Below, piece by piece: positions 1 through 64,000 of a stretch of 64,000 nt of DNA. The notes under the pieces were generated by a model, which saw only the letters and a list, made by a program, of their open reading frames with translations, was not told the origin of the DNA and made no database searches. Every line of letters starts with the position of its first letter. Position 1 is the first letter of the stretch. The stretch lies in assembly GCA_013359235.1 (NCBI GenBank), contig JABWCE010000003.1, positions 80,517 through 144,516 on the forward strand. Direction: 5' to 3'. The translations under genes were made by a program, and so were the position numbers. The DNA comes from Bacteroidota bacterium. GTDB lineage: Bacteria > Bacteroidota > Bacteroidia > NS11-12g > UBA9320.

Positions 1-658
1 TAGGTAAAATTAAATTTTTTAATACAAATATTTCTCCTCTGAAAGGGTCTAAATCATTGTAGTTGCCAGTCATATTTAAGCCCGTGTATTTACTCAGAAC
101 AAACCCTAATAACCAAGCCAAAATTATAGCTACAAAAAATGATGGTAAAGAAATACCTGTGGTTGAAATAAATAAGATAAGTCTATCAACCCAAGTATCT
201 TTTTTAACTGCTGCAAGGCATCCTAAAAAAACACCTGCAATCGTAGCGAGTAAAATTGATGAGACTGCCAATATTAATGTACCTGTGAAGGCTTCTTTTA
301 TAATTGTATTTACTTGTTTGCCTGTTTGAAAAGAACGGCGTAAATACGGAATTTTTAAAACTATTTTATTACCTCCCAAACTTATTAATTGAATTTTTGA
401 AACATTTATTTCTTTCAAATCCTTGTAAACCGAAACAAAAGATACATCATTAATATAATACAGATATTGTGTTTTTATAGGTTTATCAAGTCCAAATTCT
501 TTTTTAATTGCTTCTTTTGTTTTTTCGTCGCTTCGCTGCCCGGTGGCAAGTTCGTCGGGGCTTGGAAAAGAAAAGCTGAAAATAAAAAATACTATAGTAG
601 CAACGCTGTAATAAATTAACAACCCATATAGTAATTTTTTGAAAAAATAGCCTGCCAT
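1..658 (-). CDS. ABC transporter permease, OppB/DppB family (5' part; runs off window start)
   Basis: Not in the ORF track. Minus strand from ATG at 658 reads MAGYFFKKLLYGLLIYYSVATIVFFIFSFSFPSPDELATGQRSDEKTKEAIKKEFGLDKP..., the typical OppB N-terminus (TM helix then GLDKP), and continues through hydrophobic segments. Confidence 0.8.
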   Translation of the reverse strand, partial: MAGYFFKKLLYGLLIYYSVATIVFFIFSFSFPSPDELATGQRSDEKTKEAIKKEFGLDKPIKTQYLYYINDVSFVSVYKDLKEINVSKIQLISLGGNKIVLKIPYLRRSFQTGKQVNTIIKEAFTGTLILAVSSILLATIAGVFLGCLAAVKKDTWVDRLILFISTTGISLPSFFVAIILAWLLGFVLSKYTGLNMTGNYNDLDPFRGEIFVLKNLILP

Positions 659-671
659 TTTTATAAATAAT

Positions 672-698
672 AAAAAAAATCAGACTTGAAAAAAGTCT
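672..698 (-). terminator. Weak intrinsic terminator after eno
   Basis: AGACTT/AAGTCT inverted repeat followed by a U-tract on the minus strand, directly after the eno stop. Confidence 0.4.
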
Positions 699-699
699 A

Positions 700-3106
<2,407 letters not shown>

Positions 3107-3122
3107 TTATTTATTTTTTTTG

Positions 3123-3130
3123 CAAAAATA
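3123..3130 (-). promoter_or_regulatory. Bacteroidota sigma70 -7 element for carA-eno
   Basis: TATTTTTG on the minus strand 16 nt before the TTG start. Confidence 0.6.
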
Positions 3131-3236
3131 TAAAAATAGCTTATTTCATAAATAAACATTTTATTAATATTTAAAAAAATCAAAACTATTTAAACGGTTG
3201 AACAAGTTTTTATGTTTATATAGGATTTAAAGGCTT

Positions 3237-4634
3237 TTACAGTCCTATTTCTTTACTTTTTGTTTTTAAAAAATCAAGTGCTTCGCGATAATCATTTTTT
3301 ATCAACCCATCGAGTATTGCATCTTTTAACGAATTTTTCAAAATTCCTACTTCACGTCCTGCACTTATTCCGAATATTTTCATAATTTCATTTCCGTCTA
3401 TCGGAGGTTGCCAGTTTCTTATTCTATCTCTTTGCTCGAGGTCTATTACTTTTTGTTCAACTACATTAAGGTTTTTTTCAAATTGCTTTTGTTTGTATTC
3501 GTTTTTGGTTGTTATATCTGCTTTGCAAAGTAAAAGCAAGCTGTCAATATCTTCACCGGCATCAAACATAAGTCGCCTTACTGCCGAGTCGGTAACATTA
3601 TCTTGTGCAATTACAATTGGTCGCAGGTGCATTTTTACCATTTTTTCAACAAACTTCATTTTTTCGTTTAATGGCAATCGCATTTTTTTAAATATATTTT
3701 TAACCATTCTGGCTCCTTTGTCTTCGTGCCCGTGAAATGTCCAGCCTTCGCCTTTTACAAACTTTTTGGTTAATGGTTTTGCAATATCATGCAATAATGC
3801 AGACCATCTTAACCATAAATCATTACTTGCCTTGCAAACATTGTCTATTACTTGCAAAGTATGATAAAAATTGTCTTTATGAGAAATTCCATCAATAGTA
3901 TCAACACCTTTAAGATTTTCTAATTCGGGCAAAATATATTTGAGCATTCCGGTATCAAACATAAGTTTTAAGCCTACTGATGGCTTAGGTGAAAGCAAAA
4001 TTTTATTAAATTCATCACTCACACGCTCCATAGAAACTATTGTGATTCTTTCGGCACAATTTACAATACCCTCAAAAGTTTTATTTTCAATTTCAAAGCC
4101 TAATTGCGAAGCAAATCTCACAGCCCTCATCATTCTCAAAGGGTCATCGTTAAAGGTAATTATTGGGTCAAGCGGTGTTTTAATAATTCCTTTATCAATA
4201 TCTTTTATTCCTCCAAATAAATCAGTAATTTCACCAAAGCTCTCGGCATTCATGCTTATAGCCAAAGCATTTATTGTAAAATCGCGACGGCTAAGGTCAT
4301 CTTTAAAAGTTCCGGGCTTAACAATTGGGTTTCTGCTGTTTGAATTATAAGATTCTTTTCTTGCACCTACAAATTCCACATCAAGTTCATTGATTTTTAC
4401 CATTGCTGTACCAAAATTTTTAAAAACTACAACTTCAGGTTTTGGATTGTATTTTTCTGCAAGTTTGTTTGCAAAAACAATTCCATCGCCAATAAGCATA
4501 AAATCTATATCTTTTGATGGTCTGTTTAAAATAATATCGCGAACATATCCGCCTACAAGATATGTTTTAATATTACTTTCGGAAGCAGTTTGCTTAACTC
4601 TTTCAAAAATTTCTTCATGCAATTGAACAAACAT
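3237..4634 (-). CDS. cca: CCA-adding tRNA nucleotidyltransferase with HD domain
   Basis: LVGGYVRD, DIDF, RRDFTINA, DDPLRMMRAVRF, LLHDIAKP. Confidence 0.9.
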   Translation of the reverse strand: MFVQLHEEIFERVKQTASESNIKTYLVGGYVRDIILNRPSKDIDFMLIGDGIVFANKLAEKYNPKPEVVVFKNFGTAMVKINELDVEFVGARKESYNSNSRNPIVKPGTFKDDLSRRDFTINALAISMNAESFGEITDLFGGIKDIDKGIIKTPLDPIITFNDDPLRMMRAVRFASQLGFEIENKTFEGIVNCAERITIVSMERVSDEFNKILLSPKPSVGLKLMFDTGMLKYILPELENLKGVDTIDGISHKDNFYHTLQVIDNVCKASNDLWLRWSALLHDIAKPLTKKFVKGEGWTFHGHEDKGARMVKNIFKKMRLPLNEKMKFVEKMVKMHLRPIVIAQDNVTDSAVRRLMFDAGEDIDSLLLLCKADITTKNEYKQKQFEKNLNVVEQKVIDLEQRDRIRNWQPPIDGNEIMKIFGISAGREVGILKNSLKDAILDGLIKNDYREALDFLKTKSKEIGL

Positions 4635-4785
4635 CGTGGCAAAATTAAAATTGATATTTGTTTATCCCAAACAATTAGGCTTTAGCTCAATAATATTTTA
4701 TTTTGTAATTCTTTTAAGTATTTATTGAAATTGATTTTGTGATAAATAATTTCACTAATGATAATTCTTATTAGTTTTGTTGCAA

Positions 4786-6267
4786 ATGTTACCGGTTTAT
4801 AATGCTTCCGAAATAAAAAATTGGGATAATTTCACAATTGAAAATGAGCCAATAAGTTCTACAAACTTGATGGAAAGAGCGGCTAATGCTTGTGTAGAGT
4901 GGATAGTAAAGCATATTAGCCACGAATTTAAAATAAATATTTTTGCCGGAAATGGAAATAACGGAGGTGATGGTTTTGCAATTGGTCGTTTGCTATTGCA
5001 TTATAATTACAAAGTAGCTTTTTATTTTAAAAAATCTGAAAATAGAACATCCGACAATTTAATAAACCTTAAAAAAATTGAGGATTTAAATCCTACATTG
5101 CTAAATATTTTAAATGACAACTCTCGATTCGAATTTAATGAAAACGATATAATACTCGATTGCATTTTTGGGGTGGGTTTCAAGCCTCCAATTGATAATT
5201 TTTGGAATAAAATCATTAATTCTATTAATAATACTGGTTGTAAAATAATAAGTATAGATATGCCTTCGGGCTTATTATCAGAGCCAGCCAATGGTTTTGT
5301 ACCCGACAAAAACACTATTGTTCAAGCGTGGCATACTCTTACTTTTCAAGTACCAAAACTAAGTTTGCTTTTGCCCGGATGGGGCGATTTTGCAGGAAAT
5401 TTTACAGTTATAAATATTAATCTTAAAGAAAAATTTAAAGAAACTAATCTTTCAAAAATAAATTACTTTACAATAGATGATGCCAAGAAAAAATTAATTA
5501 AAAGAACAAAATTTTCGCATAAAGGCACTTATGGTCATGCTTTGATAATAGCAGGAAGCGAGCAAAAATGCGGAGCGGCAATTTTGTGTTCAAAAGCTTG
5601 CTTAAAAAGTGGTGCGGGTTTGGTAACTGCTGTCTCAAATAAAATATGCAATACAAGTTTGTTTTTATCAGTTCCCGAAGTTATGCAAAACGACGGTTTT
5701 GATGACATTGAAAAATACAATGCAATTGGCATTGGTCCAGGTATAGGATTTGATGTTTTTGCTGTTGAAATTGTAAAAAATATTATTACAAAAACATCAG
5801 TACCACTTGTGATAGATGCTGATGCAATTGCAATTTTAAGAAAACACAATCTAAAGATACCCGAAAACTCAATTATTACGCCTCACCCCAAGGAGTTTGA
5901 CAATTTTGCGGGAAACTCTCAAAACTCTTTTGAAAGATATCAAAAAGCTATGAAAATGGCTCAAGAACTTAAAATCACTATTGTATTAAAAGGAGCAAAT
6001 ACAGCTATATTTTTTAATGATGGTTCAGTAGTTTTTAATAGTAGCGGAAACCCGGGAATGGCTACTGCCGGCAGTGGTGATGTACTTACAGGAATTATTA
6101 CTTCATTGGCTTGTCAAAAATACAATTTAAAAGATGCTGCAACTTTGGGAGTGTTTATTCATGGAATGGCAGGAGATTTGGCTGCCTCATACAATTCTTT
6201 AACAGGGCTAAGTGCTATGGATATTATAGATTTTCTTAACCCTGTTTTTAAAGAATTGGAAAATTAA
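4786..6267 (+). CDS. nnr: Bifunctional NAD(P)H-hydrate epimerase/dehydratase (YjeF)
   Basis: LMERA, GNGNNGGDG, DMPSG, HKGTYG, IDADA, TPHPKEF, MATAGSGDVLTG. Start moved to ATG 4786 because the track's TTG 4777 lies inside the -7 element TAGTTTTG (4772-4779). Confidence 0.93.
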   Translation: MLPVYNASEIKNWDNFTIENEPISSTNLMERAANACVEWIVKHISHEFKINIFAGNGNNGGDGFAIGRLLLHYNYKVAFYFKKSENRTSDNLINLKKIEDLNPTLLNILNDNSRFEFNENDIILDCIFGVGFKPPIDNFWNKIINSINNTGCKIISIDMPSGLLSEPANGFVPDKNTIVQAWHTLTFQVPKLSLLLPGWGDFAGNFTVININLKEKFKETNLSKINYFTIDDAKKKLIKRTKFSHKGTYGHALIIAGSEQKCGAAILCSKACLKSGAGLVTAVSNKICNTSLFLSVPEVMQNDGFDDIEKYNAIGIGPGIGFDVFAVEIVKNIITKTSVPLVIDADAIAILRKHNLKIPENSIITPHPKEFDNFAGNSQNSFERYQKAMKMAQELKITIVLKGANTAIFFNDGSVVFNSSGNPGMATAGSGDVLTGIITSLACQKYNLKDAATLGVFIHGMAGDLAASYNSLTGLSAMDIIDFLNPVFKELEN

Positions 6268-6282
6268 AAATTTTATTTTCGA

Positions 6283-6831
6283 TTATGCTTTAACGAGTTC
6301 TATCTCGCCAAATAGTTTTACTTCGTCGCTTACCAATACACCTCCTGTTTCAAGCCCTGCATTCCAAGTTAAATTCCAATCACTTCGATTAATTTTACCA
6401 TTGAAATTAAACCCTGCTCTTTCATTTCCCCAAGGGTCCTTTCCTATGCCTCCAAATTCTAATTCTAATTTAACTTCTTTTGAAATCTCTTTAATTGTCA
6501 AATTGCCGTAAAGCAAATAGTTTTCATCTTTCAGATGTTCAACTTTTGTTGCTTCAAATTTTAATGACGGAAAATTTTCGCAATCAAAAAAATCAGCTCC
6601 TTTAAGATGAGCATCTCTCTGCTCGCTATCAGTATTTATTGAACTTGTATCTGCAATAAATTCAATTTTTGATTTTGTAAAATCTAAACTTTCAGTTTCT
6701 ACTTTAAGACTGTACCTTTCAAAAAATCCCGATACGTTTGAAATCATCATGTGCCTCACTTTGAAGCCAATTTCGCTGTGCGAAGAATCAATGTTCCAAG
6801 AAATTGTGTTTGTTTGTGCTGTTGTTGTCAT
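6283..6831 (-). CDS. YceI family polyisoprenoid-binding protein (no signal peptide)
   Basis: WNIDSSHSEIGFKVRHMMIS, RDAHLKGADFFD, DPWGNERAGF, GGVLVSDEV. Confidence 0.93.
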   Translation of the reverse strand: MTTTAQTNTISWNIDSSHSEIGFKVRHMMISNVSGFFERYSLKVETESLDFTKSKIEFIADTSSINTDSEQRDAHLKGADFFDCENFPSLKFEATKVEHLKDENYLLYGNLTIKEISKEVKLELEFGGIGKDPWGNERAGFNFNGKINRSDWNLTWNAGLETGGVLVSDEVKLFGEIELVKA

Positions 6832-6880
6832 AATATTTTATTTTTTTATACAAAATTCAGTATAAATGAGGCTCTAATAC

Positions 6881-6918
6881 ATTGACAAACGTTAATAAAT
6901 TATATTGACATAAGTTAA
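6881..6918. promoter_or_regulatory. Two Crp/Fnr-type operator sites upstream of yceI
   Basis: TTGAC-N4-GTTAA at 6882-6895 and 6905-6918, between a crp-family gene and yceI. Confidence 0.65.
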
Positions 6919-7010
6919 GACATTTCTTAAAAAATATCAATTAATTTACCATTAAAAAATATAATTTCTTAAAATTAAACATTATAAAAAATATGGAATT
7001 GAAAAATAAA

Positions 7011-7583
7011 TTATTTTATATTTCGTCTTATTCTGCTAAGACTTTCGGGTGCTATTCCAAGATACGATGCAATAGTTTTCAAAGGTACACGATTGCTAAT
7101 TTCGGGATATTTATTTGTAAAAGTCAAATATCTTTCTTCTGCCGTTCCACCCAGCATACTGTTTAATCTGCGTTGGTTGGCAATGTAATTATTTTCGAGC
7201 ATTAGCCTCATATACCTTTCAAATTGTGGAACATTTTTAAAAATTTCTTCTCTATTTGCCAAATCCATAATCAGCATCTCGCAATTTTCTATTGCTTCAA
7301 TATTGTACATAGCTGGCAAACCTGTTAAAAAACTGAATAAATCTGTTACCCACCATCCTTCTATGGATATTTGATAGATAAGTTCATTCCCATTATTATC
7401 AATAGTATAGGTTTTCAAACAACCTTTGGTAACAAATCCTGTATGAAATGAAATATTGCCTTCTTGCAGGAAAAATTGCCTTTTTAAAAGTTTTTTTTGT
7501 TTAAAATTTTGAGAAATTATCTTCTTATCGCTTTCTGAAAGAAATATTGTTTTTGAAAGATTTTCAAATAGAAATTCAAACAT
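7011..7583 (-). CDS. Crp/Fnr family transcriptional regulator
   Basis: cNMP-binding-like N-terminal region (FVTKGCLKTY, IEAIE) and C-terminal HTH IASYLGIAPESLSRIR. Confidence 0.92.
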   Translation of the reverse strand: MFEFLFENLSKTIFLSESDKKIISQNFKQKKLLKRQFFLQEGNISFHTGFVTKGCLKTYTIDNNGNELIYQISIEGWWVTDLFSFLTGLPAMYNIEAIENCEMLIMDLANREEIFKNVPQFERYMRLMLENNYIANQRRLNSMLGGTAEERYLTFTNKYPEISNRVPLKTIASYLGIAPESLSRIRRNIK

Positions 7584-7596
7584 TTTAGCTATACTT

Positions 7597-7628
7597 ATTT
7601 ATATGGAATTACCTAATTCCATATAAAT
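7597..7628. repeat. Perfect 14-bp inverted repeat (hairpin) between rplY and crp
   Basis: ATTTATATGGAATT-acct-AATTCCATATAAAT. Confidence 0.8.
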
Positions 7629-7638
7629 TTGTTGAAAA

Positions 7639-8229
7639 TTATTCAGATTTTGATTCTGCACTTTTGTCGGCATCGCTGCTCATGCTGGCTCTTGTTACCG
7701 AACATGACACTACCGAATTGGCTTTGGTATCCAAAAGTTCAATACCATCAATTTTAATGTCACCAACTCTGATATTTTGACCAATTTCAAGTTTATCAAT
7801 ATTTACATTTATAGTATCGGGCATATTTTTTATTAGTCCTTTAACTTCTAATTTTTTAATTTTAAGATTTATTTTTCCCCCTGCTCTTACTCCGGGTGCA
7901 TTACCTGTAAGGCTTACCGGAATTGATAAAGTTATAGGTTTATCGGGCGAAACAATCATAAAATCAGCATGAACTATTGCTTCGTTTACAGGATGAAACT
8001 GTATATCTTGCAATTTTGCCAAATATTTTTCATCTCCTAAATTCAAATATACAAGGTAAGTGTTTGGTGTATATACCAAATTTTTAAAATCGTGTTCGTA
8101 AATGCTGAAAATTTTATTAATATTATTACCATAAACTACACAAGGCACTTTGCCTTCATTTCTCAAGGTGTTTGTTGCCTTTTTTCCAAGCTCATTTCTG
8201 AGTTCTCCTTTTAAAACAATTGTTTTCAT
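7639..8229 (-). CDS. rplY: 50S ribosomal protein L25/Ctc
   Basis: LRNEGKVPCVVYG, QDIQFHPV..IVHADF, GVRAGG; lies downstream of prs. Confidence 0.95.
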   Translation of the reverse strand: MKTIVLKGELRNELGKKATNTLRNEGKVPCVVYGNNINKIFSIYEHDFKNLVYTPNTYLVYLNLGDEKYLAKLQDIQFHPVNEAIVHADFMIVSPDKPITLSIPVSLTGNAPGVRAGGKINLKIKKLEVKGLIKNMPDTINVNIDKLEIGQNIRVGDIKIDGIELLDTKANSVVSCSVTRASMSSDADKSAESKSE

Positions 8230-8243
8230 ATTTTCTTTTTCTA

Positions 8244-9218
8244 TTATATTTTTAATTTATGTTGAAATACTTGTTCAATACTGAATAGCGAACTTATTGA
8301 AGCATTATCGCATATATTTCTTATTGCATTAGCAAAAAGTGGTGCTGTACTCAAAGTTCTTATTTTGCTGCTAATACCTTCTTTTACAGGAATTGTATCT
8401 GTAAGAATTACTTCAGACAAAACTGATTTTTCAATATTTTCATAAGCTTTACCCGACAAAACGGGGTGAGTACAAACTGCCCTTACGCTATTGGCACCAT
8501 TTTCTTTAAGCAACATTGCAGCTTTACATAGGGTATTTGCAGTATCACATATATCATCTACCAATACTATATCATAGCCTTTTACATCTCCGATAATTGT
8601 CATTGATGCTACTTCGTTTGCTATTTTTCTCTCTTTATCGCAAATTACCATTTCCACATTTAAAGCCTGAGCATAAAACCTAACTCTTTTTGAAGCTCCA
8701 ACATCAGGAGCTGCTACTTTCAACTTTTTTAGTTTCAGACTTTGTATATATGGAATAAAAATAACGGATGAATCGAGGTGGTCAACAGGTATGTTAAAAA
8801 ATCCTTGAATTTGTGGAGCATGCAGATCCATTGTAATGACTCTGTCAGCACCTACGGCAGTAAGAATATCTGCAATCATTTTAGCCGCAATTGGCACTCT
8901 TGGTTTGTCTTTTCTATCTTGCCTTGCCAAACCATAGTATGGAATAACAGCAATAACTTTGTGTGCTGATGCACGCTTTGCAGCATCAATCATCATACAC
9001 AATTCTATTAAATTATCTTGTGGAGGAAAAGTAGATTGAATTATAAAAATATCACATCCTCTTACAGATTCATTAATACTTGGTTGAAATTCACCATCAC
9101 TGTATTGCGAACAAATAGATTCGCCAAGTGGTTGCCCGAATTCCAGAGCTATTTTCTCAGAAAGATATCTGGAAGCTCTACCTGTAAATAATTTTACTTT
9201 GTTAAATCTGTTTTCCAT
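8244..9218 (-). CDS. prs: Ribose-phosphate pyrophosphokinase
   Basis: SDGE, PYYGLARQDRK, DLHAPQIQGFF, LVDDICDTANT, CTHPVLSG. Confidence 0.97.
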   Translation of the reverse strand: MENRFNKVKLFTGRASRYLSEKIALEFGQPLGESICSQYSDGEFQPSINESVRGCDIFIIQSTFPPQDNLIELCMMIDAAKRASAHKVIAVIPYYGLARQDRKDKPRVPIAAKMIADILTAVGADRVITMDLHAPQIQGFFNIPVDHLDSSVIFIPYIQSLKLKKLKVAAPDVGASKRVRFYAQALNVEMVICDKERKIANEVASMTIIGDVKGYDIVLVDDICDTANTLCKAAMLLKENGANSVRAVCTHPVLSGKAYENIEKSVLSEVILTDTIPVKEGISSKIRTLSTAPLFANAIRNICDNASISSLFSIEQVFQHKLKI

Positions 9219-9270
9219 TTTGTTTTACTGTCGTCTGATTATTTTTTGCAGACTATCATAAACTTTTAAG

Positions 9271-9343
9271 TTGTCCGACTAGGGGTCGAACCTAGACTCT
9301 TCTGGACCAAAACCAGACGTGTTGCCAGTTACACTATCGGACA
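9271..9343 (-). tRNA. tRNA-Gln(UUG), CCA not encoded
   Basis: Reverse complement TGTCCGATAGTGTAACTGGCAACACGTCTGGTTTTGGTCCAGAAGAGTCTAGGTTCGACCCCTAGTCGGACAA folds as a cloverleaf: anticodon TTG, T-loop GGTTCGAC. Promoter element TATTTTTG at 9353-9360. Confidence 0.95.
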
Positions 9344-9688
9344 ATAAGGCTGCAAAAATATTACTTTTTTTTAAAAATTTTATGTCTGAATTTATTTTTT
9401 TAAATTAAATTACAATCACTAATGTTTTTGATAAAAAAATTGGCAAAAATGCAATTTAGAACGAATTTAAATAAAGGTATTTTTGTTAAGTTTATAGTAA
9501 AAATAATTTTAAAACTACACCTGAATATAATACCATTAATATAATAAAAAATCATATACAAAACCTTGATCTTATATTGTTTAATGTATTTTTTAATAAT
9601 ATTTTTTATTAACTACTTTTGATAAACCACAAAACAATTAATATATAAAAAAAAAGAGTTTTTAATTCAAGAATTTGGAAAAAAACAA

Positions 9689-9708
9689 AACATGATTTTT
9701 CTCATGTT
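9689..9708. promoter_or_regulatory. Crp/Fnr-type palindrome upstream of the cytochrome c-nar operon
   Basis: AACATGA-N6-TCATGTT, perfect 7-bp arms with a TGA-N6-TCA core. Confidence 0.7.
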
Positions 9709-9727
9709 GCAGTATTTAATGTAAATA

Positions 9728-9735
9728 TACTTTTG
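9728..9735 (+). promoter_or_regulatory. -7 promoter element of the nar operon
   Basis: TACTTTTG matches TAnnTTTG, 27 nt before ATG 9763. Confidence 0.7.
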
Positions 9736-9762
9736 CCTAAAATATTTTATAGAATTTAAACA

Positions 9763-10335
9763 ATGAAATCAAAAATCATTTCGTCATTATTAGCAGTTGT
9801 ACTGTTAATTTCATTTAGTTACAAAAGTGATGCACAAAACGCAGGAGAGGAATCATTCAAACAAATTTGTTCGGCTTGCCATACAGTAGGAGGCGGTAAA
9901 CTTGTAGGACCCGATTTGAAAAACACTACTCAAAGACATACCGAAGACTGGTTGATTAGCTTTATCAAATCATCACAATCATTAATAAAAAGCGGAGATA
10001 AATATGCCGACTCTATCTTTAATGCATATAATAAAGTTGTAATGCCCGACCAAACTACGCTTGACGATGCAAAGATTAAAGAAATTTTAACATACATTTC
10101 TGATAAAAGCGAAGGCAAATCAACTGCTTCGGCTGCTGCACCAACAGTAACCAATGCAGGCGATACATCTGCAGATGGAACAAAAAACAATGATTCTCTT
10201 TACACTACTACAAATATTATATTGTTCAGCATTATAATATTTTTAATGATAGTTATAGTTTTTTTATCAAGAGTTATCAAAAAACTATCAAACCAATTGA
10301 TGGATTTTTACAGCAGTGACAGATCGTTTTATTAA
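9763..10335 (+). CDS. Monoheme cytochrome c with C-terminal membrane anchor
   Basis: Signal peptide, CSACH, GPDL, distal Met in VMP, Ala/Thr linker, C-terminal TM helix. Confidence 0.9.
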   Translation: MKSKIISSLLAVVLLISFSYKSDAQNAGEESFKQICSACHTVGGGKLVGPDLKNTTQRHTEDWLISFIKSSQSLIKSGDKYADSIFNAYNKVVMPDQTTLDDAKIKEILTYISDKSEGKSTASAAAPTVTNAGDTSADGTKNNDSLYTTTNIILFSIIIFLMIVIVFLSRVIKKLSNQLMDFYSSDRSFY

Positions 10336-10353
10336 AAATTATAAGAAAAAATT

Positions 10354-11217
10354 ATGAGAAAAAAATTCTTAAAACTAATTAAAGCAGGATTATCATTAGC
10401 AATGCTGGTAAATATTGCTTTTGCTCAAAGTGCAGGTGAAACAACATTTAAAAACACTTGTGCAGCATGTCATACAGTAGGCATGGGAAAACTTATTGGT
10501 CCTGATTTGGCAAATGTTGACAAAAGACAGTCGGAAGCATGGTTGATAAAATTTATTAAATCATCACAATCTGTAATTAAAAGTGGCGATAAATATGCTG
10601 ATTCTATTTTTAAAGCATTTAATCAGGTAACTATGCCTGACCAAGCATCACTAACTGATGCACAGATAAAAGAAGTTTTAGAATACATAAAATCAAAAAG
10701 TCCTGCTGTTACTGCAAGTTCAAGTACAAGCACTGAATCTACTTCTGAAACAACAAGTGCAACTACTTCAAATGGAGATGCATCACGCGGAAGAGATTTA
10801 TTTGTAGGTAAGTTGAGATTTTCAAATAATGGACCTACATGTAATTCATGCCATAATGTTGATATGGAGGGAGTAATAAGCGGAGGAGCATTGGCAAAAG
10901 ATTTAACACAGGCTTATTCACGTTTGGGAGAAGAAGGAGTAAAAGGAGTTATTTCAGGATTACCTTTTCCGCAAATGAAACAATCTTACGAAAAATCACC
11001 AATTATGGAGCAAGAAATTGCTGATATTGTGGCTTTTCTTAAAGAAACCGACAAACAAGCCTCAGCCAAAAGTACTGCAAGTGTTGGTAGTACAATGTTA
11101 ATTGGTGGAATAATTGGAGTAATAGTATTACTTGTATTATTTTCAATTTTCTGGATTAAAAGAAAAAGCCGTACAGTAAATTATTCAATATACGAAAGAC
11201 AAATAAAATCTACATAA
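10354..11217 (+). CDS. Diheme cytochrome c, NarC-like, C-terminal membrane anchor
   Basis: Signal peptide, CAACH and CNSCH, Ser/Thr linker, C-terminal TM helix; immediately upstream of narG. Confidence 0.9.
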   Translation: MRKKFLKLIKAGLSLAMLVNIAFAQSAGETTFKNTCAACHTVGMGKLIGPDLANVDKRQSEAWLIKFIKSSQSVIKSGDKYADSIFKAFNQVTMPDQASLTDAQIKEVLEYIKSKSPAVTASSSTSTESTSETTSATTSNGDASRGRDLFVGKLRFSNNGPTCNSCHNVDMEGVISGGALAKDLTQAYSRLGEEGVKGVISGLPFPQMKQSYEKSPIMEQEIADIVAFLKETDKQASAKSTASVGSTMLIGGIIGVIVLLVLFSIFWIKRKSRTVNYSIYERQIKST

Positions 11218-11241
11218 AAATATTATAAAAAAGTAACAATT

Positions 11242-14200
11242 ATGAGTTGGATAGAAGACATCATATCACCCAAAACCCGTCAATGGGAAGAATTTTACCG
11301 CAATCGTTTTCAACACGATAGAATAGTAAGAAGTACTCATGGGGTAAACTGTACAGGAAGTTGCTCATGGCAAATCCATGTTAAGGAAGGAATAGTAGTG
11401 TGGGAAACACAACAACTCGATTACCCATTGCTTGAAAATTCTCTTCCACCCTACGAACCAAGAGGTTGCCAAAGAGGAATATCTTACTCATGGTATTTAT
11501 ACAGCCCATTGAGAATAAAATATCCTTTGATAAGAGGAACTTTAATTGATTTTTTCAGGGAAGAAAAAGAAAAAGCAGGAGGAAATCCAGTTTTAGCTTG
11601 GGAAAATCTTCAAAATAATAAAGAAAAACGTACAAGATATCAAAAATCAAGAGGTAAAGGTGGTTTTAGAAGAGTATCTTGGGATGAAGTTTTAGAACTA
11701 ATTGCTGCTGCAAATATTTACACAGCAAAAAAACATGGACCGGACCGTGTTGCCGGATTTTCGCCTATACCTGCAATGTCAATGATAAGTTATGCCGCAG
11801 GAGCTAGATTTTTGCAACTATTTGGTGGCTTCAATCTTAGTTTTTACGATTGGTATTGCGACCTTCCAACTCATTTCCCAGAAATGTGGGGCGAACAAAC
11901 TGATGTTTGCGAAAGTGCAGACTGGTATAATTCTAAATTTATTGCTGATATGGGAGCTTGTTTAAATATGACAAGAACACCAGATTGCCATTTCTTTGCA
12001 GAATCAAGACACAACGGAACAAAAGCTGTTGTTTTCTCACCTGACTTTAGCCAGGTTTGTAAATATGCTGACCAATGGGTTCCATTACATCCAGGTACTG
12101 ATAATGCATTTTGGATGGCAGTTACACACGTTATATTGAAAGAATTTCATTACGAAAAACAAACACCATATTTCATTGAGTACACAAAACAATATACTGA
12201 TAGTTCATTCCTAATTCATTTGAATAAAGAAGGGGATCATTATGTTCCCGGAAGACTTGTAAGAGCAAATGAAATTGCTAAATGGAAAGACATAGAAAAT
12301 GGCGATTGGAAATTTTTAAATATTGATGAAAAATCTGGCGATTTAGTTGTACCAAAAGGCACAATGGGTTACAGATGGGATAAAAATGGAGGAAAGTGGA
12401 ACATGAAATTTGAATGTGGAGAAACCGATAAAACATTTGATCCTGTATTAACCACAATCAATAAAAATGACGGAGTTCTTCAAACCGAGTTTGTTGAATT
12501 TGGTTTAGATAATAAATTTTTACGCGGCGTACCTGTTAAATACCTTGAAACTGTAAACGGCAAAGTACCTGTTGCTACCATATACGATGTAATAATGGGA
12601 CAATATGGAGTTGACAGAGGATTAGAAGGACAATATCCAAAAAATTACGAAGACAAAGATTCGTCATATACTCCAGCATGGCAAGAAATTTTTACAGGAA
12701 TTGATTCAAAAACTGTTTTACAATTTGCCAGAGAATGGGGAAATACAGCAGATGTTACTAAAGGAAAATGTATGGTAATTGTAGGAGCCGGTATAAATCA
12801 CTGGTATCATGCAAATTTAATTTACCGTTCAGCAGCTATGACTCTTGCATTAACTGGATGTGTAGGTAAAAATGGTGGAGGATTAAACCATTACGTAGGA
12901 CAGGAAAAACTTGCACCAGTTGATTCATGGGGTGGGGTAACATTTGCAAAAGACTGGGTTCCTACTGCACGATTACAACAAGCACCTTTGTGGCATTATA
13001 TTAATACATGTCAGTATCGTTATGATGGAAGACATTCACATTACAATGCAGTTCCTGATAACGAATTTACTAGAAAACACACAGCCGACAGCATTTTTAT
13101 GTCTGTTAGAAACGGATGGATGCCCTATTATCCTCAGTTCAACCAAAATCCATTAAATTTAGTAAAAGAAGCTGAAAACAGTGGTGCAAAGACAAATGAA
13201 GAAATTGTAAATTACACTGTAGATCAACTTAAAAACAAAAAGCTTCAATTTGCAATAAATGACCCTGATGCCGAAGAAAATTTCCCAAGACTTTGGTATA
13301 TATGGCGTGGAAATGCAATTACAGGTAGTATGAAAGGGCATGAATACGCATTTAAACATTACCTTGGTACACATCATAACTCAATTGGTAAGGATTCTGA
13401 CGAACATACAGAAGAAGTAGTATGGCATGATATTGCACCCGAAGGGAAAATGGATCTTGTAGTTGACCTAAACTTCAGAATGGATTCATCAGCATTATAT
13501 TCAGATATTGTTTTACCTGCTGCATCGTGGTACGAAAAAACAGATATGAACAGTACTGATATGCACTCGTTCATACATCCATTAGGACAAGCAATTGCAC
13601 CGGTTTGGGAATCAAAAACCGACTGGGATATTTTCAAAAACATTGCAAAAGTTACAAGCGACATTGCAAAACAATATTTTTCAGAACCAATGAAAGATAT
13701 TATAATGACGCCATTGTCACACGATTCTGTTGATGAAATTACACAACCTACAATTAAAGATTGGTACAAAGGCGAATGCGAACCAGTTCCCGGAAAAACT
13801 ATGCCAAAACTTACAGTTGTTACAAGAGATTATACCAAACTTTACGAGAAGTTTATAACTCTTGGCGAAGGAATCAGAGAAAAAGGACTTGGTGCACATG
13901 GCAATCATTATAACATACAAGAAGAGTATGATGAAATGTGCAATTCAAACCATTTTCCAAGAAGAAAATATGAAGACAAAACGCTACCTTCAATACAAGA
14001 AGACGAATGGGTATGTAATGCAATATTAAATCTTTCAACACTTACAAACGGTAAGCTCAATTACGATGCTTATAAAAATATGGAGAAAAAGACAGGTTTG
14101 CAATTAGCAGACTTAGGCGAAGGCACAAAAGATGTAAGATTCAGATATTCTGATTTAGCTGCACAACCCAGGAGATACAATACATCACCGGTTTGGTCAG

Positions 14201-14859
14201 GTTTAATGAACAATGGAAGAGCGTACTCGGCATATACATATAATGTTGATAAATTGATTCCTTGGAGAACCCTCACAGGAAGACAACATTTTTACTTAGA
14301 CCATGAGTTATACATTGCCCACGGCGAACATTTACCTACTTACAAACCCGCTCCAAGACCCGAAGTTTACGGCGATTTAAGAGAAACATGGAAAAACGGT
14401 AAAGCATTAGCATTAAACTATCTTACTCCTCACGGAAAGTGGCACATACACTCTACATATATGGAAAATATCAGAATGTTAACACTATCAAGAGGCTGCG
14501 AACCATGTTGGTTAAGTGAAAAAGATGCCGAAACATTAGGGATTAAAGATAATGACTGGGTAGAAGTACACAATGACCATGGAGTTTATGTTACAAGAGC
14601 ATGTGTAAGTTCAAGAATTGCTCCTGGCAGTTGTATAGTTTATCACGTACCCGAAAGAACAGTAGGTATTCCAAAATCACAATTGAGAGGCAATAAAAGA
14701 GGTGGCGGACACAATAGCGTTACACGTACACACTTAAAACCTAATTACCTTAGTGGTGGATATGGTCAGTTTTCATATCACTTCAATTATTGGGGACCTA
14801 TTGCTCCACAGCGTGATACACATGTTGTAGTTAAAAAAATGGAAAATTTAGTTTGGTAA
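11242..14859 (+). CDS. narG: Nitrate reductase / nitrite oxidoreductase alpha subunit (Mo-bisPGD, cytoplasm-facing)
   Basis: FS0 motif [11 protein letters not shown], Mo-ligand region [35 protein letters not shown]; no twin-Arg signal. Confidence 0.96.
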
Positions 14860-14895
14860 TAATTTAAAAATTAATAAAAGAAAAATAAAATAATT

Positions 14896-16446
14896 ATGGA
14901 CGTTCGTTCTCAAGTATCAATGGTTTTTCATCTCGATAAATGTATCGGATGCCACACATGTTCAATAGCATGTAAAAACATTTGGACCGACCGCAAAGGT
15001 GCAGAATATATGTGGTGGAATAATGTTGAAACAAAACCCGGAACCGGTTATCCAACAAAATGGGAAGACCAGTCAATTTACAGAGGTGGCTGGCAAAAAG
15101 AAAACGGTAAGGTAACACTTAAGGGAGCCGGTAAAAGGCGTGGTTTAACAAATATATTTTACAACCCTAACCTGCCAGTAATAGATGACTATTATGAGCC
15201 ATTTACCTACAAATATCTCGACTTGATAGAATCACCAGAAGGTGATGACCAACCAACCGCAAGACCAGTATCTTTAATTACAGGCGAACCCATTGATATA
15301 AAAATGGGACCTAACTGGGATGATGATTTAAGCGGAACCCCCGACTACGCAAGAAATGACCCTAATTTCAAAAATATGTCTGAAGCCGAGCAAGAAGTTA
15401 TGTTTCAGCTTGAAAAAATGGCATTTTTCTACTTGCCACGTATTTGCAACCATTGCTTAAACCCTGCTTGTGTAGCATCTTGCCCATCAGGAGCTATTTA
15501 CAAAAGAGGCGAAGATGGTGTGGTACTTATAAATCAGGAAGTATGCCGTGCATGGAGAATGTGTGTTACAGCTTGCCCTTATAAAAAATCATACTATAAT
15601 TGGCATACAGGAAAATCAGAAAAATGTATTCTTTGTTTTCCAAGAATAGAAGCAGGATTAGCTCCGGCATGTATGCACTCTTGCGTCGGAAGAATAAGAT
15701 ATTTAGGAGTTTTGTTATACGATGCTTCTAAAATAGAAGATGTAGTACACGACGATGAAAAAAACTTGATAAACAGACATCTTGATATAATATTAGACCC
15801 ATTTGATGAAAAAGTAATTAGAGCAGCAAAAATGAACGGAGTAGCTGATTCAACAATACATGCAGCACAAAATTCTCCAGTTTATAAATATGTAAAAGAA
15901 TGGAAACTTGCGCTTCCGCTTCATGCTGAATTTAGAACATTACCAATGTTATTTTACGTTCCACCATTATTACCAGTAATGGCTACTTTAAAACAAGTTG
16001 ATAATACTGAACAATCAGAAAAAATGAACCCAATTGCTAAATACTGGGACGACAACTGGTTGTACGATACAAGTACTGCCGAGCTTTGGGGCACTTTAGA
16101 TCAAGTGAGATTCCCATTGAAATATCTTGCAAGTATGCTCAGTGCAGGCAACGAAGATATGATTAAAGACAAGTGGAAAAAACTTATGGCTGTAAGAATT
16201 CACAGACGTAGAGTAACAGTAGGCGATATTAGCAATGAAAAAGCTGATGAAGTGTTGAAAGAAGCCGGTTTAACAGCCGAACAAGCAGAAGGAGTATTTT
16301 ACTTAACAGCACTTGCCAAATTTGAAGATCGTTTCGTAATTCCACCCGCACACCGCGAACAAGCTATAGAAATGATGGACTTTACAGGTGATGCAAAAGG
16401 AGAAATAGGTTTCGGTATAAAAAGCAAAGTAAGAAGAGGAATTTAA
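14896..16446 (+). CDS. narH: Nitrate reductase beta (Fe-S) subunit
   Basis: CIGCHTC..C, CNHCLNPAC..C, CRAWRMC..C (Trp replacing Cys at the 3Fe-4S site), CILC..C..C. Confidence 0.96.
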   Translation: MDVRSQVSMVFHLDKCIGCHTCSIACKNIWTDRKGAEYMWWNNVETKPGTGYPTKWEDQSIYRGGWQKENGKVTLKGAGKRRGLTNIFYNPNLPVIDDYYEPFTYKYLDLIESPEGDDQPTARPVSLITGEPIDIKMGPNWDDDLSGTPDYARNDPNFKNMSEAEQEVMFQLEKMAFFYLPRICNHCLNPACVASCPSGAIYKRGEDGVVLINQEVCRAWRMCVTACPYKKSYYNWHTGKSEKCILCFPRIEAGLAPACMHSCVGRIRYLGVLLYDASKIEDVVHDDEKNLINRHLDIILDPFDEKVIRAAKMNGVADSTIHAAQNSPVYKYVKEWKLALPLHAEFRTLPMLFYVPPLLPVMATLKQVDNTEQSEKMNPIAKYWDDNWLYDTSTAELWGTLDQVRFPLKYLASMLSAGNEDMIKDKWKKLMAVRIHRRRVTVGDISNEKADEVLKEAGLTAEQAEGVFYLTALAKFEDRFVIPPAHREQAIEMMDFTGDAKGEIGFGIKSKVRRGI

Positions 16447-16456
16447 TTTAAAAACA

Positions 16457-17245
16457 GTGAGTATCAACACAGCTATAAAACCAGCAAAAGAAAGTAAGTA
16501 CGAAATATATAAGTATTTGGCGAATATGTTTGATTACCCTCAAAATGATTCATACAAAAACTCAATAATTTCAGTTTATAATTTGCTGAAAACCGATATG
16601 CCTGAAGCAGCAGCATCTATGAATGTATTCATTGACTTTGTTAATGAAGCCTCATTAAGTGAAATGCAAGAATTGTATTTACGTTCATTTGATGTGCAGG
16701 CAATTACTACTCTCGATATAGGTTTTGTATTGTTTGGCGAAGATTACAAACGCGGACAACTGTTGGTAAACCTAAACCGCGAACACCGCGATGCCAACAA
16801 CACCTGTAATACAGAACTTGCAGATAGTTTGCCAAACGTACTCAATCTAATTTCACGAATGACAAATATTGAGATGCGTGATGAAATTGCTTCAAAACTT
16901 GTAATTCCGGCTGTTGTAAAAATGTCAAGCGAGTTTTCTTCTGATAAAATTGAGAAAAAAGATGAAATCTACAAAAAACACCTTAAAACCATTATTGATT
17001 TTTCTCAAAAATATCGCACTATTTACAAAACATTGCTCGACACTTTGCTTATTGTTTTAAAAAGAGATTTTAATTACGATATAAATATTCTTAACTATTT
17101 TAAAGAAGAAAAATGCCATGATGAATCAAAAGAGTCATGTTCATGCGATACAACGCCTAATACTGATGCTTTAGATGCTATCAACAACAACTACTTTAAA
17201 GACTTTAGTGAACAAATAGAAATTGAAATGATAATTGAAAAATAA
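16457..17245 (+). CDS. narJ: Nitrate reductase assembly chaperone (delta) with C-terminal extension
   Basis: QELYLRSFD, LFGEDYKRGQLL, TELADSLP; position between narH and narI; GTG start. Confidence 0.85.
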   Translation: MSINTAIKPAKESKYEIYKYLANMFDYPQNDSYKNSIISVYNLLKTDMPEAAASMNVFIDFVNEASLSEMQELYLRSFDVQAITTLDIGFVLFGEDYKRGQLLVNLNREHRDANNTCNTELADSLPNVLNLISRMTNIEMRDEIASKLVIPAVVKMSSEFSSDKIEKKDEIYKKHLKTIIDFSQKYRTIYKTLLDTLLIVLKRDFNYDINILNYFKEEKCHDESKESCSCDTTPNTDALDAINNNYFKDFSEQIEIEMIIEK

Positions 17246-17277
17246 AAATTTAACATTAAAATAAAAAATATAAAAAT

Positions 17278-18006
17278 ATGAATGTCCTTGATAATTTTTT
17301 CCTGATTGCACTGCCTTATATAGCACTTGCAGTATTTTTGGTAGGTTCTATTTACAGATACACCTATAAGGGATTTCAACTTTCATCGCTTTCTTCTCAA
17401 TTTCTTGAAGGAAGACGATTGTTTTATGGTTCAGTTCCTTTCCACTGGGGAGTTTTATTTTTGTTTACTGGGCACCTTATCGCTTTGCTATTTCCAAGAG
17501 GAGTTTTAGCTTGGAACAGCCAGCCTGTAAGACTAATGATATTGGAAATCACAGCTTTTATTTTTGGTATAAGTATGCTCATTGGTTTAGTGAATTTATT
17601 AATCAGACGATATACAACACCACGCTTGAAAACTGTTACAAACAGAATGGATTTGGTTATATATATACTATTGATTACTCAAACATTTGTAGGGCTTTGG
17701 ATAGCGTATAACTTCAGATGGGGTTCTTCATGGTTTTCATCATTACTTACACCATATCTTTATTCAATTTTTACTCTTCAACCAGATACTGCAGCCGTAG
17801 TTTTATTGCCTTGGACAGTAAAATTGCATATTATATTAGCATTTACTATTGTAGGATTAATACCTTTTTCAAGGTTAATTCACTTCTTGGTACCTCCTAT
17901 CAACTATATTTGGAGACCATACCAACAAGTAAAATGGTATTGGGACAGACGCAAAGTAAGAAGCCCAAGAACTCCTTGGACCCTTCAGCGTCCAAAAAAT
18001 AATTAA
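17278..18006 (+). CDS. narI: Nitrate reductase gamma subunit (di-heme b)
   Basis: SSLSSQFLE, PFHWG, TGHL, KLHI, PFSRLIH; five TM helices with four His. Confidence 0.95.
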   Translation: MNVLDNFFLIALPYIALAVFLVGSIYRYTYKGFQLSSLSSQFLEGRRLFYGSVPFHWGVLFLFTGHLIALLFPRGVLAWNSQPVRLMILEITAFIFGISMLIGLVNLLIRRYTTPRLKTVTNRMDLVIYILLITQTFVGLWIAYNFRWGSSWFSSLLTPYLYSIFTLQPDTAAVVLLPWTVKLHIILAFTIVGLIPFSRLIHFLVPPINYIWRPYQQVKWYWDRRKVRSPRTPWTLQRPKNN

Positions 18007-18008
18007 AA

Positions 18009-18467
18009 ATGTTGCTAAATATCGTTACTGATGAAGAATTACTAACAAGCCAAATTGTAAAAACAATTTTATTAGTTTTAGTTAGTTTAGGTATTGTTTA
18101 CAACATATTTAGAATTATCCGAAGCCAGACAAAAGTTAGAAAAATAATTAATTTTTCAATATTAGGGTTCCTTTTAATTACAATAGTTATAGTATTAAAA
18201 GAATACAAATATGAAACTACATTGCTTAAACACCCCTTGTATGTTGAAGGGACAACAATAGGTTATTGCAGTGTTTTCGGCAGAGGTGAAGGAATTGAAT
18301 TTGAATATGAAATTGATGGTATAAAATATAGATGTTGCAATACATATCATCCCGTTTCGAGAGATAGTATTGTAGTGCCTGGAGGAAAATATAAAGTAAG
18401 ATACACGAAAAAATATTTAAATAAAGGAAGGATGGTCTTTAAAAAGACTAATTTATTTCCACAATGA
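18009..18467 (+). CDS. Hypothetical membrane protein (2 TM plus small beta domain, DUF3592-like)
   Basis: Two hydrophobic helices then GTTIGYC..IEFEYEIDGIKYRCC..KYKVRY; starts 2 nt after narI. Confidence 0.7.
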   Translation: MLLNIVTDEELLTSQIVKTILLVLVSLGIVYNIFRIIRSQTKVRKIINFSILGFLLITIVIVLKEYKYETTLLKHPLYVEGTTIGYCSVFGRGEGIEFEYEIDGIKYRCCNTYHPVSRDSIVVPGGKYKVRYTKKYLNKGRMVFKKTNLFPQ

Positions 18468-18859
18468 AAAAAATAATAATAACAGCAATTATTCTATGTA
18501 GTTTTAACTTATCACAATCACAAAATCCAGAATCTAAAAACCAAAAGTCAAAGGTAACTTTTAAAACCGGAGGAACTTTAAATTTAAGTTTTCACCCCCA
18601 CAAAGGGACTAATTTAAATTCATTATTTCTTAATTTTGGTGGTCCAGGCATCAAGTTCGATTATGGGCAATACAGCATTGCCTACAACATGTTTCCTTCA
18701 ATCAGGTATTATGATGAAAATACATCACCAATACTTGGAACAGGGGTACAGTTAACTTACAAAAAATACTCATTTGTAGCCCCAATGTACTATGTAGTGA
18801 GCCCAAACAGTAAAAAAAATGTTTGGATTGTGAGTTTTGGATTCGGGTATAAATTATAA
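18464..18859 (+). CDS. Hypothetical exported protein, possible small outer-membrane beta-barrel
   Basis: Signal peptide, alternating amphipathic strands, C-terminus VWIVSFGFGYKL; start overlaps the upstream stop. Confidence 0.65.
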   Translation: MKKIIITAIILCSFNLSQSQNPESKNQKSKVTFKTGGTLNLSFHPHKGTNLNSLFLNFGGPGIKFDYGQYSIAYNMFPSIRYYDENTSPILGTGVQLTYKKYSFVAPMYYVVSPNSKKNVWIVSFGFGYKL

Positions 18860-18871
18860 AACCTTAAAATT

Positions 18872-20368
18872 ATGGAACAAAAAGTAACCGGATTGTCTTA
18901 CAGAATCCTGTTTTTAAATACACTTGCATTTACTGTATGCTTTGCCGTATGGATGTTTAATGGTGTTTTGGTAACATTTTTGGTTGATAATCAAATTTTC
19001 AAATGGAGTTCTGTTCAAGTAGGATGGCTATTAGCCATACCAGTTTTAAGTGGCTCTATTTTCAGATTGCACGGCGGAATATGGACTGATAAATATGGAG
19101 GAAAATGGATGCTGGGAGGTTTGTTGTTTTTATGTGCAATACCTATGTTTTTGGTAAGCCAGGCAAATAGTTTTGTATCATTTGCTTTGTGCAGCTTGGG
19201 TTTTGGGCTTGCAGGTGTAGGATTTTCTATTGGAATAGCATCAACATCAATGTGGTTTTCAAAAGAATGGCAGGGCAGGGCACTTGGTATTTTTGGAATG
19301 GGAAATTTTGGAGCAGGTATTACCACTCTATTAGCCCCGACAATTCTTAAAAAAATAACAAACAACGGTGCTAACCTCGATAATTGGAGACAATTACCAC
19401 AAATCTATGCTCTTGCTTTGGTAATTATGGGCGTAATTTTCATAATTTTTACCAAAAACAAAAAATCTGAATTTGCATTAAACAAAAAATTTACTGAAAT
19501 GCTAAAACCTTTAAAAGAAGTACGCGTTTGGAGGTTTGGTTTATATTATTATCTTGTTTTCGGCTGTTTTGTAGCTTTGGCTCAATGGCTTGTACCATAC
19601 TACATGAACGTTTACTCGGTTTCATTAGTAACTGCTGGGCTTTTAGCTACTATTTTCAGTATTCCATCGGGCTTAATAAGGGCTTTAGGAGGGTTTTTGT
19701 CAGACAAATTTGGAGCAAGAAGAGTAATGTATTGGATTTTTATAACATCAATATTTTTCTGCTTTTTATTAATAATACCTAAAATGACAATAAACTCACC
19801 GGGCATTGGCATACAATCAAAAAGAAACGGAACTATTTCGTTTGTATCTGATAGCCTTATAAAGGTTGATGATATTAGTTATACATTGATTAAAAAACCA
19901 TCAGAGAAACAAATTAACGGCAAAGAAAATTCAGCTCTGCCTCATAAAACCGAATGGCAGGAGTCTATAGTAAAAGTAGGCGATAAGGTAAAGAAAAAAC
20001 AAATAATTGCAAGGGGAACAACCAATATTGTATTTAAAGCAAATATATATGTTGCAACTTTGTTTATTTTTCTTGTTGGTATAATTTGGGGTATTGGCAA
20101 AGCTGCAGTTTACAAACACATTCCTAATTATTTTCCAAACGAAGTAGGTGCAGTTGGCGGTATGGTAGGTGTTTTGGGAGGCTTGGGAGGTTTCTTCTCT
20201 CCTATTATTTTCGGCTATTTATTAAAATGGACCGGGCTTTGGACAAGTATGTGGATTTTCTTATGGATAATTTCAGTGATTTGTTTATGGTGGATGCACA
20301 ATATTATTACTAAAATGCGTGATAAAGCTGCACCCGACACAAAAGGTAAATTTGAATCAATAAATTAA
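18872..20368 (+). CDS. narK: NarK family nitrate/nitrite MFS transporter (NarK1-like) with soluble insert
   Basis: GRALGIFGMGNFG nitrate signature, conserved Arg in GSIFRL and GLIRAL, GGMVGVLGGLGGF. Confidence 0.92.
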   Translation: MEQKVTGLSYRILFLNTLAFTVCFAVWMFNGVLVTFLVDNQIFKWSSVQVGWLLAIPVLSGSIFRLHGGIWTDKYGGKWMLGGLLFLCAIPMFLVSQANSFVSFALCSLGFGLAGVGFSIGIASTSMWFSKEWQGRALGIFGMGNFGAGITTLLAPTILKKITNNGANLDNWRQLPQIYALALVIMGVIFIIFTKNKKSEFALNKKFTEMLKPLKEVRVWRFGLYYYLVFGCFVALAQWLVPYYMNVYSVSLVTAGLLATIFSIPSGLIRALGGFLSDKFGARRVMYWIFITSIFFCFLLIIPKMTINSPGIGIQSKRNGTISFVSDSLIKVDDISYTLIKKPSEKQINGKENSALPHKTEWQESIVKVGDKVKKKQIIARGTTNIVFKANIYVATLFIFLVGIIWGIGKAAVYKHIPNYFPNEVGAVGGMVGVLGGLGGFFSPIIFGYLLKWTGLWTSMWIFLWIISVICLWWMHNIITKMRDKAAPDTKGKFESIN

Positions 20369-20380
20369 ATAAAAAAATAT

Positions 20381-21724
20381 ATGACAACATGGTTATCAAA
20401 ATGGGAACCCGAAAACAATGAGTTTTGGGAAACCGAAGGAAAAAAAATAGCGTGGAAAACCTTAATTTATACAACATTTTCACTAACACTTTCATTTGCC
20501 ACTTGGTTTATGATAAGTGCAATTGTAGTAAAACTGCCGGGAATAGGTTTTAAATTTTCAACCAATCAACTTTTTTGGCTTGCAGCTATGCCTGGTCTTG
20601 CAGGTGGTACTTTAAGAATTGTTCATACATTTCTATTGCCAATATTTGGAACAAGGCATGTAATCTCATACTCTACAATTATTAAACTTATACCTTGTAT
20701 AGGCTTAGGTTTTGCTGTAATGGATACTTCAACTCCATTTTGGATTTTTCTTGTACTGGCTTTTATGTGTGGTTTTGGCGGAGGTGATTTTTCGTCATTT
20801 ATGCCAAGTACCAATTTGTTTTTCCCGAAAAGATTAAAGGGAACAGCTTTAGGTATTCAGGCGGGGATTGGTAATTTTGGAGTAAGCCTTGCACAGTTTA
20901 TGACACCAGCTTTACTTGGTGTTAGTATCTTTGGAGCTTCGCAAACATTTACCAAAATTGATCCTAAAACAAAAGAAGTTTTAAGTACTTCTCAAATTTA
21001 CTTGCAAAATGCTGCTTTTTGGTATGTGCCATTAATAATCATTGTATCATTTGCTTGCTGGTATTATTTAAGAAGTATTCCAATGAAAGCCTCAATCAAA
21101 GAACAATTTGATATATTTAAAGAAAAACACACTTGGTACTGTACAATAATTTATTTTATGACTTTTGGTACTTTTGCAGGCTTGTCAGCAGCTTTTCCGT
21201 TAATGATGAAAACAATTTACGGAGGCTTTGAAGGAGCACCTGACCCATTGAAATACGCATTTTACGGTCCACTTATTGGCTCGGCTGCACGTGTATTTTT
21301 TGGTTTTATTTCAGATAGAACCGGAGGTGCTATTTTAACAACAATTACAGGAATTGGTATAATAGCAGGTTCAGTAATGCTTATTACAATGGGATTATTA
21401 ACCCCCGATAGTATGGAACAATTTCCAATGTTTGTAGCTGTAATGTTTGGATTGTTCTTTTTTACTGGTATTGGCAATGCTGCAACTTTCAGACAGTTTC
21501 CATTAATTTTCATTCATAACCAGCGCCAAGCTGCAGGTGTAATTGGATGGACAGCGGCTGTTGCTGCTTATGGACCATTTATTTTTTCGCTTTTAATTGG
21601 TATGATAATAAGTGCTACAGGCACACCAAAACCATTTTTTATAGGGTTAATTATTTTTACATTTATTGCAACTTTAATCAATTGGATATTTTATAATCGT
21701 AAGGGTTGCGAAAAGCCTTGTTAA
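20381..21724 (+). CDS. narK: NarK family nitrate/nitrite MFS transporter (NarK2-like)
   Basis: WEPENNEFW N-terminus, GFGGGDFSSFM, GIQAGIGNFGVS, FTGIGNAATF. Confidence 0.93.
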   Translation: MTTWLSKWEPENNEFWETEGKKIAWKTLIYTTFSLTLSFATWFMISAIVVKLPGIGFKFSTNQLFWLAAMPGLAGGTLRIVHTFLLPIFGTRHVISYSTIIKLIPCIGLGFAVMDTSTPFWIFLVLAFMCGFGGGDFSSFMPSTNLFFPKRLKGTALGIQAGIGNFGVSLAQFMTPALLGVSIFGASQTFTKIDPKTKEVLSTSQIYLQNAAFWYVPLIIIVSFACWYYLRSIPMKASIKEQFDIFKEKHTWYCTIIYFMTFGTFAGLSAAFPLMMKTIYGGFEGAPDPLKYAFYGPLIGSAARVFFGFISDRTGGAILTTITGIGIIAGSVMLITMGLLTPDSMEQFPMFVAVMFGLFFFTGIGNAATFRQFPLIFIHNQRQAAGVIGWTAAVAAYGPFIFSLLIGMIISATGTPKPFFIGLIIFTFIATLINWIFYNRKGCEKPC

Positions 21725-21728
21725 ATTT

Positions 21729-21736
21729 TATTTTTG
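21729..21736 (+). promoter_or_regulatory. Internal -7 promoter element for the hemerythrin-moa genes
   Basis: TATTTTTG just after the narK2 stop, 54 nt before ATG 21791. Confidence 0.5.
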
Positions 21737-21790
21737 CAATGCGTTTAAATGAAAATTTTAAACCACAATTGTAAAAAATATTAATAAAAA

Positions 21791-22465
21791 ATGGACAACA
21801 TATTTTCAAATACCGATTATTTAAAAAGAAATGTAGAAAAAGATTTGGGCGATGAGCCTCAATATTCACCAATGGATCCGCCTGATGCATACCGACCTCC
21901 CAATTTAGAAGTTGTACCCTACGAAGCGCTTCCAGCTTTTTTAAAACATCTAACTGACGAACACAAACTTATTTCGGCAGAATTAGAAAAATTTGAAGCA
22001 ACACTTTTAGAAATACGCAAAGAAGGGGTAAACAAAGAACGCAACAACCGACTTGGCGATTTTTTTAAGTTTCTTGACGAAACAATTGTACTTCATCATT
22101 TGAAGGAAGAAAGAATTTTATTTCCTGTTTTACATGATAAACTTATTGAAATAGGCGAAAAAAGTACTGGCGATATACCCGAAACTGCAGTAGATATGCT
22201 CGAAAACGACCATATTAAAACTATGCAGCTTACTACTCTTGCTTTTAGTCTGATGGGTATTTCTTCGAGATTGACAGATATTTCTTCAAGAGCTTTATTG
22301 ATTGATACTTCTATCGAACAATCAAATTTGCTTATAGAACTTCTTCGTCTTCATATTTTTAGAGAAGAAAATGTGGTTTTTCCATTAGCTGTAAAGCATT
22401 TGAACGAAAAAGATTTTAATTTGATGAATATAAAAATGTTTAAATATTTCTCAGAACAGATTTAA
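21791..22465 (+). CDS. Hemerythrin (HHE) domain protein
   Basis: Two H..HxxxE repeats: DEH..HHLKEERILFP and NDH..HIFREENVVFP. Confidence 0.88.
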   Translation: MDNIFSNTDYLKRNVEKDLGDEPQYSPMDPPDAYRPPNLEVVPYEALPAFLKHLTDEHKLISAELEKFEATLLEIRKEGVNKERNNRLGDFFKFLDETIVLHHLKEERILFPVLHDKLIEIGEKSTGDIPETAVDMLENDHIKTMQLTTLAFSLMGISSRLTDISSRALLIDTSIEQSNLLIELLRLHIFREENVVFPLAVKHLNEKDFNLMNIKMFKYFSEQI

Positions 22466-22468
22466 AAA

Positions 22469-23452
22469 ATGTTAATAGACAATTTTTCAAGAGTTCATAA
22501 TTATCTGCGAATATCTATAACTGATAAATGCAACTTGCGATGCTCGTATTGCATTTCTGAAGATTTACCACATGGGTATTATGCCAATCAGGTAAGGATG
22601 GAAGTTGATGAAATTGATAAAATTGCTTCGATATTTGTAAAACTTGGAATTACCAAAATCCGAATCACAGGAGGCGAACCACTTGTGAGAAAAGATGCAG
22701 AAAAAATTATACGAAGCCTTGCTAAATACCCGGTAGAGCTTGTAATTACAACTAATGGAGTATATGTTGACGAATTTATTTCTGTTTTTAAAGAATCAAA
22801 CATAAAATCGGTAAATGTGAGCCTTGACTCACTTAATACCGAAAGATTTTTACAAATTACAAGGCGAAATGAGTTTCAAAAAGTTAAAAAAAATATTGAT
22901 TTACTTCTTGAAAATGATTTTCATGTAAAAGTTAATACAGTTTTACAAAAAGGTATAAATGATGATGAAATTTTAGATTTTATTGACTGGACAAAAGACG
23001 TACCGGTTCATGTACGATTCATTGAATTTATGCCTTTTTCGGGAAATGACTGGGACAAAAACAAAGTAATTTCATTAAGCAAAGTTTTAGAAGAAATAAA
23101 CAAAAAATACCATTTTATTGAACTGATAAATGAAAAAAATGATACTGCCAAAAAATATTTTGTGCCTAATCATAAAGGAACTTTTGCCATAATAAGTACA
23201 ATGACACAACCATTTTGCAATACTTGCAATCGTCTTAGAATTACTTCTGACGGTAAAATGTACAATTGCCTGTTTGGAACACTTGAAACCGATTTGCTTA
23301 CAGCTTTAAGAAACAATCAGGATATTGAAAAGCTAATAATCGAAAATGTAAAAAGTAAACATTTTATGCTTGGCGGAAACAATGAAAACAGCAATTGGGG
23401 TATAAAAAATACCGATACCCGTAAGAAAAGCATGATAAATATTGGAGGATAA
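22469..23452 (+). CDS. moaA: GTP 3',8-cyclase (radical SAM)
   Basis: YLRISITDKCNLRCSYC, TGGEPL, FCNTCNRLR..C, C-terminal IGG. Confidence 0.96.
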   Translation: MLIDNFSRVHNYLRISITDKCNLRCSYCISEDLPHGYYANQVRMEVDEIDKIASIFVKLGITKIRITGGEPLVRKDAEKIIRSLAKYPVELVITTNGVYVDEFISVFKESNIKSVNVSLDSLNTERFLQITRRNEFQKVKKNIDLLLENDFHVKVNTVLQKGINDDEILDFIDWTKDVPVHVRFIEFMPFSGNDWDKNKVISLSKVLEEINKKYHFIELINEKNDTAKKYFVPNHKGTFAIISTMTQPFCNTCNRLRITSDGKMYNCLFGTLETDLLTALRNNQDIEKLIIENVKSKHFMLGGNNENSNWGIKNTDTRKKSMINIGG

Positions 23453-23466
23453 AATTTTTTTAAATC

Positions 23467-23484
23467 CGTTATGAAAATTATAAC
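23467..23484. promoter_or_regulatory. Candidate ModE-type operator between moaA and moeA
   Basis: cGTTAT-N7-ATAAC palindrome 9 nt before the moeA ATG. Confidence 0.45.
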
Positions 23485-23493
23485 ATATCGAAA

Positions 23494-24672
23494 ATGATTT
23501 CAACAGACGTAGCATTAAATTTAATATTAAAAAAATCAATTTTACTTAATAAAGCTGAACTGCCTATACTTGATGCATTTGGCTACATTATAGCAAAAAA
23601 AATTAAATCAAAAATAGATTATCCGCCATTTGACCAATCTGCAATGGATGGATATGGTATAAGATTTAGTGATTTTACCAAGCAAAGTCAGATAAATATT
23701 GTTCAAGAACTTCAAGCAGGTAGAAATTCAAACAAAACTATTTCAAAAAATCAGGCTGTAAGAATTTTTACAGGAGCTAAGGTTCCCGAAGGAGTTGATA
23801 CAGTAGTTATGCAAGAAAAAACATTTGTAAAAAACAAGCAATTAATAATTACAGATAATGAATTGAGCAAAGGAAACAACATAAGAAAGCAAGGTTCGCA
23901 AACTAAAAAAGGCGATTTAATAATAAATGAAGGGAAAAAAATTACAGCCGGAGTTACCGGATTTTTGGCAGGCTTAGGTTGTTACAAAGTAAATGTATAT
24001 AAAAAACCCAGAGTATGTATAATAACAACAGGCAAAGAACTTGTTGAAGAAGGGGGTCGAATTGGGGGAAGTAAGATATACGAAAGCAACTCGTTTAGCC
24101 TTAGATCTGCTCTAAAACAACAAAACATTGTTGATGTAAAAAATTTTACAGTAGATGATGATGAAACAGAAATTGAAACTTGTATAAATGAAAATATTGA
24201 CAATTGTGATATTTTGATTGTTACAGGAGGTGTATCGGTTGGCGATTACGATTTTGTAGTTAATTCTTTTAAAAATTGTGGAGTAAAAAAAATCTTTCAT
24301 AAAGTTAAACAAAAGCCAGGCAAACCAATGTATTTTGGAAAACACAAAAAAACTTTGGTTTTTGGGTTACCCGGCAATCCATCGGCAGTTTTAACATGCT
24401 TTTACATATATGTTTTACCTGCTATTTTAAAAATTACAGGTTCTAATGATTTAAACAAAAAAATTAAATTAACTCTTGCAAACGACTTTAAGAAAAAAAG
24501 TGACCTCACCTATTTTCTCAAAGGCAAAATATCAGAAAACAACGTAATAGCATTACATTCGCAGGAATCCTATCAAATGAATTCGTTTGCCGATGCAGAT
24601 TGTATTATTAAACTTGAAGAGAATAAAACTGAGTATAAAAAAGGCGAAATTGTTGATGTATTTATAATTTAA
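23494..24672 (+). CDS. moeA: Molybdopterin molybdotransferase
   Basis: PPFDQSAMDGY, RIFTGA, TGGVSVGDYD, QKPGKP, GLPGNP. Confidence 0.95.
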   Translation: MISTDVALNLILKKSILLNKAELPILDAFGYIIAKKIKSKIDYPPFDQSAMDGYGIRFSDFTKQSQINIVQELQAGRNSNKTISKNQAVRIFTGAKVPEGVDTVVMQEKTFVKNKQLIITDNELSKGNNIRKQGSQTKKGDLIINEGKKITAGVTGFLAGLGCYKVNVYKKPRVCIITTGKELVEEGGRIGGSKIYESNSFSLRSALKQQNIVDVKNFTVDDDETEIETCINENIDNCDILIVTGGVSVGDYDFVVNSFKNCGVKKIFHKVKQKPGKPMYFGKHKKTLVFGLPGNPSAVLTCFYIYVLPAILKITGSNDLNKKIKLTLANDFKKKSDLTYFLKGKISENNVIALHSQESYQMNSFADADCIIKLEENKTEYKKGEIVDVFII

Positions 24673-24675
24673 AAA

Positions 24676-25011
24676 ATGGATGAAACAAAAATAAACGGAA
24701 ATATTTGGATTGAAATTTCAAGATTAAAACTTGGTAGAGGCAGGGTAAATTTGCTCGAAAACATAAAAAAATTCGGTTCTATAACCGCTGCGGCAAAAAG
24801 CATTAAAATACCATATAGGCAGGCATGGGCAATGGTGAAAGAAATGAATAATAGTGCTAAAACAGAACTTGTTAAAATGAAAATAGGCGGAAAACATGGC
24901 GGAGGTGCAATTCTTACTGAGGAAGGTGAAAAAGTGCTTTTAACCTTTTATAAAACCCAAAAACAATTTGAAGATTTCAAAGAGAAAACAATAAACTCGT
25001 TAAACAAATAG
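24676..25011 (+). CDS. ModE-family winged-helix protein lacking molybdate-binding TOBE domains
   Basis: LGRGRVNLLENIKKFGSITAAAK..YRQAW, GGKHGGGAILT; only 111 aa. Confidence 0.85.
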   Translation: MDETKINGNIWIEISRLKLGRGRVNLLENIKKFGSITAAAKSIKIPYRQAWAMVKEMNNSAKTELVKMKIGGKHGGGAILTEEGEKVLLTFYKTQKQFEDFKEKTINSLNK

Positions 25012-25014
25012 GCA

Positions 25015-25749
25015 ATGGATATTTCAATCTATATTTTTTATACAATACTTTTCATAGTTGCATTTTTATATTCATCAGTTGGGCATGGCGGTGCCAGCGG
25101 ATATTTGGCATTAATGACCTTATTTTCATTTTCGCCAGCAGTATCAAGGCAAACAGCACTGATATTGAATATTTTTGTTTCGCTTGTTGCTTTTTACCAG
25201 TATTACAGAAGCAATAATTTCAACTTTAAACTATTTTATCCCTTTGCAATAACATCAATTCCCGCTGCATTTTTTGGTGGCATGATTACTCTAGATGCAG
25301 GTATTTACAAAAAAATTCTGGCTGTTTTAATTTTATTTCCTGTAATAAAACTTATGCAAAACCCAAGCAAAGAACAAAAAATTAAAAACACTCAAAATTT
25401 AGCATTTTCATTGATAATAGGCTTGCTAATAGGATTTTTATCAGGCATTATTGGAATTGGAGGTGGAATATTATTAAGCCCTATAATTTTATTGCTTGGC
25501 TGGGGAAATATGAAACAAACAGCAGCCACATCGGCTTTATTTATATTTGTAAATTCAATTGCCGGAATTTTGGGTGTAGTGTCAAAAGGTGTAAGTTTTA
25601 CTAATGAAATGTTTTTGATGATTTGTGTGGCATTTGTGGGAGGAGTAGCAGGTTCGTATTTCGGAGCTTTAAAATTTGACAATAAAATATTGAAAATTAT
25701 ACTTGCAATAGTTTTACTTATTGCATCTGTTAAGCTTTTAACAACATAA
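25015..25749 (+). CDS. TSUP (TauE/SafE) family permease
   Basis: SSVGHGGASGY and SGIIGIGGGILLSP repeats; about 8 TM helices. Confidence 0.9.
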   Translation: MDISIYIFYTILFIVAFLYSSVGHGGASGYLALMTLFSFSPAVSRQTALILNIFVSLVAFYQYYRSNNFNFKLFYPFAITSIPAAFFGGMITLDAGIYKKILAVLILFPVIKLMQNPSKEQKIKNTQNLAFSLIIGLLIGFLSGIIGIGGGILLSPIILLLGWGNMKQTAATSALFIFVNSIAGILGVVSKGVSFTNEMFLMICVAFVGGVAGSYFGALKFDNKILKIILAIVLLIASVKLLTT

Positions 25750-25753
25750 AAAA

Positions 25754-25987
25754 ATGAGTCTAAAAATATTGTTTTTCGGTCAGTTGACAGATATTACTAA
25801 GAAAAATGAAATAATTACTCCATTTTTTGAAGATACTAATACACTTATAAATTTTTTAGAAAAAGAATACAAAGGTTTGAAAAATGCCGAATATACGTTG
25901 GCGGTTAACAAAAACATAGTTAAAGAAAATAAGGTTTTGCATCAAAATGACGAAATAGCACTACTACCACCATTTTCGGGAGGTTAA
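25754..25987 (+). CDS. moaD: Molybdopterin synthase sulfur carrier
   Basis: 77 aa, ILFFG, AVN, C-terminal DEIALLPPFSGG. Confidence 0.93.
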   Translation: MSLKILFFGQLTDITKKNEIITPFFEDTNTLINFLEKEYKGLKNAEYTLAVNKNIVKENKVLHQNDEIALLPPFSGG

Positions 25988-26007
25988 AAGGTAAAAACAT
26001 TTAAAAA

Positions 26008-27111
26008 TTGGAACGATACAAACGACAGATAATATTAGAAGAATTTGGTGAAGAATCACAGAAAAAACTACTTAACTCAAGAGTTTTGATATGTGGTGCA
26101 GGTGGTTTGGGATGCCCTGCATTGTTGTATTTTGCTGCTGCGGGAATTGGAACCATTGGCATTGCAGACTTTGATAAAGTTGAAATAACAAATCTGCAAA
26201 GGCAAACACTTTATAACGAAAATGACTTAGGCAAACTAAAAGTAGAAGCTGCAAAAGAAAATCTGGGTAAGTTAAACAGCAATATAAAAATTAATACTTA
26301 CAATACATCAATAAACAATAAAAATGCAGTAGAAATAATAAGTAATTACGATATAGTTGTAGATGGAACAGATAATTTTGAAACGAGATACATTTTGAAT
26401 GACACATGTGTTTTGCTCGACAAACCATTAGTTTATGGTGCCGTATTGAAATTTGAAGGGCAAGTAGGCGTTTTTAATTTGCAAACAAAAAACAACAATT
26501 TTAAAACTAATTACAGAGATTTGTTTCATACCCCCCCCGACCCTAAAAAAAATCCTACTTGCAACGATGCAGGCATACTCGGTGTACTGCCAGGCATTAT
26601 TGGCACTTTGCAAGCTACAGAAACAATAAAAATAATAACAGGAATAGGCGAACCACTAGCAAATCAAATATTGTCATTTAATGCTCTTTCAAATAGTTTT
26701 TATAAAGTAAATCTTGCTAAGAGCGAAAAAAATGGTGTGCCTGTAAATATTGAAGACTTTAAAAACTATGATTACAGTTTGTTTTGCAATTCAAAAACCA
26801 ATGAAAATGAAATTGAAATTTCACAATTCAAAAAACTTTTGAAAACTGAAAAATTAACTATAGTTGATATAAGAGAATATGGCGAAAAGCCCGATACTAC
26901 TGACTTTTCTTACAAAAAAATTCCAATGTCGCAACTATACGAAAACCTTAATTATTTTATTTGCGATGATAAATTGATAATTTTTTGCCAAACCGGTAAA
27001 CGAAGCCTTAATGTGGCAGAAATATTAAAAGACGAACTTCCTGGTCAAAGCATTTACAGCCTGAAAGGCGGTATTGTAGAATGGGAAAAAAATAAGCTAT
27101 TGAAAAAATGA
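26008..27111 (+). CDS. moeB: MoeB adenylyltransferase fused to rhodanese domain
   Basis: RYKRQ, GAGGLG, TNLQRQ, DGTDNF, CNDAG; C-terminal rhodanese FCQTGKRS and LKGG. Confidence 0.92.
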   Translation: MERYKRQIILEEFGEESQKKLLNSRVLICGAGGLGCPALLYFAAAGIGTIGIADFDKVEITNLQRQTLYNENDLGKLKVEAAKENLGKLNSNIKINTYNTSINNKNAVEIISNYDIVVDGTDNFETRYILNDTCVLLDKPLVYGAVLKFEGQVGVFNLQTKNNNFKTNYRDLFHTPPDPKKNPTCNDAGILGVLPGIIGTLQATETIKIITGIGEPLANQILSFNALSNSFYKVNLAKSEKNGVPVNIEDFKNYDYSLFCNSKTNENEIEISQFKKLLKTEKLTIVDIREYGEKPDTTDFSYKKIPMSQLYENLNYFICDDKLIIFCQTGKRSLNVAEILKDELPGQSIYSLKGGIVEWEKNKLLKK

Positions 27112-27551
27112 AAGAACACAAAATAAAAAATGTATTTGTTGAAGGAGCAATAAAAGCTGAGTTTGTAGCAGAATCAATTGCCAAACACAGCACAAAAAAA
27201 AACATAGGGGCACATAGTATTTTTTTAGGACAGGTGCGAAATGATATAATTGATGGTAACACTGTAAAAGCAATAGAATACACAAGCTACAATGAAATGG
27301 CTCTTGAAAAATTTCACGAAATAAGAAATGAAGTTTTTGAAAAATATGATATTGAGTGTATGCACATATATCATAGTTTAGGAAAAGTACAAGCAGGCGA
27401 AATTAGTCTTTTTGTTTTTACATCATCAACTCATAGAAAAGAAGCAATAAAAGCCTGCGAACACACAGTAGAGAGAATAAAAGCTGAAGTGCCTGTTTGG
27501 GGTAAAGAAATATTTGAAAATGAAAATTATATTTGGAAAAAAAACAATTAA
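27108..27551 (+). CDS. moaE: Molybdopterin synthase catalytic subunit
   Basis: FLGQVRND, IYHSLG, STHRKEA, IKAEVPVWGKE. Confidence 0.93.
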   Translation: MKEHKIKNVFVEGAIKAEFVAESIAKHSTKKNIGAHSIFLGQVRNDIIDGNTVKAIEYTSYNEMALEKFHEIRNEVFEKYDIECMHIYHSLGKVQAGEISLFVFTSSTHRKEAIKACEHTVERIKAEVPVWGKEIFENENYIWKKNN

Positions 27552-27554
27552 AAA

Positions 27555-28469
27555 ATGATAGATATTACAGGTAAAATTAAAACTCATCGTCAAGCCATAG
27601 CCCAAGCTATTGTTAAAGTAAGTAGCAGGCAAACTATAGATGCAATACTAAACAAAACAGTACCCAAAGGCGATGTACTTGAATGCAGCAGAGTTGCAGG
27701 TTTGTTTGCAGTAAAGCGTACAAGCGATATGATACCAGATTGTCATCCTTTGCCCGTTGAATACACAAAAATCACACATCAAATTGACGATTTGAGTATA
27801 GTAGCAGAAGTAGAAGTTCATACAATTTACCGCACAGGAGTAGAAGTAGAAGCTATGCACGGAGCATCGGTTGTTGCATTAACAATATATGATATGCTAA
27901 AACCAATAGACAAAAACATTGAAATACAAAATATAAAATTAATTTCAAAAAAGGGTGGAAAATCAGAATTTTCAGATAAACTAAAAAAAGACCTTAAATC
28001 GTCGGTTATAGTTTGTTCAGATAGTATTTCGGCGGGGCAAAAGCATGATAAAGCAGGTAAAGCAATAATTGCAAAACTTGAAAAATACAATGTAAATAAT
28101 GAGCAATACATAATAATACCCGACAATATAGAGAAAATACAAGAAACAATAAAAAATCTATGTGATAAAAAAACCGATTTGTTAATAATTACCGGGGGGA
28201 CAGGTTTATCAAAAACCGATGTAACACCCGAAGCTGTAAAACCACTTTTAGACCGTGAAATTCCTGGAATAGCAGAAGCAGCAAGAAACTACGGACAAAA
28301 TATGATGCCATATTCTATGCTATCAAGAAGTATTGCAGGTTTGATTGGCGAAACATTAGTAATAGCATTGCCCGGCTCTACAAGAGGAGCTAAAGAAAGC
28401 ATGGACGCATTGTTCCCTTATGTTTTGCATATTTTTAAGCTAAATGAAAAATCGCCACATGGCAATTAA
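27555..28469 (+). CDS. moaCB: Bifunctional MoaC/MoaB(MogA) protein
   Basis: MIDIT.K, KGDVL, IPDCHP, TGVEVEAM, IYDMLK followed by TGGTG, DVTPEA, LSR, LPGS. Confidence 0.93.
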   Translation: MIDITGKIKTHRQAIAQAIVKVSSRQTIDAILNKTVPKGDVLECSRVAGLFAVKRTSDMIPDCHPLPVEYTKITHQIDDLSIVAEVEVHTIYRTGVEVEAMHGASVVALTIYDMLKPIDKNIEIQNIKLISKKGGKSEFSDKLKKDLKSSVIVCSDSISAGQKHDKAGKAIIAKLEKYNVNNEQYIIIPDNIEKIQETIKNLCDKKTDLLIITGGTGLSKTDVTPEAVKPLLDREIPGIAEAARNYGQNMMPYSMLSRSIAGLIGETLVIALPGSTRGAKESMDALFPYVLHIFKLNEKSPHGN

Positions 28470-28474
28470 TAAAA

Positions 28475-29560
28475 ATGAAGCGTAATATTTTATATGTATT
28501 TTTTGGTGTTTTCATTTTATTTTCATGCAAAAAAAAATATGAAACTTCGTATGTTAAAGAACAAGATATTACAGAATCTGTCTATGCTTCGGGCATAATT
28601 AAAGGTAAAAACCAATATCAGGTTTTTTCTACTGTAAATGGTATTATAGAAAAAGTTTTTGTAAGCGAAGGTGATTTTGTGTCGGTTAATCAACCTATTT
28701 TAAAAATCTTGAATAATACAGTTTCATTAAATGCCGATAATGCCAGATTGCAGGCAGAATATAACGATTTTAAACAAAACAACGAAAAATTAGAAGAATA
28801 TAAATCAAATATTGAATTGCTCAAAATAAAATTGAGAACTGATTCTTTAATGTATCAAAGACAATTAAATCTATGGAAAAATAATATTGGCAGCAAAATA
28901 GAACTTGAACAAAGAGAACTTGCTTTTAAAAATTCAAAAACATCTTTAGAATCGGCTATCTTAAAGTTTAATGATTTAAAGAAACAGCTTTCATTGCTTG
29001 CGGCACAATCTAAAAACAATATGAAAATAAGCAACGATATTTTTGATGATTTTACAATCAAAAGTCGTATAAATGGCAGAGTTTACAATATGCTAAAAGA
29101 AGAAGGTGAATTAGTAAATACCATGTCGCCAGTAGCTATTTTGGGTGATGTTGATTCGTTTTTAATAGAACTTCAAATTGATGAATACGATATTTCAAAA
29201 ATTCAAAAAGGACAAGAAGTATTGTTGACCATGGACAGCTACAAATCAAAAGTATTTGAAGCAAAAGTCAGCAAAATTTTACCTTCAATGAACCCTTCAA
29301 CCCGTTCATTTACAATAGAAGCACATTTTACAAAGCCACCTCCCATTATTTTTCCGAACACAACAACCGAAGCCAATATTTTAATAAGAAAAATTAAAAA
29401 AGCATTAACCATAGATAGAAATTATCTAATTGACGATTCGTTTGTATATATAAATAAAAGTGATAAAATTTTAGTAAAAACAGGGCTGAAAGACCTGAAA
29501 AAGGTTGAAATTATTAAAGGATTAAAAAATAATGATAAAATTTATTTACCCCTTAAATGA
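28475..29560 (+). CDS. Periplasmic adaptor (HlyD/MacA family) lipoprotein
   Basis: Lipobox LFSC, lipoyl halves (VSEGDFV, KEEGELV), coiled-coil hairpin, IDEYDISKI. Confidence 0.9.
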   Translation: MKRNILYVFFGVFILFSCKKKYETSYVKEQDITESVYASGIIKGKNQYQVFSTVNGIIEKVFVSEGDFVSVNQPILKILNNTVSLNADNARLQAEYNDFKQNNEKLEEYKSNIELLKIKLRTDSLMYQRQLNLWKNNIGSKIELEQRELAFKNSKTSLESAILKFNDLKKQLSLLAAQSKNNMKISNDIFDDFTIKSRINGRVYNMLKEEGELVNTMSPVAILGDVDSFLIELQIDEYDISKIQKGQEVLLTMDSYKSKVFEAKVSKILPSMNPSTRSFTIEAHFTKPPPIIFPNTTTEANILIRKIKKALTIDRNYLIDDSFVYINKSDKILVKTGLKDLKKVEIIKGLKNNDKIYLPLK

Positions 29561-30816
29561 AATTAAAACTAAATGCCGAAATAGCTAAAAAACTACTGAT
29601 AGCAAGATGGCGACAAACTCTTGTTGCTGCTGTTGGGGTTACTTTCAGTATAACTATGTTCATCACTTTACTAAGTTTTATGACCGGTTTAAACGACTTG
29701 CTCGACAATCTTATTTTAAACAGAACTCCGCATATAAACCTTTACAACGATATAAGACCAAGCCAAAATATGCCTGCTGATTTATCAATAGAATTTAAAA
29801 ATTATCATAATTTTATAAGTTCTGTAAAAGTAAAAAACCGCGATGCTGATATTTACAACAACAATGCAATTATCAAAACTCTGAAAAGCGATAATAGAAT
29901 AAAAGGCATTGCTCCCAAAGTAATTACTCAGGTATTTTTTAATACTGGGCAATCGGTAATAGCAGGTGTAATAAATGGAATAGATGTAGAAGCAGAAAAA
30001 AATCTGTTTTTTTTTGATGATTATATTACCAAAGGCAAATCAATTGATTTAAAAAACATTTCAAATAGTATAATACTTGGCAAAGGCTTAGCTGATAAAC
30101 TACTTGCAAACATTGGTGATATAATTTATATTTCTACCACACAAGGCGAAACTTTTTCGCTCAAACTTGTAGGTATTTTTCAATCAGGTTTACACGATTT
30201 TGATAAAACTCAAAGTTTCGCTTCATTAAGCACAGTACAAAAAATACTTAAAAAGCCCGCAAATTACATTACCGACATACAAATAAAACTTTTTGATGTG
30301 AATAAAGCCCCGGCAATGGCTAAAGAGTTTAACAAAACTTTTGAAACCGATGCCGAAGATATTCAAACAGCAAATGCACAATTTGAAACAGGGAGTTTTA
30401 TTAGAACAATAATTGCATATTCAGTAGGAATCACATTACTAATTGTGGCAGGTTTTGGAATTTACAATATTTTAAACATGATGATTTATGAGAAAATGGA
30501 TTCGATAGCAATTTTGAAAGCTACAGGTTTTGCGGGGCGTGACGTAAAAAATATTTTTATAATGATAGCTGTATGGATAGGTTTGTTTGGCGGAACACTT
30601 GGTTTAATCTTTGGTTTTTTGCTTTCATCGGTTATAGATCAAATACCATTTAACACAGCAGCTTTGCCAACCATAAAAACATTTCCTATAAATTATAACC
30701 CTTATTTTTATATAATTGGTTCGGTTTTTTCATTGATAACTACATATTTTGCGGGGTACTTTCCTGCCAGAAAAGCAAGTAAAATAGATCCTGTAATTAT
30801 AATTAGAGGCAAATAA
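29557..30816 (+). CDS. ABC transporter permease, FtsX/MacB/LolE family
   Basis: TM1, large periplasmic domain, IAILKATGF, PARKASKIDPV. Confidence 0.9.
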   Translation: MKLKLNAEIAKKLLIARWRQTLVAAVGVTFSITMFITLLSFMTGLNDLLDNLILNRTPHINLYNDIRPSQNMPADLSIEFKNYHNFISSVKVKNRDADIYNNNAIIKTLKSDNRIKGIAPKVITQVFFNTGQSVIAGVINGIDVEAEKNLFFFDDYITKGKSIDLKNISNSIILGKGLADKLLANIGDIIYISTTQGETFSLKLVGIFQSGLHDFDKTQSFASLSTVQKILKKPANYITDIQIKLFDVNKAPAMAKEFNKTFETDAEDIQTANAQFETGSFIRTIIAYSVGITLLIVAGFGIYNILNMMIYEKMDSIAILKATGFAGRDVKNIFIMIAVWIGLFGGTLGLIFGFLLSSVIDQIPFNTAALPTIKTFPINYNPYFYIIGSVFSLITTYFAGYFPARKASKIDPVIIIRGK

Positions 30817-30819
30817 AAA

Positions 30820-31503
30820 ATGACAAAAACAATTTTAGAAGCCCAAAATATTACTAAGTATTTTCACGACCCCGTAACAACTAAAGTTTTAAACAATATT
30901 AATTTTAAAATAGATAAAGGTGAATTTGTGTCAATTGTTGGAAAATCGGGCTGTGGCAAATCTACTCTGCTTTATATACTTTCCACAATGGACACAGATT
31001 ACGAAGGAGATGTAATTATAGACAAGCAAAGCATGAAAAACAAAAAAGAAAAACAACTTGCATCAGTAAGAAATGAAAAAATAGGCTTTGTATTTCAATT
31101 TCATTACCTTTTAAACGAATTTTCTGTTATAGAAAACGTAATGTTACCAGGATTGAAACTCGGAAAACACACACGTGAAGAAGTAGAAAGCCGAGCTTTA
31201 CAAAAACTAAAAATGCTTGAAATAGATAAACTTGCACTTAAAAAAGCAAATAAAATTTCGGGCGGCGAAAAACAAAGGGTAGCAATTGCAAGAGCTTTGA
31301 TTAATGACCCTTTGATAATAATGGGCGATGAACCAACGGGAAACCTTGATAAAAAAAACAGTTCAATAGTTTTTGATATTTTTAAAAAACTAAGCGATGA
31401 ATATAATCAAACATTATTAATTGTTACACACGATCAAGGTTTTGCACAAAATACCAATAGAACTATAATAATGGAAGACGGTAAAATAATAAATCATGGA
31501 TAA
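30820..31503 (+). CDS. ABC transporter ATP-binding protein (LolD/MacB-like)
   Basis: GKSGCGKST, GFVFQFHYL, ISGGEKQRVAIAR, DEPTGNLD, VTHD. Confidence 0.95.
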   Translation: MTKTILEAQNITKYFHDPVTTKVLNNINFKIDKGEFVSIVGKSGCGKSTLLYILSTMDTDYEGDVIIDKQSMKNKKEKQLASVRNEKIGFVFQFHYLLNEFSVIENVMLPGLKLGKHTREEVESRALQKLKMLEIDKLALKKANKISGGEKQRVAIARALINDPLIIMGDEPTGNLDKKNSSIVFDIFKKLSDEYNQTLLIVTHDQGFAQNTNRTIIMEDGKIINHG

Positions 31504-34024
31504 TTTTACAGGATTAACGGACATTGAAGTTGCCGAAAACCGCTTAAAATATGGAGATAATGATGATGCAATAAATCAAAAAAATCAGTTTTTAAAAGGT
31601 CTATTGGATATAATTGGCGAACCGCTTTTTATAATTCTGGTTTTTACATCAATTATATATTTTATCCTCAACCAAACAAACGAGGGCATAATAATGCTGG
31701 TAGCTTTGATATTTGTAGCCAGTATATCACTTTATCAGGAAAACAAGAGTAATAATGCACTTAAAGAATTGAACAAAATAAGCGAACCCCTATCCAGAGT
31801 ATTACGAAACGGCATTGAAACCGAAATAAACAGCCAGCAAATTGTAGTAAATGATTTAATAATTGTAGAACAAGGAAATATTATACCGGCAGATGGTATA
31901 ATTGTAAAAAGTAGCGACTTTTCAGTAAATGAAAGTATTTTGACAGGCGAATCATTACCAGTTGCAAAAAATGCAGTTTTGAAAATCACAAATGAACCAA
32001 CTGAAATAAATAAAATTTATAAAGGGACGCTGGTTTATGAAGGTATGTGTATAGCTTTGGTAAAAGCAACCGGGAAAAATGCAGAAATAGGAAAAATTGG
32101 AAAAAAACTCGAAGAAACTGTTACATCAAAAAGCTCACTTCAAATACAAATAAAAAACTTTGTAAAAAAAATGGTTGTTATCGGTGTTATTGCATTTGTA
32201 ATAGTTTGGAGTATTAATTTCTATTTTACCAAAAATGTACTCACATCTTTACTTAGCGGACTTACACTTGCCATGTCAATACTTCCCGAAGAAATACCGG
32301 TTGCTTTCAGCACCTTTATGGCATTAGGAACTTATTATCTTTATAAAAAGAAAATAATAGTAAGAAACCCTCACACAGTAGAAACTCTTGGGGCAGCAAC
32401 AGTAATTTGTACCGATAAAACAGGTACAATTACACAAAATGAAATGCACCTTTCTGTAATTTACGATTTTAACAGCAACAAACTTTTTGATTTTACAAAA
32501 GAAGAATACAAATCAAATCAAGTTTTGGAATACGCCATGTGGGCATCAGAAACCAATCCTTATGACCAAATGGAAAAAAGTATTCACGAAGTTTTTTCAA
32601 TCACAAATACTCGTGACAAACGGACTGAATACAAAATGATATATGAATATCCTTTAAGCGGCAATCCTCCATTTATGACTCATATTTTTGAACAAATAAA
32701 TAATCAGCAAAACATTATCATTGCTTGCAAAGGAGCTGTTGAAAGTGTTTTGAAACAATGCAAATTAACTAATGAAAATTTATTGAAAATTTACAATAAT
32801 TACAATTTGCTTACTTCAAAAGGTTATAGAGTGCTTGCAGTTGCAAAATCAGAATATAAAGGTGTAAATTTCCCTACAACGCAATTTGAATTTGATTTTG
32901 ATTTTTTAGGGCTTACAGCATTTTACGACCCTCCAAAACCTAATATTAAAAAAGTAATTAATGAATTTTATAAAGCCGGAATTGAAGTAAAAATAATTAC
33001 TGGTGATAATGCTGATACAACATCTGCTATTGCTTCGCAAATTGATTTTGAACATGGAAACGAAATACTTACAGGCACACAAGTTTTAGCAATGACAATT
33101 GAAGAACTTAGAAAAAAGGTTGTAACTGTAAACATTTTTGCCAGAATGTTTCCTGATGCAAAACTAAAAGTAATAGAAGCATTGAAACAAAACAATGAAA
33201 TTGTAGCAATGACGGGTGACGGCGTTAATGATGCTCTGGCATTAAAAGCTGCTCACATCGGTATAGCTATGGGACAAAGAGGAAGCGAAGTAGCAAAAAA
33301 AGCTTCATCCTTGATTTTGATGAATGATGACCTCGAAAATATGGTTGATGCCATTGCACTTGGAAGAAGAATTTATGAAAATCTGAAAAAAGCCATTAGA
33401 TATATTATTTCTATTCATATACCTATAATTTTAATAGTAACAATCCCTTTGCTGTTGTTTTGGAAATACAAATTTATTTTTTTCCCGATACATGTTATTT
33501 TTCTTGAACTCATAATGGGACCAACCTGTTCAATCATATACGAACGCGAACCAATAGAAAAAGATTCAATGACAAAAAAACCACGTAAAATGCAGAATGA
33601 TTACTTTTCGTGGCACGAACTTTCGCTGAGTATAATTCAGGGGTTAGCAATTACAATGGCTTGTATGCTCTTGGGATATTTCTTTATGAAAAACAATTAC
33701 AGCGAAGAGTATGTGAGAACAATCGTTTTCTGTACTCTTATTTTTTGCAACATAATGCTCACATTAGTAAACCGTTCGTTTAATTATTCAATTTTTGAAA
33801 CAATAAAATACAAAAATTCACTTATACCATTAATAATTACCATTTCGCTTCTATTGCTTGCATCTTCAATTTTTATACAACCTGTAAGAGTAATATTCAG
33901 TTTTGAAATAATAAAATTCACAGATATATTAATATGTTTTGTGGCTGCATTTGCAGGTGTCAATTGGATAGAAATTTATAAATCACATTTAAGAAATATT
34001 AAGAAAAAAAAACAATTTGATTAA
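31496..34024 (+). CDS. Cation-translocating P-type ATPase (type II-like)
   Basis: TGES, PEEIP, ICTDKTGT, KGA, DPP, TGD, MTGDGVNDA. Confidence 0.95.
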   Translation: MDNFTGLTDIEVAENRLKYGDNDDAINQKNQFLKGLLDIIGEPLFIILVFTSIIYFILNQTNEGIIMLVALIFVASISLYQENKSNNALKELNKISEPLSRVLRNGIETEINSQQIVVNDLIIVEQGNIIPADGIIVKSSDFSVNESILTGESLPVAKNAVLKITNEPTEINKIYKGTLVYEGMCIALVKATGKNAEIGKIGKKLEETVTSKSSLQIQIKNFVKKMVVIGVIAFVIVWSINFYFTKNVLTSLLSGLTLAMSILPEEIPVAFSTFMALGTYYLYKKKIIVRNPHTVETLGAATVICTDKTGTITQNEMHLSVIYDFNSNKLFDFTKEEYKSNQVLEYAMWASETNPYDQMEKSIHEVFSITNTRDKRTEYKMIYEYPLSGNPPFMTHIFEQINNQQNIIIACKGAVESVLKQCKLTNENLLKIYNNYNLLTSKGYRVLAVAKSEYKGVNFPTTQFEFDFDFLGLTAFYDPPKPNIKKVINEFYKAGIEVKIITGDNADTTSAIASQIDFEHGNEILTGTQVLAMTIEELRKKVVTVNIFARMFPDAKLKVIEALKQNNEIVAMTGDGVNDALALKAAHIGIAMGQRGSEVAKKASSLILMNDDLENMVDAIALGRRIYENLKKAIRYIISIHIPIILIVTIPLLLFWKYKFIFFPIHVIFLELIMGPTCSIIYEREPIEKDSMTKKPRKMQNDYFSWHELSLSIIQGLAITMACMLLGYFFMKNNYSEEYVRTIVFCTLIFCNIMLTLVNRSFNYSIFETIKYKNSLIPLIITISLLLLASSIFIQPVRVIFSFEIIKFTDILICFVAAFAGVNWIEIYKSHLRNIKKKKQFD

Positions 34025-34139
34025 GCCAATTTGATATATCAAAAAAAATCAAATCTGATTAAATAAAATACTAAGTTTCACTGTATTTTTATTATTTGAG
34101 TTAATTTGAGAAAATAGTTCAAAATCTTATTTTCGCAGC

Positions 34140-35198
34140 ATGTCAAAATACATTTGCGGAATCCAACAGATTGGTTTAGGAGTTTCAGATATAAATAAAT
34201 CATGGGATTGGTACAGCAAAAAATTAAAGATAAATGTTCCCGTTTTTGAAGAAGCGGCACAAGCAGCTTTAATGACAAAATACACAGGTGGAAATGTTCA
34301 TCTTCGTCATGCAATATTGGCAATAAGCATGGGAGGCGGAGGTGGTTTTGAAATTTGGCAATATACAAGCCGCACACCACAACCGGCTGAATTTGAGATT
34401 TTACCTGGCGACATTGGTTTTTTATTTCCAAAAATTCGTTGTAGAGATATATATAAAACTTTTGATGAATTTAATAAAACAGGAATTGAAGTTTGCGGAA
34501 AAATAATTGAAAATATAGGCACTCATAAATATTTTTTTATAAAAGATAATTGCGGTAATGTTTTGCAGATAATAGAAAACAATTCGTGGATGACAGAAAG
34601 CGATGACCTTACGGGAGGCATTTGTGGAGTAGCAATAGGTGTAAGCAATATTGAAAACTCCTTAAAACTTTACAAAAACATACTTGGCTATGATACTGTA
34701 AAATACGATACACAAGGCAAAAGCTTAGATATGCAATCAATTGGCGGCGGAGATTATAACTATCGCAGAGTGCTATTAAAACACAGTACCAAACGCAGTG
34801 GAGCATTTAGCCATTTGCTAAGAGAAACCGAAATAGAACTAATAGAAGTGCAAAACCGCACACCCCGTAAAATATTTGAAAACCGCTACTGGGGCGATTT
34901 GGGCTATATCCATCTCTGTTTTGATGTATCTGACATGAGCAAACTCAAAGAAGAACTTGAGAAAAATGGATTTAATTTTACTGTTGACAGCAGTTCGAGT
35001 TTTGATATGGGCGAAGCAGCCGGACATTTTACATATATTGAAGATCCTGACGGAAATCTCATAGAGTTTGTTGAAACTCATAAAATACCTGTATTAAAAA
35101 AAATAGGATTTTATATAAACCTTCAAAAACGCAATAAATTTAAGCCACTTCCAAAATGGATGCTTAAACTTTTAAAATACAACAAGCGAAAAAACTGA
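34140..35198 (+). CDS. VOC (glyoxalase-like) family protein, two domains
   Basis: QIGLGVSDI..S, FEIWQY, GVAIGVSNIE, IELIE, HLCFDVSD, EDPDGNLIEFVE. Confidence 0.85.
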   Translation: MSKYICGIQQIGLGVSDINKSWDWYSKKLKINVPVFEEAAQAALMTKYTGGNVHLRHAILAISMGGGGGFEIWQYTSRTPQPAEFEILPGDIGFLFPKIRCRDIYKTFDEFNKTGIEVCGKIIENIGTHKYFFIKDNCGNVLQIIENNSWMTESDDLTGGICGVAIGVSNIENSLKLYKNILGYDTVKYDTQGKSLDMQSIGGGDYNYRRVLLKHSTKRSGAFSHLLRETEIELIEVQNRTPRKIFENRYWGDLGYIHLCFDVSDMSKLKEELEKNGFNFTVDSSSSFDMGEAAGHFTYIEDPDGNLIEFVETHKIPVLKKIGFYINLQKRNKFKPLPKWMLKLLKYNKRKN

Positions 35199-35205
35199 TT
35201 TTTGC

Positions 35206-36885
35206 TTATCTCCTTTTTCGGGAAGAAGCAGGTTCTACCTTGAGACGGCGGTTTTTCCAGTCAAATTTGTTAATCTTATTAAGTACTGCTTTTAGCGAAG
35301 ATTTTTCAATCTCAAAAAAACTAAATTTATCCAAAATCTCAATTTTGCCAAATTGCACTCTTTTTCCATTGCAGCATTCATTTACAATTCCCATTAACCT
35401 TTGAGGATTGAGTTCGTCCATTTTTCCGCAGTTTATAAACAATCTTTCAAAATCTTCGTCATCTTGTCTGCCATAGCTTTTTGCTCTTCCTCTGTCATTT
35501 CCTCTTCGGTCTCTATCTCTGCCTCCTCTTCTTTCATCCGAGTAACTATTTGATTCTTCAGGTACATTTAAACTTGACGAATTTTTATAGTAAACCAAAA
35601 ACCTGTGAAATTCTTCAGATACTATTTTTCTAATCAAATCTTCGCGTGTAATATTTTTAAACCTTTCAAAAATTTCGGGCAGAAAAGTCTCTATATCTTT
35701 ATCTTTGGTTTCAGTTTGTTCAATTTTATCAATTAGGTTAAATAATTGAACTTTGCAAATTTCTGAACCTTCGGGAATAAGTTTCTTTTCAAATTTTTTC
35801 TTTATAAGGTTTTCGATAAATTTAATTTTGGGTTTTTCTTTTGAATTTACCAAAACAATCGAAATTCCAGTCTTTCCGGCTCTACCTGTACGTCCGCTTC
35901 TGTGGGTATAGGTTTCGCTTTCATCAGGCAAATTGTAATTTATAACATGTGTAAGGCTATCAACATCTATACCCCTTGCAGCAACATCAGTAGCTACCAA
36001 TAAATTCAGGTTTTTATTTCTGAACTTTTCCATTACCCTATCGCGTTGTTGCTGGCTCAAATCTCCATGTAAAGGTTCTGCATTATATCCGTCTTCTATT
36101 AATTTATCAGCCACTTTTTGTGTATCAATTTTTGTTTTACAAAAAATAATACCGTAAACACCGGGATAAAAATCTGCTATTCTTTTCAATGCCAGATAGC
36201 GGTCTTTTTCGCGAATGTAATAATAGTGATGTTCAACCTGTTCTGATGAAACATTTTTTTCGCCAACGGCAATTTCTACAGGATCTATCATGTATTTGCG
36301 GGCAATTTTTTGAATTTCTCTTGGCATTGTTGCACTAAAGAGCATTGTGGTACGGTCGGCAGGGCAACTTGCCAAAATCAGGTTTATAGCATCAATAAAA
36401 CCCATGTTAAGCATTTCATCGGCTTCATCAAGCACAAGAATTTCAATAGTTGAAAGGTTAGCAGCCTTTCTTTCAATAAGGTCAAGTAATCTTCCGGGTG
36501 TAGCAATTAGTATGTTTACACCTTGTTTTAGCTCTCTGATTTGATTAGAAATATTTGTACCACCATAAACTGAAAGCACTTTTACATTCTTTAAATATTT
36601 TGAGTAATTCTCAATATCTTTGGCTATTTGCATACACAATTCGCGTGTGGGTGCAAGTACAAGCGAAGTTGGAGTTTTTACTTTTGTATCTGTCCACTCT
36701 AACAGTGGCAAGCCGAAAGCAGCGGTTTTTCCTGTACCTGTTTGTGCAAGACCTACAATATCCCGCCTGTTTTGCAAAACTTCGGGTATTACTTTTGCCT
36801 GTATTGGAGTTGGTGTTACAAAACCGAGTTCTTCAATGCCTTTTAATATTTCGGGTTTTAAACCGAATTCTTTAAAATTTGTCAT
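35206..36885 (-). CDS. deaD: DEAD-box RNA helicase with DbpA-type C-terminal RNA-binding domain
   Basis: AQTGTGKT, PTREL, TPGR, DEAD, SAT, ARGID, HRSGRTGRAG. Confidence 0.93.
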   Translation of the reverse strand: MTNFKEFGLKPEILKGIEELGFVTPTPIQAKVIPEVLQNRRDIVGLAQTGTGKTAAFGLPLLEWTDTKVKTPTSLVLAPTRELCMQIAKDIENYSKYLKNVKVLSVYGGTNISNQIRELKQGVNILIATPGRLLDLIERKAANLSTIEILVLDEADEMLNMGFIDAINLILASCPADRTTMLFSATMPREIQKIARKYMIDPVEIAVGEKNVSSEQVEHHYYYIREKDRYLALKRIADFYPGVYGIIFCKTKIDTQKVADKLIEDGYNAEPLHGDLSQQQRDRVMEKFRNKNLNLLVATDVAARGIDVDSLTHVINYNLPDESETYTHRSGRTGRAGKTGISIVLVNSKEKPKIKFIENLIKKKFEKKLIPEGSEICKVQLFNLIDKIEQTETKDKDIETFLPEIFERFKNITREDLIRKIVSEEFHRFLVYYKNSSSLNVPEESNSYSDERRGGRDRDRRGNDRGRAKSYGRQDDEDFERLFINCGKMDELNPQRLMGIVNECCNGKRVQFGKIEILDKFSFFEIEKSSLKAVLNKINKFDWKNRRLKVEPASSRKRR

Positions 36886-36928
36886 TTTTTGTTTTTTATT
36901 TTATTTTGATTTTTTTAAATATTTTTAA

Positions 36929-36968
36929 TTCTTGTTATTGCGATGTTTGAAAAAATTTATAACAAGAA
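36929..36968. repeat. 10-bp inverted repeat between fbp and the helicase
   Basis: TTCTTGTTAT-N20-ATAACAAGAA. Confidence 0.5.
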
Positions 36969-36986
36969 ATGTTATTTTGATGATTT

Positions 36987-38012
36987 TTAAATACTTTGAA
37001 CAGAGTTACTTTGGTACATTTCTATTGCTTGTTCTACCATTTCTTTCGAACCTGTAAAAAGTGGTACTCTTTGGTGTAGTTTTTCGGGTATAATTTCTAA
37101 AATTCGTTCGTTTCCTGTGCTTGCAATTCCTCCGGCTTGTTCGGCTATAAATGCTAATGGATTACATTCATACATAAGTCTCAATTTGCCATTTGGTGAT
37201 TTTACTGTTGGGGGATAAATAAAAATCCCTCCACGCAATAAATTGCGGTGAAAATCTGCAATCAACGAACCAATGTATCTTGCAGAATAAGGACGTTTAG
37301 TACTTTTGTCATTTTCTTTACAATAACTAATGTAATTTTTTACACCATCAGGAAATTCGTTATAATTTCCTTCATTTATTGAGTAAATACTACCTTTTTC
37401 AGGTATTTTAATATTGGGATGACTCAAGCAAAATTCGCCTATTGAACTATCTAAAGTAAAACCATTAACTCCATTGCCTGTTGAATATACAAGCATAGTG
37501 CTTGAGCCATAAATTATATACCCTGCAGCAATTTGATTTTCTCCTTTTTGAAGGCAATCATCCATGGTTACTTCATCATGTACATCTGAAAATCGCTTAT
37601 AAATGCTAAAAATTGTTCCAATCGAAGCATTTACATCAATATTGCTACTGCCGTCAAGCGGGTCAATAGCTATTATATACTTAGATTTATTACTGCCGGG
37701 GTTTTTAATTCTGATAATATCTTCATTTTCTTCTGATAGTATTGCGCAGCAATCACCTCCAAGCGAAAGTGCTGCAATGTATTCTTCGTTGGCAATAACA
37801 TCAAGTTTTTTTACTTCTTCACCTTGTACATTTATTGAACCATGAGTTCCAAGTATATCAACAAGACCTGCTTTGCGTATATCGCGGTTTACAATTTTTG
37901 CAGCAATAATTATATCTAAAAACAATTTAGAGAGGTCTCCTGTTGCATCGGGAAACTGCATTTGCTGTTCAGAAATAAATTGGGATATGGTTGTGACTTT
38001 TTTTGTTTTCAT
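36987..38012 (-). CDS. fbp: Class 1 fructose-1,6-bisphosphatase
   Basis: [42 protein letters not shown]. Confidence 0.97.
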
Positions 38013-38113
38013 CTCTATTTTTTAAACTTTATGTGCCAATATTTTAAAAAAAACAGAGTGAAGAATATAAAGTTGTAAAGCCTGACACACTGTATTTTTT
38101 CAAAATCAGGGTG

Positions 38114-38121
38114 CAAATATA
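38114..38121 (-). promoter_or_regulatory. -7 promoter element for fbp (about 95-nt leader)
   Basis: TATATTTG followed by CACCC on the minus strand. Confidence 0.6.
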
Positions 38122-38153
38122 GATAAAAAATGCCAACTATTCGCTAATAGGTT

Positions 38154-39161
38154 TTATTTGCAATATTTGTCAGAAAAATCTTTAGCCATATTATTGCATT
38201 TTTCAAAGGCTTTGCATGCTTCTGTAATATTACCCAGATTTATTTCGGCTATTCCAATATTAAAATAAAGCAAATCTTTTTCTTCAAAATTAAAAAGTTC
38301 TGCCATATTAAAATCTTTTTTAGCATTTTCATATTCATTTATTTGCATATAAAAAATTGCCCTGTCAAAAAACATACGGGCATCATTGTGATTTATTTTT
38401 ATAGCACACGAATAATCTTCAATTGCGGCACTGTATATGTCTAAAGCAGCATAAGATTCGCCTCTTTTTATGTATGCGATGTAGTTTGTTTTATCATTTA
38501 TTATATATACATTATAATCTTCAATTGCTTTGTTGTAATTTTTAATACTCATATAATAATTTCCCCTCAAAAGAAATAGTTCATAGTTTTCGGGTTTCAG
38601 TTCAATTGCTTTTGTCAAATCTTGAATTGCTCCCAAAGTATCAAACATTTTATATTTCACTGCACTTCTGGTAGTGTATTGTTGCGAGGTTAATGGTAAA
38701 AAATCAAGATATTGAAGTAAATCTTTTACGGCTTCCTCATTTTTATTCAATTTTTCGTAAGTATTGCTTCGGGCAAGGTATGCTTCGGCATCGTCGGGAT
38801 TTTGAGTAATGTATTTGTCAAAATCTAATAAAGCATTTTTATAATCTTTGGTCATGTAACTAATAAATCCACGATTAAAATAGGCTTCATTCAAATCGGG
38901 GTTTATTGTTATTGCGGTATTAATATCTTTAAAAGCTTCGGGAAAATCTAAAAGCTCGCCATATACAGTACCTCGTCCTAAATAAGCTTCGGCAAATTCG
39001 GGCTTTAATGAAATTGCTCGAGTAAAATCTTTAATAGCACCAAGCATATTGCCTTCTTCCATTTTATTATTTGCACTTTCAACTAATTGCTCGGCAGTTT
39101 GCGCTATTGTGTTTATTGAAAAAAATATTAAAAATAATATATAAGTTAAAATTCTCATCAA
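38154..39161 (-). CDS. Exported tetratricopeptide repeat protein
   Basis: Signal peptide ending TIA-Q; repeated AY..RG and A..D...AI..P TPR units. Confidence 0.9.
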   Translation of the reverse strand: MMRILTYILFLIFFSINTIAQTAEQLVESANNKMEEGNMLGAIKDFTRAISLKPEFAEAYLGRGTVYGELLDFPEAFKDINTAITINPDLNEAYFNRGFISYMTKDYKNALLDFDKYITQNPDDAEAYLARSNTYEKLNKNEEAVKDLLQYLDFLPLTSQQYTTRSAVKYKMFDTLGAIQDLTKAIELKPENYELFLLRGNYYMSIKNYNKAIEDYNVYIINDKTNYIAYIKRGESYAALDIYSAAIEDYSCAIKINHNDARMFFDRAIFYMQINEYENAKKDFNMAELFNFEEKDLLYFNIGIAEINLGNITEACKAFEKCNNMAKDFSDKYCK

Positions 39162-39277
39162 AAATTATTTTTTATTAAATAACGTAAAACAAAGTTAGTT
39201 CTAATATAAATACCATTGTTTATAGTTTATTCCACACAATAAATATTAAATACATATAATTGTACACTTTAAAAGCA

Positions 39278-40009
39278 ATGAAGTCAAAAAAGCATAAACT
39301 TTTTGTGGTTTTATCAGGCATTTTTATAATTAATGTAATTCTTGCAGAGTTTATAGGGGTAAAGATTTTTTCACTTGAGTCAACTATTGGTATTGCTCAA
39401 GCAAAAATACCAATATTAGGAAATGATTTTTCGTTTGATCTTACAGCAGGTGTTTTGCTTTGGCCTGTAGTCTTTGTACTTACAGATATTATAAATGAAC
39501 ATTTTGGTGTAAAAGGTGTAAAATTTATTTCGTGGCTTACTTCAATTTTGGTTTTTTATGCTTTTGTTTTAACGTTTTTTGCAATAAAACTCACGCCGGC
39601 AGCTTGGTGGGAAACTACAAACAAAAAAGTAGGAGTTGACAATATGCAATTAGCATTTAAAGCTGTTTTCGGTCAAAGCAACTGGATTATATTAGGTTCA
39701 TTAACTGCTTTTTTAGTAGGACAAATATTAGATGCTTTAATTTTTCAAAAAATAAAGACAATGCTCAACAATAAAATGCTTTGGTTTAGAGCAACTGTTT
39801 CTACCATTATTTCTCAATTTATTGATAGTTATTTGGTTCTTTTTATAGCTTTTTATCTTGGCAGCAATTGGAGTTTTAAAACTGTTATGAGTATTGGTAC
39901 AGGAAACTACATTTATAAATTCATTGTTGCATTGCTTATGATACCCTTATTGTATTTTATACATTATCTAATAAATAAATATTTAAAATCTGATGAAATA
40001 AAAAAATAA
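39278..40009 (+). CDS. Queuosine precursor transporter (YhhQ/Vut_1 family)
   Basis: GVKIF, WPVVFVLTDIINE.FG, AFLVGQILD, RATVSTIISQFIDS; start placed at ATG 39278. Confidence 0.88.
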   Translation: MKSKKHKLFVVLSGIFIINVILAEFIGVKIFSLESTIGIAQAKIPILGNDFSFDLTAGVLLWPVVFVLTDIINEHFGVKGVKFISWLTSILVFYAFVLTFFAIKLTPAAWWETTNKKVGVDNMQLAFKAVFGQSNWIILGSLTAFLVGQILDALIFQKIKTMLNNKMLWFRATVSTIISQFIDSYLVLFIAFYLGSNWSFKTVMSIGTGNYIYKFIVALLMIPLLYFIHYLINKYLKSDEIKK

Positions 40010-40019
40010 TAATCTAAGG

Positions 40020-41513
40020 TTATTTATCAACCCTTACCAAACCGGCTTTTGCTCTTTGTTCAAGACTATTTTCATATTCTTTGTTTTTAGTAAAAGTTAA
40101 AGCTTTTTTATAGTATTTTTTTGCATTTTCGGTATCTTTTAGCAATTCGTATATTGTAGCAGTTTCTATGCAGGCAGAGGTTGCAAAATAATGAGGAAGA
40201 TTTTGCCCTTCATCTATAACAATTTTATAGTGCATTATTGCAAAATCGTTTTTTCCCATTTTCTGATATATTCTACCCAAACGGTAATTGAATTCTATTT
40301 TATCACGAGTTTCCGAAAAATTTTTTACACTTTTATTTTCAAGTTCTTTCAACGCCCTTTCCAGATAACCTCCATCACATAACAACCGCGACCTCAAAAG
40401 TGAAATATTAGGAATATAACTTGAACTTGCACTCTTTTGTGCTTGCTTGTCTTCGTCAGTAAAATTGTATCCCATTTTATTTATTTTAGCATTATAATAC
40501 TTGTACTTTTCATATTCGCCATTAATAAGGTAATGCCATGACAACTTTTGCAAAGCACTTTTTATATAATTTCTACCCTTAAATTTTGTAATGTATTCTT
40601 TTAAATAATAGTCAGCATTTTCGTCCAATCGCGAAAGTTTACTTACACCGAGCAAGTAATTACAAAATTCTAAATTCACATAATCTTTCCCTTTAGGGCG
40701 GTTGCTCAATACCTCAATTGCTTCCTCGTTTTTATTAATTTTTATAAGAAAAGATGCTCTGAGATAGCTGCTAAACAGATTTATTTTCCAGTCTTCAGTA
40801 CATTTGTCTAAAATATTCCAAGCCTTCAACTCATCATGTAAAACATAATTATATAAACCACCTTCGAAAATGCGTGCTTCAAGCTTAAACTTTTGCCACT
40901 CGCTTGTTTCGGTTAATTTTGCTTCCGAAATTTTTTTTATAGTTTTCATACCTTCTTTTACTGAAGGTTCTATTCCAAACAAAGTAACCAACCATTTGTA
41001 ATAACCGGGCATAGTTCCCGAAAATGTTTGAATAACACCCAAAATTGTGTTGTTTGGTAAAAAATCGGGATATTTTTTGTTATTTTCTTTTAGTAAAATA
41101 TACGCTTCGCGAATATTTGAGCCTGCCGAAAAATAATCTTCAAACTTAAATTGAGTTATACCAAAAAAAAACAATAGTTGCCCTTTAAAAAACTTACCAT
41201 AAGGCGATTTCACTGCTTTTTTATCAATAAGTTTTAAATTTTGTTTAATATTTGTGCTGAGTTTTTTATAGTCTTTTTCATTTTCATTTATAAAAACCTT
41301 TACAATTTCACACAATGATTTCAGGTAATACACAGCAGCATTGTCTTTACTTGATTTTATTTCTTGTTCAATAATAATATCAGCTTGAGGCAGTTTTAGC
41401 TTATAAATATCTTCGAAGGCAGAATTTATATTACTATTAAATTCAACTTTTGCCTTGGTTGTAAAACAACCAATACCCAACCCTAAGAAAATTATTAATT
41501 TGAAAATTTTCAT
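40020..41513 (-). CDS. Exported TPR-like all-helical protein
   Basis: Signal peptide, helical repeats, C-terminal YRLGRIY and SLEQRAKAG. Confidence 0.7.
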   Translation of the reverse strand: MKIFKLIIFLGLGIGCFTTKAKVEFNSNINSAFEDIYKLKLPQADIIIEQEIKSSKDNAAVYYLKSLCEIVKVFINENEKDYKKLSTNIKQNLKLIDKKAVKSPYGKFFKGQLLFFFGITQFKFEDYFSAGSNIREAYILLKENNKKYPDFLPNNTILGVIQTFSGTMPGYYKWLVTLFGIEPSVKEGMKTIKKISEAKLTETSEWQKFKLEARIFEGGLYNYVLHDELKAWNILDKCTEDWKINLFSSYLRASFLIKINKNEEAIEVLSNRPKGKDYVNLEFCNYLLGVSKLSRLDENADYYLKEYITKFKGRNYIKSALQKLSWHYLINGEYEKYKYYNAKINKMGYNFTDEDKQAQKSASSSYIPNISLLRSRLLCDGGYLERALKELENKSVKNFSETRDKIEFNYRLGRIYQKMGKNDFAIMHYKIVIDEGQNLPHYFATSACIETATIYELLKDTENAKKYYKKALTFTKNKEYENSLEQRAKAGLVRVDK

Positions 41514-41520
41514 ATAAAAT

Positions 41521-41547
41521 AAAAAGGGACTGGTTTCCCAATCCCTT
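41521..41547 (-). terminator. Intrinsic terminator after the nif3 - zinc ribbon operon
   Basis: GGGAUUGG-GAAA-CCAGUCCC followed by a U-run on the minus strand. Confidence 0.8.
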
Positions 41548-41567
41548 CAAATATTGAATTATTTTTT

Positions 41568-42383
41568 TTATTCTTCTTCCTTTTTTGCTCCAAGTCGTCT
41601 TCTCAATTTTGGCTTTTCTTCTTCAACTATTTCTTCTTCGGCTATCCCTGCAAGTTTTGCATCAACTAATACTCTTCCGCAATGTTCGCAAATAACAATT
41701 TTTTTGTACGACCTTATATCTGCTTCCAACTGCGGGGGGAGTTTTGCAAAACAACCACCACAACTCGAACGCAAAACAGGTGCAATAGCAATTCCGTTTT
41801 TCACATTGTTGCGAATACGGTCATAAGCTTTTAAAAGTTTTTCATCAACGTGTTTTTCAACTTCAAGGCGTTCTTTCAACAAAATTTCCTCTTCTTTTTC
41901 TGTTTCTGCAACAATTTCTGTTAACTCGCTTTTTTTATGTTCAAGGTCAGAACTCCTGTTTTCAAGTGCTCCTTTCACAGTTTCAATCATCATATTTTTT
42001 TCTTCGATGATTTTGTTGCTATCATTTATTCTTTTCTCTGCTGCAAGAATTTCAAGTCCTTGAAGCTCTACTTCTTTGTTCAAAGCTTCATATTCTCGGT
42101 TGTTTTTTACGTTGTTGAGTTGCTCAGAGTATTTTTTTATAAGCGAATTTGAATCAACAATTTTTTGATTGTTTACTCTTATTTTTTCTTTTAGTTCATC
42201 AATTTCGTTTTCAATGTTCTGAATTCGTGTGTCAAGCCCTGTGATTTCATCTTCAAGGTCTGATACTTCGAGAGGAAGTTCGCCTCTTACTGCACGAAGT
42301 TTATCTAATTTGCTGTCGAAAGCCTGAACATTGAATAATGCTTTGAGTTTGTCTTCTACTGAGTATGATTTTTGTACTGTCAT
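41568..42383 (-). CDS. Coiled-coil protein with C4-type zinc ribbon
   Basis: Long coiled coil, NNREYEAL, CGGC..CEHCGR; follows nif3. Confidence 0.9.
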   Translation of the reverse strand: MTVQKSYSVEDKLKALFNVQAFDSKLDKLRAVRGELPLEVSDLEDEITGLDTRIQNIENEIDELKEKIRVNNQKIVDSNSLIKKYSEQLNNVKNNREYEALNKEVELQGLEILAAEKRINDSNKIIEEKNMMIETVKGALENRSSDLEHKKSELTEIVAETEKEEEILLKERLEVEKHVDEKLLKAYDRIRNNVKNGIAIAPVLRSSCGGCFAKLPPQLEADIRSYKKIVICEHCGRVLVDAKLAGIAEEEIVEEEKPKLRRRLGAKKEEE

Positions 42384-43483
42384 TAATAAAAATATTTAAC
42401 CGGATTTGTTTTTGTTTCCGTCAAAACGGGTGCAAAATTAGGAAATTTATTTTTAATTATTTCAATTATTAATTCTTTAGTAAATTGTTCTGATTCATAA
42501 TGCCCGATATCGCATATCAAAATATTATTTTCTCCGTCAAAAAATTCATGGTATTTAAAATCGCTTGTTACAAAAGCATCAGCTCCAGCAGATTTGGCAT
42601 CTTCCAACAAAAAACTACCCGAGCCCCCACAAATTGCTACTTTCTTTATTTCTTTGTCAAATTGAGTATATTTTATAACATCTAAATTCATATTTCTTTT
42701 AAGTAAATTTAGAAATTCAGTTACTTTTAAAGAATTTTGAAATTCACCAACAATACCTGAACCTACATAATTTGAAGTGTTTAACATCATAAAAATATCA
42801 TAAGCCACTTCTTCGTATGGATGTGCACTTTGCAAAGCTGAAATAATTTTGTTTTTTAGAAAAACTGGGAAAACTGTTTCAATTTTTATTTCATTTTCAA
42901 AATGTAATTTATTTATTTCGCCTTTAAAGGGGTTAGCATTTTCGTTTGCTTTAAACGTTCCTTTCCCTTCTGTGTTAAACGAACATGAATCGTAATTTCC
43001 TATTTTACCTGCTCCTGCTGCAAACAATGCTTCTCTCACTTTATCGGCATATTCGTTTGGCACAAAAGTAATAAGTTTTGCAAGTTGTGATGGGGCATTT
43101 CTCAAAACTTTCAAGTTTTTAAGCATTAGTTTTTCGGCTATTTTACTGTTTACACCATTTTGCAAAACATTGTCAAGGTTTGTATGAATAGCATAAATTG
43201 AAATACCGTTTTGTATGGCTTTCAAAATAGTTTTCTCAATGTAATTTGATCCTGTTATTTTCTTTAACCCTTTGAAAATAATTGGGTGATGAGAAATTAT
43301 TAAATTACACTGTTTTTTAATTGCTTCGTCAATTACTGCTTCGGTACAATCTAAGCAAACTAAAATATTATTGACTTTTTCGTCAATATTTCCAATCAGA
43401 AATCCGGAGTTATCATAGTTTTCCTGTAGTTGCAGAGGAGCTATTCTTTCAAGATGTGTAACTATATCTTTAATTAAAGTCAT
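42383..43483 (-). CDS. Nif3-like dinuclear metal centre protein (YbgI/YqfO family)
   Basis: YDNSG, SHHP, HTNLD, PII-like insert AGAGKIGNY..HPYEEVAYD, GHYESE. Confidence 0.95.
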   Translation of the reverse strand: MTLIKDIVTHLERIAPLQLQENYDNSGFLIGNIDEKVNNILVCLDCTEAVIDEAIKKQCNLIISHHPIIFKGLKKITGSNYIEKTILKAIQNGISIYAIHTNLDNVLQNGVNSKIAEKLMLKNLKVLRNAPSQLAKLITFVPNEYADKVREALFAAGAGKIGNYDSCSFNTEGKGTFKANENANPFKGEINKLHFENEIKIETVFPVFLKNKIISALQSAHPYEEVAYDIFMMLNTSNYVGSGIVGEFQNSLKVTEFLNLLKRNMNLDVIKYTQFDKEIKKVAICGGSGSFLLEDAKSAGADAFVTSDFKYHEFFDGENNILICDIGHYESEQFTKELIIEIIKNKFPNFAPVLTETKTNPVKYFY

Positions 43484-43573
43484 ACAATTGACAAATATAA
43501 ATTTTTAGATAGTATTTGAGCTAATTTTAAAATCAAACATTTTAATTTTTTTAGCCAAAATCAATAATAAATT

Positions 43574-43606
43574 ACCATTCGGAAACTAATTTCTCATTTT
43601 CGGAAA
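43574..43606 (+). promoter_or_regulatory. Direct repeat with 21-bp period, LytTR-like operator
   Basis: TTCGGAAA at 43578-43585 and 43599-43606, upstream of a near-consensus -7 element (TAATATTG). Confidence 0.5.
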
Positions 43607-43681
43607 TTTTATTGTGCTGATTTGTATTTGTGTAATTAATATTGAACCATAAAATATGTTTATTTTAAAAAGAAATAGAAA

Positions 43682-44320
43682 ATGAAAAAGGCAGTTTTAC
43701 TTTTAATTATCACCAAACTCATTATCTTGTTAAGTGTTGTTGTAACAAGGGCAGATAATGAATCTACTGATTTATCAATAAATTTTCAAGGAAGACAGGT
43801 AAACGAAAACGTAGAACTAAATTGGACATTAGAAACCGAAAATGATGTTGATTTTTATATTATAGAATTTTCAAAAGATGCAACAAAATGGTCTACTCTT
43901 GGCAATACTTCGAGCAAAGGCAATTCTGCAAAACAAGTAAGATATAATTTTACACATACAAAAGCTGATGCAGGTATTATTTATTACCGAATTGCCCAAA
44001 TTTTTAATAGCGGAACTATTGCATACTCAAAAACTATTTCAATTAATTTAAAAAAAGGATTTATAAATAATAGTATAAATATTTGCCCCAATCCTGTAAA
44101 AGATATGATTTTGATAAATATTGGGTTGAACGAAAACAGCATTTGTCAATTCAATTTAACAGATATTATTGGCAACAAATTTTTAAATGAAAACAAGGAA
44201 TTAATGAAAGGAAACAATATATTAAATTACGATTTTTCAAAACTTTCTGATGGTATATACCTATTAAAAATATATGATAACAATGGTTATTGTAAAACAA
44301 CAAAAATTCTAAAAAAATAA
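43682..44320 (+). CDS. Small T9SS type A sorting domain protein (one Ig-like domain plus CTD)
   Basis: Signal peptide, VELNWT..E, YYRI.Q, ICPNPVKD, LSDGIYLLKI, KILKK. Confidence 0.88.
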   Translation: MKKAVLLLIITKLIILLSVVVTRADNESTDLSINFQGRQVNENVELNWTLETENDVDFYIIEFSKDATKWSTLGNTSSKGNSAKQVRYNFTHTKADAGIIYYRIAQIFNSGTIAYSKTISINLKKGFINNSINICPNPVKDMILINIGLNENSICQFNLTDIIGNKFLNENKELMKGNNILNYDFSKLSDGIYLLKIYDNNGYCKTTKILKK

Positions 44321-44361
44321 CATACTTACTTAAAATTTTTAATGCCTATTTACAAAAATGT

Positions 44362-44384
44362 CCTGCAAGTTAGCAGGCTTTTTT
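44362..44384 (+). terminator. Intrinsic terminator
   Basis: CCTGC-aagtta-GCAGG then CTTTTTT. Confidence 0.65.
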
Positions 44385-44463
44385 GTTTGTAAAAAATTAT
44401 AAATATATAAGTAAAATAAGCCCCAAAAAACTAATTTTGCAGAAAGAAAAAAAAACACAAAAT

Positions 44464-46731
44464 ATGTTTGATTTAGATGTAATAAAAGCAGTATATTCAA
44501 AAATTGCACAACGCCTTGAACAAGCCCGCAAAACAGTTAATTCACCACTTACACTTACCGAAAAAATTTTATATTCACATCTTTGGGAAAATGATTTAAA
44601 CAAAGGGTTTGAACGAGGTATTAGTTATGTTGACTTTGCCCCAGATAGAGTAGCCATGCAAGATGCTACGGCACAAATGGCACTTTTGCAGTTTATGCAA
44701 GCAGGAAGACCAAAAGTTGCTGTACCTTCAACCGTTCACTGCGACCATTTAATTCTTGCAAAAGACGGTGCTGCTCAAGATTTAGCAAATTCAAAAAATT
44801 CAAACAAAGAAGTTTTTGATTTTCTTTCGTCAGTTTCAAACAAATACGGAATAGGTTTTTGGAAGCCCGGTGCAGGAATTATTCATCAAGTAATACTTGA
44901 AAATTATGCTTTTCCGGGTGGTATGATGATAGGAACTGATAGCCATACAGTAAATGCAGGCGGGCTTGGGATGATTGCAATTGGTGTTGGCGGGGCTGAT
45001 GCTTGCGATGTAATGGCTGGTTTACCATGGGAATTGAAATTTCCAAAAATTATAGGTGTAAAACTTAACGGAAAGCTCAGCGGATGGGCATCTGCCAAAG
45101 ATGTTATTTTAAAACTTGCAGGTATTCTTACAGTAAAAGGTGGTACTGGTTACATAATTGAATATTTTGGTGAAGGTGCTACAAGTCTTTCTTGCACAGG
45201 AAAAGGCACAATTTGCAATATGGGAGCAGAAATTGGAGCAACTACTTCAGTTTTTGGTTACGACGAATCAATGAGAAAATATCTGATTTCGACAGGAAGG
45301 CAAAATCTTGTAACAGAAGCAGACAAAATAAGCCAACATCTTACAGCCGATAGCGAAGTTTATGAAAATCCCAAAAAATATTTTGACCAACTTATTGAAA
45401 TTAATCTATCAGAACTTGAGCCTCACATTAACGGACCTTTTACACCAGATGCAGCATGGGAAATTTCAAAATTTGCTGATGCTGTTAAACAAAACGGTTG
45501 GCCCGCTAAACTTGATGTTGGGTTAATTGGTTCATGTACTAATTCTTCTTACGAAGATATTTCGAGAGCCGCCTCAGTTGCACAACAAGCTATGAAAAAC
45601 GGAATAAAAGCAAAATCAGAATTTACAATTACTCCGGGCTCTGAACAGGTGAGATATACCGTAGAAAGAGACGGATATTTGTCTTTATTCGAAAATATGG
45701 GTGGTGTAATACTTGCTAATGCCTGCGGACCATGTATTGGTCAATGGTCAAGAAAAACTGATGACCCCAATAGAAAAAATTCAATTATAACATCTTTCAA
45801 CCGCAATTTTGCAAAAAGAAATGATGGAAATCCAAATACTCATGCTTTTGTAGCTTCACCCGAAATAGTTACTGCTTTGGCAATAGCCGGAGATATAACT
45901 TTTAATCCTTTAAAAGATTTTTTAACAAACGATAAAGGCGAAAAAATAAAACTTAGCGAACCCGAAGGCATTGAATTACCATTAAAGGGTTTTGAAGTTA
46001 AAGATGCAGGATATCAGGCTCCTGCCGAAGAAGGTAGCAATATTCAGATACTTGTATCGCCTGATAGTAACAGACTACAACTTTTAGAACCATTTCAAGC
46101 ATGGGAAGGTACAAACCTTACTGGATTAAAACTACTAATAAAAGCAAAAGGAAAATGTACTACAGACCATATTAGCATGGCCGGACCATGGCTAAAATTC
46201 AGAGGTCACTTGGATAATATTAGCAATAATATGCTTATAGGAGCTGTAAATTATTTTAATGAAAAAACCGACTCGGTTAAAAATCAGTTAAACGGACAAT
46301 ACGACTCTGTTCCTGCTGTACAACGCCATTACAAAACAAACGGTATAGGTACTATAGTAGTTGGTGATGAAAACTACGGAGAAGGTTCGTCAAGAGAACA
46401 TGCGGCAATGGAACCACGTCATCTTGGAGTAAGAGTAATTCTTACAAAATCTTTTGCAAGAATTCATGAAACAAACCTTAAAAAACAAGGGATGTTAGCA
46501 CTTACGTTTGCCAACAAAAGCGATTATGACTTGATAGAAGAAGATGACACTTTTGATTTGAACGGTTTAACGGACTTTAAACCTGGAACACCACTTGAAC
46601 TTATTGCATATCATAAAAACAATACACAAAATACAATTTTATGCAATCATACATATAACGAACATCAAATTGAATGGTTCAAAGCAGGCGGGGCTTTAAA
46701 CATAATAAGAAAACAACTTGCTGGCAAATAA
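44464..46731 (+). CDS. acnA: Aconitate hydratase (mitochondrial-type)
   Basis: [52 protein letters not shown]. Start moved to ATG 44464, downstream of promoter element TAATTTTG (44432-44439). Confidence 0.95.
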
Positions 46732-46835
46732 AACAGAATTATTTCCACAATAAAACAAAATTGTGAAAAGTTTTATTTTTAAAATTACTATTCTTCAATA
46801 TAGCTTTGAAACAATTTTTAAAATTATATTAATGT

Positions 46836-47792
46836 ATGTTACCTCCTGAAGAGCAAATAGCAAAAGATAAAAAGACAAAAACTTATTTAATAGTAATAAT
46901 TGTAATTCTTTTTTTAATCAATTTCGGTTTGTTATACAATTTGATAAGCAAAGACAAAATACTTGTAACAACCGAAACAAAGCTTGACAATACACAAAAA
47001 GAAAAAGAAAACCTCGATAAAATGCTTGACGAAACAGAAAATATGCTTTTGGATTACAAAGGCAAAAATTCTCAATTAGATAGCATTATTGATGTGAAAA
47101 ACGATGAGATAGCATTTAAAGTTTCACAAATAAGAAAAATGCTATCAGAAGGAAATCTCACAAAATCACAATTAGAAACCGCAAGGCAGGAAATTGCCAA
47201 GCTAAAGGTAAAAATTATGCGTGATACTTATGTTATTGATTCATTATCACGAGAAAACATAACATTAAAAGTCGAAAACACATCACTTGCTGGAGAAAAC
47301 GAAACTGTAAAAAAAGAAGTTGAAAATCAAAAATCAATAAATACATCACTTACCGAGCAAAACCAAAAATTGAGCGAAAAGGTTAAAATAGCTTCTAAAC
47401 TCACAGCCACCAATATAAAAGTTGAAGGTATAATGATGAAAGGCAATAGAGAAAAAGAAAAAAGCAAATTAAGCAAAATAGACAAAATAAAAGTAGTATT
47501 TACTATTTCTAAAAACGAAATTGCCGATGCTGGTCAAAAAGTTATATACCTTCGTCTTATAGGACCAAATGGTTCTACAGTTGCCAATCAAAGTGCAGGT
47601 TCGGGTATATTTGAAATAGATGGCGAAAGTATGCAATACACATCAAAAGCTACAGTTTTATTCAACAATATGATAGGAAGCCCGGCAACCATTTATTTTG
47701 AAAAAATACCAGGAATGTCATCGGGTGTTTATAGAGCTATATTGTATTGCGATGGTTTTGTGATGGGTGAAGGCAGCCTGAAGTTGAAATAA
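46836..47792 (+). CDS. Membrane-anchored coiled-coil protein with C-terminal beta-sandwich domain
   Basis: Single N-terminal TM, about 150 aa of heptads, beta-rich C-terminus; own promoter element TAGCTTTG (46801-46808). Confidence 0.75.
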   Translation: MLPPEEQIAKDKKTKTYLIVIIVILFLINFGLLYNLISKDKILVTTETKLDNTQKEKENLDKMLDETENMLLDYKGKNSQLDSIIDVKNDEIAFKVSQIRKMLSEGNLTKSQLETARQEIAKLKVKIMRDTYVIDSLSRENITLKVENTSLAGENETVKKEVENQKSINTSLTEQNQKLSEKVKIASKLTATNIKVEGIMMKGNREKEKSKLSKIDKIKVVFTISKNEIADAGQKVIYLRLIGPNGSTVANQSAGSGIFEIDGESMQYTSKATVLFNNMIGSPATIYFEKIPGMSSGVYRAILYCDGFVMGEGSLKLK

Positions 47793-47880
47793 TAATAAGC
47801 ATAGTTTAAAATTTTGCTTATAAGATTATTTTGAATAAACAGCAAATAAGGAACTTCCAAAAAGCAAATTCAATAGAAAT

Positions 47881-50800
47881 ATGCATCAAAAAAGTATAGG
47901 ATTGATAGAATCTTACTTTAAAAAAGTCAAAACTGCTAATAAGGAGTTGACAAAAAAAGAGGCATTCAAGGATTTGTTAAATAGACTATATGCAGGAGAT
48001 AAGGAAATTGAAAAAATCATTGATTCTATTAGTGCCGGTGCTGAGCATACAGTAATAAATATACCACGAAAAGATAAGTTGCATAGAGGAAGTGCCGATA
48101 CTTTATACAATAAAATCATAATTGAATTTGAAAACGACCTCAAAACAAGCTTGAAACATGCCAAAGAACAATTGGCAGGATATCTCTTAGGCCAGTTCAA
48201 AAGTGGGGAAGGATATAACTATACGCTTATAGTTTCAGATTGTATAAATTGGAAAGTTTTTGCACCCGATGTTTCACAACTCGAAGTTCTAGAAAGTTTG
48301 AAAGAAGATGAACTTATTTTAAATGAAGTTTCATCAGCTTCTTTCAAACTTACAGAAAATAATGCAGAAGATTTTTTTTACTGGATAGATCGCTTTCTTT
48401 TCAAAGAGGAAAAACAAAAAGCTACACTCAAACGCATCGAAGAATCATTTGGATATCAAAGTCATGTTTTTATTGAATCATTTCGTAACTTAACAAAACA
48501 TTTTAATGAAGCAAAAAAATATGGTGATGTACAAGTTTCATTTGAGCAATGGAAAAAGTTTTTATCAATTGCCTATGGCACATTTGATGCAAGCGAAAGC
48601 AATTTTCTAATTCACACATATCTAAGTGCTTTTTCAAAAATGTTAGCGTATTCTGTTGTGAGCAATGACGACTATATTGAAGAAGATGAACTAAAGGGCA
48701 TAATTATCGGAAGTATTTTCAGCAAACACAATATTCAAAATTTTATTGACAACGATTTTTTTCACTGGATTGGAAGCGAAAGAAATTTCAGAGGGTTAAA
48801 AAAAGTTTTTCGTCTTATAGCACAAGAAATTTCTACTTACGATTTCAATAAAGTTGATGAAGATATTCTCAAGGGAGTTTATCAAGAATTGATTGACCTT
48901 GATACAAGACACGCTCTTGGCGAATATTATACTCCCGATTGGCTTTGCGAAAAAATTGTAAACGAATTTGAGTTTAAAACTACTGATAAAATATTAGACC
49001 CCGCATGTGGCAGTGGCTCTTTTTTACGTGCCGCCATACACCGCATCAAAGAATTGAACCCGCAAATTTCAGTCGAAGAACTTAACAACAACATATACGG
49101 TATTGATATTCATCCTTTGAGTGTGCAAATTGCTAAAACTACTATGCTTCTTGCTTTGGGTAAAGAAATAACAAAAGCCAGAAAACCTATTCATATTAAT
49201 ATCATTTTAGCAAACACTTTACTTGCCCCCGAAGGTGTGAAAAATCTTTTTGGTGATGAGTTTATAATGCAAATTGACAAGGAAAAGCTTTGGCTAAACA
49301 CACAAGTTTTTGAAGATGTACAGTTATTTGACCAAGCACTTGATGTTTGTGAAGATTTAGCAGAGCAAACTATGAATATGAAATTAGAATCTAAAAAAAC
49401 TTTTGAAAATAATTTGCGACAACGATATAAAAATGGAGGCTTGGTCTCTCAAGTTATAAACAGCTTCTATAAAATTTATGAATCTCTAAAGAAAGTAAAA
49501 GAAAACGGTAGAGATAGTATATGGAAATTTATTGTTCAAAATCTTTACAAACCCTATTTTTTTAATAAAAAATTTGATTATGTAATAGGCAATCCGCCTT
49601 GGTTTACTTATAGTTCAATTAAAAATGAAGAATATCAAAACCAATTAAGTCAACTTGCTATCGATTACAGAGTTAAACCAATATCTTCTAAGAACTTTCC
49701 ACATTTAGAAATTGCTGCAATTTTTATGAGTTATTGTAGCAGCTACTTCTTAAAAGAAAATGGAAAAATTGCCTTCGTATTGCCAAGAAGTTTTTTAAGT
49801 GCCGACCACCACGATAATACACGAAAGGGTATTGCAAAAGGATTTAAACTTACTCAACTATGGGATTTGATGAAGGTTTCACCTCTTTTCAGAATTCCGA
49901 GCTGTGTTTTTTTTGCAGAAAAATTTGAAGCTAAAAAAAAATCAACAAAACACGGAATTAATGGTGTTTCGTTTGCAGGAAGATTACCTTCTCACAATTG
50001 CAACCTATCAACTGCAAATCCAAGATTAAAAGAAGAAAAAAACAAATGGTTTTACATTAAACAGGGTAAATCAACTGCATTTAGTACACAAAAAAACTTA
50101 TTACAAACTAATGTAAATCCATACAAGTCACTATTTAAACAAGGTGCAACAATTGTCCCCCGTGCATTTTATTTTATTCAACTCACACAGGATTTTCCCG
50201 ATGACTGGGACAGCAGAATAATAAATTTTAAAACTTCTGACGATATACAGAAAGACGCAAAATCACCTTGGAAAGGAATGAGTTTTGAAGGAAAGATTGA
50301 AAGTAGGTTTGTTTTTAGAACTGCACTATCCAAAAGTATCTTGCCTTTTGCATTACATGAGCCTGATTTAGTAATACTACCTGTAAGCATTGAATCAAAT
50401 GAATACAATGAAAAAAAAATAAAGCTACATACTGCAAAAGAACTATTACAAGAAGGATATAGCTATGCATCCAAATGGTTTAGCAATGCTGAACGAATTT
50501 GGAATATGTTGAAAACTGAAAAATCAAAATCAATGACAAACATTAACCGTCTTGACTTTCAAAGAGGAATTACAGAGCAAAATTTAAACGCTCCATATTT
50601 AGTACTTTATAATGCTTCTGCTAAAAATGCAAATGCTACAATTGTGAAACGCGAACATTTTGATCTTGAATTTATAGTTGAAAGCGTTTCATATGTATTT
50701 TATACTGACAAATTAAATGAGGCATATTATTTAACAGCCATACTGAACTCAACAACTCCAAACTTGATGATGAAAGATTTTCAAGCAAGAGGTTTATTTG

Positions 50801-51060
50801 GGGTAAGACATGTTCACAAAAAAATTCTTGACATTTATTTTCCTAAGTTTAATGATAATGATGAAATTCATTTACAATTAGCAAAACTAAGCAAAACTGC
50901 ATGTATAAAGGCTGCAGCTTTTTTAAAAACCATTGACAAAAGCAAAAAAATTGAGGGTTTAACATTAGGTAAACTTCGCATTGATATAAAAGCAAAACTA
51001 AGTAAAGAACTAAAAGAAATTGATAATCTCGTAAACGAAATTATTAATAAAAATTCATAA
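47881..51060 (+). CDS. Type IIG-like fused restriction endonuclease / N6-adenine DNA methyltransferase
   Basis: N-terminal AD-x8-EFE and QLAGY nuclease-like motifs; GEYYTP, ILDPACGSGSF, GNPPW (gamma-class order); long C-terminal recognition region. Confidence 0.88.
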   Translation: MHQKSIGLIESYFKKVKTANKELTKKEAFKDLLNRLYAGDKEIEKIIDSISAGAEHTVINIPRKDKLHRGSADTLYNKIIIEFENDLKTSLKHAKEQLAGYLLGQFKSGEGYNYTLIVSDCINWKVFAPDVSQLEVLESLKEDELILNEVSSASFKLTENNAEDFFYWIDRFLFKEEKQKATLKRIEESFGYQSHVFIESFRNLTKHFNEAKKYGDVQVSFEQWKKFLSIAYGTFDASESNFLIHTYLSAFSKMLAYSVVSNDDYIEEDELKGIIIGSIFSKHNIQNFIDNDFFHWIGSERNFRGLKKVFRLIAQEISTYDFNKVDEDILKGVYQELIDLDTRHALGEYYTPDWLCEKIVNEFEFKTTDKILDPACGSGSFLRAAIHRIKELNPQISVEELNNNIYGIDIHPLSVQIAKTTMLLALGKEITKARKPIHINIILANTLLAPEGVKNLFGDEFIMQIDKEKLWLNTQVFEDVQLFDQALDVCEDLAEQTMNMKLESKKTFENNLRQRYKNGGLVSQVINSFYKIYESLKKVKENGRDSIWKFIVQNLYKPYFFNKKFDYVIGNPPWFTYSSIKNEEYQNQLSQLAIDYRVKPISSKNFPHLEIAAIFMSYCSSYFLKENGKIAFVLPRSFLSADHHDNTRKGIAKGFKLTQLWDLMKVSPLFRIPSCVFFAEKFEAKKKSTKHGINGVSFAGRLPSHNCNLSTANPRLKEEKNKWFYIKQGKSTAFSTQKNLLQTNVNPYKSLFKQGATIVPRAFYFIQLTQDFPDDWDSRIINFKTSDDIQKDAKSPWKGMSFEGKIESRFVFRTALSKSILPFALHEPDLVILPVSIESNEYNEKKIKLHTAKELLQEGYSYASKWFSNAERIWNMLKTEKSKSMTNINRLDFQRGITEQNLNAPYLVLYNASAKNANATIVKREHFDLEFIVESVSYVFYTDKLNEAYYLTAILNSTTPNLMMKDFQARGLFGVRHVHKKILDIYFPKFNDNDEIHLQLAKLSKTACIKAAAFLKTIDKSKKIEGLTLGKLRIDIKAKLSKELKEIDNLVNEIINKNS

Positions 51061-51200
51061 ATAATTACAAATCCTTAAATTTTTAGTTTCAAATCTTACT
51101 AAACTAAGCTAAAAGTTACAATTTATAAAGTGGACAAGAGACAAGCAATGTTAAAAAAAACTAAATCAAATTTTTTATTGATTACTATTTAGAATGTATT

Positions 51201-52148
51201 TTGCGAAATACATTGAAAAAAATAATTTCATATCTAAAAGATTACTTTTTTATAGAGCTGAAACCGCTGTATCTATTATCAATCATGCTATTTATAGGTA
51301 CATATATTTTTGCTGAATATTATTGGGGCTTAACAGACAATATAAATTTAAGTACATTTACAAAGCCAAGTTATATTGTTGCTGTAATTTTGCATTTTTT
51401 TTTCCCCTTTTCGCTTGCGTGGCTTATTTACAGCTTTTATTACAACGACTGGAAAATATGGCAAAATAATAGATTTTGGTTTTTGATAATTTTTGCTTCA
51501 ACAGTGTTCAGTTTGCGGACTTTTTTGAGTTTTTTCACTTACGACATATACCGAATTTTGCCCGACGGACGTACTGAATATTTTTTATATCGTTGTGTAG
51601 CAGTTGTTTTTAGAGATTTTTTTATAATCTTTCCGGTTTTTGTTTATTGGTGGTTTGCCGATAGAAAAACAATGCCATTGTATGGTTTTACCTTGAAAAA
51701 TTACAACACTAAACCTTATCTTATAATGCTTGCAATTATGCTCCCATTGGTGGTTTTAGCCTCGTATCAAAGCGATTTTTTAAGTCAATATCCAAAAGGT
51801 TTTTCGCTTTTTCCACTCAGTTTTGATGTGGTTACTGAGAGAAAGTATTTTTTTATTTACGAATTTTTTTACGGTATTGATTTTATTTTTATCGAGTTTT
51901 TTTTTAGAGGGTTTTTACTACTTGCTTTTTACAGGCTGTTTGGTTGGGGGTGTTTGCTGCCTATGGCTTGTTTTTATGTTACAATTCACTTCGGGAAACC
52001 ACTTGGCGAAACTATAAGTTCGTTTTTTGGAGGAACAATTTTGGGCATTTTGGCTATAAGAACAGGATCAATAGCTGGTGGAATAATTGTACATTTGGGT
52101 ATTGCATGGCTCATGGAATTTGCTGCATTGCTTCATAAAATGATTTAA
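51201..52148 (+). CDS. CPBP (Abi/CAAX) family intramembrane metalloprotease
   Basis: EFFFRG, HFGKP.GE, GIIVH; multiple TM helices. Start may be TTG 51213. Confidence 0.85.
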   Translation: MRNTLKKIISYLKDYFFIELKPLYLLSIMLFIGTYIFAEYYWGLTDNINLSTFTKPSYIVAVILHFFFPFSLAWLIYSFYYNDWKIWQNNRFWFLIIFASTVFSLRTFLSFFTYDIYRILPDGRTEYFLYRCVAVVFRDFFIIFPVFVYWWFADRKTMPLYGFTLKNYNTKPYLIMLAIMLPLVVLASYQSDFLSQYPKGFSLFPLSFDVVTERKYFFIYEFFYGIDFIFIEFFFRGFLLLAFYRLFGWGCLLPMACFYVTIHFGKPLGETISSFFGGTILGILAIRTGSIAGGIIVHLGIAWLMEFAALLHKMI

Positions 52149-52156
52149 AAACAAAA

Positions 52157-54256
52157 TTGGCACGTGAATTTTTACATACCGAAATAGAGTATTTAAAAGG
52201 CGTAGGTCCTTTAAAATCTGAAGTATTAAAAAAAGAATTGGGAATTTTTACGTTTGAAGATTTATTAAATCATTATCCCTACCGATACATTGACCGAACA
52301 AAAATTTATACTATTTCTGAAATAAATGAAGACATGCCTTTTGTGCAGCTAAAAGGTCAGATTTCGGGAATTAAAGAAATTGGAGTGGGCAAAAATAAAA
52401 GACTTACAGCCGTTTTTAAAGATTATACCGGAGCAATAGACTTAGTATGGTTTCAACATATTAAATGGATTATTAAAACAATAGAACCCGAAAAAACGTG
52501 TATAATTTTCGGAAAGCCTGCATTGTTTAACCGCACTTTTAATATTGTTCACCCCGAAATAGAATGGGTTGAAGAATCAAAAAATGCATCAAAAATGCAA
52601 CCTGTTTATTCTGTTACCGAAAAGCTCAAAAGTCATCATTTGGATTCAAAAGGTATTTCAAAACTTATATTAACTATACTTTCAAATCCACAATTTGCAG
52701 TTGAAGAAACTCTACCTGAATATATTTTAAACAAGAACTCACTTCAACCCAAAAAAAATGCTTATACTTTAATTCATAATCCTTCGTCAAATAGCGATTT
52801 TATTGCAGGTCAGCAAAGGTTTAAGTACGAAGAAATGTTTTTTTTGAATATTAAAATTGCAAGTTTAAAATTAAAAAGAAATCGAATTTCAAAGGGTTTT
52901 GTTTTTAGTAAAATAGATTATTTTTTCAATACTTTTTACAATAATTATTTACCATTTACACTTACTGATTCGCAAAAAAAAGTTTTAAAAGAAATTAGAG
53001 CCGATTTTGCAACCGGCAAACAAATGAACCGTTTGCTGCAAGGTGATGTGGGAAGCGGAAAAACTATTGTTGCATTGCTGTCAATGCTTATAGCTATTGA
53101 TAATCATACTCAAGCTGTGCTTATGGCTCCTACCGAAATTTTGGCTATTCAACATTTCGAAAATATTTCGAAAATGCTTTCGGGTATTGGTTTAAAAATA
53201 GAATTACTAACCGGTACTACTACCAAAAGCCGAAAAGAAAAAATTGTGCATTCAATTTTCGATGGTCAAACTGATATTTTAATTGGGACTCATGCTTTGA
53301 TTGAAGACGATGTTGTTTTTAAAAATCTCGGCTTAGTAATAATTGACGAGCAACATAGATTTGGCGTAGCCCAGCGTGCAAAACTTTGGGACAAATACGC
53401 AACCAAGCCACATGTACTTGTAATGACTGCCACACCAATTCCTCGTACTTTGGCAATGACTGTTTACGGAGACCTCGATATTTCTAAAATTGATATGTTA
53501 CCCGCAGGCCGAATTGCTATAAAAACTGTTCATCGTTACGAAAACAGGCGAGAAGAAATCTATGATTTTTTAAAAAGTCAAATAAGCATGGGAAGACAAG
53601 TGTATTATGTCTTTCCGCTGATAGAGGAATCTGAAAAAAGTGATTTTCAAAATTTGATTGATGGTTTTGAAAACTTGAAAACAGTTTTTTCAAATAATAA
53701 ATACAAGCTGGGAATGGTACATGGCAGAATGAAAGCTAAAGAGAAAGAAACAGTGATGAATTTTTTTAAAAAGGGTCAACTTAATTTACTTGTAAGTACC
53801 ACTGTTATTGAAGTTGGAGTTGATGTACCTAATGCTACTGTAATGGTTATTGAAAATACCGAAAGGTTTGGTTTAACACAACTTCATCAATTGCGAGGCA
53901 GAGTAGGACGCGGAAAAGAACAATCATATTGTATTTTACTTACATCGCAAAAGTTGAGCAATACTGCACGCGAAAGGATAAAAGCAATGACACAAACAAC
54001 AGATGGTTTTGAAATTGCCAATCTCGACCTTAAACTTCGTGGACCAGGCGATTTGCTTGGTGTGCGACAAAGCGGATTGCTTGATTTGAAAATTGCTGAT
54101 ATAGTAAAAGATGAAGAACTGCTTACAAGTACCAGAAACGATGTATTAGCAATTATGAAAAACGACCCAAATCTTAAAAATCCTGAAAACTCACCTATTC
54201 GAAACTGGCTCGAAACACTTAGAAATATAAAAGGTGACTGGGGCAGAGTGAGTTAA
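52157..54256 (+). CDS. recG: ATP-dependent DNA helicase RecG
   Basis: LKGVGP, RLLQGDVGSGKT, DEQHRFG, TATPIPRT, QLHQLRGRVGRG, DLKLRGPG. Confidence 0.98.
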   Translation: MAREFLHTEIEYLKGVGPLKSEVLKKELGIFTFEDLLNHYPYRYIDRTKIYTISEINEDMPFVQLKGQISGIKEIGVGKNKRLTAVFKDYTGAIDLVWFQHIKWIIKTIEPEKTCIIFGKPALFNRTFNIVHPEIEWVEESKNASKMQPVYSVTEKLKSHHLDSKGISKLILTILSNPQFAVEETLPEYILNKNSLQPKKNAYTLIHNPSSNSDFIAGQQRFKYEEMFFLNIKIASLKLKRNRISKGFVFSKIDYFFNTFYNNYLPFTLTDSQKKVLKEIRADFATGKQMNRLLQGDVGSGKTIVALLSMLIAIDNHTQAVLMAPTEILAIQHFENISKMLSGIGLKIELLTGTTTKSRKEKIVHSIFDGQTDILIGTHALIEDDVVFKNLGLVIIDEQHRFGVAQRAKLWDKYATKPHVLVMTATPIPRTLAMTVYGDLDISKIDMLPAGRIAIKTVHRYENRREEIYDFLKSQISMGRQVYYVFPLIEESEKSDFQNLIDGFENLKTVFSNNKYKLGMVHGRMKAKEKETVMNFFKKGQLNLLVSTTVIEVGVDVPNATVMVIENTERFGLTQLHQLRGRVGRGKEQSYCILLTSQKLSNTARERIKAMTQTTDGFEIANLDLKLRGPGDLLGVRQSGLLDLKIADIVKDEELLTSTRNDVLAIMKNDPNLKNPENSPIRNWLETLRNIKGDWGRVS

Positions 54257-54324
54257 ACTTAATGTTTTACCAATTAAAAGCTATTATATAATCTTATTTT
54301 ACAAATTTCAAGACTTTTTTGGGG

Positions 54325-54774
54325 TTATGAATCTTTTATATCAGGCTCTACTAATCTGATAAGTTTATCTAATGAATCCTGCCATCCCAAGTAGCACAAT
54401 TCTAAAGGAATTACTTCAGGTATTCCCTCCTGTAAAATTGTAAGTTCAGTGCCACAAATTACTTTTTTAAACCTAAAAGTTGTTACCATTGTACCTTGCA
54501 AAGCAGCAGCATCAAATTTATCCGTAACTTTAATTAATTCATTTGGTATAATTTCTAAATACTGTCCTCCAAACGCATTACCATTGCCTGTCGAAAAATT
54601 TTTGAATTCCATTTTAAAACTGCCGCCAACTCTAAAATCCATTTGGTGAACAATACCAATAAATCCATAAGGTGGAATCCACGCTTCGTAAGCCTTAGTA
54701 TCGGTAAATGCCCTGAATACCTTTTCGGGGGCAGCTTTTATTACTCTCTGAAGTGAAATGCTGTTATTTGACAT
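54325..54774 (-). CDS. SRPBCC (AHSA1-like) family protein
   Basis: RVIKAAPEKVFRAF, DFRVGG, TELTILQEG, CYLGWQDSL. Confidence 0.9.
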   Translation of the reverse strand: MSNNSISLQRVIKAAPEKVFRAFTDTKAYEAWIPPYGFIGIVHQMDFRVGGSFKMEFKNFSTGNGNAFGGQYLEIIPNELIKVTDKFDAAALQGTMVTTFRFKKVICGTELTILQEGIPEVIPLELCYLGWQDSLDKLIRLVEPDIKDS

Positions 54775-54780
54775 AATTGA

Positions 54781-57339
54781 TTATTTTAAAACATTGAATA
54801 GCTTATTAGTTGCAATAAAATCATTGTTTTGTATTGTAATAAAGTAAATGCCTTCAGAAAGCTGAGGGTATGAAAATACTATATGATTTTTATCTGCATA
54901 AGTATTAAAAATTTCTTTGCCTGTAATATCTGTAAAAGTGATTTTTGAATTAAATAATTCGTTGGGTATATCAATATTTACAATACCTGCTGATGGTTGA
55001 GGATAAATTTTAATATAATTGCGAATTGAAATTTTATTGATTTTTGCAGGTATAGAAACCGTTAAAGTATCAGACATTGTACAACCAAAAACATCAGTTA
55101 CTGAAAGTTTTACAATAGATTTTATCAAACCGGAGCTTGTAAAATCGTGTACAGGGCTTTTTACAGTATCTGTTTGTCCATCGCCAAAATCCCATAGATA
55201 TTTTGTTCCTTCACTTTTTTCTTCTGGGTCAAAAGTTAATTTTTTCCCATTTGCAATATAGGTAAACTTTGCCGTTGGCAATGGCTTGATACCTATTTTT
55301 ATTTTATTGCTTATTTCTGTGCATACTCCATTTTTTACTATAACCCAAACGGAATCTAAATTTTTTGGATTTGAATGTTCCCAATTAGTGTTAGTACCTT
55401 TTTGTACAGAAGTGCTGTTTAAAAAAAACTCGTATTCAGTATAGTTGTTTGGCTCTGCTTTAAAAATAGCGGGAAAACCTTCACAAAATATATTTTGCAA
55501 ATTGCTTGATGAAAAATCAAACAAAGGTTTATCCCATACCTTTACAGTTGCATTTCTGTTTACAGTAGGGCAACTTAGATTATTGCTGTCGGTCAATACA
55601 ATTTTGTATGTTTGAGAAAAATCTGAAGTTATTTTAAAAACTGTGTCTTTAAATTGAGAACTATTGTTGATTTTTAAAGAATAATGTTTAGTATTAAGAT
55701 TTTTAATTTTAAAGTTAATGTCGTCACCTTTACATACTTCACTATCGTATTCAACATTATAAGTTACCGGGCTGCATGGTATTGAGCCACACAAAACTTT
55801 AGTAATATTGCTTTGATAGCAAGGAAAATTATCAAGAGCTTTTACCCAAACCTGCACATCAGTATTTGACGGAAAACCAAGAACCGAATGCGATAAGCCA
55901 TATTTACCACTACTCGGGTTTATCCAACTTCTACCGGTATCAATACTCACCTGATATCCTTTAGCTTTAGGTATTGAATCCCAACTAATGAGAAAACTTG
56001 CCACAGTTTTATCGGTACAATTCAAAACAGGATCTTTTAGTTTATTTTTTACAACAAAATTATACTTATTACTTGGAGGTGTAACACATCCGTTAGCATC
56101 TTTACCCTTGGCATATAGGTCGGTTGAAGTACTCAAATTAAAAGTTTGAGGGTTTACAATTGTTTTTTGAAACAAACCACTTGATGTATAATATAAAATT
56201 GTATCAAAAGTAGTGGTTCCGCTTGCAGTAACTTTTACAGGATACTCATAGCAAATAGTATCATTATTTACATCACGCGAAATTGAAATAGTTTGTGCAG
56301 TAAATTTTGTAATTTTCACAGGTCCTGCAGTATTTGTACAATTATTATTGTCTTTTATTGATACATAATAATTGCCCGAATCTTTTGCCCAAATTGTTTG
56401 CGAAACAAAACCTCCTGGCGACCAAGTGTATTGGTAATTTGGGCTATAAGTTGCAGTAAGTTTTACCGAATCTCTACTGCATATTTTGTATGATGTTGCT
56501 CCTGAAATAGAAAGCGAAGGTTTGCTTTTTACCACTATTTTTAATGAATCTGCTATTGAAACTCCTTTTGAATTTTTAGCTGTTAAAATTGCCCAATAAG
56601 TCCCAACATTGTTATATTTTACTACAGGATTTTGTGAAGTAGATGAAGATGGCGTTCCACCGGTAAGTACCCAAGCCCACGAAGTAGCAGAGTTTGTCGA
56701 AGAGCCATTGAGGGTAATGCTCGTACCGGCACATGTTACCGAATCTTTGCAAAAAGCATTTGCAACCGGAAGCAGTGATGATGGTGATAATGTTAAAGAT
56801 TTAGAATAAGCGTTATCACCAGACGAGCTGTTATCGCCATTTGCAGCCAAAACACAAAAATAAAACTTTACATTTCCAACATTTTTTGATGGTGCTTTCC
56901 ACGAAAAAGTCCAGTCTGTAGAATTTGTACCTGTTGATGATGTGCCCGTTGAAGTTTGTAATACATACTCTCTTGAAAGAGATGATGATGAACCCTTTTG
57001 CACTCTACCCGATGCCGTAAAAGAACCAGCCATTTTATTTTTCAAATCGAGAACTGTAGCTTGAAAACCCCATTTTGAAATACCCGATTGAGAATGTGAA
57101 ATTTTTATAGTGTAAGTTGAATCGGGGATATACCCGTTACCTGTAAAATTTGAAGATAAGGTAATATTATTCCAATTTGAACCCGATGTGATTATAGACC
57201 CACTATGGCAACTTGTACAATTTGATTCACTTGGAGCATTTGTATTTTCTGAAGGTGGACCATACGGATAGGTCATAGAATAATAAGCTGCCAAACAAAG
57301 TGCAATTGTAAATGTTGAAATAACTATTTTTCTTATCAT
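54781..57339 (-). CDS. T9SS cargo: Reeler-like N-terminal domain with CxxCH, PKD/Ig domains, type A CTD
   Basis: Signal peptide from ATG 57339 (promoter element TAATTTTG 57366-57373), CTSCH, WTFSWKAP, PKD motifs (YLWDFGDG), IYPQP..LSEGIYFI. Confidence 0.85.
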   Translation of the reverse strand: MIRKIVISTFTIALCLAAYYSMTYPYGPPSENTNAPSESNCTSCHSGSIITSGSNWNNITLSSNFTGNGYIPDSTYTIKISHSQSGISKWGFQATVLDLKNKMAGSFTASGRVQKGSSSSLSREYVLQTSTGTSSTGTNSTDWTFSWKAPSKNVGNVKFYFCVLAANGDNSSSGDNAYSKSLTLSPSSLLPVANAFCKDSVTCAGTSITLNGSSTNSATSWAWVLTGGTPSSSTSQNPVVKYNNVGTYWAILTAKNSKGVSIADSLKIVVKSKPSLSISGATSYKICSRDSVKLTATYSPNYQYTWSPGGFVSQTIWAKDSGNYYVSIKDNNNCTNTAGPVKITKFTAQTISISRDVNNDTICYEYPVKVTASGTTTFDTILYYTSSGLFQKTIVNPQTFNLSTSTDLYAKGKDANGCVTPPSNKYNFVVKNKLKDPVLNCTDKTVASFLISWDSIPKAKGYQVSIDTGRSWINPSSGKYGLSHSVLGFPSNTDVQVWVKALDNFPCYQSNITKVLCGSIPCSPVTYNVEYDSEVCKGDDINFKIKNLNTKHYSLKINNSSQFKDTVFKITSDFSQTYKIVLTDSNNLSCPTVNRNATVKVWDKPLFDFSSSNLQNIFCEGFPAIFKAEPNNYTEYEFFLNSTSVQKGTNTNWEHSNPKNLDSVWVIVKNGVCTEISNKIKIGIKPLPTAKFTYIANGKKLTFDPEEKSEGTKYLWDFGDGQTDTVKSPVHDFTSSGLIKSIVKLSVTDVFGCTMSDTLTVSIPAKINKISIRNYIKIYPQPSAGIVNIDIPNELFNSKITFTDITGKEIFNTYADKNHIVFSYPQLSEGIYFITIQNNDFIATNKLFNVLK

Positions 57340-57657
57340 TGTTTTTTTTTGTGATTTAAAAGTCGCAAAATTATTCCCGTAATGGATATTTTTTAACAAA
57401 AGAAATTAACAAAAGAGGTTGACAAATAGTTTTTTAATAATGAAAACAAGCCCAGAAAAAGATGAAAAACTCTAAAAAATTTACATTAATCAAACATAAT
57501 GACATTTGCATTACATTTTTTTAAAATTATAAAATCAACTTGTAATTGTAGTAACCAAAACTATTCTTTATTGTTAAAATAAATGCGTGATAATTTAAAA
57601 CAAAGGTACTTTTAATATTGAATTTCATAATTTTGAAACCATAAAATCTAACAAAAA

Positions 57658-57858
57658 ATGAAAATAAATAATTTCAGAGATTTATTAAAATATTTGGTAA
57701 TTGCAGGTAATACTGTATTTATTATTATAATTTTAATAAACGGAATTAAAGGAAACTTTAACAGTTCGCCAATCGAAAAATTTTCAAATTGCTGTCTTTT
57801 GATTATTCTTGTTTTAAATTCATATTTAATACTTAAATTTTCTGAACGTAATAGTTAA
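57658..57858 (+). CDS. Small hypothetical membrane protein (2 TM)
   Basis: Two hydrophobic segments, promoter element TAATTTTG (57628-57635), A-rich initiation region, ends 3 nt before the next gene. Confidence 0.55.
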   Translation: MKINNFRDLLKYLVIAGNTVFIIIILINGIKGNFNSSPIEKFSNCCLLIILVLNSYLILKFSERNS

Positions 57859-57861
57859 AAA

Positions 57862-58392
57862 ATGAAAGCATTTTTATTATCAATAGTTCTCAGTTTGGCA
57901 TTTGTATCTTGTTTCAATTGCGAAAATTCAAATTCAATTAAAAAAAAAGATGAAAAACCTCCAATACAAAATGATACAACTCCAAGAGTTACGGGCATTG
58001 GCGGTATTTTCTTTTTTGCCGATAGTGTTGAAAAAACCAAGAATTGGTATAAGAATAATTTAGGTTTGGAAACGAATGATTATGGCTCTGTTTTTGAGTT
58101 TAGAAATGCAAACCGTCCCAATGAAATTAATTATCTTCAGTGGAGCCCTTTTAAGAAAGGAAACAAGTATTTTGAACCATCAAAAAGAGAATTTATGATT
58201 AATTACAGAGTAAACAATATAGAGGGATTGATTAGAAAATTGAAAGCAAACGGAGTAATAATTAACGATACAATTGCAACTTATGAATATGGAAAATTTG
58301 TTCATATTACCGACAACGAAGGCACAAAAATAGAACTGTGGGAGCCCATAGATAGCGTACTTACCAAGATTGGCTCTAAAACTACAAAATAA
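57862..58392 (+). CDS. VOC/glyoxalase family protein with lipoprotein signal
   Basis: LAFVSC lipobox; RVTGIGGIFF, FMINYRV, YGKFVHI.D.EG.KIELWEP. Confidence 0.87.
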   Translation: MKAFLLSIVLSLAFVSCFNCENSNSIKKKDEKPPIQNDTTPRVTGIGGIFFFADSVEKTKNWYKNNLGLETNDYGSVFEFRNANRPNEINYLQWSPFKKGNKYFEPSKREFMINYRVNNIEGLIRKLKANGVIINDTIATYEYGKFVHITDNEGTKIELWEPIDSVLTKIGSKTTK

Positions 58393-58429
58393 TTTTATCA
58401 AAATTTTTATTTTTTTAAATCAGAGAACA

Positions 58430-58437
58430 TATATTTG
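58430..58437 (+). promoter_or_regulatory. -7 promoter element driving the cobalamin riboswitch leader
   Basis: TATATTTG immediately before the riboswitch P1 strand. Confidence 0.75.
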
Positions 58438-58439
58438 CC

Positions 58440-58620
58440 AACAGAATATGGATTTGTCATCTGTTCAAAAATATTGATGATGAATTAAAAGGGAATCAGG
58501 TGAAAATCCTGAACATTGCCCGATGCTGTAAGTTCTTAAAAAAAGTTTTTCAACATTGCCACTGTTTTTACGGGAAGGCTGAAAAAACTGAACAAGTCAG
58601 AAAACCTGCCGTATTCTGTT
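58440..58620 (+). ncRNA. Cobalamin (B12) riboswitch
   Basis: P1 AACAGAATATGG/CCGTATTCTGTT; AAAAGGGAATCAGGTGAAAATCCTGA, CCCGATGCTGT, GCCACTG, GGGAAGGC and B12-box AAGTCAGAAAACCTGCC. Confidence 0.95.
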
Positions 58621-58738
58621 ATATTTTTTTTGATGCTTTCGGGAACAAAAGTGATAAAAAGTCTTGATTGATTTAAAGATTTTGGCTTTCAACATTTTAA
58701 AACATCAAAAATTACAGGTTTTGTAAAATAATTATAAA

Positions 58739-60316
58739 ATGTATAAGTCAAATTTATTTCTACTAATTTCAATGGTAACTTCTATCGTTACTGTGTTTGC
58801 ACAAGAACCAAGATTTAATATTTCTACTTTCGAATCAGTAAAACTGTATTCTAAGGGATATTACAATGGCGATGACTCAAAAGGCGGTTTTGAAAATGGT
58901 CATTTTTTTTACCGAACATTATATAACAGTTCATGGAAATCATGGTCGGGCATTGCAGTTTCAAACCACTCTGATACCTTAACCAACAGCTATACCAACG
59001 AATATAGCAATATATGCGGTACAGGAAACTTCAATTCTAAAAACTTTGCAATATGTTTTAATTTGGGAACAATTATATGTCAGAAACCAACAATTATAAG
59101 TGGTTTGTACGTTACAAACACTACATATACTTATCATACAATAAAAAATGGCTCAGCTTATTCTAAAAAATTTGGAGGGAAAACCGGAAATGATACCGAC
59201 TGGTATAGGGCAAAATTTGTAAGTTACCGAAATGGTAATAGAGCAGATTCTGTGTATTTTTACCTTGCTGATTTCAGATTTGCTGATAATTCGAAAGATT
59301 ATATCATTAAAAATTGGGTATGGGTAGATTTGTCAGGCATTAAAACCCCTACAGATAGTTTAATAATTTCGTTTGAGTCAACCGATAATGGTGTTTACGG
59401 CATGAATACACCTGCTTACATGGCTTTTGATAATTTCAACAATTCATCAAATATTATAGATATTTATAATATAAAAGCTTCGTTTTTGAATGACAGCAAT
59501 AAAATATGGAACGGAAAAACAGATACTTCGGGTGGTTTTGATATAAATGGTTTTTATTTTGTAAACAACTATAATACATCTTGGAATTCGTGGAGTGGCT
59601 GGGCAATAAGCATTGATAATGACACATCAAAAAAAGATTATAATGCACAGTATTCTTCAATTACAGCATCGCAATTGAACTTAATATCGTATGGAAGAAG
59701 TGTTATAAATTTACCTTCGAACAAAACTCAAAGTACTATGTATTTTTACCTGTCAAACAATACATATACATACAAATCTATGAAATACGGAGATGCATTC
59801 TGTAAAAAATTTGGTGGTAAAAATGGTGACGAAAAAGATTTTTTAAAACTAAATATCATAAAATATTCTGATGATGAAAATACAGATACTTCAGTTGTTT
59901 ATTTGGCTGATTTTATAAATAAACCGAGTAATATAGCCTCAAGTAATATTATTTGCAAAGTAACTTTGAATGAAAATACAAGCCGTATTGAATTTCAGTT
60001 AGAATCATCAGACAATGGAATTTATGGAATGAACACCCCTGCATTTTTTTGCCTGAGTGCAATAAGTAAAACAAATAAATTAGCATCTGAAAAGATACAT
60101 AAAATTAAAGTTTTTCCTAATCCTGCCGTTGATTATATAATTACTGAAATTTCAAATGTTGAAAGTTATGAAATTGCTGATATTACTGGGGCTAATTTCA
60201 CTTTTGAAACAATGATAGATTCAAATAAAATAGATATTAGCAAACTTCCTGGAGGGGTGTATATTTTGAAACTAAAAAGCGTAAATAACTATTATTACAC
60301 AAGGTTTGTAAAATAA
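58739..60316 (+). CDS. Tandem DUF4465-domain protein with T9SS type A sorting domain
   Basis: Signal peptide ending VFA-Q; two copies of SWSG..S, KKFGG, YLADF, ES.DNG.YGMNTPA; C-terminal VFPNPA..LPGGVYILKL..RFVK. Confidence 0.88.
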   Translation: MYKSNLFLLISMVTSIVTVFAQEPRFNISTFESVKLYSKGYYNGDDSKGGFENGHFFYRTLYNSSWKSWSGIAVSNHSDTLTNSYTNEYSNICGTGNFNSKNFAICFNLGTIICQKPTIISGLYVTNTTYTYHTIKNGSAYSKKFGGKTGNDTDWYRAKFVSYRNGNRADSVYFYLADFRFADNSKDYIIKNWVWVDLSGIKTPTDSLIISFESTDNGVYGMNTPAYMAFDNFNNSSNIIDIYNIKASFLNDSNKIWNGKTDTSGGFDINGFYFVNNYNTSWNSWSGWAISIDNDTSKKDYNAQYSSITASQLNLISYGRSVINLPSNKTQSTMYFYLSNNTYTYKSMKYGDAFCKKFGGKNGDEKDFLKLNIIKYSDDENTDTSVVYLADFINKPSNIASSNIICKVTLNENTSRIEFQLESSDNGIYGMNTPAFFCLSAISKTNKLASEKIHKIKVFPNPAVDYIITEISNVESYEIADITGANFTFETMIDSNKIDISKLPGGVYILKLKSVNNYYYTRFVK

Positions 60317-60359
60317 ACAAAAATTATTTGACATCTGATATTTACTTTTGCCATTTGAA

Positions 60360-62171
60360 TTGAAAAATATCAGATACCTTTTTTCTTATTCTGCAAAATA
60401 TCCTGCACAAAGACTGCGTTTTGTGATATTCAACATTTTGGCATCGTTTTTTGGAGCATTTTCAATAATGACAGTTGTGCCGTTTTTAAAAATCATATTC
60501 AATCAAAACTCCGATGTTACAAGCCATACTGAAAACAATAAACTAAGTGAGTTGGTAAATGTTTGGTTGAAAAATCAAATTGAAAACTGGGGAAATTACA
60601 ATTCATTACTCATTTTTTCGTGTATGCTCGTTTTTATGTTTTTTATGAAAAATCTCAGCTTGTACATTGCATATACAGGTTTGTCGCACATGCGTGCCGG
60701 CATTTCAAACCGCTTAAAAAGTGATATTTACAGCAAATTGCTAAAACTTCCTTTGTCTTATTTTTCAAATGAAAGAAAAGGAGATATTATTTCAAAAATT
60801 GCAAACGACATAAAAGAAATAGAATGGAGTTTTATAGGTGTACTCGAAATGGTTTTAAAACACCCTTTTATGATTGTCATACCTTTTAGTTTGCTTTTTT
60901 ATATAAGTTGGCAATTGACAATATTTGTAATAGTAGTTTTGCCTGTAAGTGGCTATATAATTAGCCGTTTGGCAAAAAAACTAAAATCAACGGCAAGGCT
61001 TGGCAATGAAAAATTGGGACAAGTAATTTCAATTTTTGAAGAAACTATAAGCGGCATAAAAATTATTAATGCATTTAATGCTCAAAAAACAACCCAAAAA
61101 CACTTTGAAGAGAAAAATGACGAACATTTTAAACTAAGTCGCCGCGTTTTTAAAAGAGAATATGCCGCATCGCCATTAAGCGAATTTATGGGTTCAATAG
61201 TTATAAGTTCTATACTTGTATTTGCCGGAAGGCTTATTATTAATGACGATTTTGGGCTAAGTGGCGAAATGTTTATTATGTACATTGCCATGTTTAGTCA
61301 ACTAATTCCACCGGCAAAAGCACTTAGCGAAAGCTATTTCAGATTAGAAAAAGGAATGGCTTCAATGGACAGGGTTAATGATATTTTAAAAGCCGAAGAA
61401 GGTATAAATGACAGAAACGATTTGCCCGACCCCGGTACTTTAACACAATGTTTGAGGTTTGAGAATGTTACATTTAGTTACCAAAACAATGTAAATGTAC
61501 TTGAAAACATAAATTTCACAATAAAAAAAGGACAGAAAGTAGCTCTTGTCGGAAGTTCGGGTGCAGGAAAATCTACAATTGCCGACCTTTTGCTGAGATT
61601 TTATGACCCACAGCAAGGAACCATATTTTACGATAATACCGATATTAAAAATTTATCACTTTTTAAATACCGAAACAAATTGGCTGTGGTAACGCAAGAC
61701 CCTATTTTGTTTAACGATACTGTTGAAAACAACTTAAAACTTGGCAATCAAAATGCAAGTGACGAAGAGATGATAATTGCTGCAAAACAGGCAAATGCTC
61801 ATTCGTTTATCGAAAAACTTGAAAATGGTTATAAAACCAATATTGGTGAGCGTGGAGGAAAACTATCTGGAGGACAAAAACAAAGACTTACAATTGCCCG
61901 AGCCATCTTAAGCAATCCCGAAATTTTGATATTAGATGAGGCTACTTCTGCACTCGACTCTGAATCGGAAAAACTTGTAAACGATGCACTTGAACACCTA
62001 ATGCAAAACCGCACTTCTGTTATTATTGCACACCGATTAAGTACTATACAGAGTGCAGATGTTATTATAGTAATGGATCATGGAAAAATTGCCGAAATGG
62101 GGAAACATAACGATTTAATTAATTTGAAAGGGATATATTATTCGTTATACAAACTGCAATCGCTTGGCTAA
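60360..62171 (+). CDS. ABC exporter, fused permease/ATPase (MsbA-like)
   Basis: Six TM helices, GSSGAGKST, LSGGQKQR, ILDEATSALD, IAHRLST. The track's start 60348 is inside the -7 element TACTTTTG (60343-60350), so TTG 60360 is preferred. Confidence 0.92.
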   Translation: MKNIRYLFSYSAKYPAQRLRFVIFNILASFFGAFSIMTVVPFLKIIFNQNSDVTSHTENNKLSELVNVWLKNQIENWGNYNSLLIFSCMLVFMFFMKNLSLYIAYTGLSHMRAGISNRLKSDIYSKLLKLPLSYFSNERKGDIISKIANDIKEIEWSFIGVLEMVLKHPFMIVIPFSLLFYISWQLTIFVIVVLPVSGYIISRLAKKLKSTARLGNEKLGQVISIFEETISGIKIINAFNAQKTTQKHFEEKNDEHFKLSRRVFKREYAASPLSEFMGSIVISSILVFAGRLIINDDFGLSGEMFIMYIAMFSQLIPPAKALSESYFRLEKGMASMDRVNDILKAEEGINDRNDLPDPGTLTQCLRFENVTFSYQNNVNVLENINFTIKKGQKVALVGSSGAGKSTIADLLLRFYDPQQGTIFYDNTDIKNLSLFKYRNKLAVVTQDPILFNDTVENNLKLGNQNASDEEMIIAAKQANAHSFIEKLENGYKTNIGERGGKLSGGQKQRLTIARAILSNPEILILDEATSALDSESEKLVNDALEHLMQNRTSVIIAHRLSTIQSADVIIVMDHGKIAEMGKHNDLINLKGIYYSLYKLQSLG

Positions 62172-62181
62172 ATAATAAATT

Positions 62182-62997
62182 ATGACTATTGAAAAATTAT
62201 CAGAACAAAAACACTGGGAATCAATAAATGCACCAGTAAATGATGTAATAAAAACAGAAAAAAAACCTAAAAAAGCATTCAGAATTTTTACTTACAGTTA
62301 TTCATTTCATTTGCTTTGGGATGTGCTTTTGCCAAAATATATAAAAACTGATAGAAATGCAAAAGTGATGGAAGTAGGCTCGGCTCCCGGCAAAAATTTA
62401 TTGCTTTGGCATAACAAATTTTTAAATATTCCATTTGGCGTAGAATATACTGATGCAGGCGTAGATGCAAATCGCAAACTTTTTGCAGCCAATAATTTGA
62501 ACCCTGAAAATATTATTAAAGCCGATTTTTTATCAGACGAATTTCTAAGAGCAAATCACGAAAAATATGATTATGTTTATTCAATGGGATTTATCGAACA
62601 TTTTAATGACCCAGAGCAAATTGTTTCGAACCACTTGAAAATACTTAAACCCGGGGGGATTTTATTTATCAGTATTCCAAATCTAAAAGGTCTGTACAAT
62701 TTTGCTTTAAAGATTTTTTATCCTGAAATTTTAAAAATTCACAACCTCGAAATAATGGAACTAAAAGAATATAAAAAGTTATTTGATGTTCAAAAAAATC
62801 TTGAAATTATACATTGCGGATATCATGGTACTATTGACCTAAATATACTTCAGTTTGGCAAATACAGATTTATGAATACACTTTGTCATTATTTTCAAAT
62901 GCTTTTAAATTTTTGTTGTAAAATGCTTTTGGGTAAAAAAGGACTCGAATCAAGATTTACAAGTCCTTATTTAGTTTTTATAGGTAAAAAAAATTAA
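62182..62997 (+). CDS. Class I SAM-dependent methyltransferase
   Basis: VMEVGSAPG, YDYVYSMGFIEHF, LKPGGILFISIPN. Confidence 0.9.
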   Translation: MTIEKLSEQKHWESINAPVNDVIKTEKKPKKAFRIFTYSYSFHLLWDVLLPKYIKTDRNAKVMEVGSAPGKNLLLWHNKFLNIPFGVEYTDAGVDANRKLFAANNLNPENIIKADFLSDEFLRANHEKYDYVYSMGFIEHFNDPEQIVSNHLKILKPGGILFISIPNLKGLYNFALKIFYPEILKIHNLEIMELKEYKKLFDVQKNLEIIHCGYHGTIDLNILQFGKYRFMNTLCHYFQMLLNFCCKMLLGKKGLESRFTSPYLVFIGKKN

Positions 62998-63947
62998 GAG
63001 GTCCCGGCTCTTTTCAATCTGTCGTTTATTGCCATACCAAGCCCCTGGTTAGGAAAATTTTCATAAATTATAAGTTCAAAATTCATTTTATCCAAGTCAC
63101 GCATTGCTTCAAAAAGATTTGATGCTGCTACAGAAAGCGAAAATTCTGATGAAAGTACAATTTGATTTTTATGTGGTAAAAAATTCAAATATTTTCCAAA
63201 TACCAAAGCACCTGTTTTATCCTTATTTATTGAGGCTTTATCAATATTTTGTAAAGGTTTTATTGGAGTTGTTGTAGAATAATGTTTGTCTAACATACCC
63301 GGTGATTGAGGCTTTGAACCTGACGATATATTAATTTTTACTTTTCCTATAGTATTTTCAATTTCTTCAATTTCTATACCTCCGTAGCGTAAAACCGCAG
63401 GCGGGTTTTCATTTTCAAAAAAAACAATAGTAGATTCAACACCAATATCACATTTTCCACCATCAACTATCATCGGAATTTTATCGCCAAGTTGTTCGGC
63501 AACATGTTTGGCGTTTGTTGGGCTAACATACCCAAAAGGATTTGCACTTGGGGCAGCAAGCGGAAAATCTAAGCTTTTCAATATTTCGAGTGTAATTTTA
63601 TTTTTGGGTACTCTAAGTGCCACAAAAGGAAGACCTGAGGTGACAATATCAGGAATCACATCTTTTTTGGGCAAAATAATAGTTAAGGCACCAGGCCAAA
63701 ACTTTTCGGCTAATTTTTTTGCTTTTTCAGGAAAAGAAATTGCGTATTGTTCAACCAAATCAATTCCAGAAATGTGTACTATCAGGGGGTCGAAAAATGG
63801 GCGGTTTTTAATCTTAAAAATTTCTGAAACTGCTATTTTGTTTAAAGCATTTGCTGCAAGCCCATAAACAGTTTCGGTTGGTATAGCCACAACCTTACCT
63901 GCTTTTAGAAAATTTACAGCTTTTAATATTTGATTTTTTTGGTTCAG
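62994..63947 (-). CDS. tsaC: L-threonylcarbamoyladenylate synthase (Sua5-type); probable non-canonical start
   Basis: PTETVYGL, KNRP..DPLIVH, FWPGALT, APSAN, ESTIV, PGML.KHY (Sua5 C-domain). The conserved-looking N-terminal helix extends upstream of GTG 63890 to CTG 63947. Confidence 0.92.
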   Translation of the reverse strand: MNQKNQILKAVNFLKAGKVVAIPTETVYGLAANALNKIAVSEIFKIKNRPFFDPLIVHISGIDLVEQYAISFPEKAKKLAEKFWPGALTIILPKKDVIPDIVTSGLPFVALRVPKNKITLEILKSLDFPLAAPSANPFGYVSPTNAKHVAEQLGDKIPMIVDGGKCDIGVESTIVFFENENPPAVLRYGGIEIEEIENTIGKVKINISSGSKPQSPGMLDKHYSTTTPIKPLQNIDKASINKDKTGALVFGKYLNFLPHKNQIVLSSEFSLSVAASNLFEAMRDLDKMNFELIIYENFPNQGLGMAINDRLKRAGTS

Positions 63948-63956
63948 AACAAAAAA

Positions 63957-64000
63957 TTATACCCCTCGTCGTTTTAGTTTAAATTTTTCGATTTTATTGT
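63957..64000 (-). CDS. 3' end of upstream gene, possibly a Fis-type HTH regulator (sigma54-dependent)
   Basis: Reads ..NKIEKFKLKRRGV*, resembling the LYNKIEK ending of NtrC-family proteins; only 13 codons are visible. Confidence 0.4.
   Translation of the reverse strand, partial: NKIEKFKLKRRGV

Follow-up and report, generated by a model that had tools for sequence, protein, structure and literature searches.

The nar-like locus of the Bacteroidota bacterium studied here raises the question of whether its product reduces nitrate or, like the related enzyme of Nitrobacter, oxidizes nitrite. A sequence-only reading had placed its alpha and beta subunits closer to the Nitrobacter-type cytoplasmic nitrite oxidoreductase (NXR) than to enteric Nar, had preferred nitrate reduction on account of a Crp/Fnr box, and had kept nitrite oxidation as an option. 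Our analysis indicates that the product of the locus is very probably a respiratory nitrate reductase, NarCGHJI-NarK, which is bound to the membrane, faces the cytoplasm, and is of a type with NarC originally reported from Thermus thermophilus (narCGHJIKT). The window (the whole stretch of 64,000 nucleotides that was analysed) does contain the order cytochrome c, alpha, beta, delta, gamma, narK described in that reading, as established by ORF calls, cytochrome motifs and family searches. Its relevant features are the following:

7011-7583, minus strand: candidate Crp/Fnr-family regulator of 190 aa, Pfam cNMP_binding
9763-10335, plus strand: monohaem cytochrome c, apparently an extra copy, with signal peptide, C-terminal hydrophobic anchor and Pfam Cytochrom_C
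10354-11217, plus strand: NarC-like membrane-anchored dihaem cytochrome c, two CxxCH motifs
11242-14859, plus strand: narG, 1205 aa ORF, catalytic molybdopterin subunit
14896-16446, plus strand: narH, 516 aa ORF, iron-sulfur subunit
16457-17245, plus strand: narJ-like, 262 aa ORF, assembly chaperone
17278-18006, plus strand: narI, 242 aa ORF, dihaem b membrane subunit with the quinol oxidation site
18009-18467, plus strand: small predicted membrane protein, no family assigned, position conserved
18464-18859, plus strand: small ORF with a signal-peptide-like start, which may fall outside the nar system
18872-20368, plus strand: NarK-family MFS transporter 1, TIGR00886, homologues in other nar loci
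20381-21724, plus strand: NarK/NarU-family MFS transporter 2, NF011608 and TIGR00886
21791-22465, plus strand: hemerythrin-domain protein, Pfam Hemerythrin
22469-28466, plus strand: molybdenum cofactor block with moaA, moeA, a ModE-like gene, one ORF without assignment, moeB, moaE and moaC/moaB

The core subunits are identified by the NCBI curated models: NarG matches TIGR01580 with 1450.5 bits (cut-off 1084.15) over residues 11-1205; NarH matches TIGR01660 with 651.1 bits (cut-off 524.05), and also Pfam Fer4_11 and Nitr_red_bet_C; NarI matches TIGR00351 with 128.7 bits (cut-off 105.55) and Pfam Nitrate_red_gam with 204 bits. The narJ-like gene lies between narH and narI, as in all the reference loci; its product scores 44.4 bits (E = 1.7e-11) against TIGR00684 over residues 24-173, where the cut-off is 59.35, has no Pfam match, and is extended at its C-terminus by about 90 residues. 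NarG, present in the genome as one copy of this type, contains the FS0 cluster's His/Cys motif, and its Asp207 aligns with residue 222 of the E. coli NarG chain 3egw_A, an aspartate that we take to be the molybdenum ligand. By inspection, the N-terminus of NarG has neither an RR-x-F-L-K-like motif nor a hydrophobic stretch, and since a twin-arginine signal is missing the subunit is expected to face the cytoplasm.

With the subunit assignments, NarC homology, clade membership and gene content of the genome as observed here, the operation of the complex can be sketched from family membership: NarI, with its two b haems, would oxidize quinol, the iron-sulfur clusters of NarH would carry the electrons to the molybdenum cofactor of NarG, and NarG would reduce nitrate to nitrite on the cytoplasmic side. 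NarJ would aid cofactor insertion, the two NarK-type carriers would bring nitrate in and take nitrite out, and the adjacent moa/moe genes would provide the molybdenum cofactor. By homology with Thermus, NarC would be a membrane-anchored periplasmic dihaem cytochrome that sits on NarI as a fourth subunit.

The motifs on which the likeness to Nitrobacter had been based are found in the translations of the window as they were described, among them the start of NarH (MDVRSQVSMVFHLDKC..KNIWTDRKG) and its CRAWRMC. The contrast with E. coli also holds: NarG of E. coli K-12 reads DLPPASPQTWGEQTDVPESA, and the Nitrobacter NxrA motif was read for this comparison from 4 named loci. These differences might be ordinary divergence within a canonical narGHJI of the enteric/Bacillus type, as the NCBIfam equivalog models that recognize E. 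coli NarGHI also recognize this operon above their cut-offs, and the best solved-structure match of its NarG is E. coli NarG (1174 bits). However, identity to canonical NarGs is just 43-47%, in detail 45-47% to six references from Proteobacteria and Bacillaceae (E. coli NarG/NarZ, Ralstonia, Paracoccus, Marinovum, Niallia) and 43-44% to two actinobacterial ones (Streptomyces and Rhodococcus). Identity to the NarG of Thermus thermophilus is 58.7%, and to 14 full-length NxrAs of Nitrobacter and near relatives 55.3-56.9%.

In all five NarG trees the canonical clade is set apart with 98-100% support. The split between canonical and NarC-type sequences, so called because operons of the latter type begin with the dihaem cytochrome c NarC, has SH-aLRT support, canonical clade first and NarC-type clade second, of 99/99 in a tree of 57 rows, 99/91 in one of 38 rows under a mixture model, and 99/98 in one of 58 rows; in a careful tree of 23 rows, UFBoot/SH-aLRT values are 100/98 for the canonical and 97/95 for the NarC-type clade. 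The NarH tree agrees, with the canonical clade apart at 95/93. An approximately unbiased (AU) test rejects the union of the window group with canonical NarG (p-AU = 1.1e-4); the branching with enteric or Bacillus NarG that had been proposed as a refutation of the Nitrobacter likeness thus did not occur. The trees together with the AU result refute a canonical operon, and we consider this explanation to have practically no chance of being correct.

The NarC-type clade comprises Thermus NarG, a group containing Nitrobacter, and a Bacteroidota-rich group to which the window belongs, the last two being separate with 100% support each. The NXR references were Nitrobacter and its near relatives, with Nitrococcus and Nitrolancea NxrA left out. 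Identities, trees and AU test all indicate a lineage shared with NxrAB and not with enteric/Bacillus NarGH, so that the first part of the earlier placement stands, but the window does not fall inside the Nitrobacter group: the AU test rejects a topology in which it nests with the Nitrobacter/Burkholderiales tip lineage (p-AU = 2.5e-48). It does not reject a position as sister to the Nitrobacter-containing group as a whole (p-AU = 0.495); this position appears with SH-aLRT values of 96 and 94 in the trees of 57 and 38 rows, but not in the one of 58 rows or the careful one of 23 rows. Because the lineage also contains the Thermus enzyme, a nitrate reductase, the likeness marks the NarC-type Nar/NXR clade and cannot serve as a mark of NXR function.

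The catalytic direction cannot be read from sequence, and the Nitrobacter NXRs are close kin in the NarC-type clade. One may consider a Nitrobacter-like NXR in vivo, with the Bacteroidia host as a heterotrophic or mixotrophic nitrite oxidizer in which, under oxic conditions, the enzyme would run in reverse: electrons from cytoplasmic nitrite oxidation would reach an aa3-type oxidase, which the genome encodes, by way of NarI and the two NarC-like cytochromes. This hypothesis can draw on the clade shared with NxrA, on the sister position where it is recovered, on the upstream cytochrome c homologous to that of Nitrobacter (34% identity), and on the electron flow from a NarI homologue to a NarC homologue described for Nitrobacter in a passage of a Thermus review (PMC7694296). 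It is challenged by the rejected nesting with the Nitrobacter/Burkholderiales tip lineage and the instability of the sister position, by a Thermus nitrate reductase NarG that is as close to the window as Nitrobacter NxrA (58.7% vs about 56%), by the absence of the isomerase gene that separates alpha and beta in Nitrobacter, and by the presence of this operon type elsewhere in the phylum (24 of the 400 genomes in the Bacteroidota sample).

The content of the host genome, which is rated 100% complete, also argues against nitrite oxidation. Nitrite oxidizers with a cytoplasmic NXR are credited, in the part of PMC11327836 that deals with them, with CO2 fixation by the Calvin cycle and with nirK. 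The search for carbon fixation and nitrite reductase genes that had been suggested as a check for NXR gave no match in this genome to RuBisCO (PF00016) or nirK (TIGR02376), while the controls responded, and nirS, nrfA and nirB were not found either. Nothing in the genome points to nitrite oxidation, and we judge it very unlikely as the physiological function; if it were true, Bacteroidota heterotrophs would represent an overlooked nitrite sink and nitrate source. We know of no nitrite oxidizer in the Bacteroidota. A nosZ gene is present on the same contig, about 17 kb past the end of the window. With nosZ but none of the nitrite reductase genes searched for, the organism probably takes nitrate respiration no further than nitrite and, separately, reduces N2O.

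The assignment of the host to the Bacteroidota was borne out by RecG, whose best named relatives (79%) are labelled 'Bacteroidia bacterium'. The remark that no Bacteroidota example was known did not survive a survey of 400 other Bacteroidota genomes: 24 of them carry a NarC-type NarG, at 55-80% identity to that of the window, and none of the 400 has a NarG near 45%. The narC-narG-narH arrangement was seen in 20/20 Bacteroidota loci examined. NarC-type NarG is not rare in this phylum.

The NarC-like protein contains the CxxCH motifs CAACH and CNSCH and a C-terminal hydrophobic stretch. The protein encoded directly 5' of narG in Thermus shares 28% identity with it (E = 1e-23), and the cytochrome c encoded 5' of nxrA in Nitrobacter 34% (E = 2e-42). 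A NarC homologue lies upstream in 29 of the 38 loci fetched with an nxrA primer, and in Thermus, but in none of the 8 canonical reference loci. The product of 9763-10335 has one CxxCH motif and a Pfam Cytochrom_C match of 38.5 bits; as it shares 60% identity with the first domain of the NarC-like protein across 113 residues, by sequence it is best described as a duplicate of that haem domain. According to passages of the Thermus review, NarC binds NarI, is required for the enzyme to mature and to attach to the membrane, and can hand electrons to periplasmic acceptors (PMC7694296). The NarC-like cytochrome is probably a fourth subunit of the reductase here as well, although its role is extrapolated from a Thermus protein of just 28% identity. 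The statement in that review, as far as its passage on the subject goes, that NarC is missing from the nar operons of mesophiles (PMC7694296) fails for the sampled Bacteroidota.

A variant of the nitrate reductase interpretation would have NarC act mainly as a quinol-to-periplasm electron branch, partly standing in for complex III and supplying, at low nitrate, a clade II periplasmic N2O reductase and perhaps a NorB-like oxidase. Thermus without NarC fails to grow on nitrite or NO, and NarC has been proposed as a bridge to periplasmic reductases, both in passages of PMC7694296; the nearby nosZ and the monohaem duplicate of NarC's first domain point in the same direction. Set against these are the low identity to Thermus NarC (28%) and the fact that we found no published link between NarC and NosZ in any organism, and we regard this role as improbable, if less so than nitrite oxidation.

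NarK transporter 1 scores 182.8 bits with TIGR00886, under the cut-off of 311.7; it is 56-59% identical to ORFs in nar loci of Saprospiraceae, Calditrichaceae and Flavobacteriales, its homologues sit after narI in loci L003 and L024, and its identity to the MFS gene that follows Nitrobacter narI is 29-30%. NarK transporter 2 scores 289.7 bits with NF011608 and 277.7 bits with TIGR00886, both under the cut-offs, and is 36% identical to E. coli NarK. The product of 18009-18467, for which no Pfam/NCBIfam family is above threshold, has 45% identity to an ORF that the Saprospiraceae locus L003 carries between narI and narK, and the overlapping ORF 18464-18859 has neither a family match in Pfam and NCBIfam nor a homologue across the fetched loci. 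The hemerythrin-domain protein (Pfam Hemerythrin, 39.3 bits; weak RIC/YtfE match) shares 40-41% identity with ORFs that follow narI in three nar loci from Flavobacteriales, and possibly serves in iron-sulfur repair or NO protection. In the molybdenum cofactor block, moaA (TIGR02666, 339.8 bits) and moaC/moaB (NF002947, 387 bits) are above the cut-offs, moeA matches NF007960, and ModE-domain, MoeB and MoaE matches are also present.

The 190-aa regulator candidate matches Pfam cNMP_binding with 31.0 bits (cut-off 27.5), has no NCBIfam match, and its translation shows no N-terminal cysteine cluster; its tie to the nar operon is inferred only. The Crp/Fnr box reported earlier was not confirmed: TTGAT-N4-ATCAA, allowing at most 1 mismatch, is absent from 9219-9762, and its 7 occurrences across the window as a whole compare with 9.2 expected by chance. 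With no FNR-type box upstream, anaerobic induction of the operon is left without support.

These results bear on annotation. The motifs noted at the outset mark the whole Nar/NXR clade with cytochrome c-first operons, and not nitrite oxidation. F1norA, a published primer for Nitrobacter nxrA, encodes QTDVCE, according to the part of PMC12542776 that describes it, and 26 of the 38 loci matched exactly by the nxrA forward primer are not titled Nitrobacter; the forward primer of a common Nitrobacter nxrA assay thus fits NarC-type nitrate reductase genes exactly. Calls of nxrA based on similarity to Nitrobacter or on the QTDVCES region are bound to include mislabelled nitrate reductases from Bacteroidota, Chloroflexota and others. 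The organism itself would be a nitrate respirer of the ordinary kind, with nitrite as the product and nosZ in addition, and its operon is a known reductase variant with an extra cytochrome c subunit, kin of the Nitrobacter nitrite-oxidizing enzyme.

Among known systems, NarGHJI and NarZYWV of E. coli have the same four core subunits, cofactor motifs and curated family models as the window, but NarG and NarH are only 45-46% and 50-52% identical, the N-terminus of NarG is longer, the motifs are QTDVPES, LNLDKC and CRGWRMC, there is no cytochrome c gene, and narK is upstream instead of downstream.

Nitrobacter is closer (NarG 55-57%, NarH about 55% identical; CRAWRMC and another motif in common), with a homologous cytochrome c upstream and an MFS transporter after narI, as in the window. 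Its order is cytochrome c, nxrA, an FKBP-type isomerase gene, nxrB, narJ-like, narI, MFS transporter, so that the claim that the window mirrors the Nitrobacter locus is right for the matching order but not for the isomerase gene: locus L012 has a gene for a 235-aa FKBP_C protein between nxrA and nxrB, presumably nxrX, whereas narG and narH of the window are separated by 36 nt with no such gene. Nitrobacter also has extra nxrA copies, while the window genome has one narG.

The Thermus system shares the order cytochrome c, alpha, beta, chaperone, gamma, transporters, and its NarG and NarH are 58.7% and 56.7% identical to those of the window; its dihaem NarC is homologous (28%, E = 1e-23) and it belongs to the same NarC-type clade. 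The nitrate reductase of Thermus thermophilus has been studied experimentally and has the order narC-G-H-J-I-K, and strain NAR1 has two transporter genes, narK and narT, as stated in passages of PMC7694296; one transporter is present in the Thermus locus L042. No nrc or dnr/drp genes were recognized among the window ORFs. Unlike Thermus, the host has a mesophile-like, low-GC Bacteroidia genome and not that of a thermophile, and to the Thermus arrangement the window adds the monohaem cytochrome, a pair of small ORFs that separate narI from narK, and the molybdenum cofactor block.

The nar genes of the window lie in a compact gene run on the + strand, in which cytochromes c, narGHJI, small ORFs, NarK-type MFS genes, a hemerythrin-domain gene and a molybdenum cofactor block follow one another (scores for narG, narH and narI are set against NCBI curated cut-offs):

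9763-10335, +, monohaem cytochrome c gene
10354-11217, +, dihaem cytochrome c gene (narC-like)
11242-14859, +, narG (1450.5, above the cut-off of 1084)
14896-16446, +, narH (651.1, above the cut-off of 524)
16457-17245, +, narJ-like gene (44.4, below the cut-off of 59.35)
17278-18006, +, narI (128.7, above the cut-off of 105.6)
18009-18467 and 18464-18859, +, two small ORFs between narI and narK
18872-20368, +, NarK-type MFS gene 1
20381-21724, +, NarK-type MFS gene 2
after the second NarK-type MFS gene, +, hemerythrin-domain gene
as far as 28466, +, molybdenum cofactor gene block

The peptide strings quoted in the sequence-only reading match the window's proteins exactly, and narG of this kind is present as a single copy in the genome, an assembly of 2.65 Mb in 44 contigs with completeness rated 100%. 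The NarJ-like chaperone (262 aa) is matched by the 152-position NarJ model over residues 24-173 only, and it carries a C-terminal extension of ~90 residues with a cysteine-rich stretch (C-x8-C-x-C). The first small ORF (18009-18467) encodes a predicted membrane protein of no known family, which is 45% identical to the product of an ORF that takes this place in a Saprospiraceae nar locus. ORF 18464-18859 likewise belongs to no known family and has no counterpart among the fetched loci. The assignment of the host to the Bacteroidota is confirmed by the RecG encoded in the window, since its best named relatives are 'Bacteroidia bacterium' MAGs (79% and 69%), followed by Flavobacteriales (64%). 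The window has a GC content of 28-37% and also encodes aconitase, enolase and fructose-1,6-bisphosphatase. The gene for ribose-phosphate pyrophosphokinase is separated from the nar operon by a long AT-rich spacer, which contains a tRNA-Gln (anticodon TTG; 9270-9343, - strand). A 1059-aa protein (47881-51057) shows weak matches, all far below cut-offs, to defence-system DNA methyltransferases (MADS MAD2, BREX PglX).

Reference loci were gathered with F1norA, the published forward primer of a widely used Nitrobacter nxrA assay (sequence confirmed in PMC12542776), which encodes QTDVCE, the very motif picked out from the sequence alone. An exact-match scan of one genome per GTDB species returned 38 loci, 12 of them Nitrobacter by title and 26 other: Chloroflexi/Anaerolineae (6), Flavobacteriales (4), uncultured Alphaproteobacteria (4), Xanthobacteraceae (3), Saprospiraceae (2), Burkholderiales (2), and one each from Eremiobacterota, Rhodospirillales, Planctomycetaceae, Calditrichaceae and Wenzhouxiangellaceae. 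Thus 26 of the 38 exact matches are narG-like genes outside Nitrobacter-titled loci, a count that concerns the forward primer only and does not imply amplification by the pair. To these were added nar operons from annotated records, namely E. coli K-12 narGHJI and the plasmid-borne operons of Thermus thermophilus, Niallia taxi, Marinovum, an E. coli narZ, Ralstonia, Paracoccus, Streptomyces and Rhodococcus, with Haloferax as the outgroup in trees. A search of 50%-identity representatives gave mostly fragments; five full-length rows entered the first NarG tree, and four long-branched ones were dropped later. Named NxrA sequences in the set are from Nitrobacter, with none from Nitrococcus, Nitrolancea, Thiocapsa KS1 or Methylomirabilis.

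Identity of the window's NarG and NarH to related proteins.
Closest public proteins (Niastella, Ferruginibacter, Cytophagales, Saprospiraceae): NarG 75-87%
Flavobacteriales MAGs: NarG 66-67%, NarH 66.5%
Thermus thermophilus: NarG 58.7%, NarH 56.7%
14 full-length Nitrobacter and near-relative NxrA/NxrB: NarG 55.3-56.9%, NarH ~55% (Nitrobacter)
E. coli: NarG 45.0%, NarZ 45.8%; beta subunits, NarH 52.0%, narZ-operon beta 49.7%
Ralstonia, Paracoccus, Marinovum, Niallia: NarG 45-47%, NarH 47-48%
Streptomyces, Rhodococcus: NarG 43-44%, NarH 46-47%

MAGs of Gamma- and Deltaproteobacteria, Gemmatimonadales and Turneriella are also found among the NarG relatives at 75-87%. A homologue search with Nitrobacter NxrA turned up a separate set of close relatives at 69-83% (MAG names only), which belong to Burkholderiales, Chloroflexota and further phyla.

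In a quick 57-row NarG tree (LG+G4) the canonical sequences form one clade (SH-aLRT 99), and a second clade (99), called NarC-type here after the dihaem cytochrome c gene with which its operons start, contains Thermus NarG, the window's group (100), the Nitrobacter-containing group (100) and two long-branched representatives (P0127 and P0138), with the window's and the Nitrobacter-containing groups as sisters at 96. The same topology is recovered in a quick 38-row mixture-model tree (supports of 99, 91, 100, 100 and 94). With 20 further Bacteroidota NarGs added (58 rows), all 20 join the window in a single Bacteroidota-rich group (90), and the branching order of Thermus, the Nitrobacter-containing group and the Bacteroidota-rich group is supported below 80. 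A careful 23-row mixture-model tree likewise yields a canonical clade (100/98) and a NarC-type clade (97/95), the latter with an internal polytomy. In the careful 29-row NarH tree support is 95/93 for the canonical clade, 100/100 for a grouping of the window's NarH with those of Saprospiraceae and Calditrichaceae, and 87/82 for Thermus with the Nitrobacter-containing group; the very long branch to the Haloferax outgroup leaves its deep nodes open.

Alternative placements were compared by AU tests (19 rows, LG+G4), for groups that were named after viewing a tree. Branching with canonical NarG, which the sequence-only reading had set in advance as its own refutation, is rejected for the Bacteroidota group (p-AU 1.1e-4), and so is a grouping with the Nitrobacter/Burkholderiales tip lineage alone (p-AU 2.5e-48). 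A position as sister of the whole Nitrobacter-containing group is not rejected (p-AU 0.495), and one as sister of Thermus is weakly disfavoured (p-AU 0.038). The operon is therefore a member of the NarC-type Nar/NXR clade, distinct from enteric and Bacillus-type Nar.

The proposal that the window's NarGH belong to an NXR/Nar lineage separate from the enteric and Bacillus enzymes thus holds, for a broader clade than the Nitrobacter type. QTDV-P-ES occurs in 9/9 canonical-type NarGs matched by pattern (8 named references and one unnamed representative). The variable position is occupied by C in the window and throughout the Nitrobacter-containing group, and it is C in the 38 primer-fetched loci by construction, as the primer selects for it; Thermus has H, and 20 Bacteroidota NarGs fetched independently of the motif have C (10), A (5), Q (3), N (1) or H (1). 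In NarH, all 19 NarC-type loci and the window have FHLDKC, and all of these but Thermus (CKAWRMC) have CRAWRMC. The canonical sequences have LNLDKC (8/8) and, as second motif, CRGWRMC (6/8), with CRGWRLC in E. coli NarZ and CRSWRFC in Niallia. This distribution indicates that the motifs are markers of clade and not of the direction of catalysis.

The gene directly 5' of narG in the window encodes a protein of 287 aa whose N-terminus resembles a signal peptide, which has CxxCH twice, and which ends in a hydrophobic C-terminal stretch. Both of its haem domains can be aligned with the protein encoded at this position in Thermus (28% identity, E 1e-23), and both domains together with the anchor with the cytochrome c 5' of Nitrobacter nxrA (34%, E 2e-42). 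A NarC homologue occupies this position in 29/38 primer-fetched loci and in Thermus, and in 0/8 canonical reference loci; each of the other 9/38 is either an additional copy of Nitrobacter nxrA or a contig cut short. Such extra copies (L006, L009, L013, L018, L022 and L040) come from several genomes, beside complete clusters, and their fetched flanks contain no NarC-like cytochrome and no nxrB, narJ or narI homologue. Thermus NarC is described as a membrane-bound periplasmic dihaem cytochrome, the fourth enzyme subunit of the narCGHJIKT system, which interacts with NarI and for which a bridging role in electron transfer to nitrite and NO reductases has been proposed (PMC7694296); the link between Thermus-type Nar and Nitrobacter NXR is already in print in the same review. 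A literature search, judged by title, returned no paper about narC in Bacteroidota. The extra monohaem cytochrome ahead of narC shares 60% identity with the first haem domain of NarC and carries a C-terminal anchor of its own; in a Saprospiraceae locus (L003), the 8 kb of upstream sequence shows no such separate copy.

Among 400 other Bacteroidota genomes, evenly drawn, 24 contain a NarG that matches at E <= 1e-100. Identity to the window's NarG is 55-80% in all of them, and no value comes near 45%; the threshold would admit canonical NarG, since proteins of that kind give E = 0. In 20/20 loci examined (G010, G015, G201 and G293 were left out), narG has a narC homologue immediately on its 5' side and narH on its 3' side. 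No NarG other than the NarC-type turned up in this sample of Bacteroidota.

As to the rest of nitrogen metabolism, searches of the genome (control genomes gave matches in every one, from RuBisCO to haem-copper oxidases) returned no match for the RuBisCO large subunit, nirK, nrfA or the sirohaem nitrite/sulfite reductase domain, and nothing above cut-off for nirS or nirB. A search for ATP-citrate lyase, to which no control genome responded, carries no information. A weak Cytochrom_D1 match was rejected as nirS, being an unrelated beta-propeller protein that adjoins an enoyl-CoA hydratase gene. A clade II (Sec-type) nosZ scores above cut-off (940 bits; G000:C28:161644-163455, L052) on the same contig, ~17 kb past the window's end. 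This gene content suggests an organism that respires nitrate as far as nitrite and also reduces N2O. Its haem-copper oxidases are an aa3-type oxidase and a divergent stand-alone protein of 457 aa (G000:C29; L054:1396-2769, - strand), which matches ccoN weakly (78.7 bits vs a cut-off of 583) and whose best match of known structure is NorB from a cNOR (4xyd, 67.5 bits). The fetched locus has three ORFs of at least 150 aa, none of which was recognised as a norC-like neighbour.

A Crp/Fnr box had been taken as a pointer to nitrate reduction. The 544 nt that precede the first cytochrome gene contain no FNR-type box with up to one mismatch; a Crp/Fnr-family gene is encoded on the opposite (-) strand at 7011-7583. 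Judged from sequence alone, nitrite oxidation is unlikely, and nothing found in the analysis supports it. Nitrobacter, Nitrococcus and Nitrolancea possess cytoplasmic NXRs that are close kin of the cytoplasm-facing NARs (PMC6050957). Such nitrite oxidisers are described as having Calvin-cycle CO2 fixation and nirK (PMC11327836), and the genome searches found neither RuBisCO nor nirK. In Nitrobacter, nxrA and nxrB are separated by a gene for an FKBP-type isomerase, which the window does not have. The best-supported function of the operon is dissimilatory nitrate reduction, with nitrite as the product and a NarCGHI complex like that of Thermus as the enzyme.

Follow-up and report, generated by a model that had tools for sequence, protein, structure and literature searches.

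The window, by which we mean the whole 64,000-nucleotide stretch of Bacteroidota DNA that was analysed, carries a cobalamin riboswitch followed on the same strand by one gene for a secretion-type protein with two DUF4465 domains and a type IX secretion system (T9SS) C-terminal sorting domain (CTD). The features are collected in Table 1. The gene is flanked upstream by a gene for a glyoxalase-fold protein and downstream by a gene for an MsbA-like ABC exporter, which starts 31 nt past the stop codon with no terminator detected in between; this downstream gene may be served by read-through or by a promoter of its own. No TonB-dependent receptor is adjacent, as an earlier reading of the DNA letters (the sequence-only reading) had stated.

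Table 1 Features of the riboswitch-headed tandem DUF4465 locus, in window coordinates
Feature	Position	Strand	Basis
Candidate Bacteroidota -7 box TATATTTG, abutting the first paired aptamer bases	58430..58437	+	Pattern match, position only
Cobalamin riboswitch aptamer (RF00174), including B12 box	58432..58627	+	Covariance model; one of two in genome
Conserved regulatory hairpin GCUUU-CGGGAACA-AAAGU	58635..58652	+	Invariant in alignment with four nearest loci
Weak hairpin GUCUU/AAGAU then UUU, possible weak terminator	58661..58683	+	By eye; absent from terminator scan output
Tandem DUF4465 gene with T9SS CTD, 525 aa	58739..60316 (including stop codon)	+	ORF, profile matches, model
Putative Sec type I signal peptide over residues 1-21 (VFA/QE); lipobox Cys absent	58739..58801	+	By inspection
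DUF4465 domain 1, residues 65-233; HI loop NTPAY (Y227), DE-helix Y130	58931..59437	+	PF14717
DUF4465 domain 2, residues 281-440; HI loop NTPAF (F436), DE-helix Y343	59579..60058	+	PF14717
T9SS type A C-terminal sorting domain, residues 458-525	60110..60313	+	PF18962, TIGR04183

The riboswitch is unambiguous. The Rfam covariance model RF00174 (Cobalamin) matches with 100.5 bits (E 5.8e-24) against a gathering score of 31.5, and the aptamer covers model positions 1–189 of 189 without truncation, in keeping with the claim of a complete cobalamin riboswitch ahead of the gene. The sequence-only reading had also seen a promoter at the 5′ edge of the aptamer and a separate -7 element for the next gene. 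Both boxes exist, the second (TACTTTTG, a pattern match) at 60343; but TAnnTTTG, which we take to be the Bacteroidota -7 consensus, is no commoner in the window than chance predicts (125 occurrences, 126 expected), and the boxes accordingly carry no weight as evidence. Near the leader, a sigma-70 scan gave nothing usable (21 promoter-like sites against 17.8 expected), and a terminator scan returned a single terminator-like site, on the wrong strand and within the aptamer. The minimum-free-energy fold of the leader is not better than that of its shuffles (z 0.20).

Two hairpins lie between aptamer and gene. The first (58635–58652) forms the invariant block in the comparison with the four nearest loci, the remainder of the leader being variable. 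Its UCGGG (58639–58643; closing U and loop) is complementary to the aptamer CCCGA (58519–58523), and for this reason the hairpin is probably the kissing-loop partner of the aptamer, the L5–L13 role that we presume for such a hairpin from solved cobalamin riboswitches. Of 65 riboswitches searched by regular expression, 59 have a TTCGGG-type hairpin 3′ of the aptamer. We also looked for compensatory changes linking the loop in the aptamer to that of the hairpin; the variants at loci L077, L086 and L102 gave no clean complement, so we claim no covariation for the loops. The second hairpin may be a weak terminator judging by its sequence, and at the equivalent position the nearest relatives L027–L030 have an A/U-rich hairpin of 7–8 bp followed by U6. 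Four RNA-labelled runs, two of them probably DNA, contain contigs 100% identical to parts of the stretch. One contig (58303–58724) spans the leader, others lie within the open reading frame and the MsbA-like gene, and one begins 5′ of the presumed promoter. These are contigs that may be DNA-derived, and gaps between them prove nothing; they therefore yield no conclusion on expression or termination.

Related loci place this arrangement in a wider setting. None of the 183 pattern matches to a single-protein query was a relative; an alignment query collected the related loci, of which the 80 best matches to the profile of the tandem protein were kept. Relatives are encoded on more than 600 stretches of species-representative genomes. 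A riboswitch match lies upstream on the same strand in 71 of the 80 loci kept as best matches. In a sample of the phylum, RF00174 is upstream on the same strand in all 11 other genomes that have a relative, within about 2.1 kb in 10 and at 4.9 kb in one. Among the relatives that combine the tandem form with a CTD, 47 of 49 have the riboswitch upstream on the same strand, and the remaining two are without upstream sequence. It precedes the gene directly, at 83–216 nt, in 31 of these 47; in the other 16 it is 1.87–2.13 kb away with an open reading frame in between, which has Plug/TonB-receptor domains in 13 of the 14 cases scanned. That the riboswitch at our locus does not control the tandem gene, or that the ligand is other than corrinoids, seems to us hardly credible. 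Neither the scan nor the leader fold gave a clear terminator or a helix sequestering the start codon, which would suit this alternative. Yet the riboswitch stands on the same strand, 111 nt ahead of the start codon and with zero open reading frames in the gap, the direct arrangement recurs in the 31 relatives, and the DUF4465 family has solved B12 complexes.

The presence of two homologous DUF4465 domains, proposed by the sequence-only reading, is confirmed. PF14717 (DUF4465) matches over two stretches with 211.7 bits for the protein against a cut-off of 25 (141.2 and 89.2 bits per stretch), and the two halves of the protein share 35% identity (E 8e-30). DUF4465 corresponds to the BtuJ family, whose binding of B12, cited in that reading, is in print in papers of 2025–26 (PMC13398666 and PMC13616437, both cited here and below from excerpts). 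According to the excerpts, B12 is bound by eight divergent DUF4465 proteins and the Fluviicola protein F2I9N3 binds B12 (PMC13398666); BtuJ1 has nM to sub-nM affinity for CNCbl and cobinamide, is surface-exposed and is required at 0.4 nM B12 (PMC13616437); neither axial ligand makes a difference to binding by BtuJ (review PMC13616437); and a Tyr of the HI loop is called critical for B12 (PMC13398666, PMC13616437).

Comparison with solved structures agrees with the family assignment. The whole protein matches BtuJ1 (9FCT, 4.7e-16), D5EK51 (9HMU, 1.9e-14) and BtuJ2 (9I2L, 2e-07) in sequence. Its AF2 model (pLDDT 91.3) has helices in the DE loops at residues 129–137 and 342–350, the mark of the augmented beta-jellyroll. 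Foldseek matches to 9HMU, 9FCT, 4JQR, 9I2L and 4E9K range from E 5e-17 to 4e-10; the best is 9HMU, a B12 complex (E 5.3e-17, TM 0.81 on the target, rmsd 2.0), and the B12 complex 9FCT gives a TM of 0.72. The 9HMU structure also contains a calcium ion. The residues that line the pocket are found in domain 1 as N223 and Y227 together with Y130, and Y227 of NTPAY aligns with the B12-contacting Y245 of BtuJ1 (9FCT). Domain 2 has N432 and Y343, and its NTPAF puts F436 at the position of the B12-contacting Tyr. Going by sequence and model, each of the two domains may bind corrinoids, which would make the protein bivalent, as the sequence-only reading proposed. That reading also had the two domains perhaps preferring different corrinoids; none of the present results favours such a difference.

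Domain 2 departs from domain 1 elsewhere as well. The sequence-only reading held that it lacks the DYIIKNWVWVDLS segment of domain 1. This is not so: the counterpart is there, as a diverged stretch that is 4 residues shorter. The stretch is shortened across the subclade of the window protein, and a conserved Trp within it is lost in the window protein and its four nearest relatives. Taken alone, domain 2 matches solved structures with 1.3e-07 at best, weaker than the whole protein. It sits on longer tree branches, and its mean identity to relatives is 40% for the window protein, compared with 49% for domain 1; domain 1 identity exceeds domain 2 identity in 1515 of 2016 pairs, so domain 2 evolves faster. 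The Phe at the Tyr position, the shortened stretch with its lost Trp and this divergence would suit a protein in which domain 1 alone captures B12 and domain 2 is a decaying copy, a spacer or stalk that distances domain 1 from the surface. We regard this as unlikely. A Phe in place of the Tyr still offers an aromatic ring and costs only one hydrogen bond, N432, Y343 and the GDAF loop are intact, as are the two Trp of SWSGW, and domain 2 is modelled as a full jellyroll with its DE helix at a pLDDT of mostly 86–98. Family-wide, the pocket residues of domain 2 are clearly constrained (60–64 of 64): the HI-loop site is Tyr in 60 and Phe in 4 of the 64 tandem relatives, and the Asn is kept in 64 of 64. 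In the GDxF loop domain 2 is nearer the family consensus than domain 1. The endings of the two domains do differ, as had been noted, but here too FFCLSA of domain 2 is nearer the family consensus YFCxD than is YMAFDN of domain 1.

The signals for export are at the two ends of the protein. The N-terminus (MYKSNLFLLISMVTSIVTVFA/QE) has typical n, h and c regions and, judged by eye, resembles a Sec type I signal; residues 2–19 are helical in the AF2 model, and the MYKS start is common to the nearest relatives L027–L030. Cys is absent from residues 1–30, and the protein thus has no SPII lipobox of the BtuJ type. At the extreme C-terminus, residues 458–525 of 525 match both Por_Secre_tail (PF18962, 33.2 bits, cut-off 27) and TIGR04183 (34.9 bits, cut-off 23), which upholds the T9SS CTD of the sequence-only reading. 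The region matches T9SS CTDs in the PDB (7PZJ, 4.3e-05; 8GLK, 0.12) and is a beta-sandwich in the AF2 model. The genome encodes PorU (1193.9 bits, cut-off 420) and PorV (469.9 bits, cut-off 250) side by side on one contig. A CTD is present in 71 of the 80 loci kept as best matches, by a profile built from the DUF4465-CTD family, and in 8 of 11 relatives of the phylum sample by Pfam; the relatives L014 and L015, which have no Pfam CTD match, carry lipoboxes ending in GCS.

PMC13398666 describes non-lipoprotein members of DUF4465 with periplasmic targeting signals, and nowhere in that paper do the terms T9SS, type IX or tandem occur. This description stands against a T9SS tail in 71 of the 80 best-match loci. 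Were it to apply here, the tandem protein would be a periplasmic B12-binding protein whose CTD match is non-functional, a reading to which the modest CTD scores of 33–35 bits also lend themselves. We consider it very unlikely, as the CTD passes both curated cut-offs at the expected end of the chain, recurs among the relatives at the frequencies just given, is modelled as a beta-sandwich and is matched by PorU and PorV in the same genome.

The source bacterium is of wastewater or sludge habitat, and its genome is 100% complete by marker genes. It needs B12 and gives no sign of making it: MetH, methylmalonyl-CoA mutase (MCM) and IcmF are B12-dependent enzymes of the genome, and CbiC, CbiB and CobS found no match in it. 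There are only two cobalamin riboswitches genome-wide. The other one heads an operon of btuB, a BtuH-like CTD protein (326 aa) and btuG, a DUF5074/BtuG homologue at 8232–9281 of locus L005, and the search for a btuB elsewhere in the genome thus succeeded. This btuB encodes a TonB-dependent receptor whose top NCBIfam match is TonB-B12, below the cut-off. The BtuH-like domain was matched with Z 12.7 in a wide VIA search, and Foldseek on the model of this protein returned only beta-glucuronidase sandwich domains (TM ≤0.24). The BtuH-like protein, too, has a CTD instead of a lipid anchor. The two domains of the tandem protein are the only DUF4465 domains in the genome.

The tandem protein most likely serves as a B12 scavenger in a wastewater bacterium with no sign of making the vitamin. 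We judge it probable that it is B12-repressed, exported by the T9SS, and feeds captured corrinoids to BtuG–BtuB; the binding, export and hand-off we infer. The sequence-only reading had proposed such a riboswitch-controlled, T9SS-delivered extracellular scavenger. It is supported by the fold matches to B12 complexes and by PorU and PorV, and further by the B12-dependent enzymes in a genome without CbiC, CbiB or CobS, the separate btuB–btuG operon, and the riboswitch linkage in 47 of 49 tandem relatives with a CTD. Low intracellular adenosylcobalamin would lead the riboswitch to leave the gene on; in the B12-replete cell it would silence the gene along with the btuB/BtuH-like/btuG operon. The pre-protein would pass the inner membrane through Sec by its type I signal, with no lipid anchor. 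Recognition of the CTD by the T9SS would then take it across the outer membrane, where PorU would remove the CTD and the mature product would either stay on the cell surface or leave it. Outside the cell, the BtuJ-type jellyroll domains would bind corrinoids and pass them to the BtuG–BtuB outer-membrane importer, which is encoded elsewhere in the genome.

The protein might instead hoard or withhold B12, as a reservoir or as a weapon against neighbours, with no passing to its own BtuG–BtuB. BtuJ1 has been proposed as an extracellular reservoir (bioRxiv 10.1101/2025.07.01.662609, also cited from excerpts), the tandem gene is unlinked to btuB, and among the 31 relatives headed directly by the riboswitch, 17 are followed by genes unrelated to B12 uptake. 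The other relatives, however, belong to btuB operons, where the gene follows the receptor or precedes a gene for a BtuH-like CTD protein and the receptor, and excerpts of the same preprint report transfer of B12 from BtuJ1 to other Btu proteins in vitro (bioRxiv 10.1101/2025.07.01.662609). Repression by B12 would suit an aid to uptake. Withholding is thus unlikely in our estimation, and the scavenger that feeds BtuG–BtuB is the reading we prefer.

The nearest characterized counterparts of this scavenger are BtuJ1 (BT1491) and BtuJ2 (BT1957) of Bacteroides thetaiotaomicron (9FCT, 9QPM, 9I2L). They share with it the Pfam family, the augmented jellyroll, a cobalamin riboswitch, and the NTPxY and DE-helix Tyr motifs, also present in domain 1 of the window protein; the excerpts of PMC13616437 have BtuJ acting outside the outer membrane. 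Both BtuJ proteins have a single domain, are SPII lipoproteins and belong to btuB loci. In the window protein there are two domains, the predicted signal is SPI and lacks Cys, a CTD takes the place of the lipid anchor, and the gene, away from btuB, is headed by a riboswitch of its own. The closest structural match is D5EK51 (9HMU) of Coraliomargarita akajimensis. With the other proteins of PMC13398666 it extends B12 binding to environmental, non-gut members, described there as lipoproteins or periplasmic. The single-domain DUF4465-CTD proteins of other Bacteroidota (L006–L013) have the same domain with a CTD and the same riboswitch linkage; they differ from the tandem window protein in their one domain (316–411 aa) and in mostly adjoining btuB. 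BtuH2 (7BIZ), a B12-binding surface lipoprotein, is likewise an accessory binder of the relay, with a fold unlike DUF4465. Bacteroidota and proteobacteria also have haem scavengers that are secreted or surface-bound, among them HmuY, HusA and HasA. Here the likeness is conceptual, an extracellular high-affinity tetrapyrrole binder that feeds a TonB-dependent receptor, and folds and ligand are unrelated.

Accessory B12 capture has so far been worked out almost wholly in gut Bacteroides, where the players are all lipoproteins. This locus and its relatives present the same binding modules with a different export route. A description of a T9SS-exported BtuJ was not found in the literature searched, nor was a binding, secretion or expression experiment on any CTD-bearing DUF4465 protein (Fluviicola F2I9N3 counted neither way). 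It is conceivable, though less likely than not, that many environmental Bacteroidota run the gut cobamide relay with T9SS cargo, both BtuJ and BtuH bearing CTDs, in place of lipoproteins; that the BtuJ module may have doubled repeatedly in separate lineages; and that the doubled form might leave the cell and, as a soluble carrier with two B12 sites (a "cobalophore"), gather corrinoids away from it, for example in activated sludge. The locus offers a test case for diffusible B12 scavengers, and a natural two-domain B12 binder suits tests of stoichiometry and specificity.

The trees of the two domains bear on their history. First and second domains group by lineage and not by position (AU p 0.0017), an observation that is new here and that may reflect repeated duplication or concerted evolution. 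A single ancient duplication behind all tandem forms was rejected by the AU test, the D1 group having been tested after the first trees were seen. The tandem form is present in 10 of 10 genomes of the same genus, and it is the form of the window organism's own family, the single-domain form being that of the sister family.

The cobalamin riboswitch of the window is complete, and the next ORF on its strand, with a start codon 111 nt away, encodes two DUF4465 domains (D1 and D2) followed by a type IX secretion system (T9SS) C-terminal sorting domain (CTD). Pfam finds PF14717 in two stretches of the protein (211.7 bits), and D1 and D2 share about 34-35% identity (E 8e-30). The tail is recognized both as Por_Secre_tail (residues 458-523, 33.2 bits, Pfam) and as a T9SS type A sorting domain (residues 458-525, 34.9 bits, NCBIfam). 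The N-terminus, MYKSNLFLLISMVTSIVTVFA/QE, contains no cysteine and resembles a type I Sec signal. The start at 58739 is favored over the 514-aa database form because its MYKS beginning recurs in the four nearest genomic relatives. The gene is flanked by that of a glyoxalase-fold protein upstream and that of an MsbA-like ABC exporter downstream, and Pfam and NCBIfam place no TonB-dependent receptor beside it among the ORFs of the window. The sequence-only reading, which had described a riboswitch, a Sec signal, two DUF4465 domains and a T9SS CTD with no adjacent receptor, is borne out by Infernal, Pfam, NCBIfam and inspection.

Coordinates of features in the window and, where L005 is given, at the second riboswitch locus of the same genome
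Feature	Position	Strand	Remarks
Cobalamin riboswitch RF00174, complete	58432-58627	+	Infernal 100.5 bits, E 5.8e-24, 189/189 model positions
Hairpin GCUUU-CGGGAACA-AAAGU	58635-58652		directly 3' of the closing helix of the aptamer
Weak hairpin + UUU	58661-58683		leader of the DUF4465 gene
Tandem DUF4465-CTD gene	58739-60316	+	525-aa ORF
DUF4465 domain 1	58931-59437	+	PF14717
DUF4465 domain 2	59579-60058	+	PF14717
MsbA-like ABC exporter	60348-62171		TIGR02203 481 bits, under the cut-off of 602
326-aa protein between btuB and btuG	L005 9278-10261	-	without Pfam match

The same reading had credited the MsbA-like gene with a -7 element of its own. This motif is no commoner in the window than chance, so it gives that gene no promoter evidence and does not decide the matter. 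The gap from the DUF4465 stop is 31 nt (60317-60347), compared with 130-144 nt in the nearest relatives (L027-L029), and a scan detected no terminator in it. It would be odd for an LPS-export-like gene to be transcribed by read-through from a promoter that B12 represses. Two genes upstream of the DUF4465 gene (54781-57399, minus strand) a second T9SS cargo is encoded, an 872-aa protein that combines a CTD with PKD domains and a choice-of-anchor V domain (84.2 bits).

The hairpin behind the aptamer is unchanged in the four nearest loci, where the alignment shows the remaining leader to be variable, and a regular-expression search finds a similar one after 59 of 65 riboswitches, irrespective of the downstream gene. 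Its UCGGG (closing U and start of the loop) is complementary to the CCCGA of the C-rich aptamer loop (58519-58523), a pairing that would correspond to the L5-L13 kissing loop, through which solved cobalamin riboswitches link ligand binding to their expression platform. The terminator scan found none in the leader, and comparison with shuffles gave no fold signal (z 0.20). A 422-nt contig from an RNA-Seq library, 100% identical to 58303-58724, covers the entire riboswitch, the leader and the end of the upstream gene, and stops 15 nt short of the start codon; leader RNA, read-through and DNA are all possible sources. Other RNA-library contigs overlie pieces of the DUF4465 ORF, and none of these contigs carries weight on expression either way.

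DUF4465 now has an assigned function, the binding of B12 (PMC13398666, PMC13616437, 10.1101/2025.07.01.662609, 10.1101/2025.07.31.667871). BtuJ1 and BtuJ2, both encoded in riboswitch-controlled btu loci of Bacteroides thetaiotaomicron, sit on the cell surface as lipoproteins, and binding uses a conserved HI-loop tyrosine (motif NTPxY, Y245 of BtuJ1) together with a DE-loop helix tyrosine, Y146 (PMC13398666, PMC13616437, both preprints). BtuJ1 has nM to sub-nM affinity for cyanocobalamin and cobinamide and is required for growth at 0.4 nM B12 (PMC13616437), and eight divergent members bind B12 (PMC13398666, FEBS Open Bio 2026). B12 binding and riboswitch-controlled DUF4465 loci are thus already published. 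The T9SS route, the tandem form and the stand-alone riboswitch unit were not found in print, in a search that reached few subscription journals: the words T9SS, type IX and tandem do not occur in the text of the DUF4465 papers searched, and no paper in the literature searched joins BtuJ with type IX secretion.

By sequence, our protein matches the solved members BtuJ1 (9FCT, 4.7e-16), D5EK51 (9HMU, 1.9e-14) and BtuJ2 (9I2L, 2e-07). An AlphaFold2 model built from 64 relatives (mean pLDDT 91.3) has as its best Foldseek match the B12 complex 9HMU (E 5.3e-17, TM 0.81 on the target, rmsd 2.0, 231 columns), and BtuJ1 is also among the best matches (TM 0.72). In the sequence alignment, Y227 and Y130 of D1 fall on Y245 and Y146 of BtuJ1. 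D2 retains the HI-loop N432 and the helix Y343 and has Phe at 436 in place of Tyr. The proposal that D2 lacks the DYIIKNWVWVDLS segment of D1 overstated a real difference, as the aligned stretch in this subclade is shorter and diverged and not absent; the domain ends do differ as noted (FFCLSA in D2, YMAFDN in D1), but FFCLSA is the closer to the family consensus. A different corrinoid preference for each domain, also suggested from the sequence, finds no support here; BtuJ contacts neither axial ligand significantly (PMC13616437).

A single ancient duplication behind all tandem proteins would make first domains cluster in a tree, and this is not seen. In trees built from alignment A1 and the relatives' loci L006-L016, D1 and D2 pair up inside each subclade (FastTree, 138 domains; IQ-TREE LG+C20, 46 domains). 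A single clade of first domains was rejected by the AU test (delta lnL 73, p 0.0017), for a D1 group chosen after the first tree was seen and on a tree with long branches. D1-D2 identity within one protein falls into three tiers (34-46%, 50-62% and 67-75%), our protein being at the bottom of the lowest. Either repeated doubling or gene conversion homogenizing the copies in some lineages would produce such patterns. D2 evolves faster: in 1515 of 2016 protein pairs the first domains share more identity than the second domains do. A role for D2 as a mere spacer could draw on F436, at a position where 60 of 64 relatives keep Tyr, but it is unlikely given the retention of the D2 pocket across the family (HI Asn 64/64, HI Tyr 60/64, helix Tyr 60/64). 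That these residues are kept despite the faster evolution argues that both binding sites would be in use across the tandem family.

The predicted tandem DUF4465-CTD architecture is common. In the protein database, 4276 of 8000 scored proteins match at E 0.001, and 118 of the 120 matches listed carry PF14717 with PF18962, most being about 535 aa. An even phylum sample gave a match at E 1e-20 in 12 of 401 genomes, our own included (three candidates scored per genome), with a Pfam CTD in 8 of the 11 other proteins. Scanning species-representative genomes with a profile gave at least 604 relatives among 610 candidate stretches; the locus analyses rest on the best 80 of these, classed by family-specific HMMs for domain and CTD into 49 tandem with CTD, 22 single with CTD, 4 tandem without CTD (one, L075, running off its contig with its C-terminus outside the sequence) and 5 single without CTD. 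The tandem form occurs in 10/10 other genomes of the genus and 15/18 of the family, and the single form in 6/12 genomes of the sister family. Non-lipoprotein members have been described with periplasmic targeting signals (PMC13398666), whereas 71 of our 80 best-matching loci encode a T9SS CTD; a periplasmic location for the protein studied here is very improbable.

The riboswitch linkage is equally widespread. RF00174 lies upstream on the same strand in all 11 other phylum-sample genomes (ten within about 2.1 kb, one at 4.9 kb), and nhmmer with a profile of 12 riboswitches finds such a match in 71 of the best 80 loci, its coordinates agreeing with those of Infernal in the five compared by hand (L027-L031). 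Infernal was run on the 50 genomes containing L027-L076 and detected RF00174 in 48. Among the 49 tandem genes with CTD, the riboswitch is 83-216 nt upstream in 31 (including L068 after correction of an over-extended ORF start) and 1.87-2.13 kb upstream in 16; in the two without one, the contig reaches only 262 and 613 nt upstream of the gene. Pfam was applied to 128 of 210 neighboring ORFs, those of L027-L075. In the distant cases the intervening ORF carries Plug and/or TonB-receptor domains (13 of 14 scanned). The direct cases are followed by unrelated genes in 17, including L027-L029, which share the MsbA-like and Sua5 synteny with the window, and by a CTD protein of about 306-352 aa in 10, with a TonB-dependent receptor next in 8 of the 10; four could not be classified by downstream genes. 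The parts list and its comparative linkage are what the analysis shows. A protein with no B12 link at all is scarcely credible.

The genome itself (2.65 Mb, 44 contigs, 31.6% G+C, 100% complete by marker genes) encodes methylmalonyl-CoA mutase (1297 bits), MetH (1157 bits), IcmF (1778 bits) and a CarH-like regulator; a genome-wide search matched no CbiC, CbiB/CobD or CobS; and PorU, the sortase of the T9SS (1193.9 bits), adjoins PorV (469.9 bits). From these results the organism needs B12, gives no sign of making or remodeling it, and has a T9SS. DNA runs containing the stretch are labeled as metagenomes of sludge, bioreactors or wastewater, and the assembly may derive from some of them. Only two cobalamin riboswitches occur in the genome. 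The second (L005 12216-12407) lies in front of an operon for a 649-aa TonB-dependent receptor, a protein of 326 aa and a member of the BtuG family (DUF5074), so that the btuB sought elsewhere is found, with btuG, and exactly two transcription units, the importer operon and the tandem gene, are predicted to be under B12 control. The 326-aa protein shares 38% identity with the CTD proteins encoded downstream of tandem DUF4465 genes elsewhere and carries a T9SS CTD by profile (8GLK, 6.4e-09). For its N-domain the top match is BtuH2, a lipoprotein that binds B12 (7BIZ, Z 12.7, rmsd 3.0, 158 residues), followed by the BtuG1 C-domain in 8BLW (Z 11.3) and CBM32 folds (Z <=9.5). The T9SS cargo of this genome would so include BtuH-like binders along with BtuJ-like ones.

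We consider it probable that the tandem gene is expressed at low B12 and its pre-protein exported by Sec, that the protein passes the T9SS with removal of the CTD, and that its DUF4465 domains capture corrinoid outside the cell and deliver it to BtuG-BtuB. Binding, export, anchoring and hand-off are expected here from the published properties of the DUF4465 family and from established T9SS biology. Hoarding of B12, in place of delivery, we hold to be rather improbable.

Several relatives depart from the common form. About 110-230 extra residues, taken as the part uncovered by the two family HMMs, separate D2 from the CTD in L041, L043-L047, L050 and L072 (634-654 aa) and in L073 (758 aa). Among tandem genes without CTD, that of L016 (5215-6780, 521 aa) precedes the gene of a BtuF-type periplasmic binding protein, the N-terminus of the L056 protein resembles a lipobox, and the L090 protein is 1071 aa long; the records of the latter two are not labeled Bacteroidota. 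An operon in L060 (5617-7433) runs from riboswitch through receptor (Plug match) and tandem DUF4465-CTD to CobT (DBI_PRT) and CobS, an order that ties capture to lower-ligand remodeling genes absent from the genome studied here.
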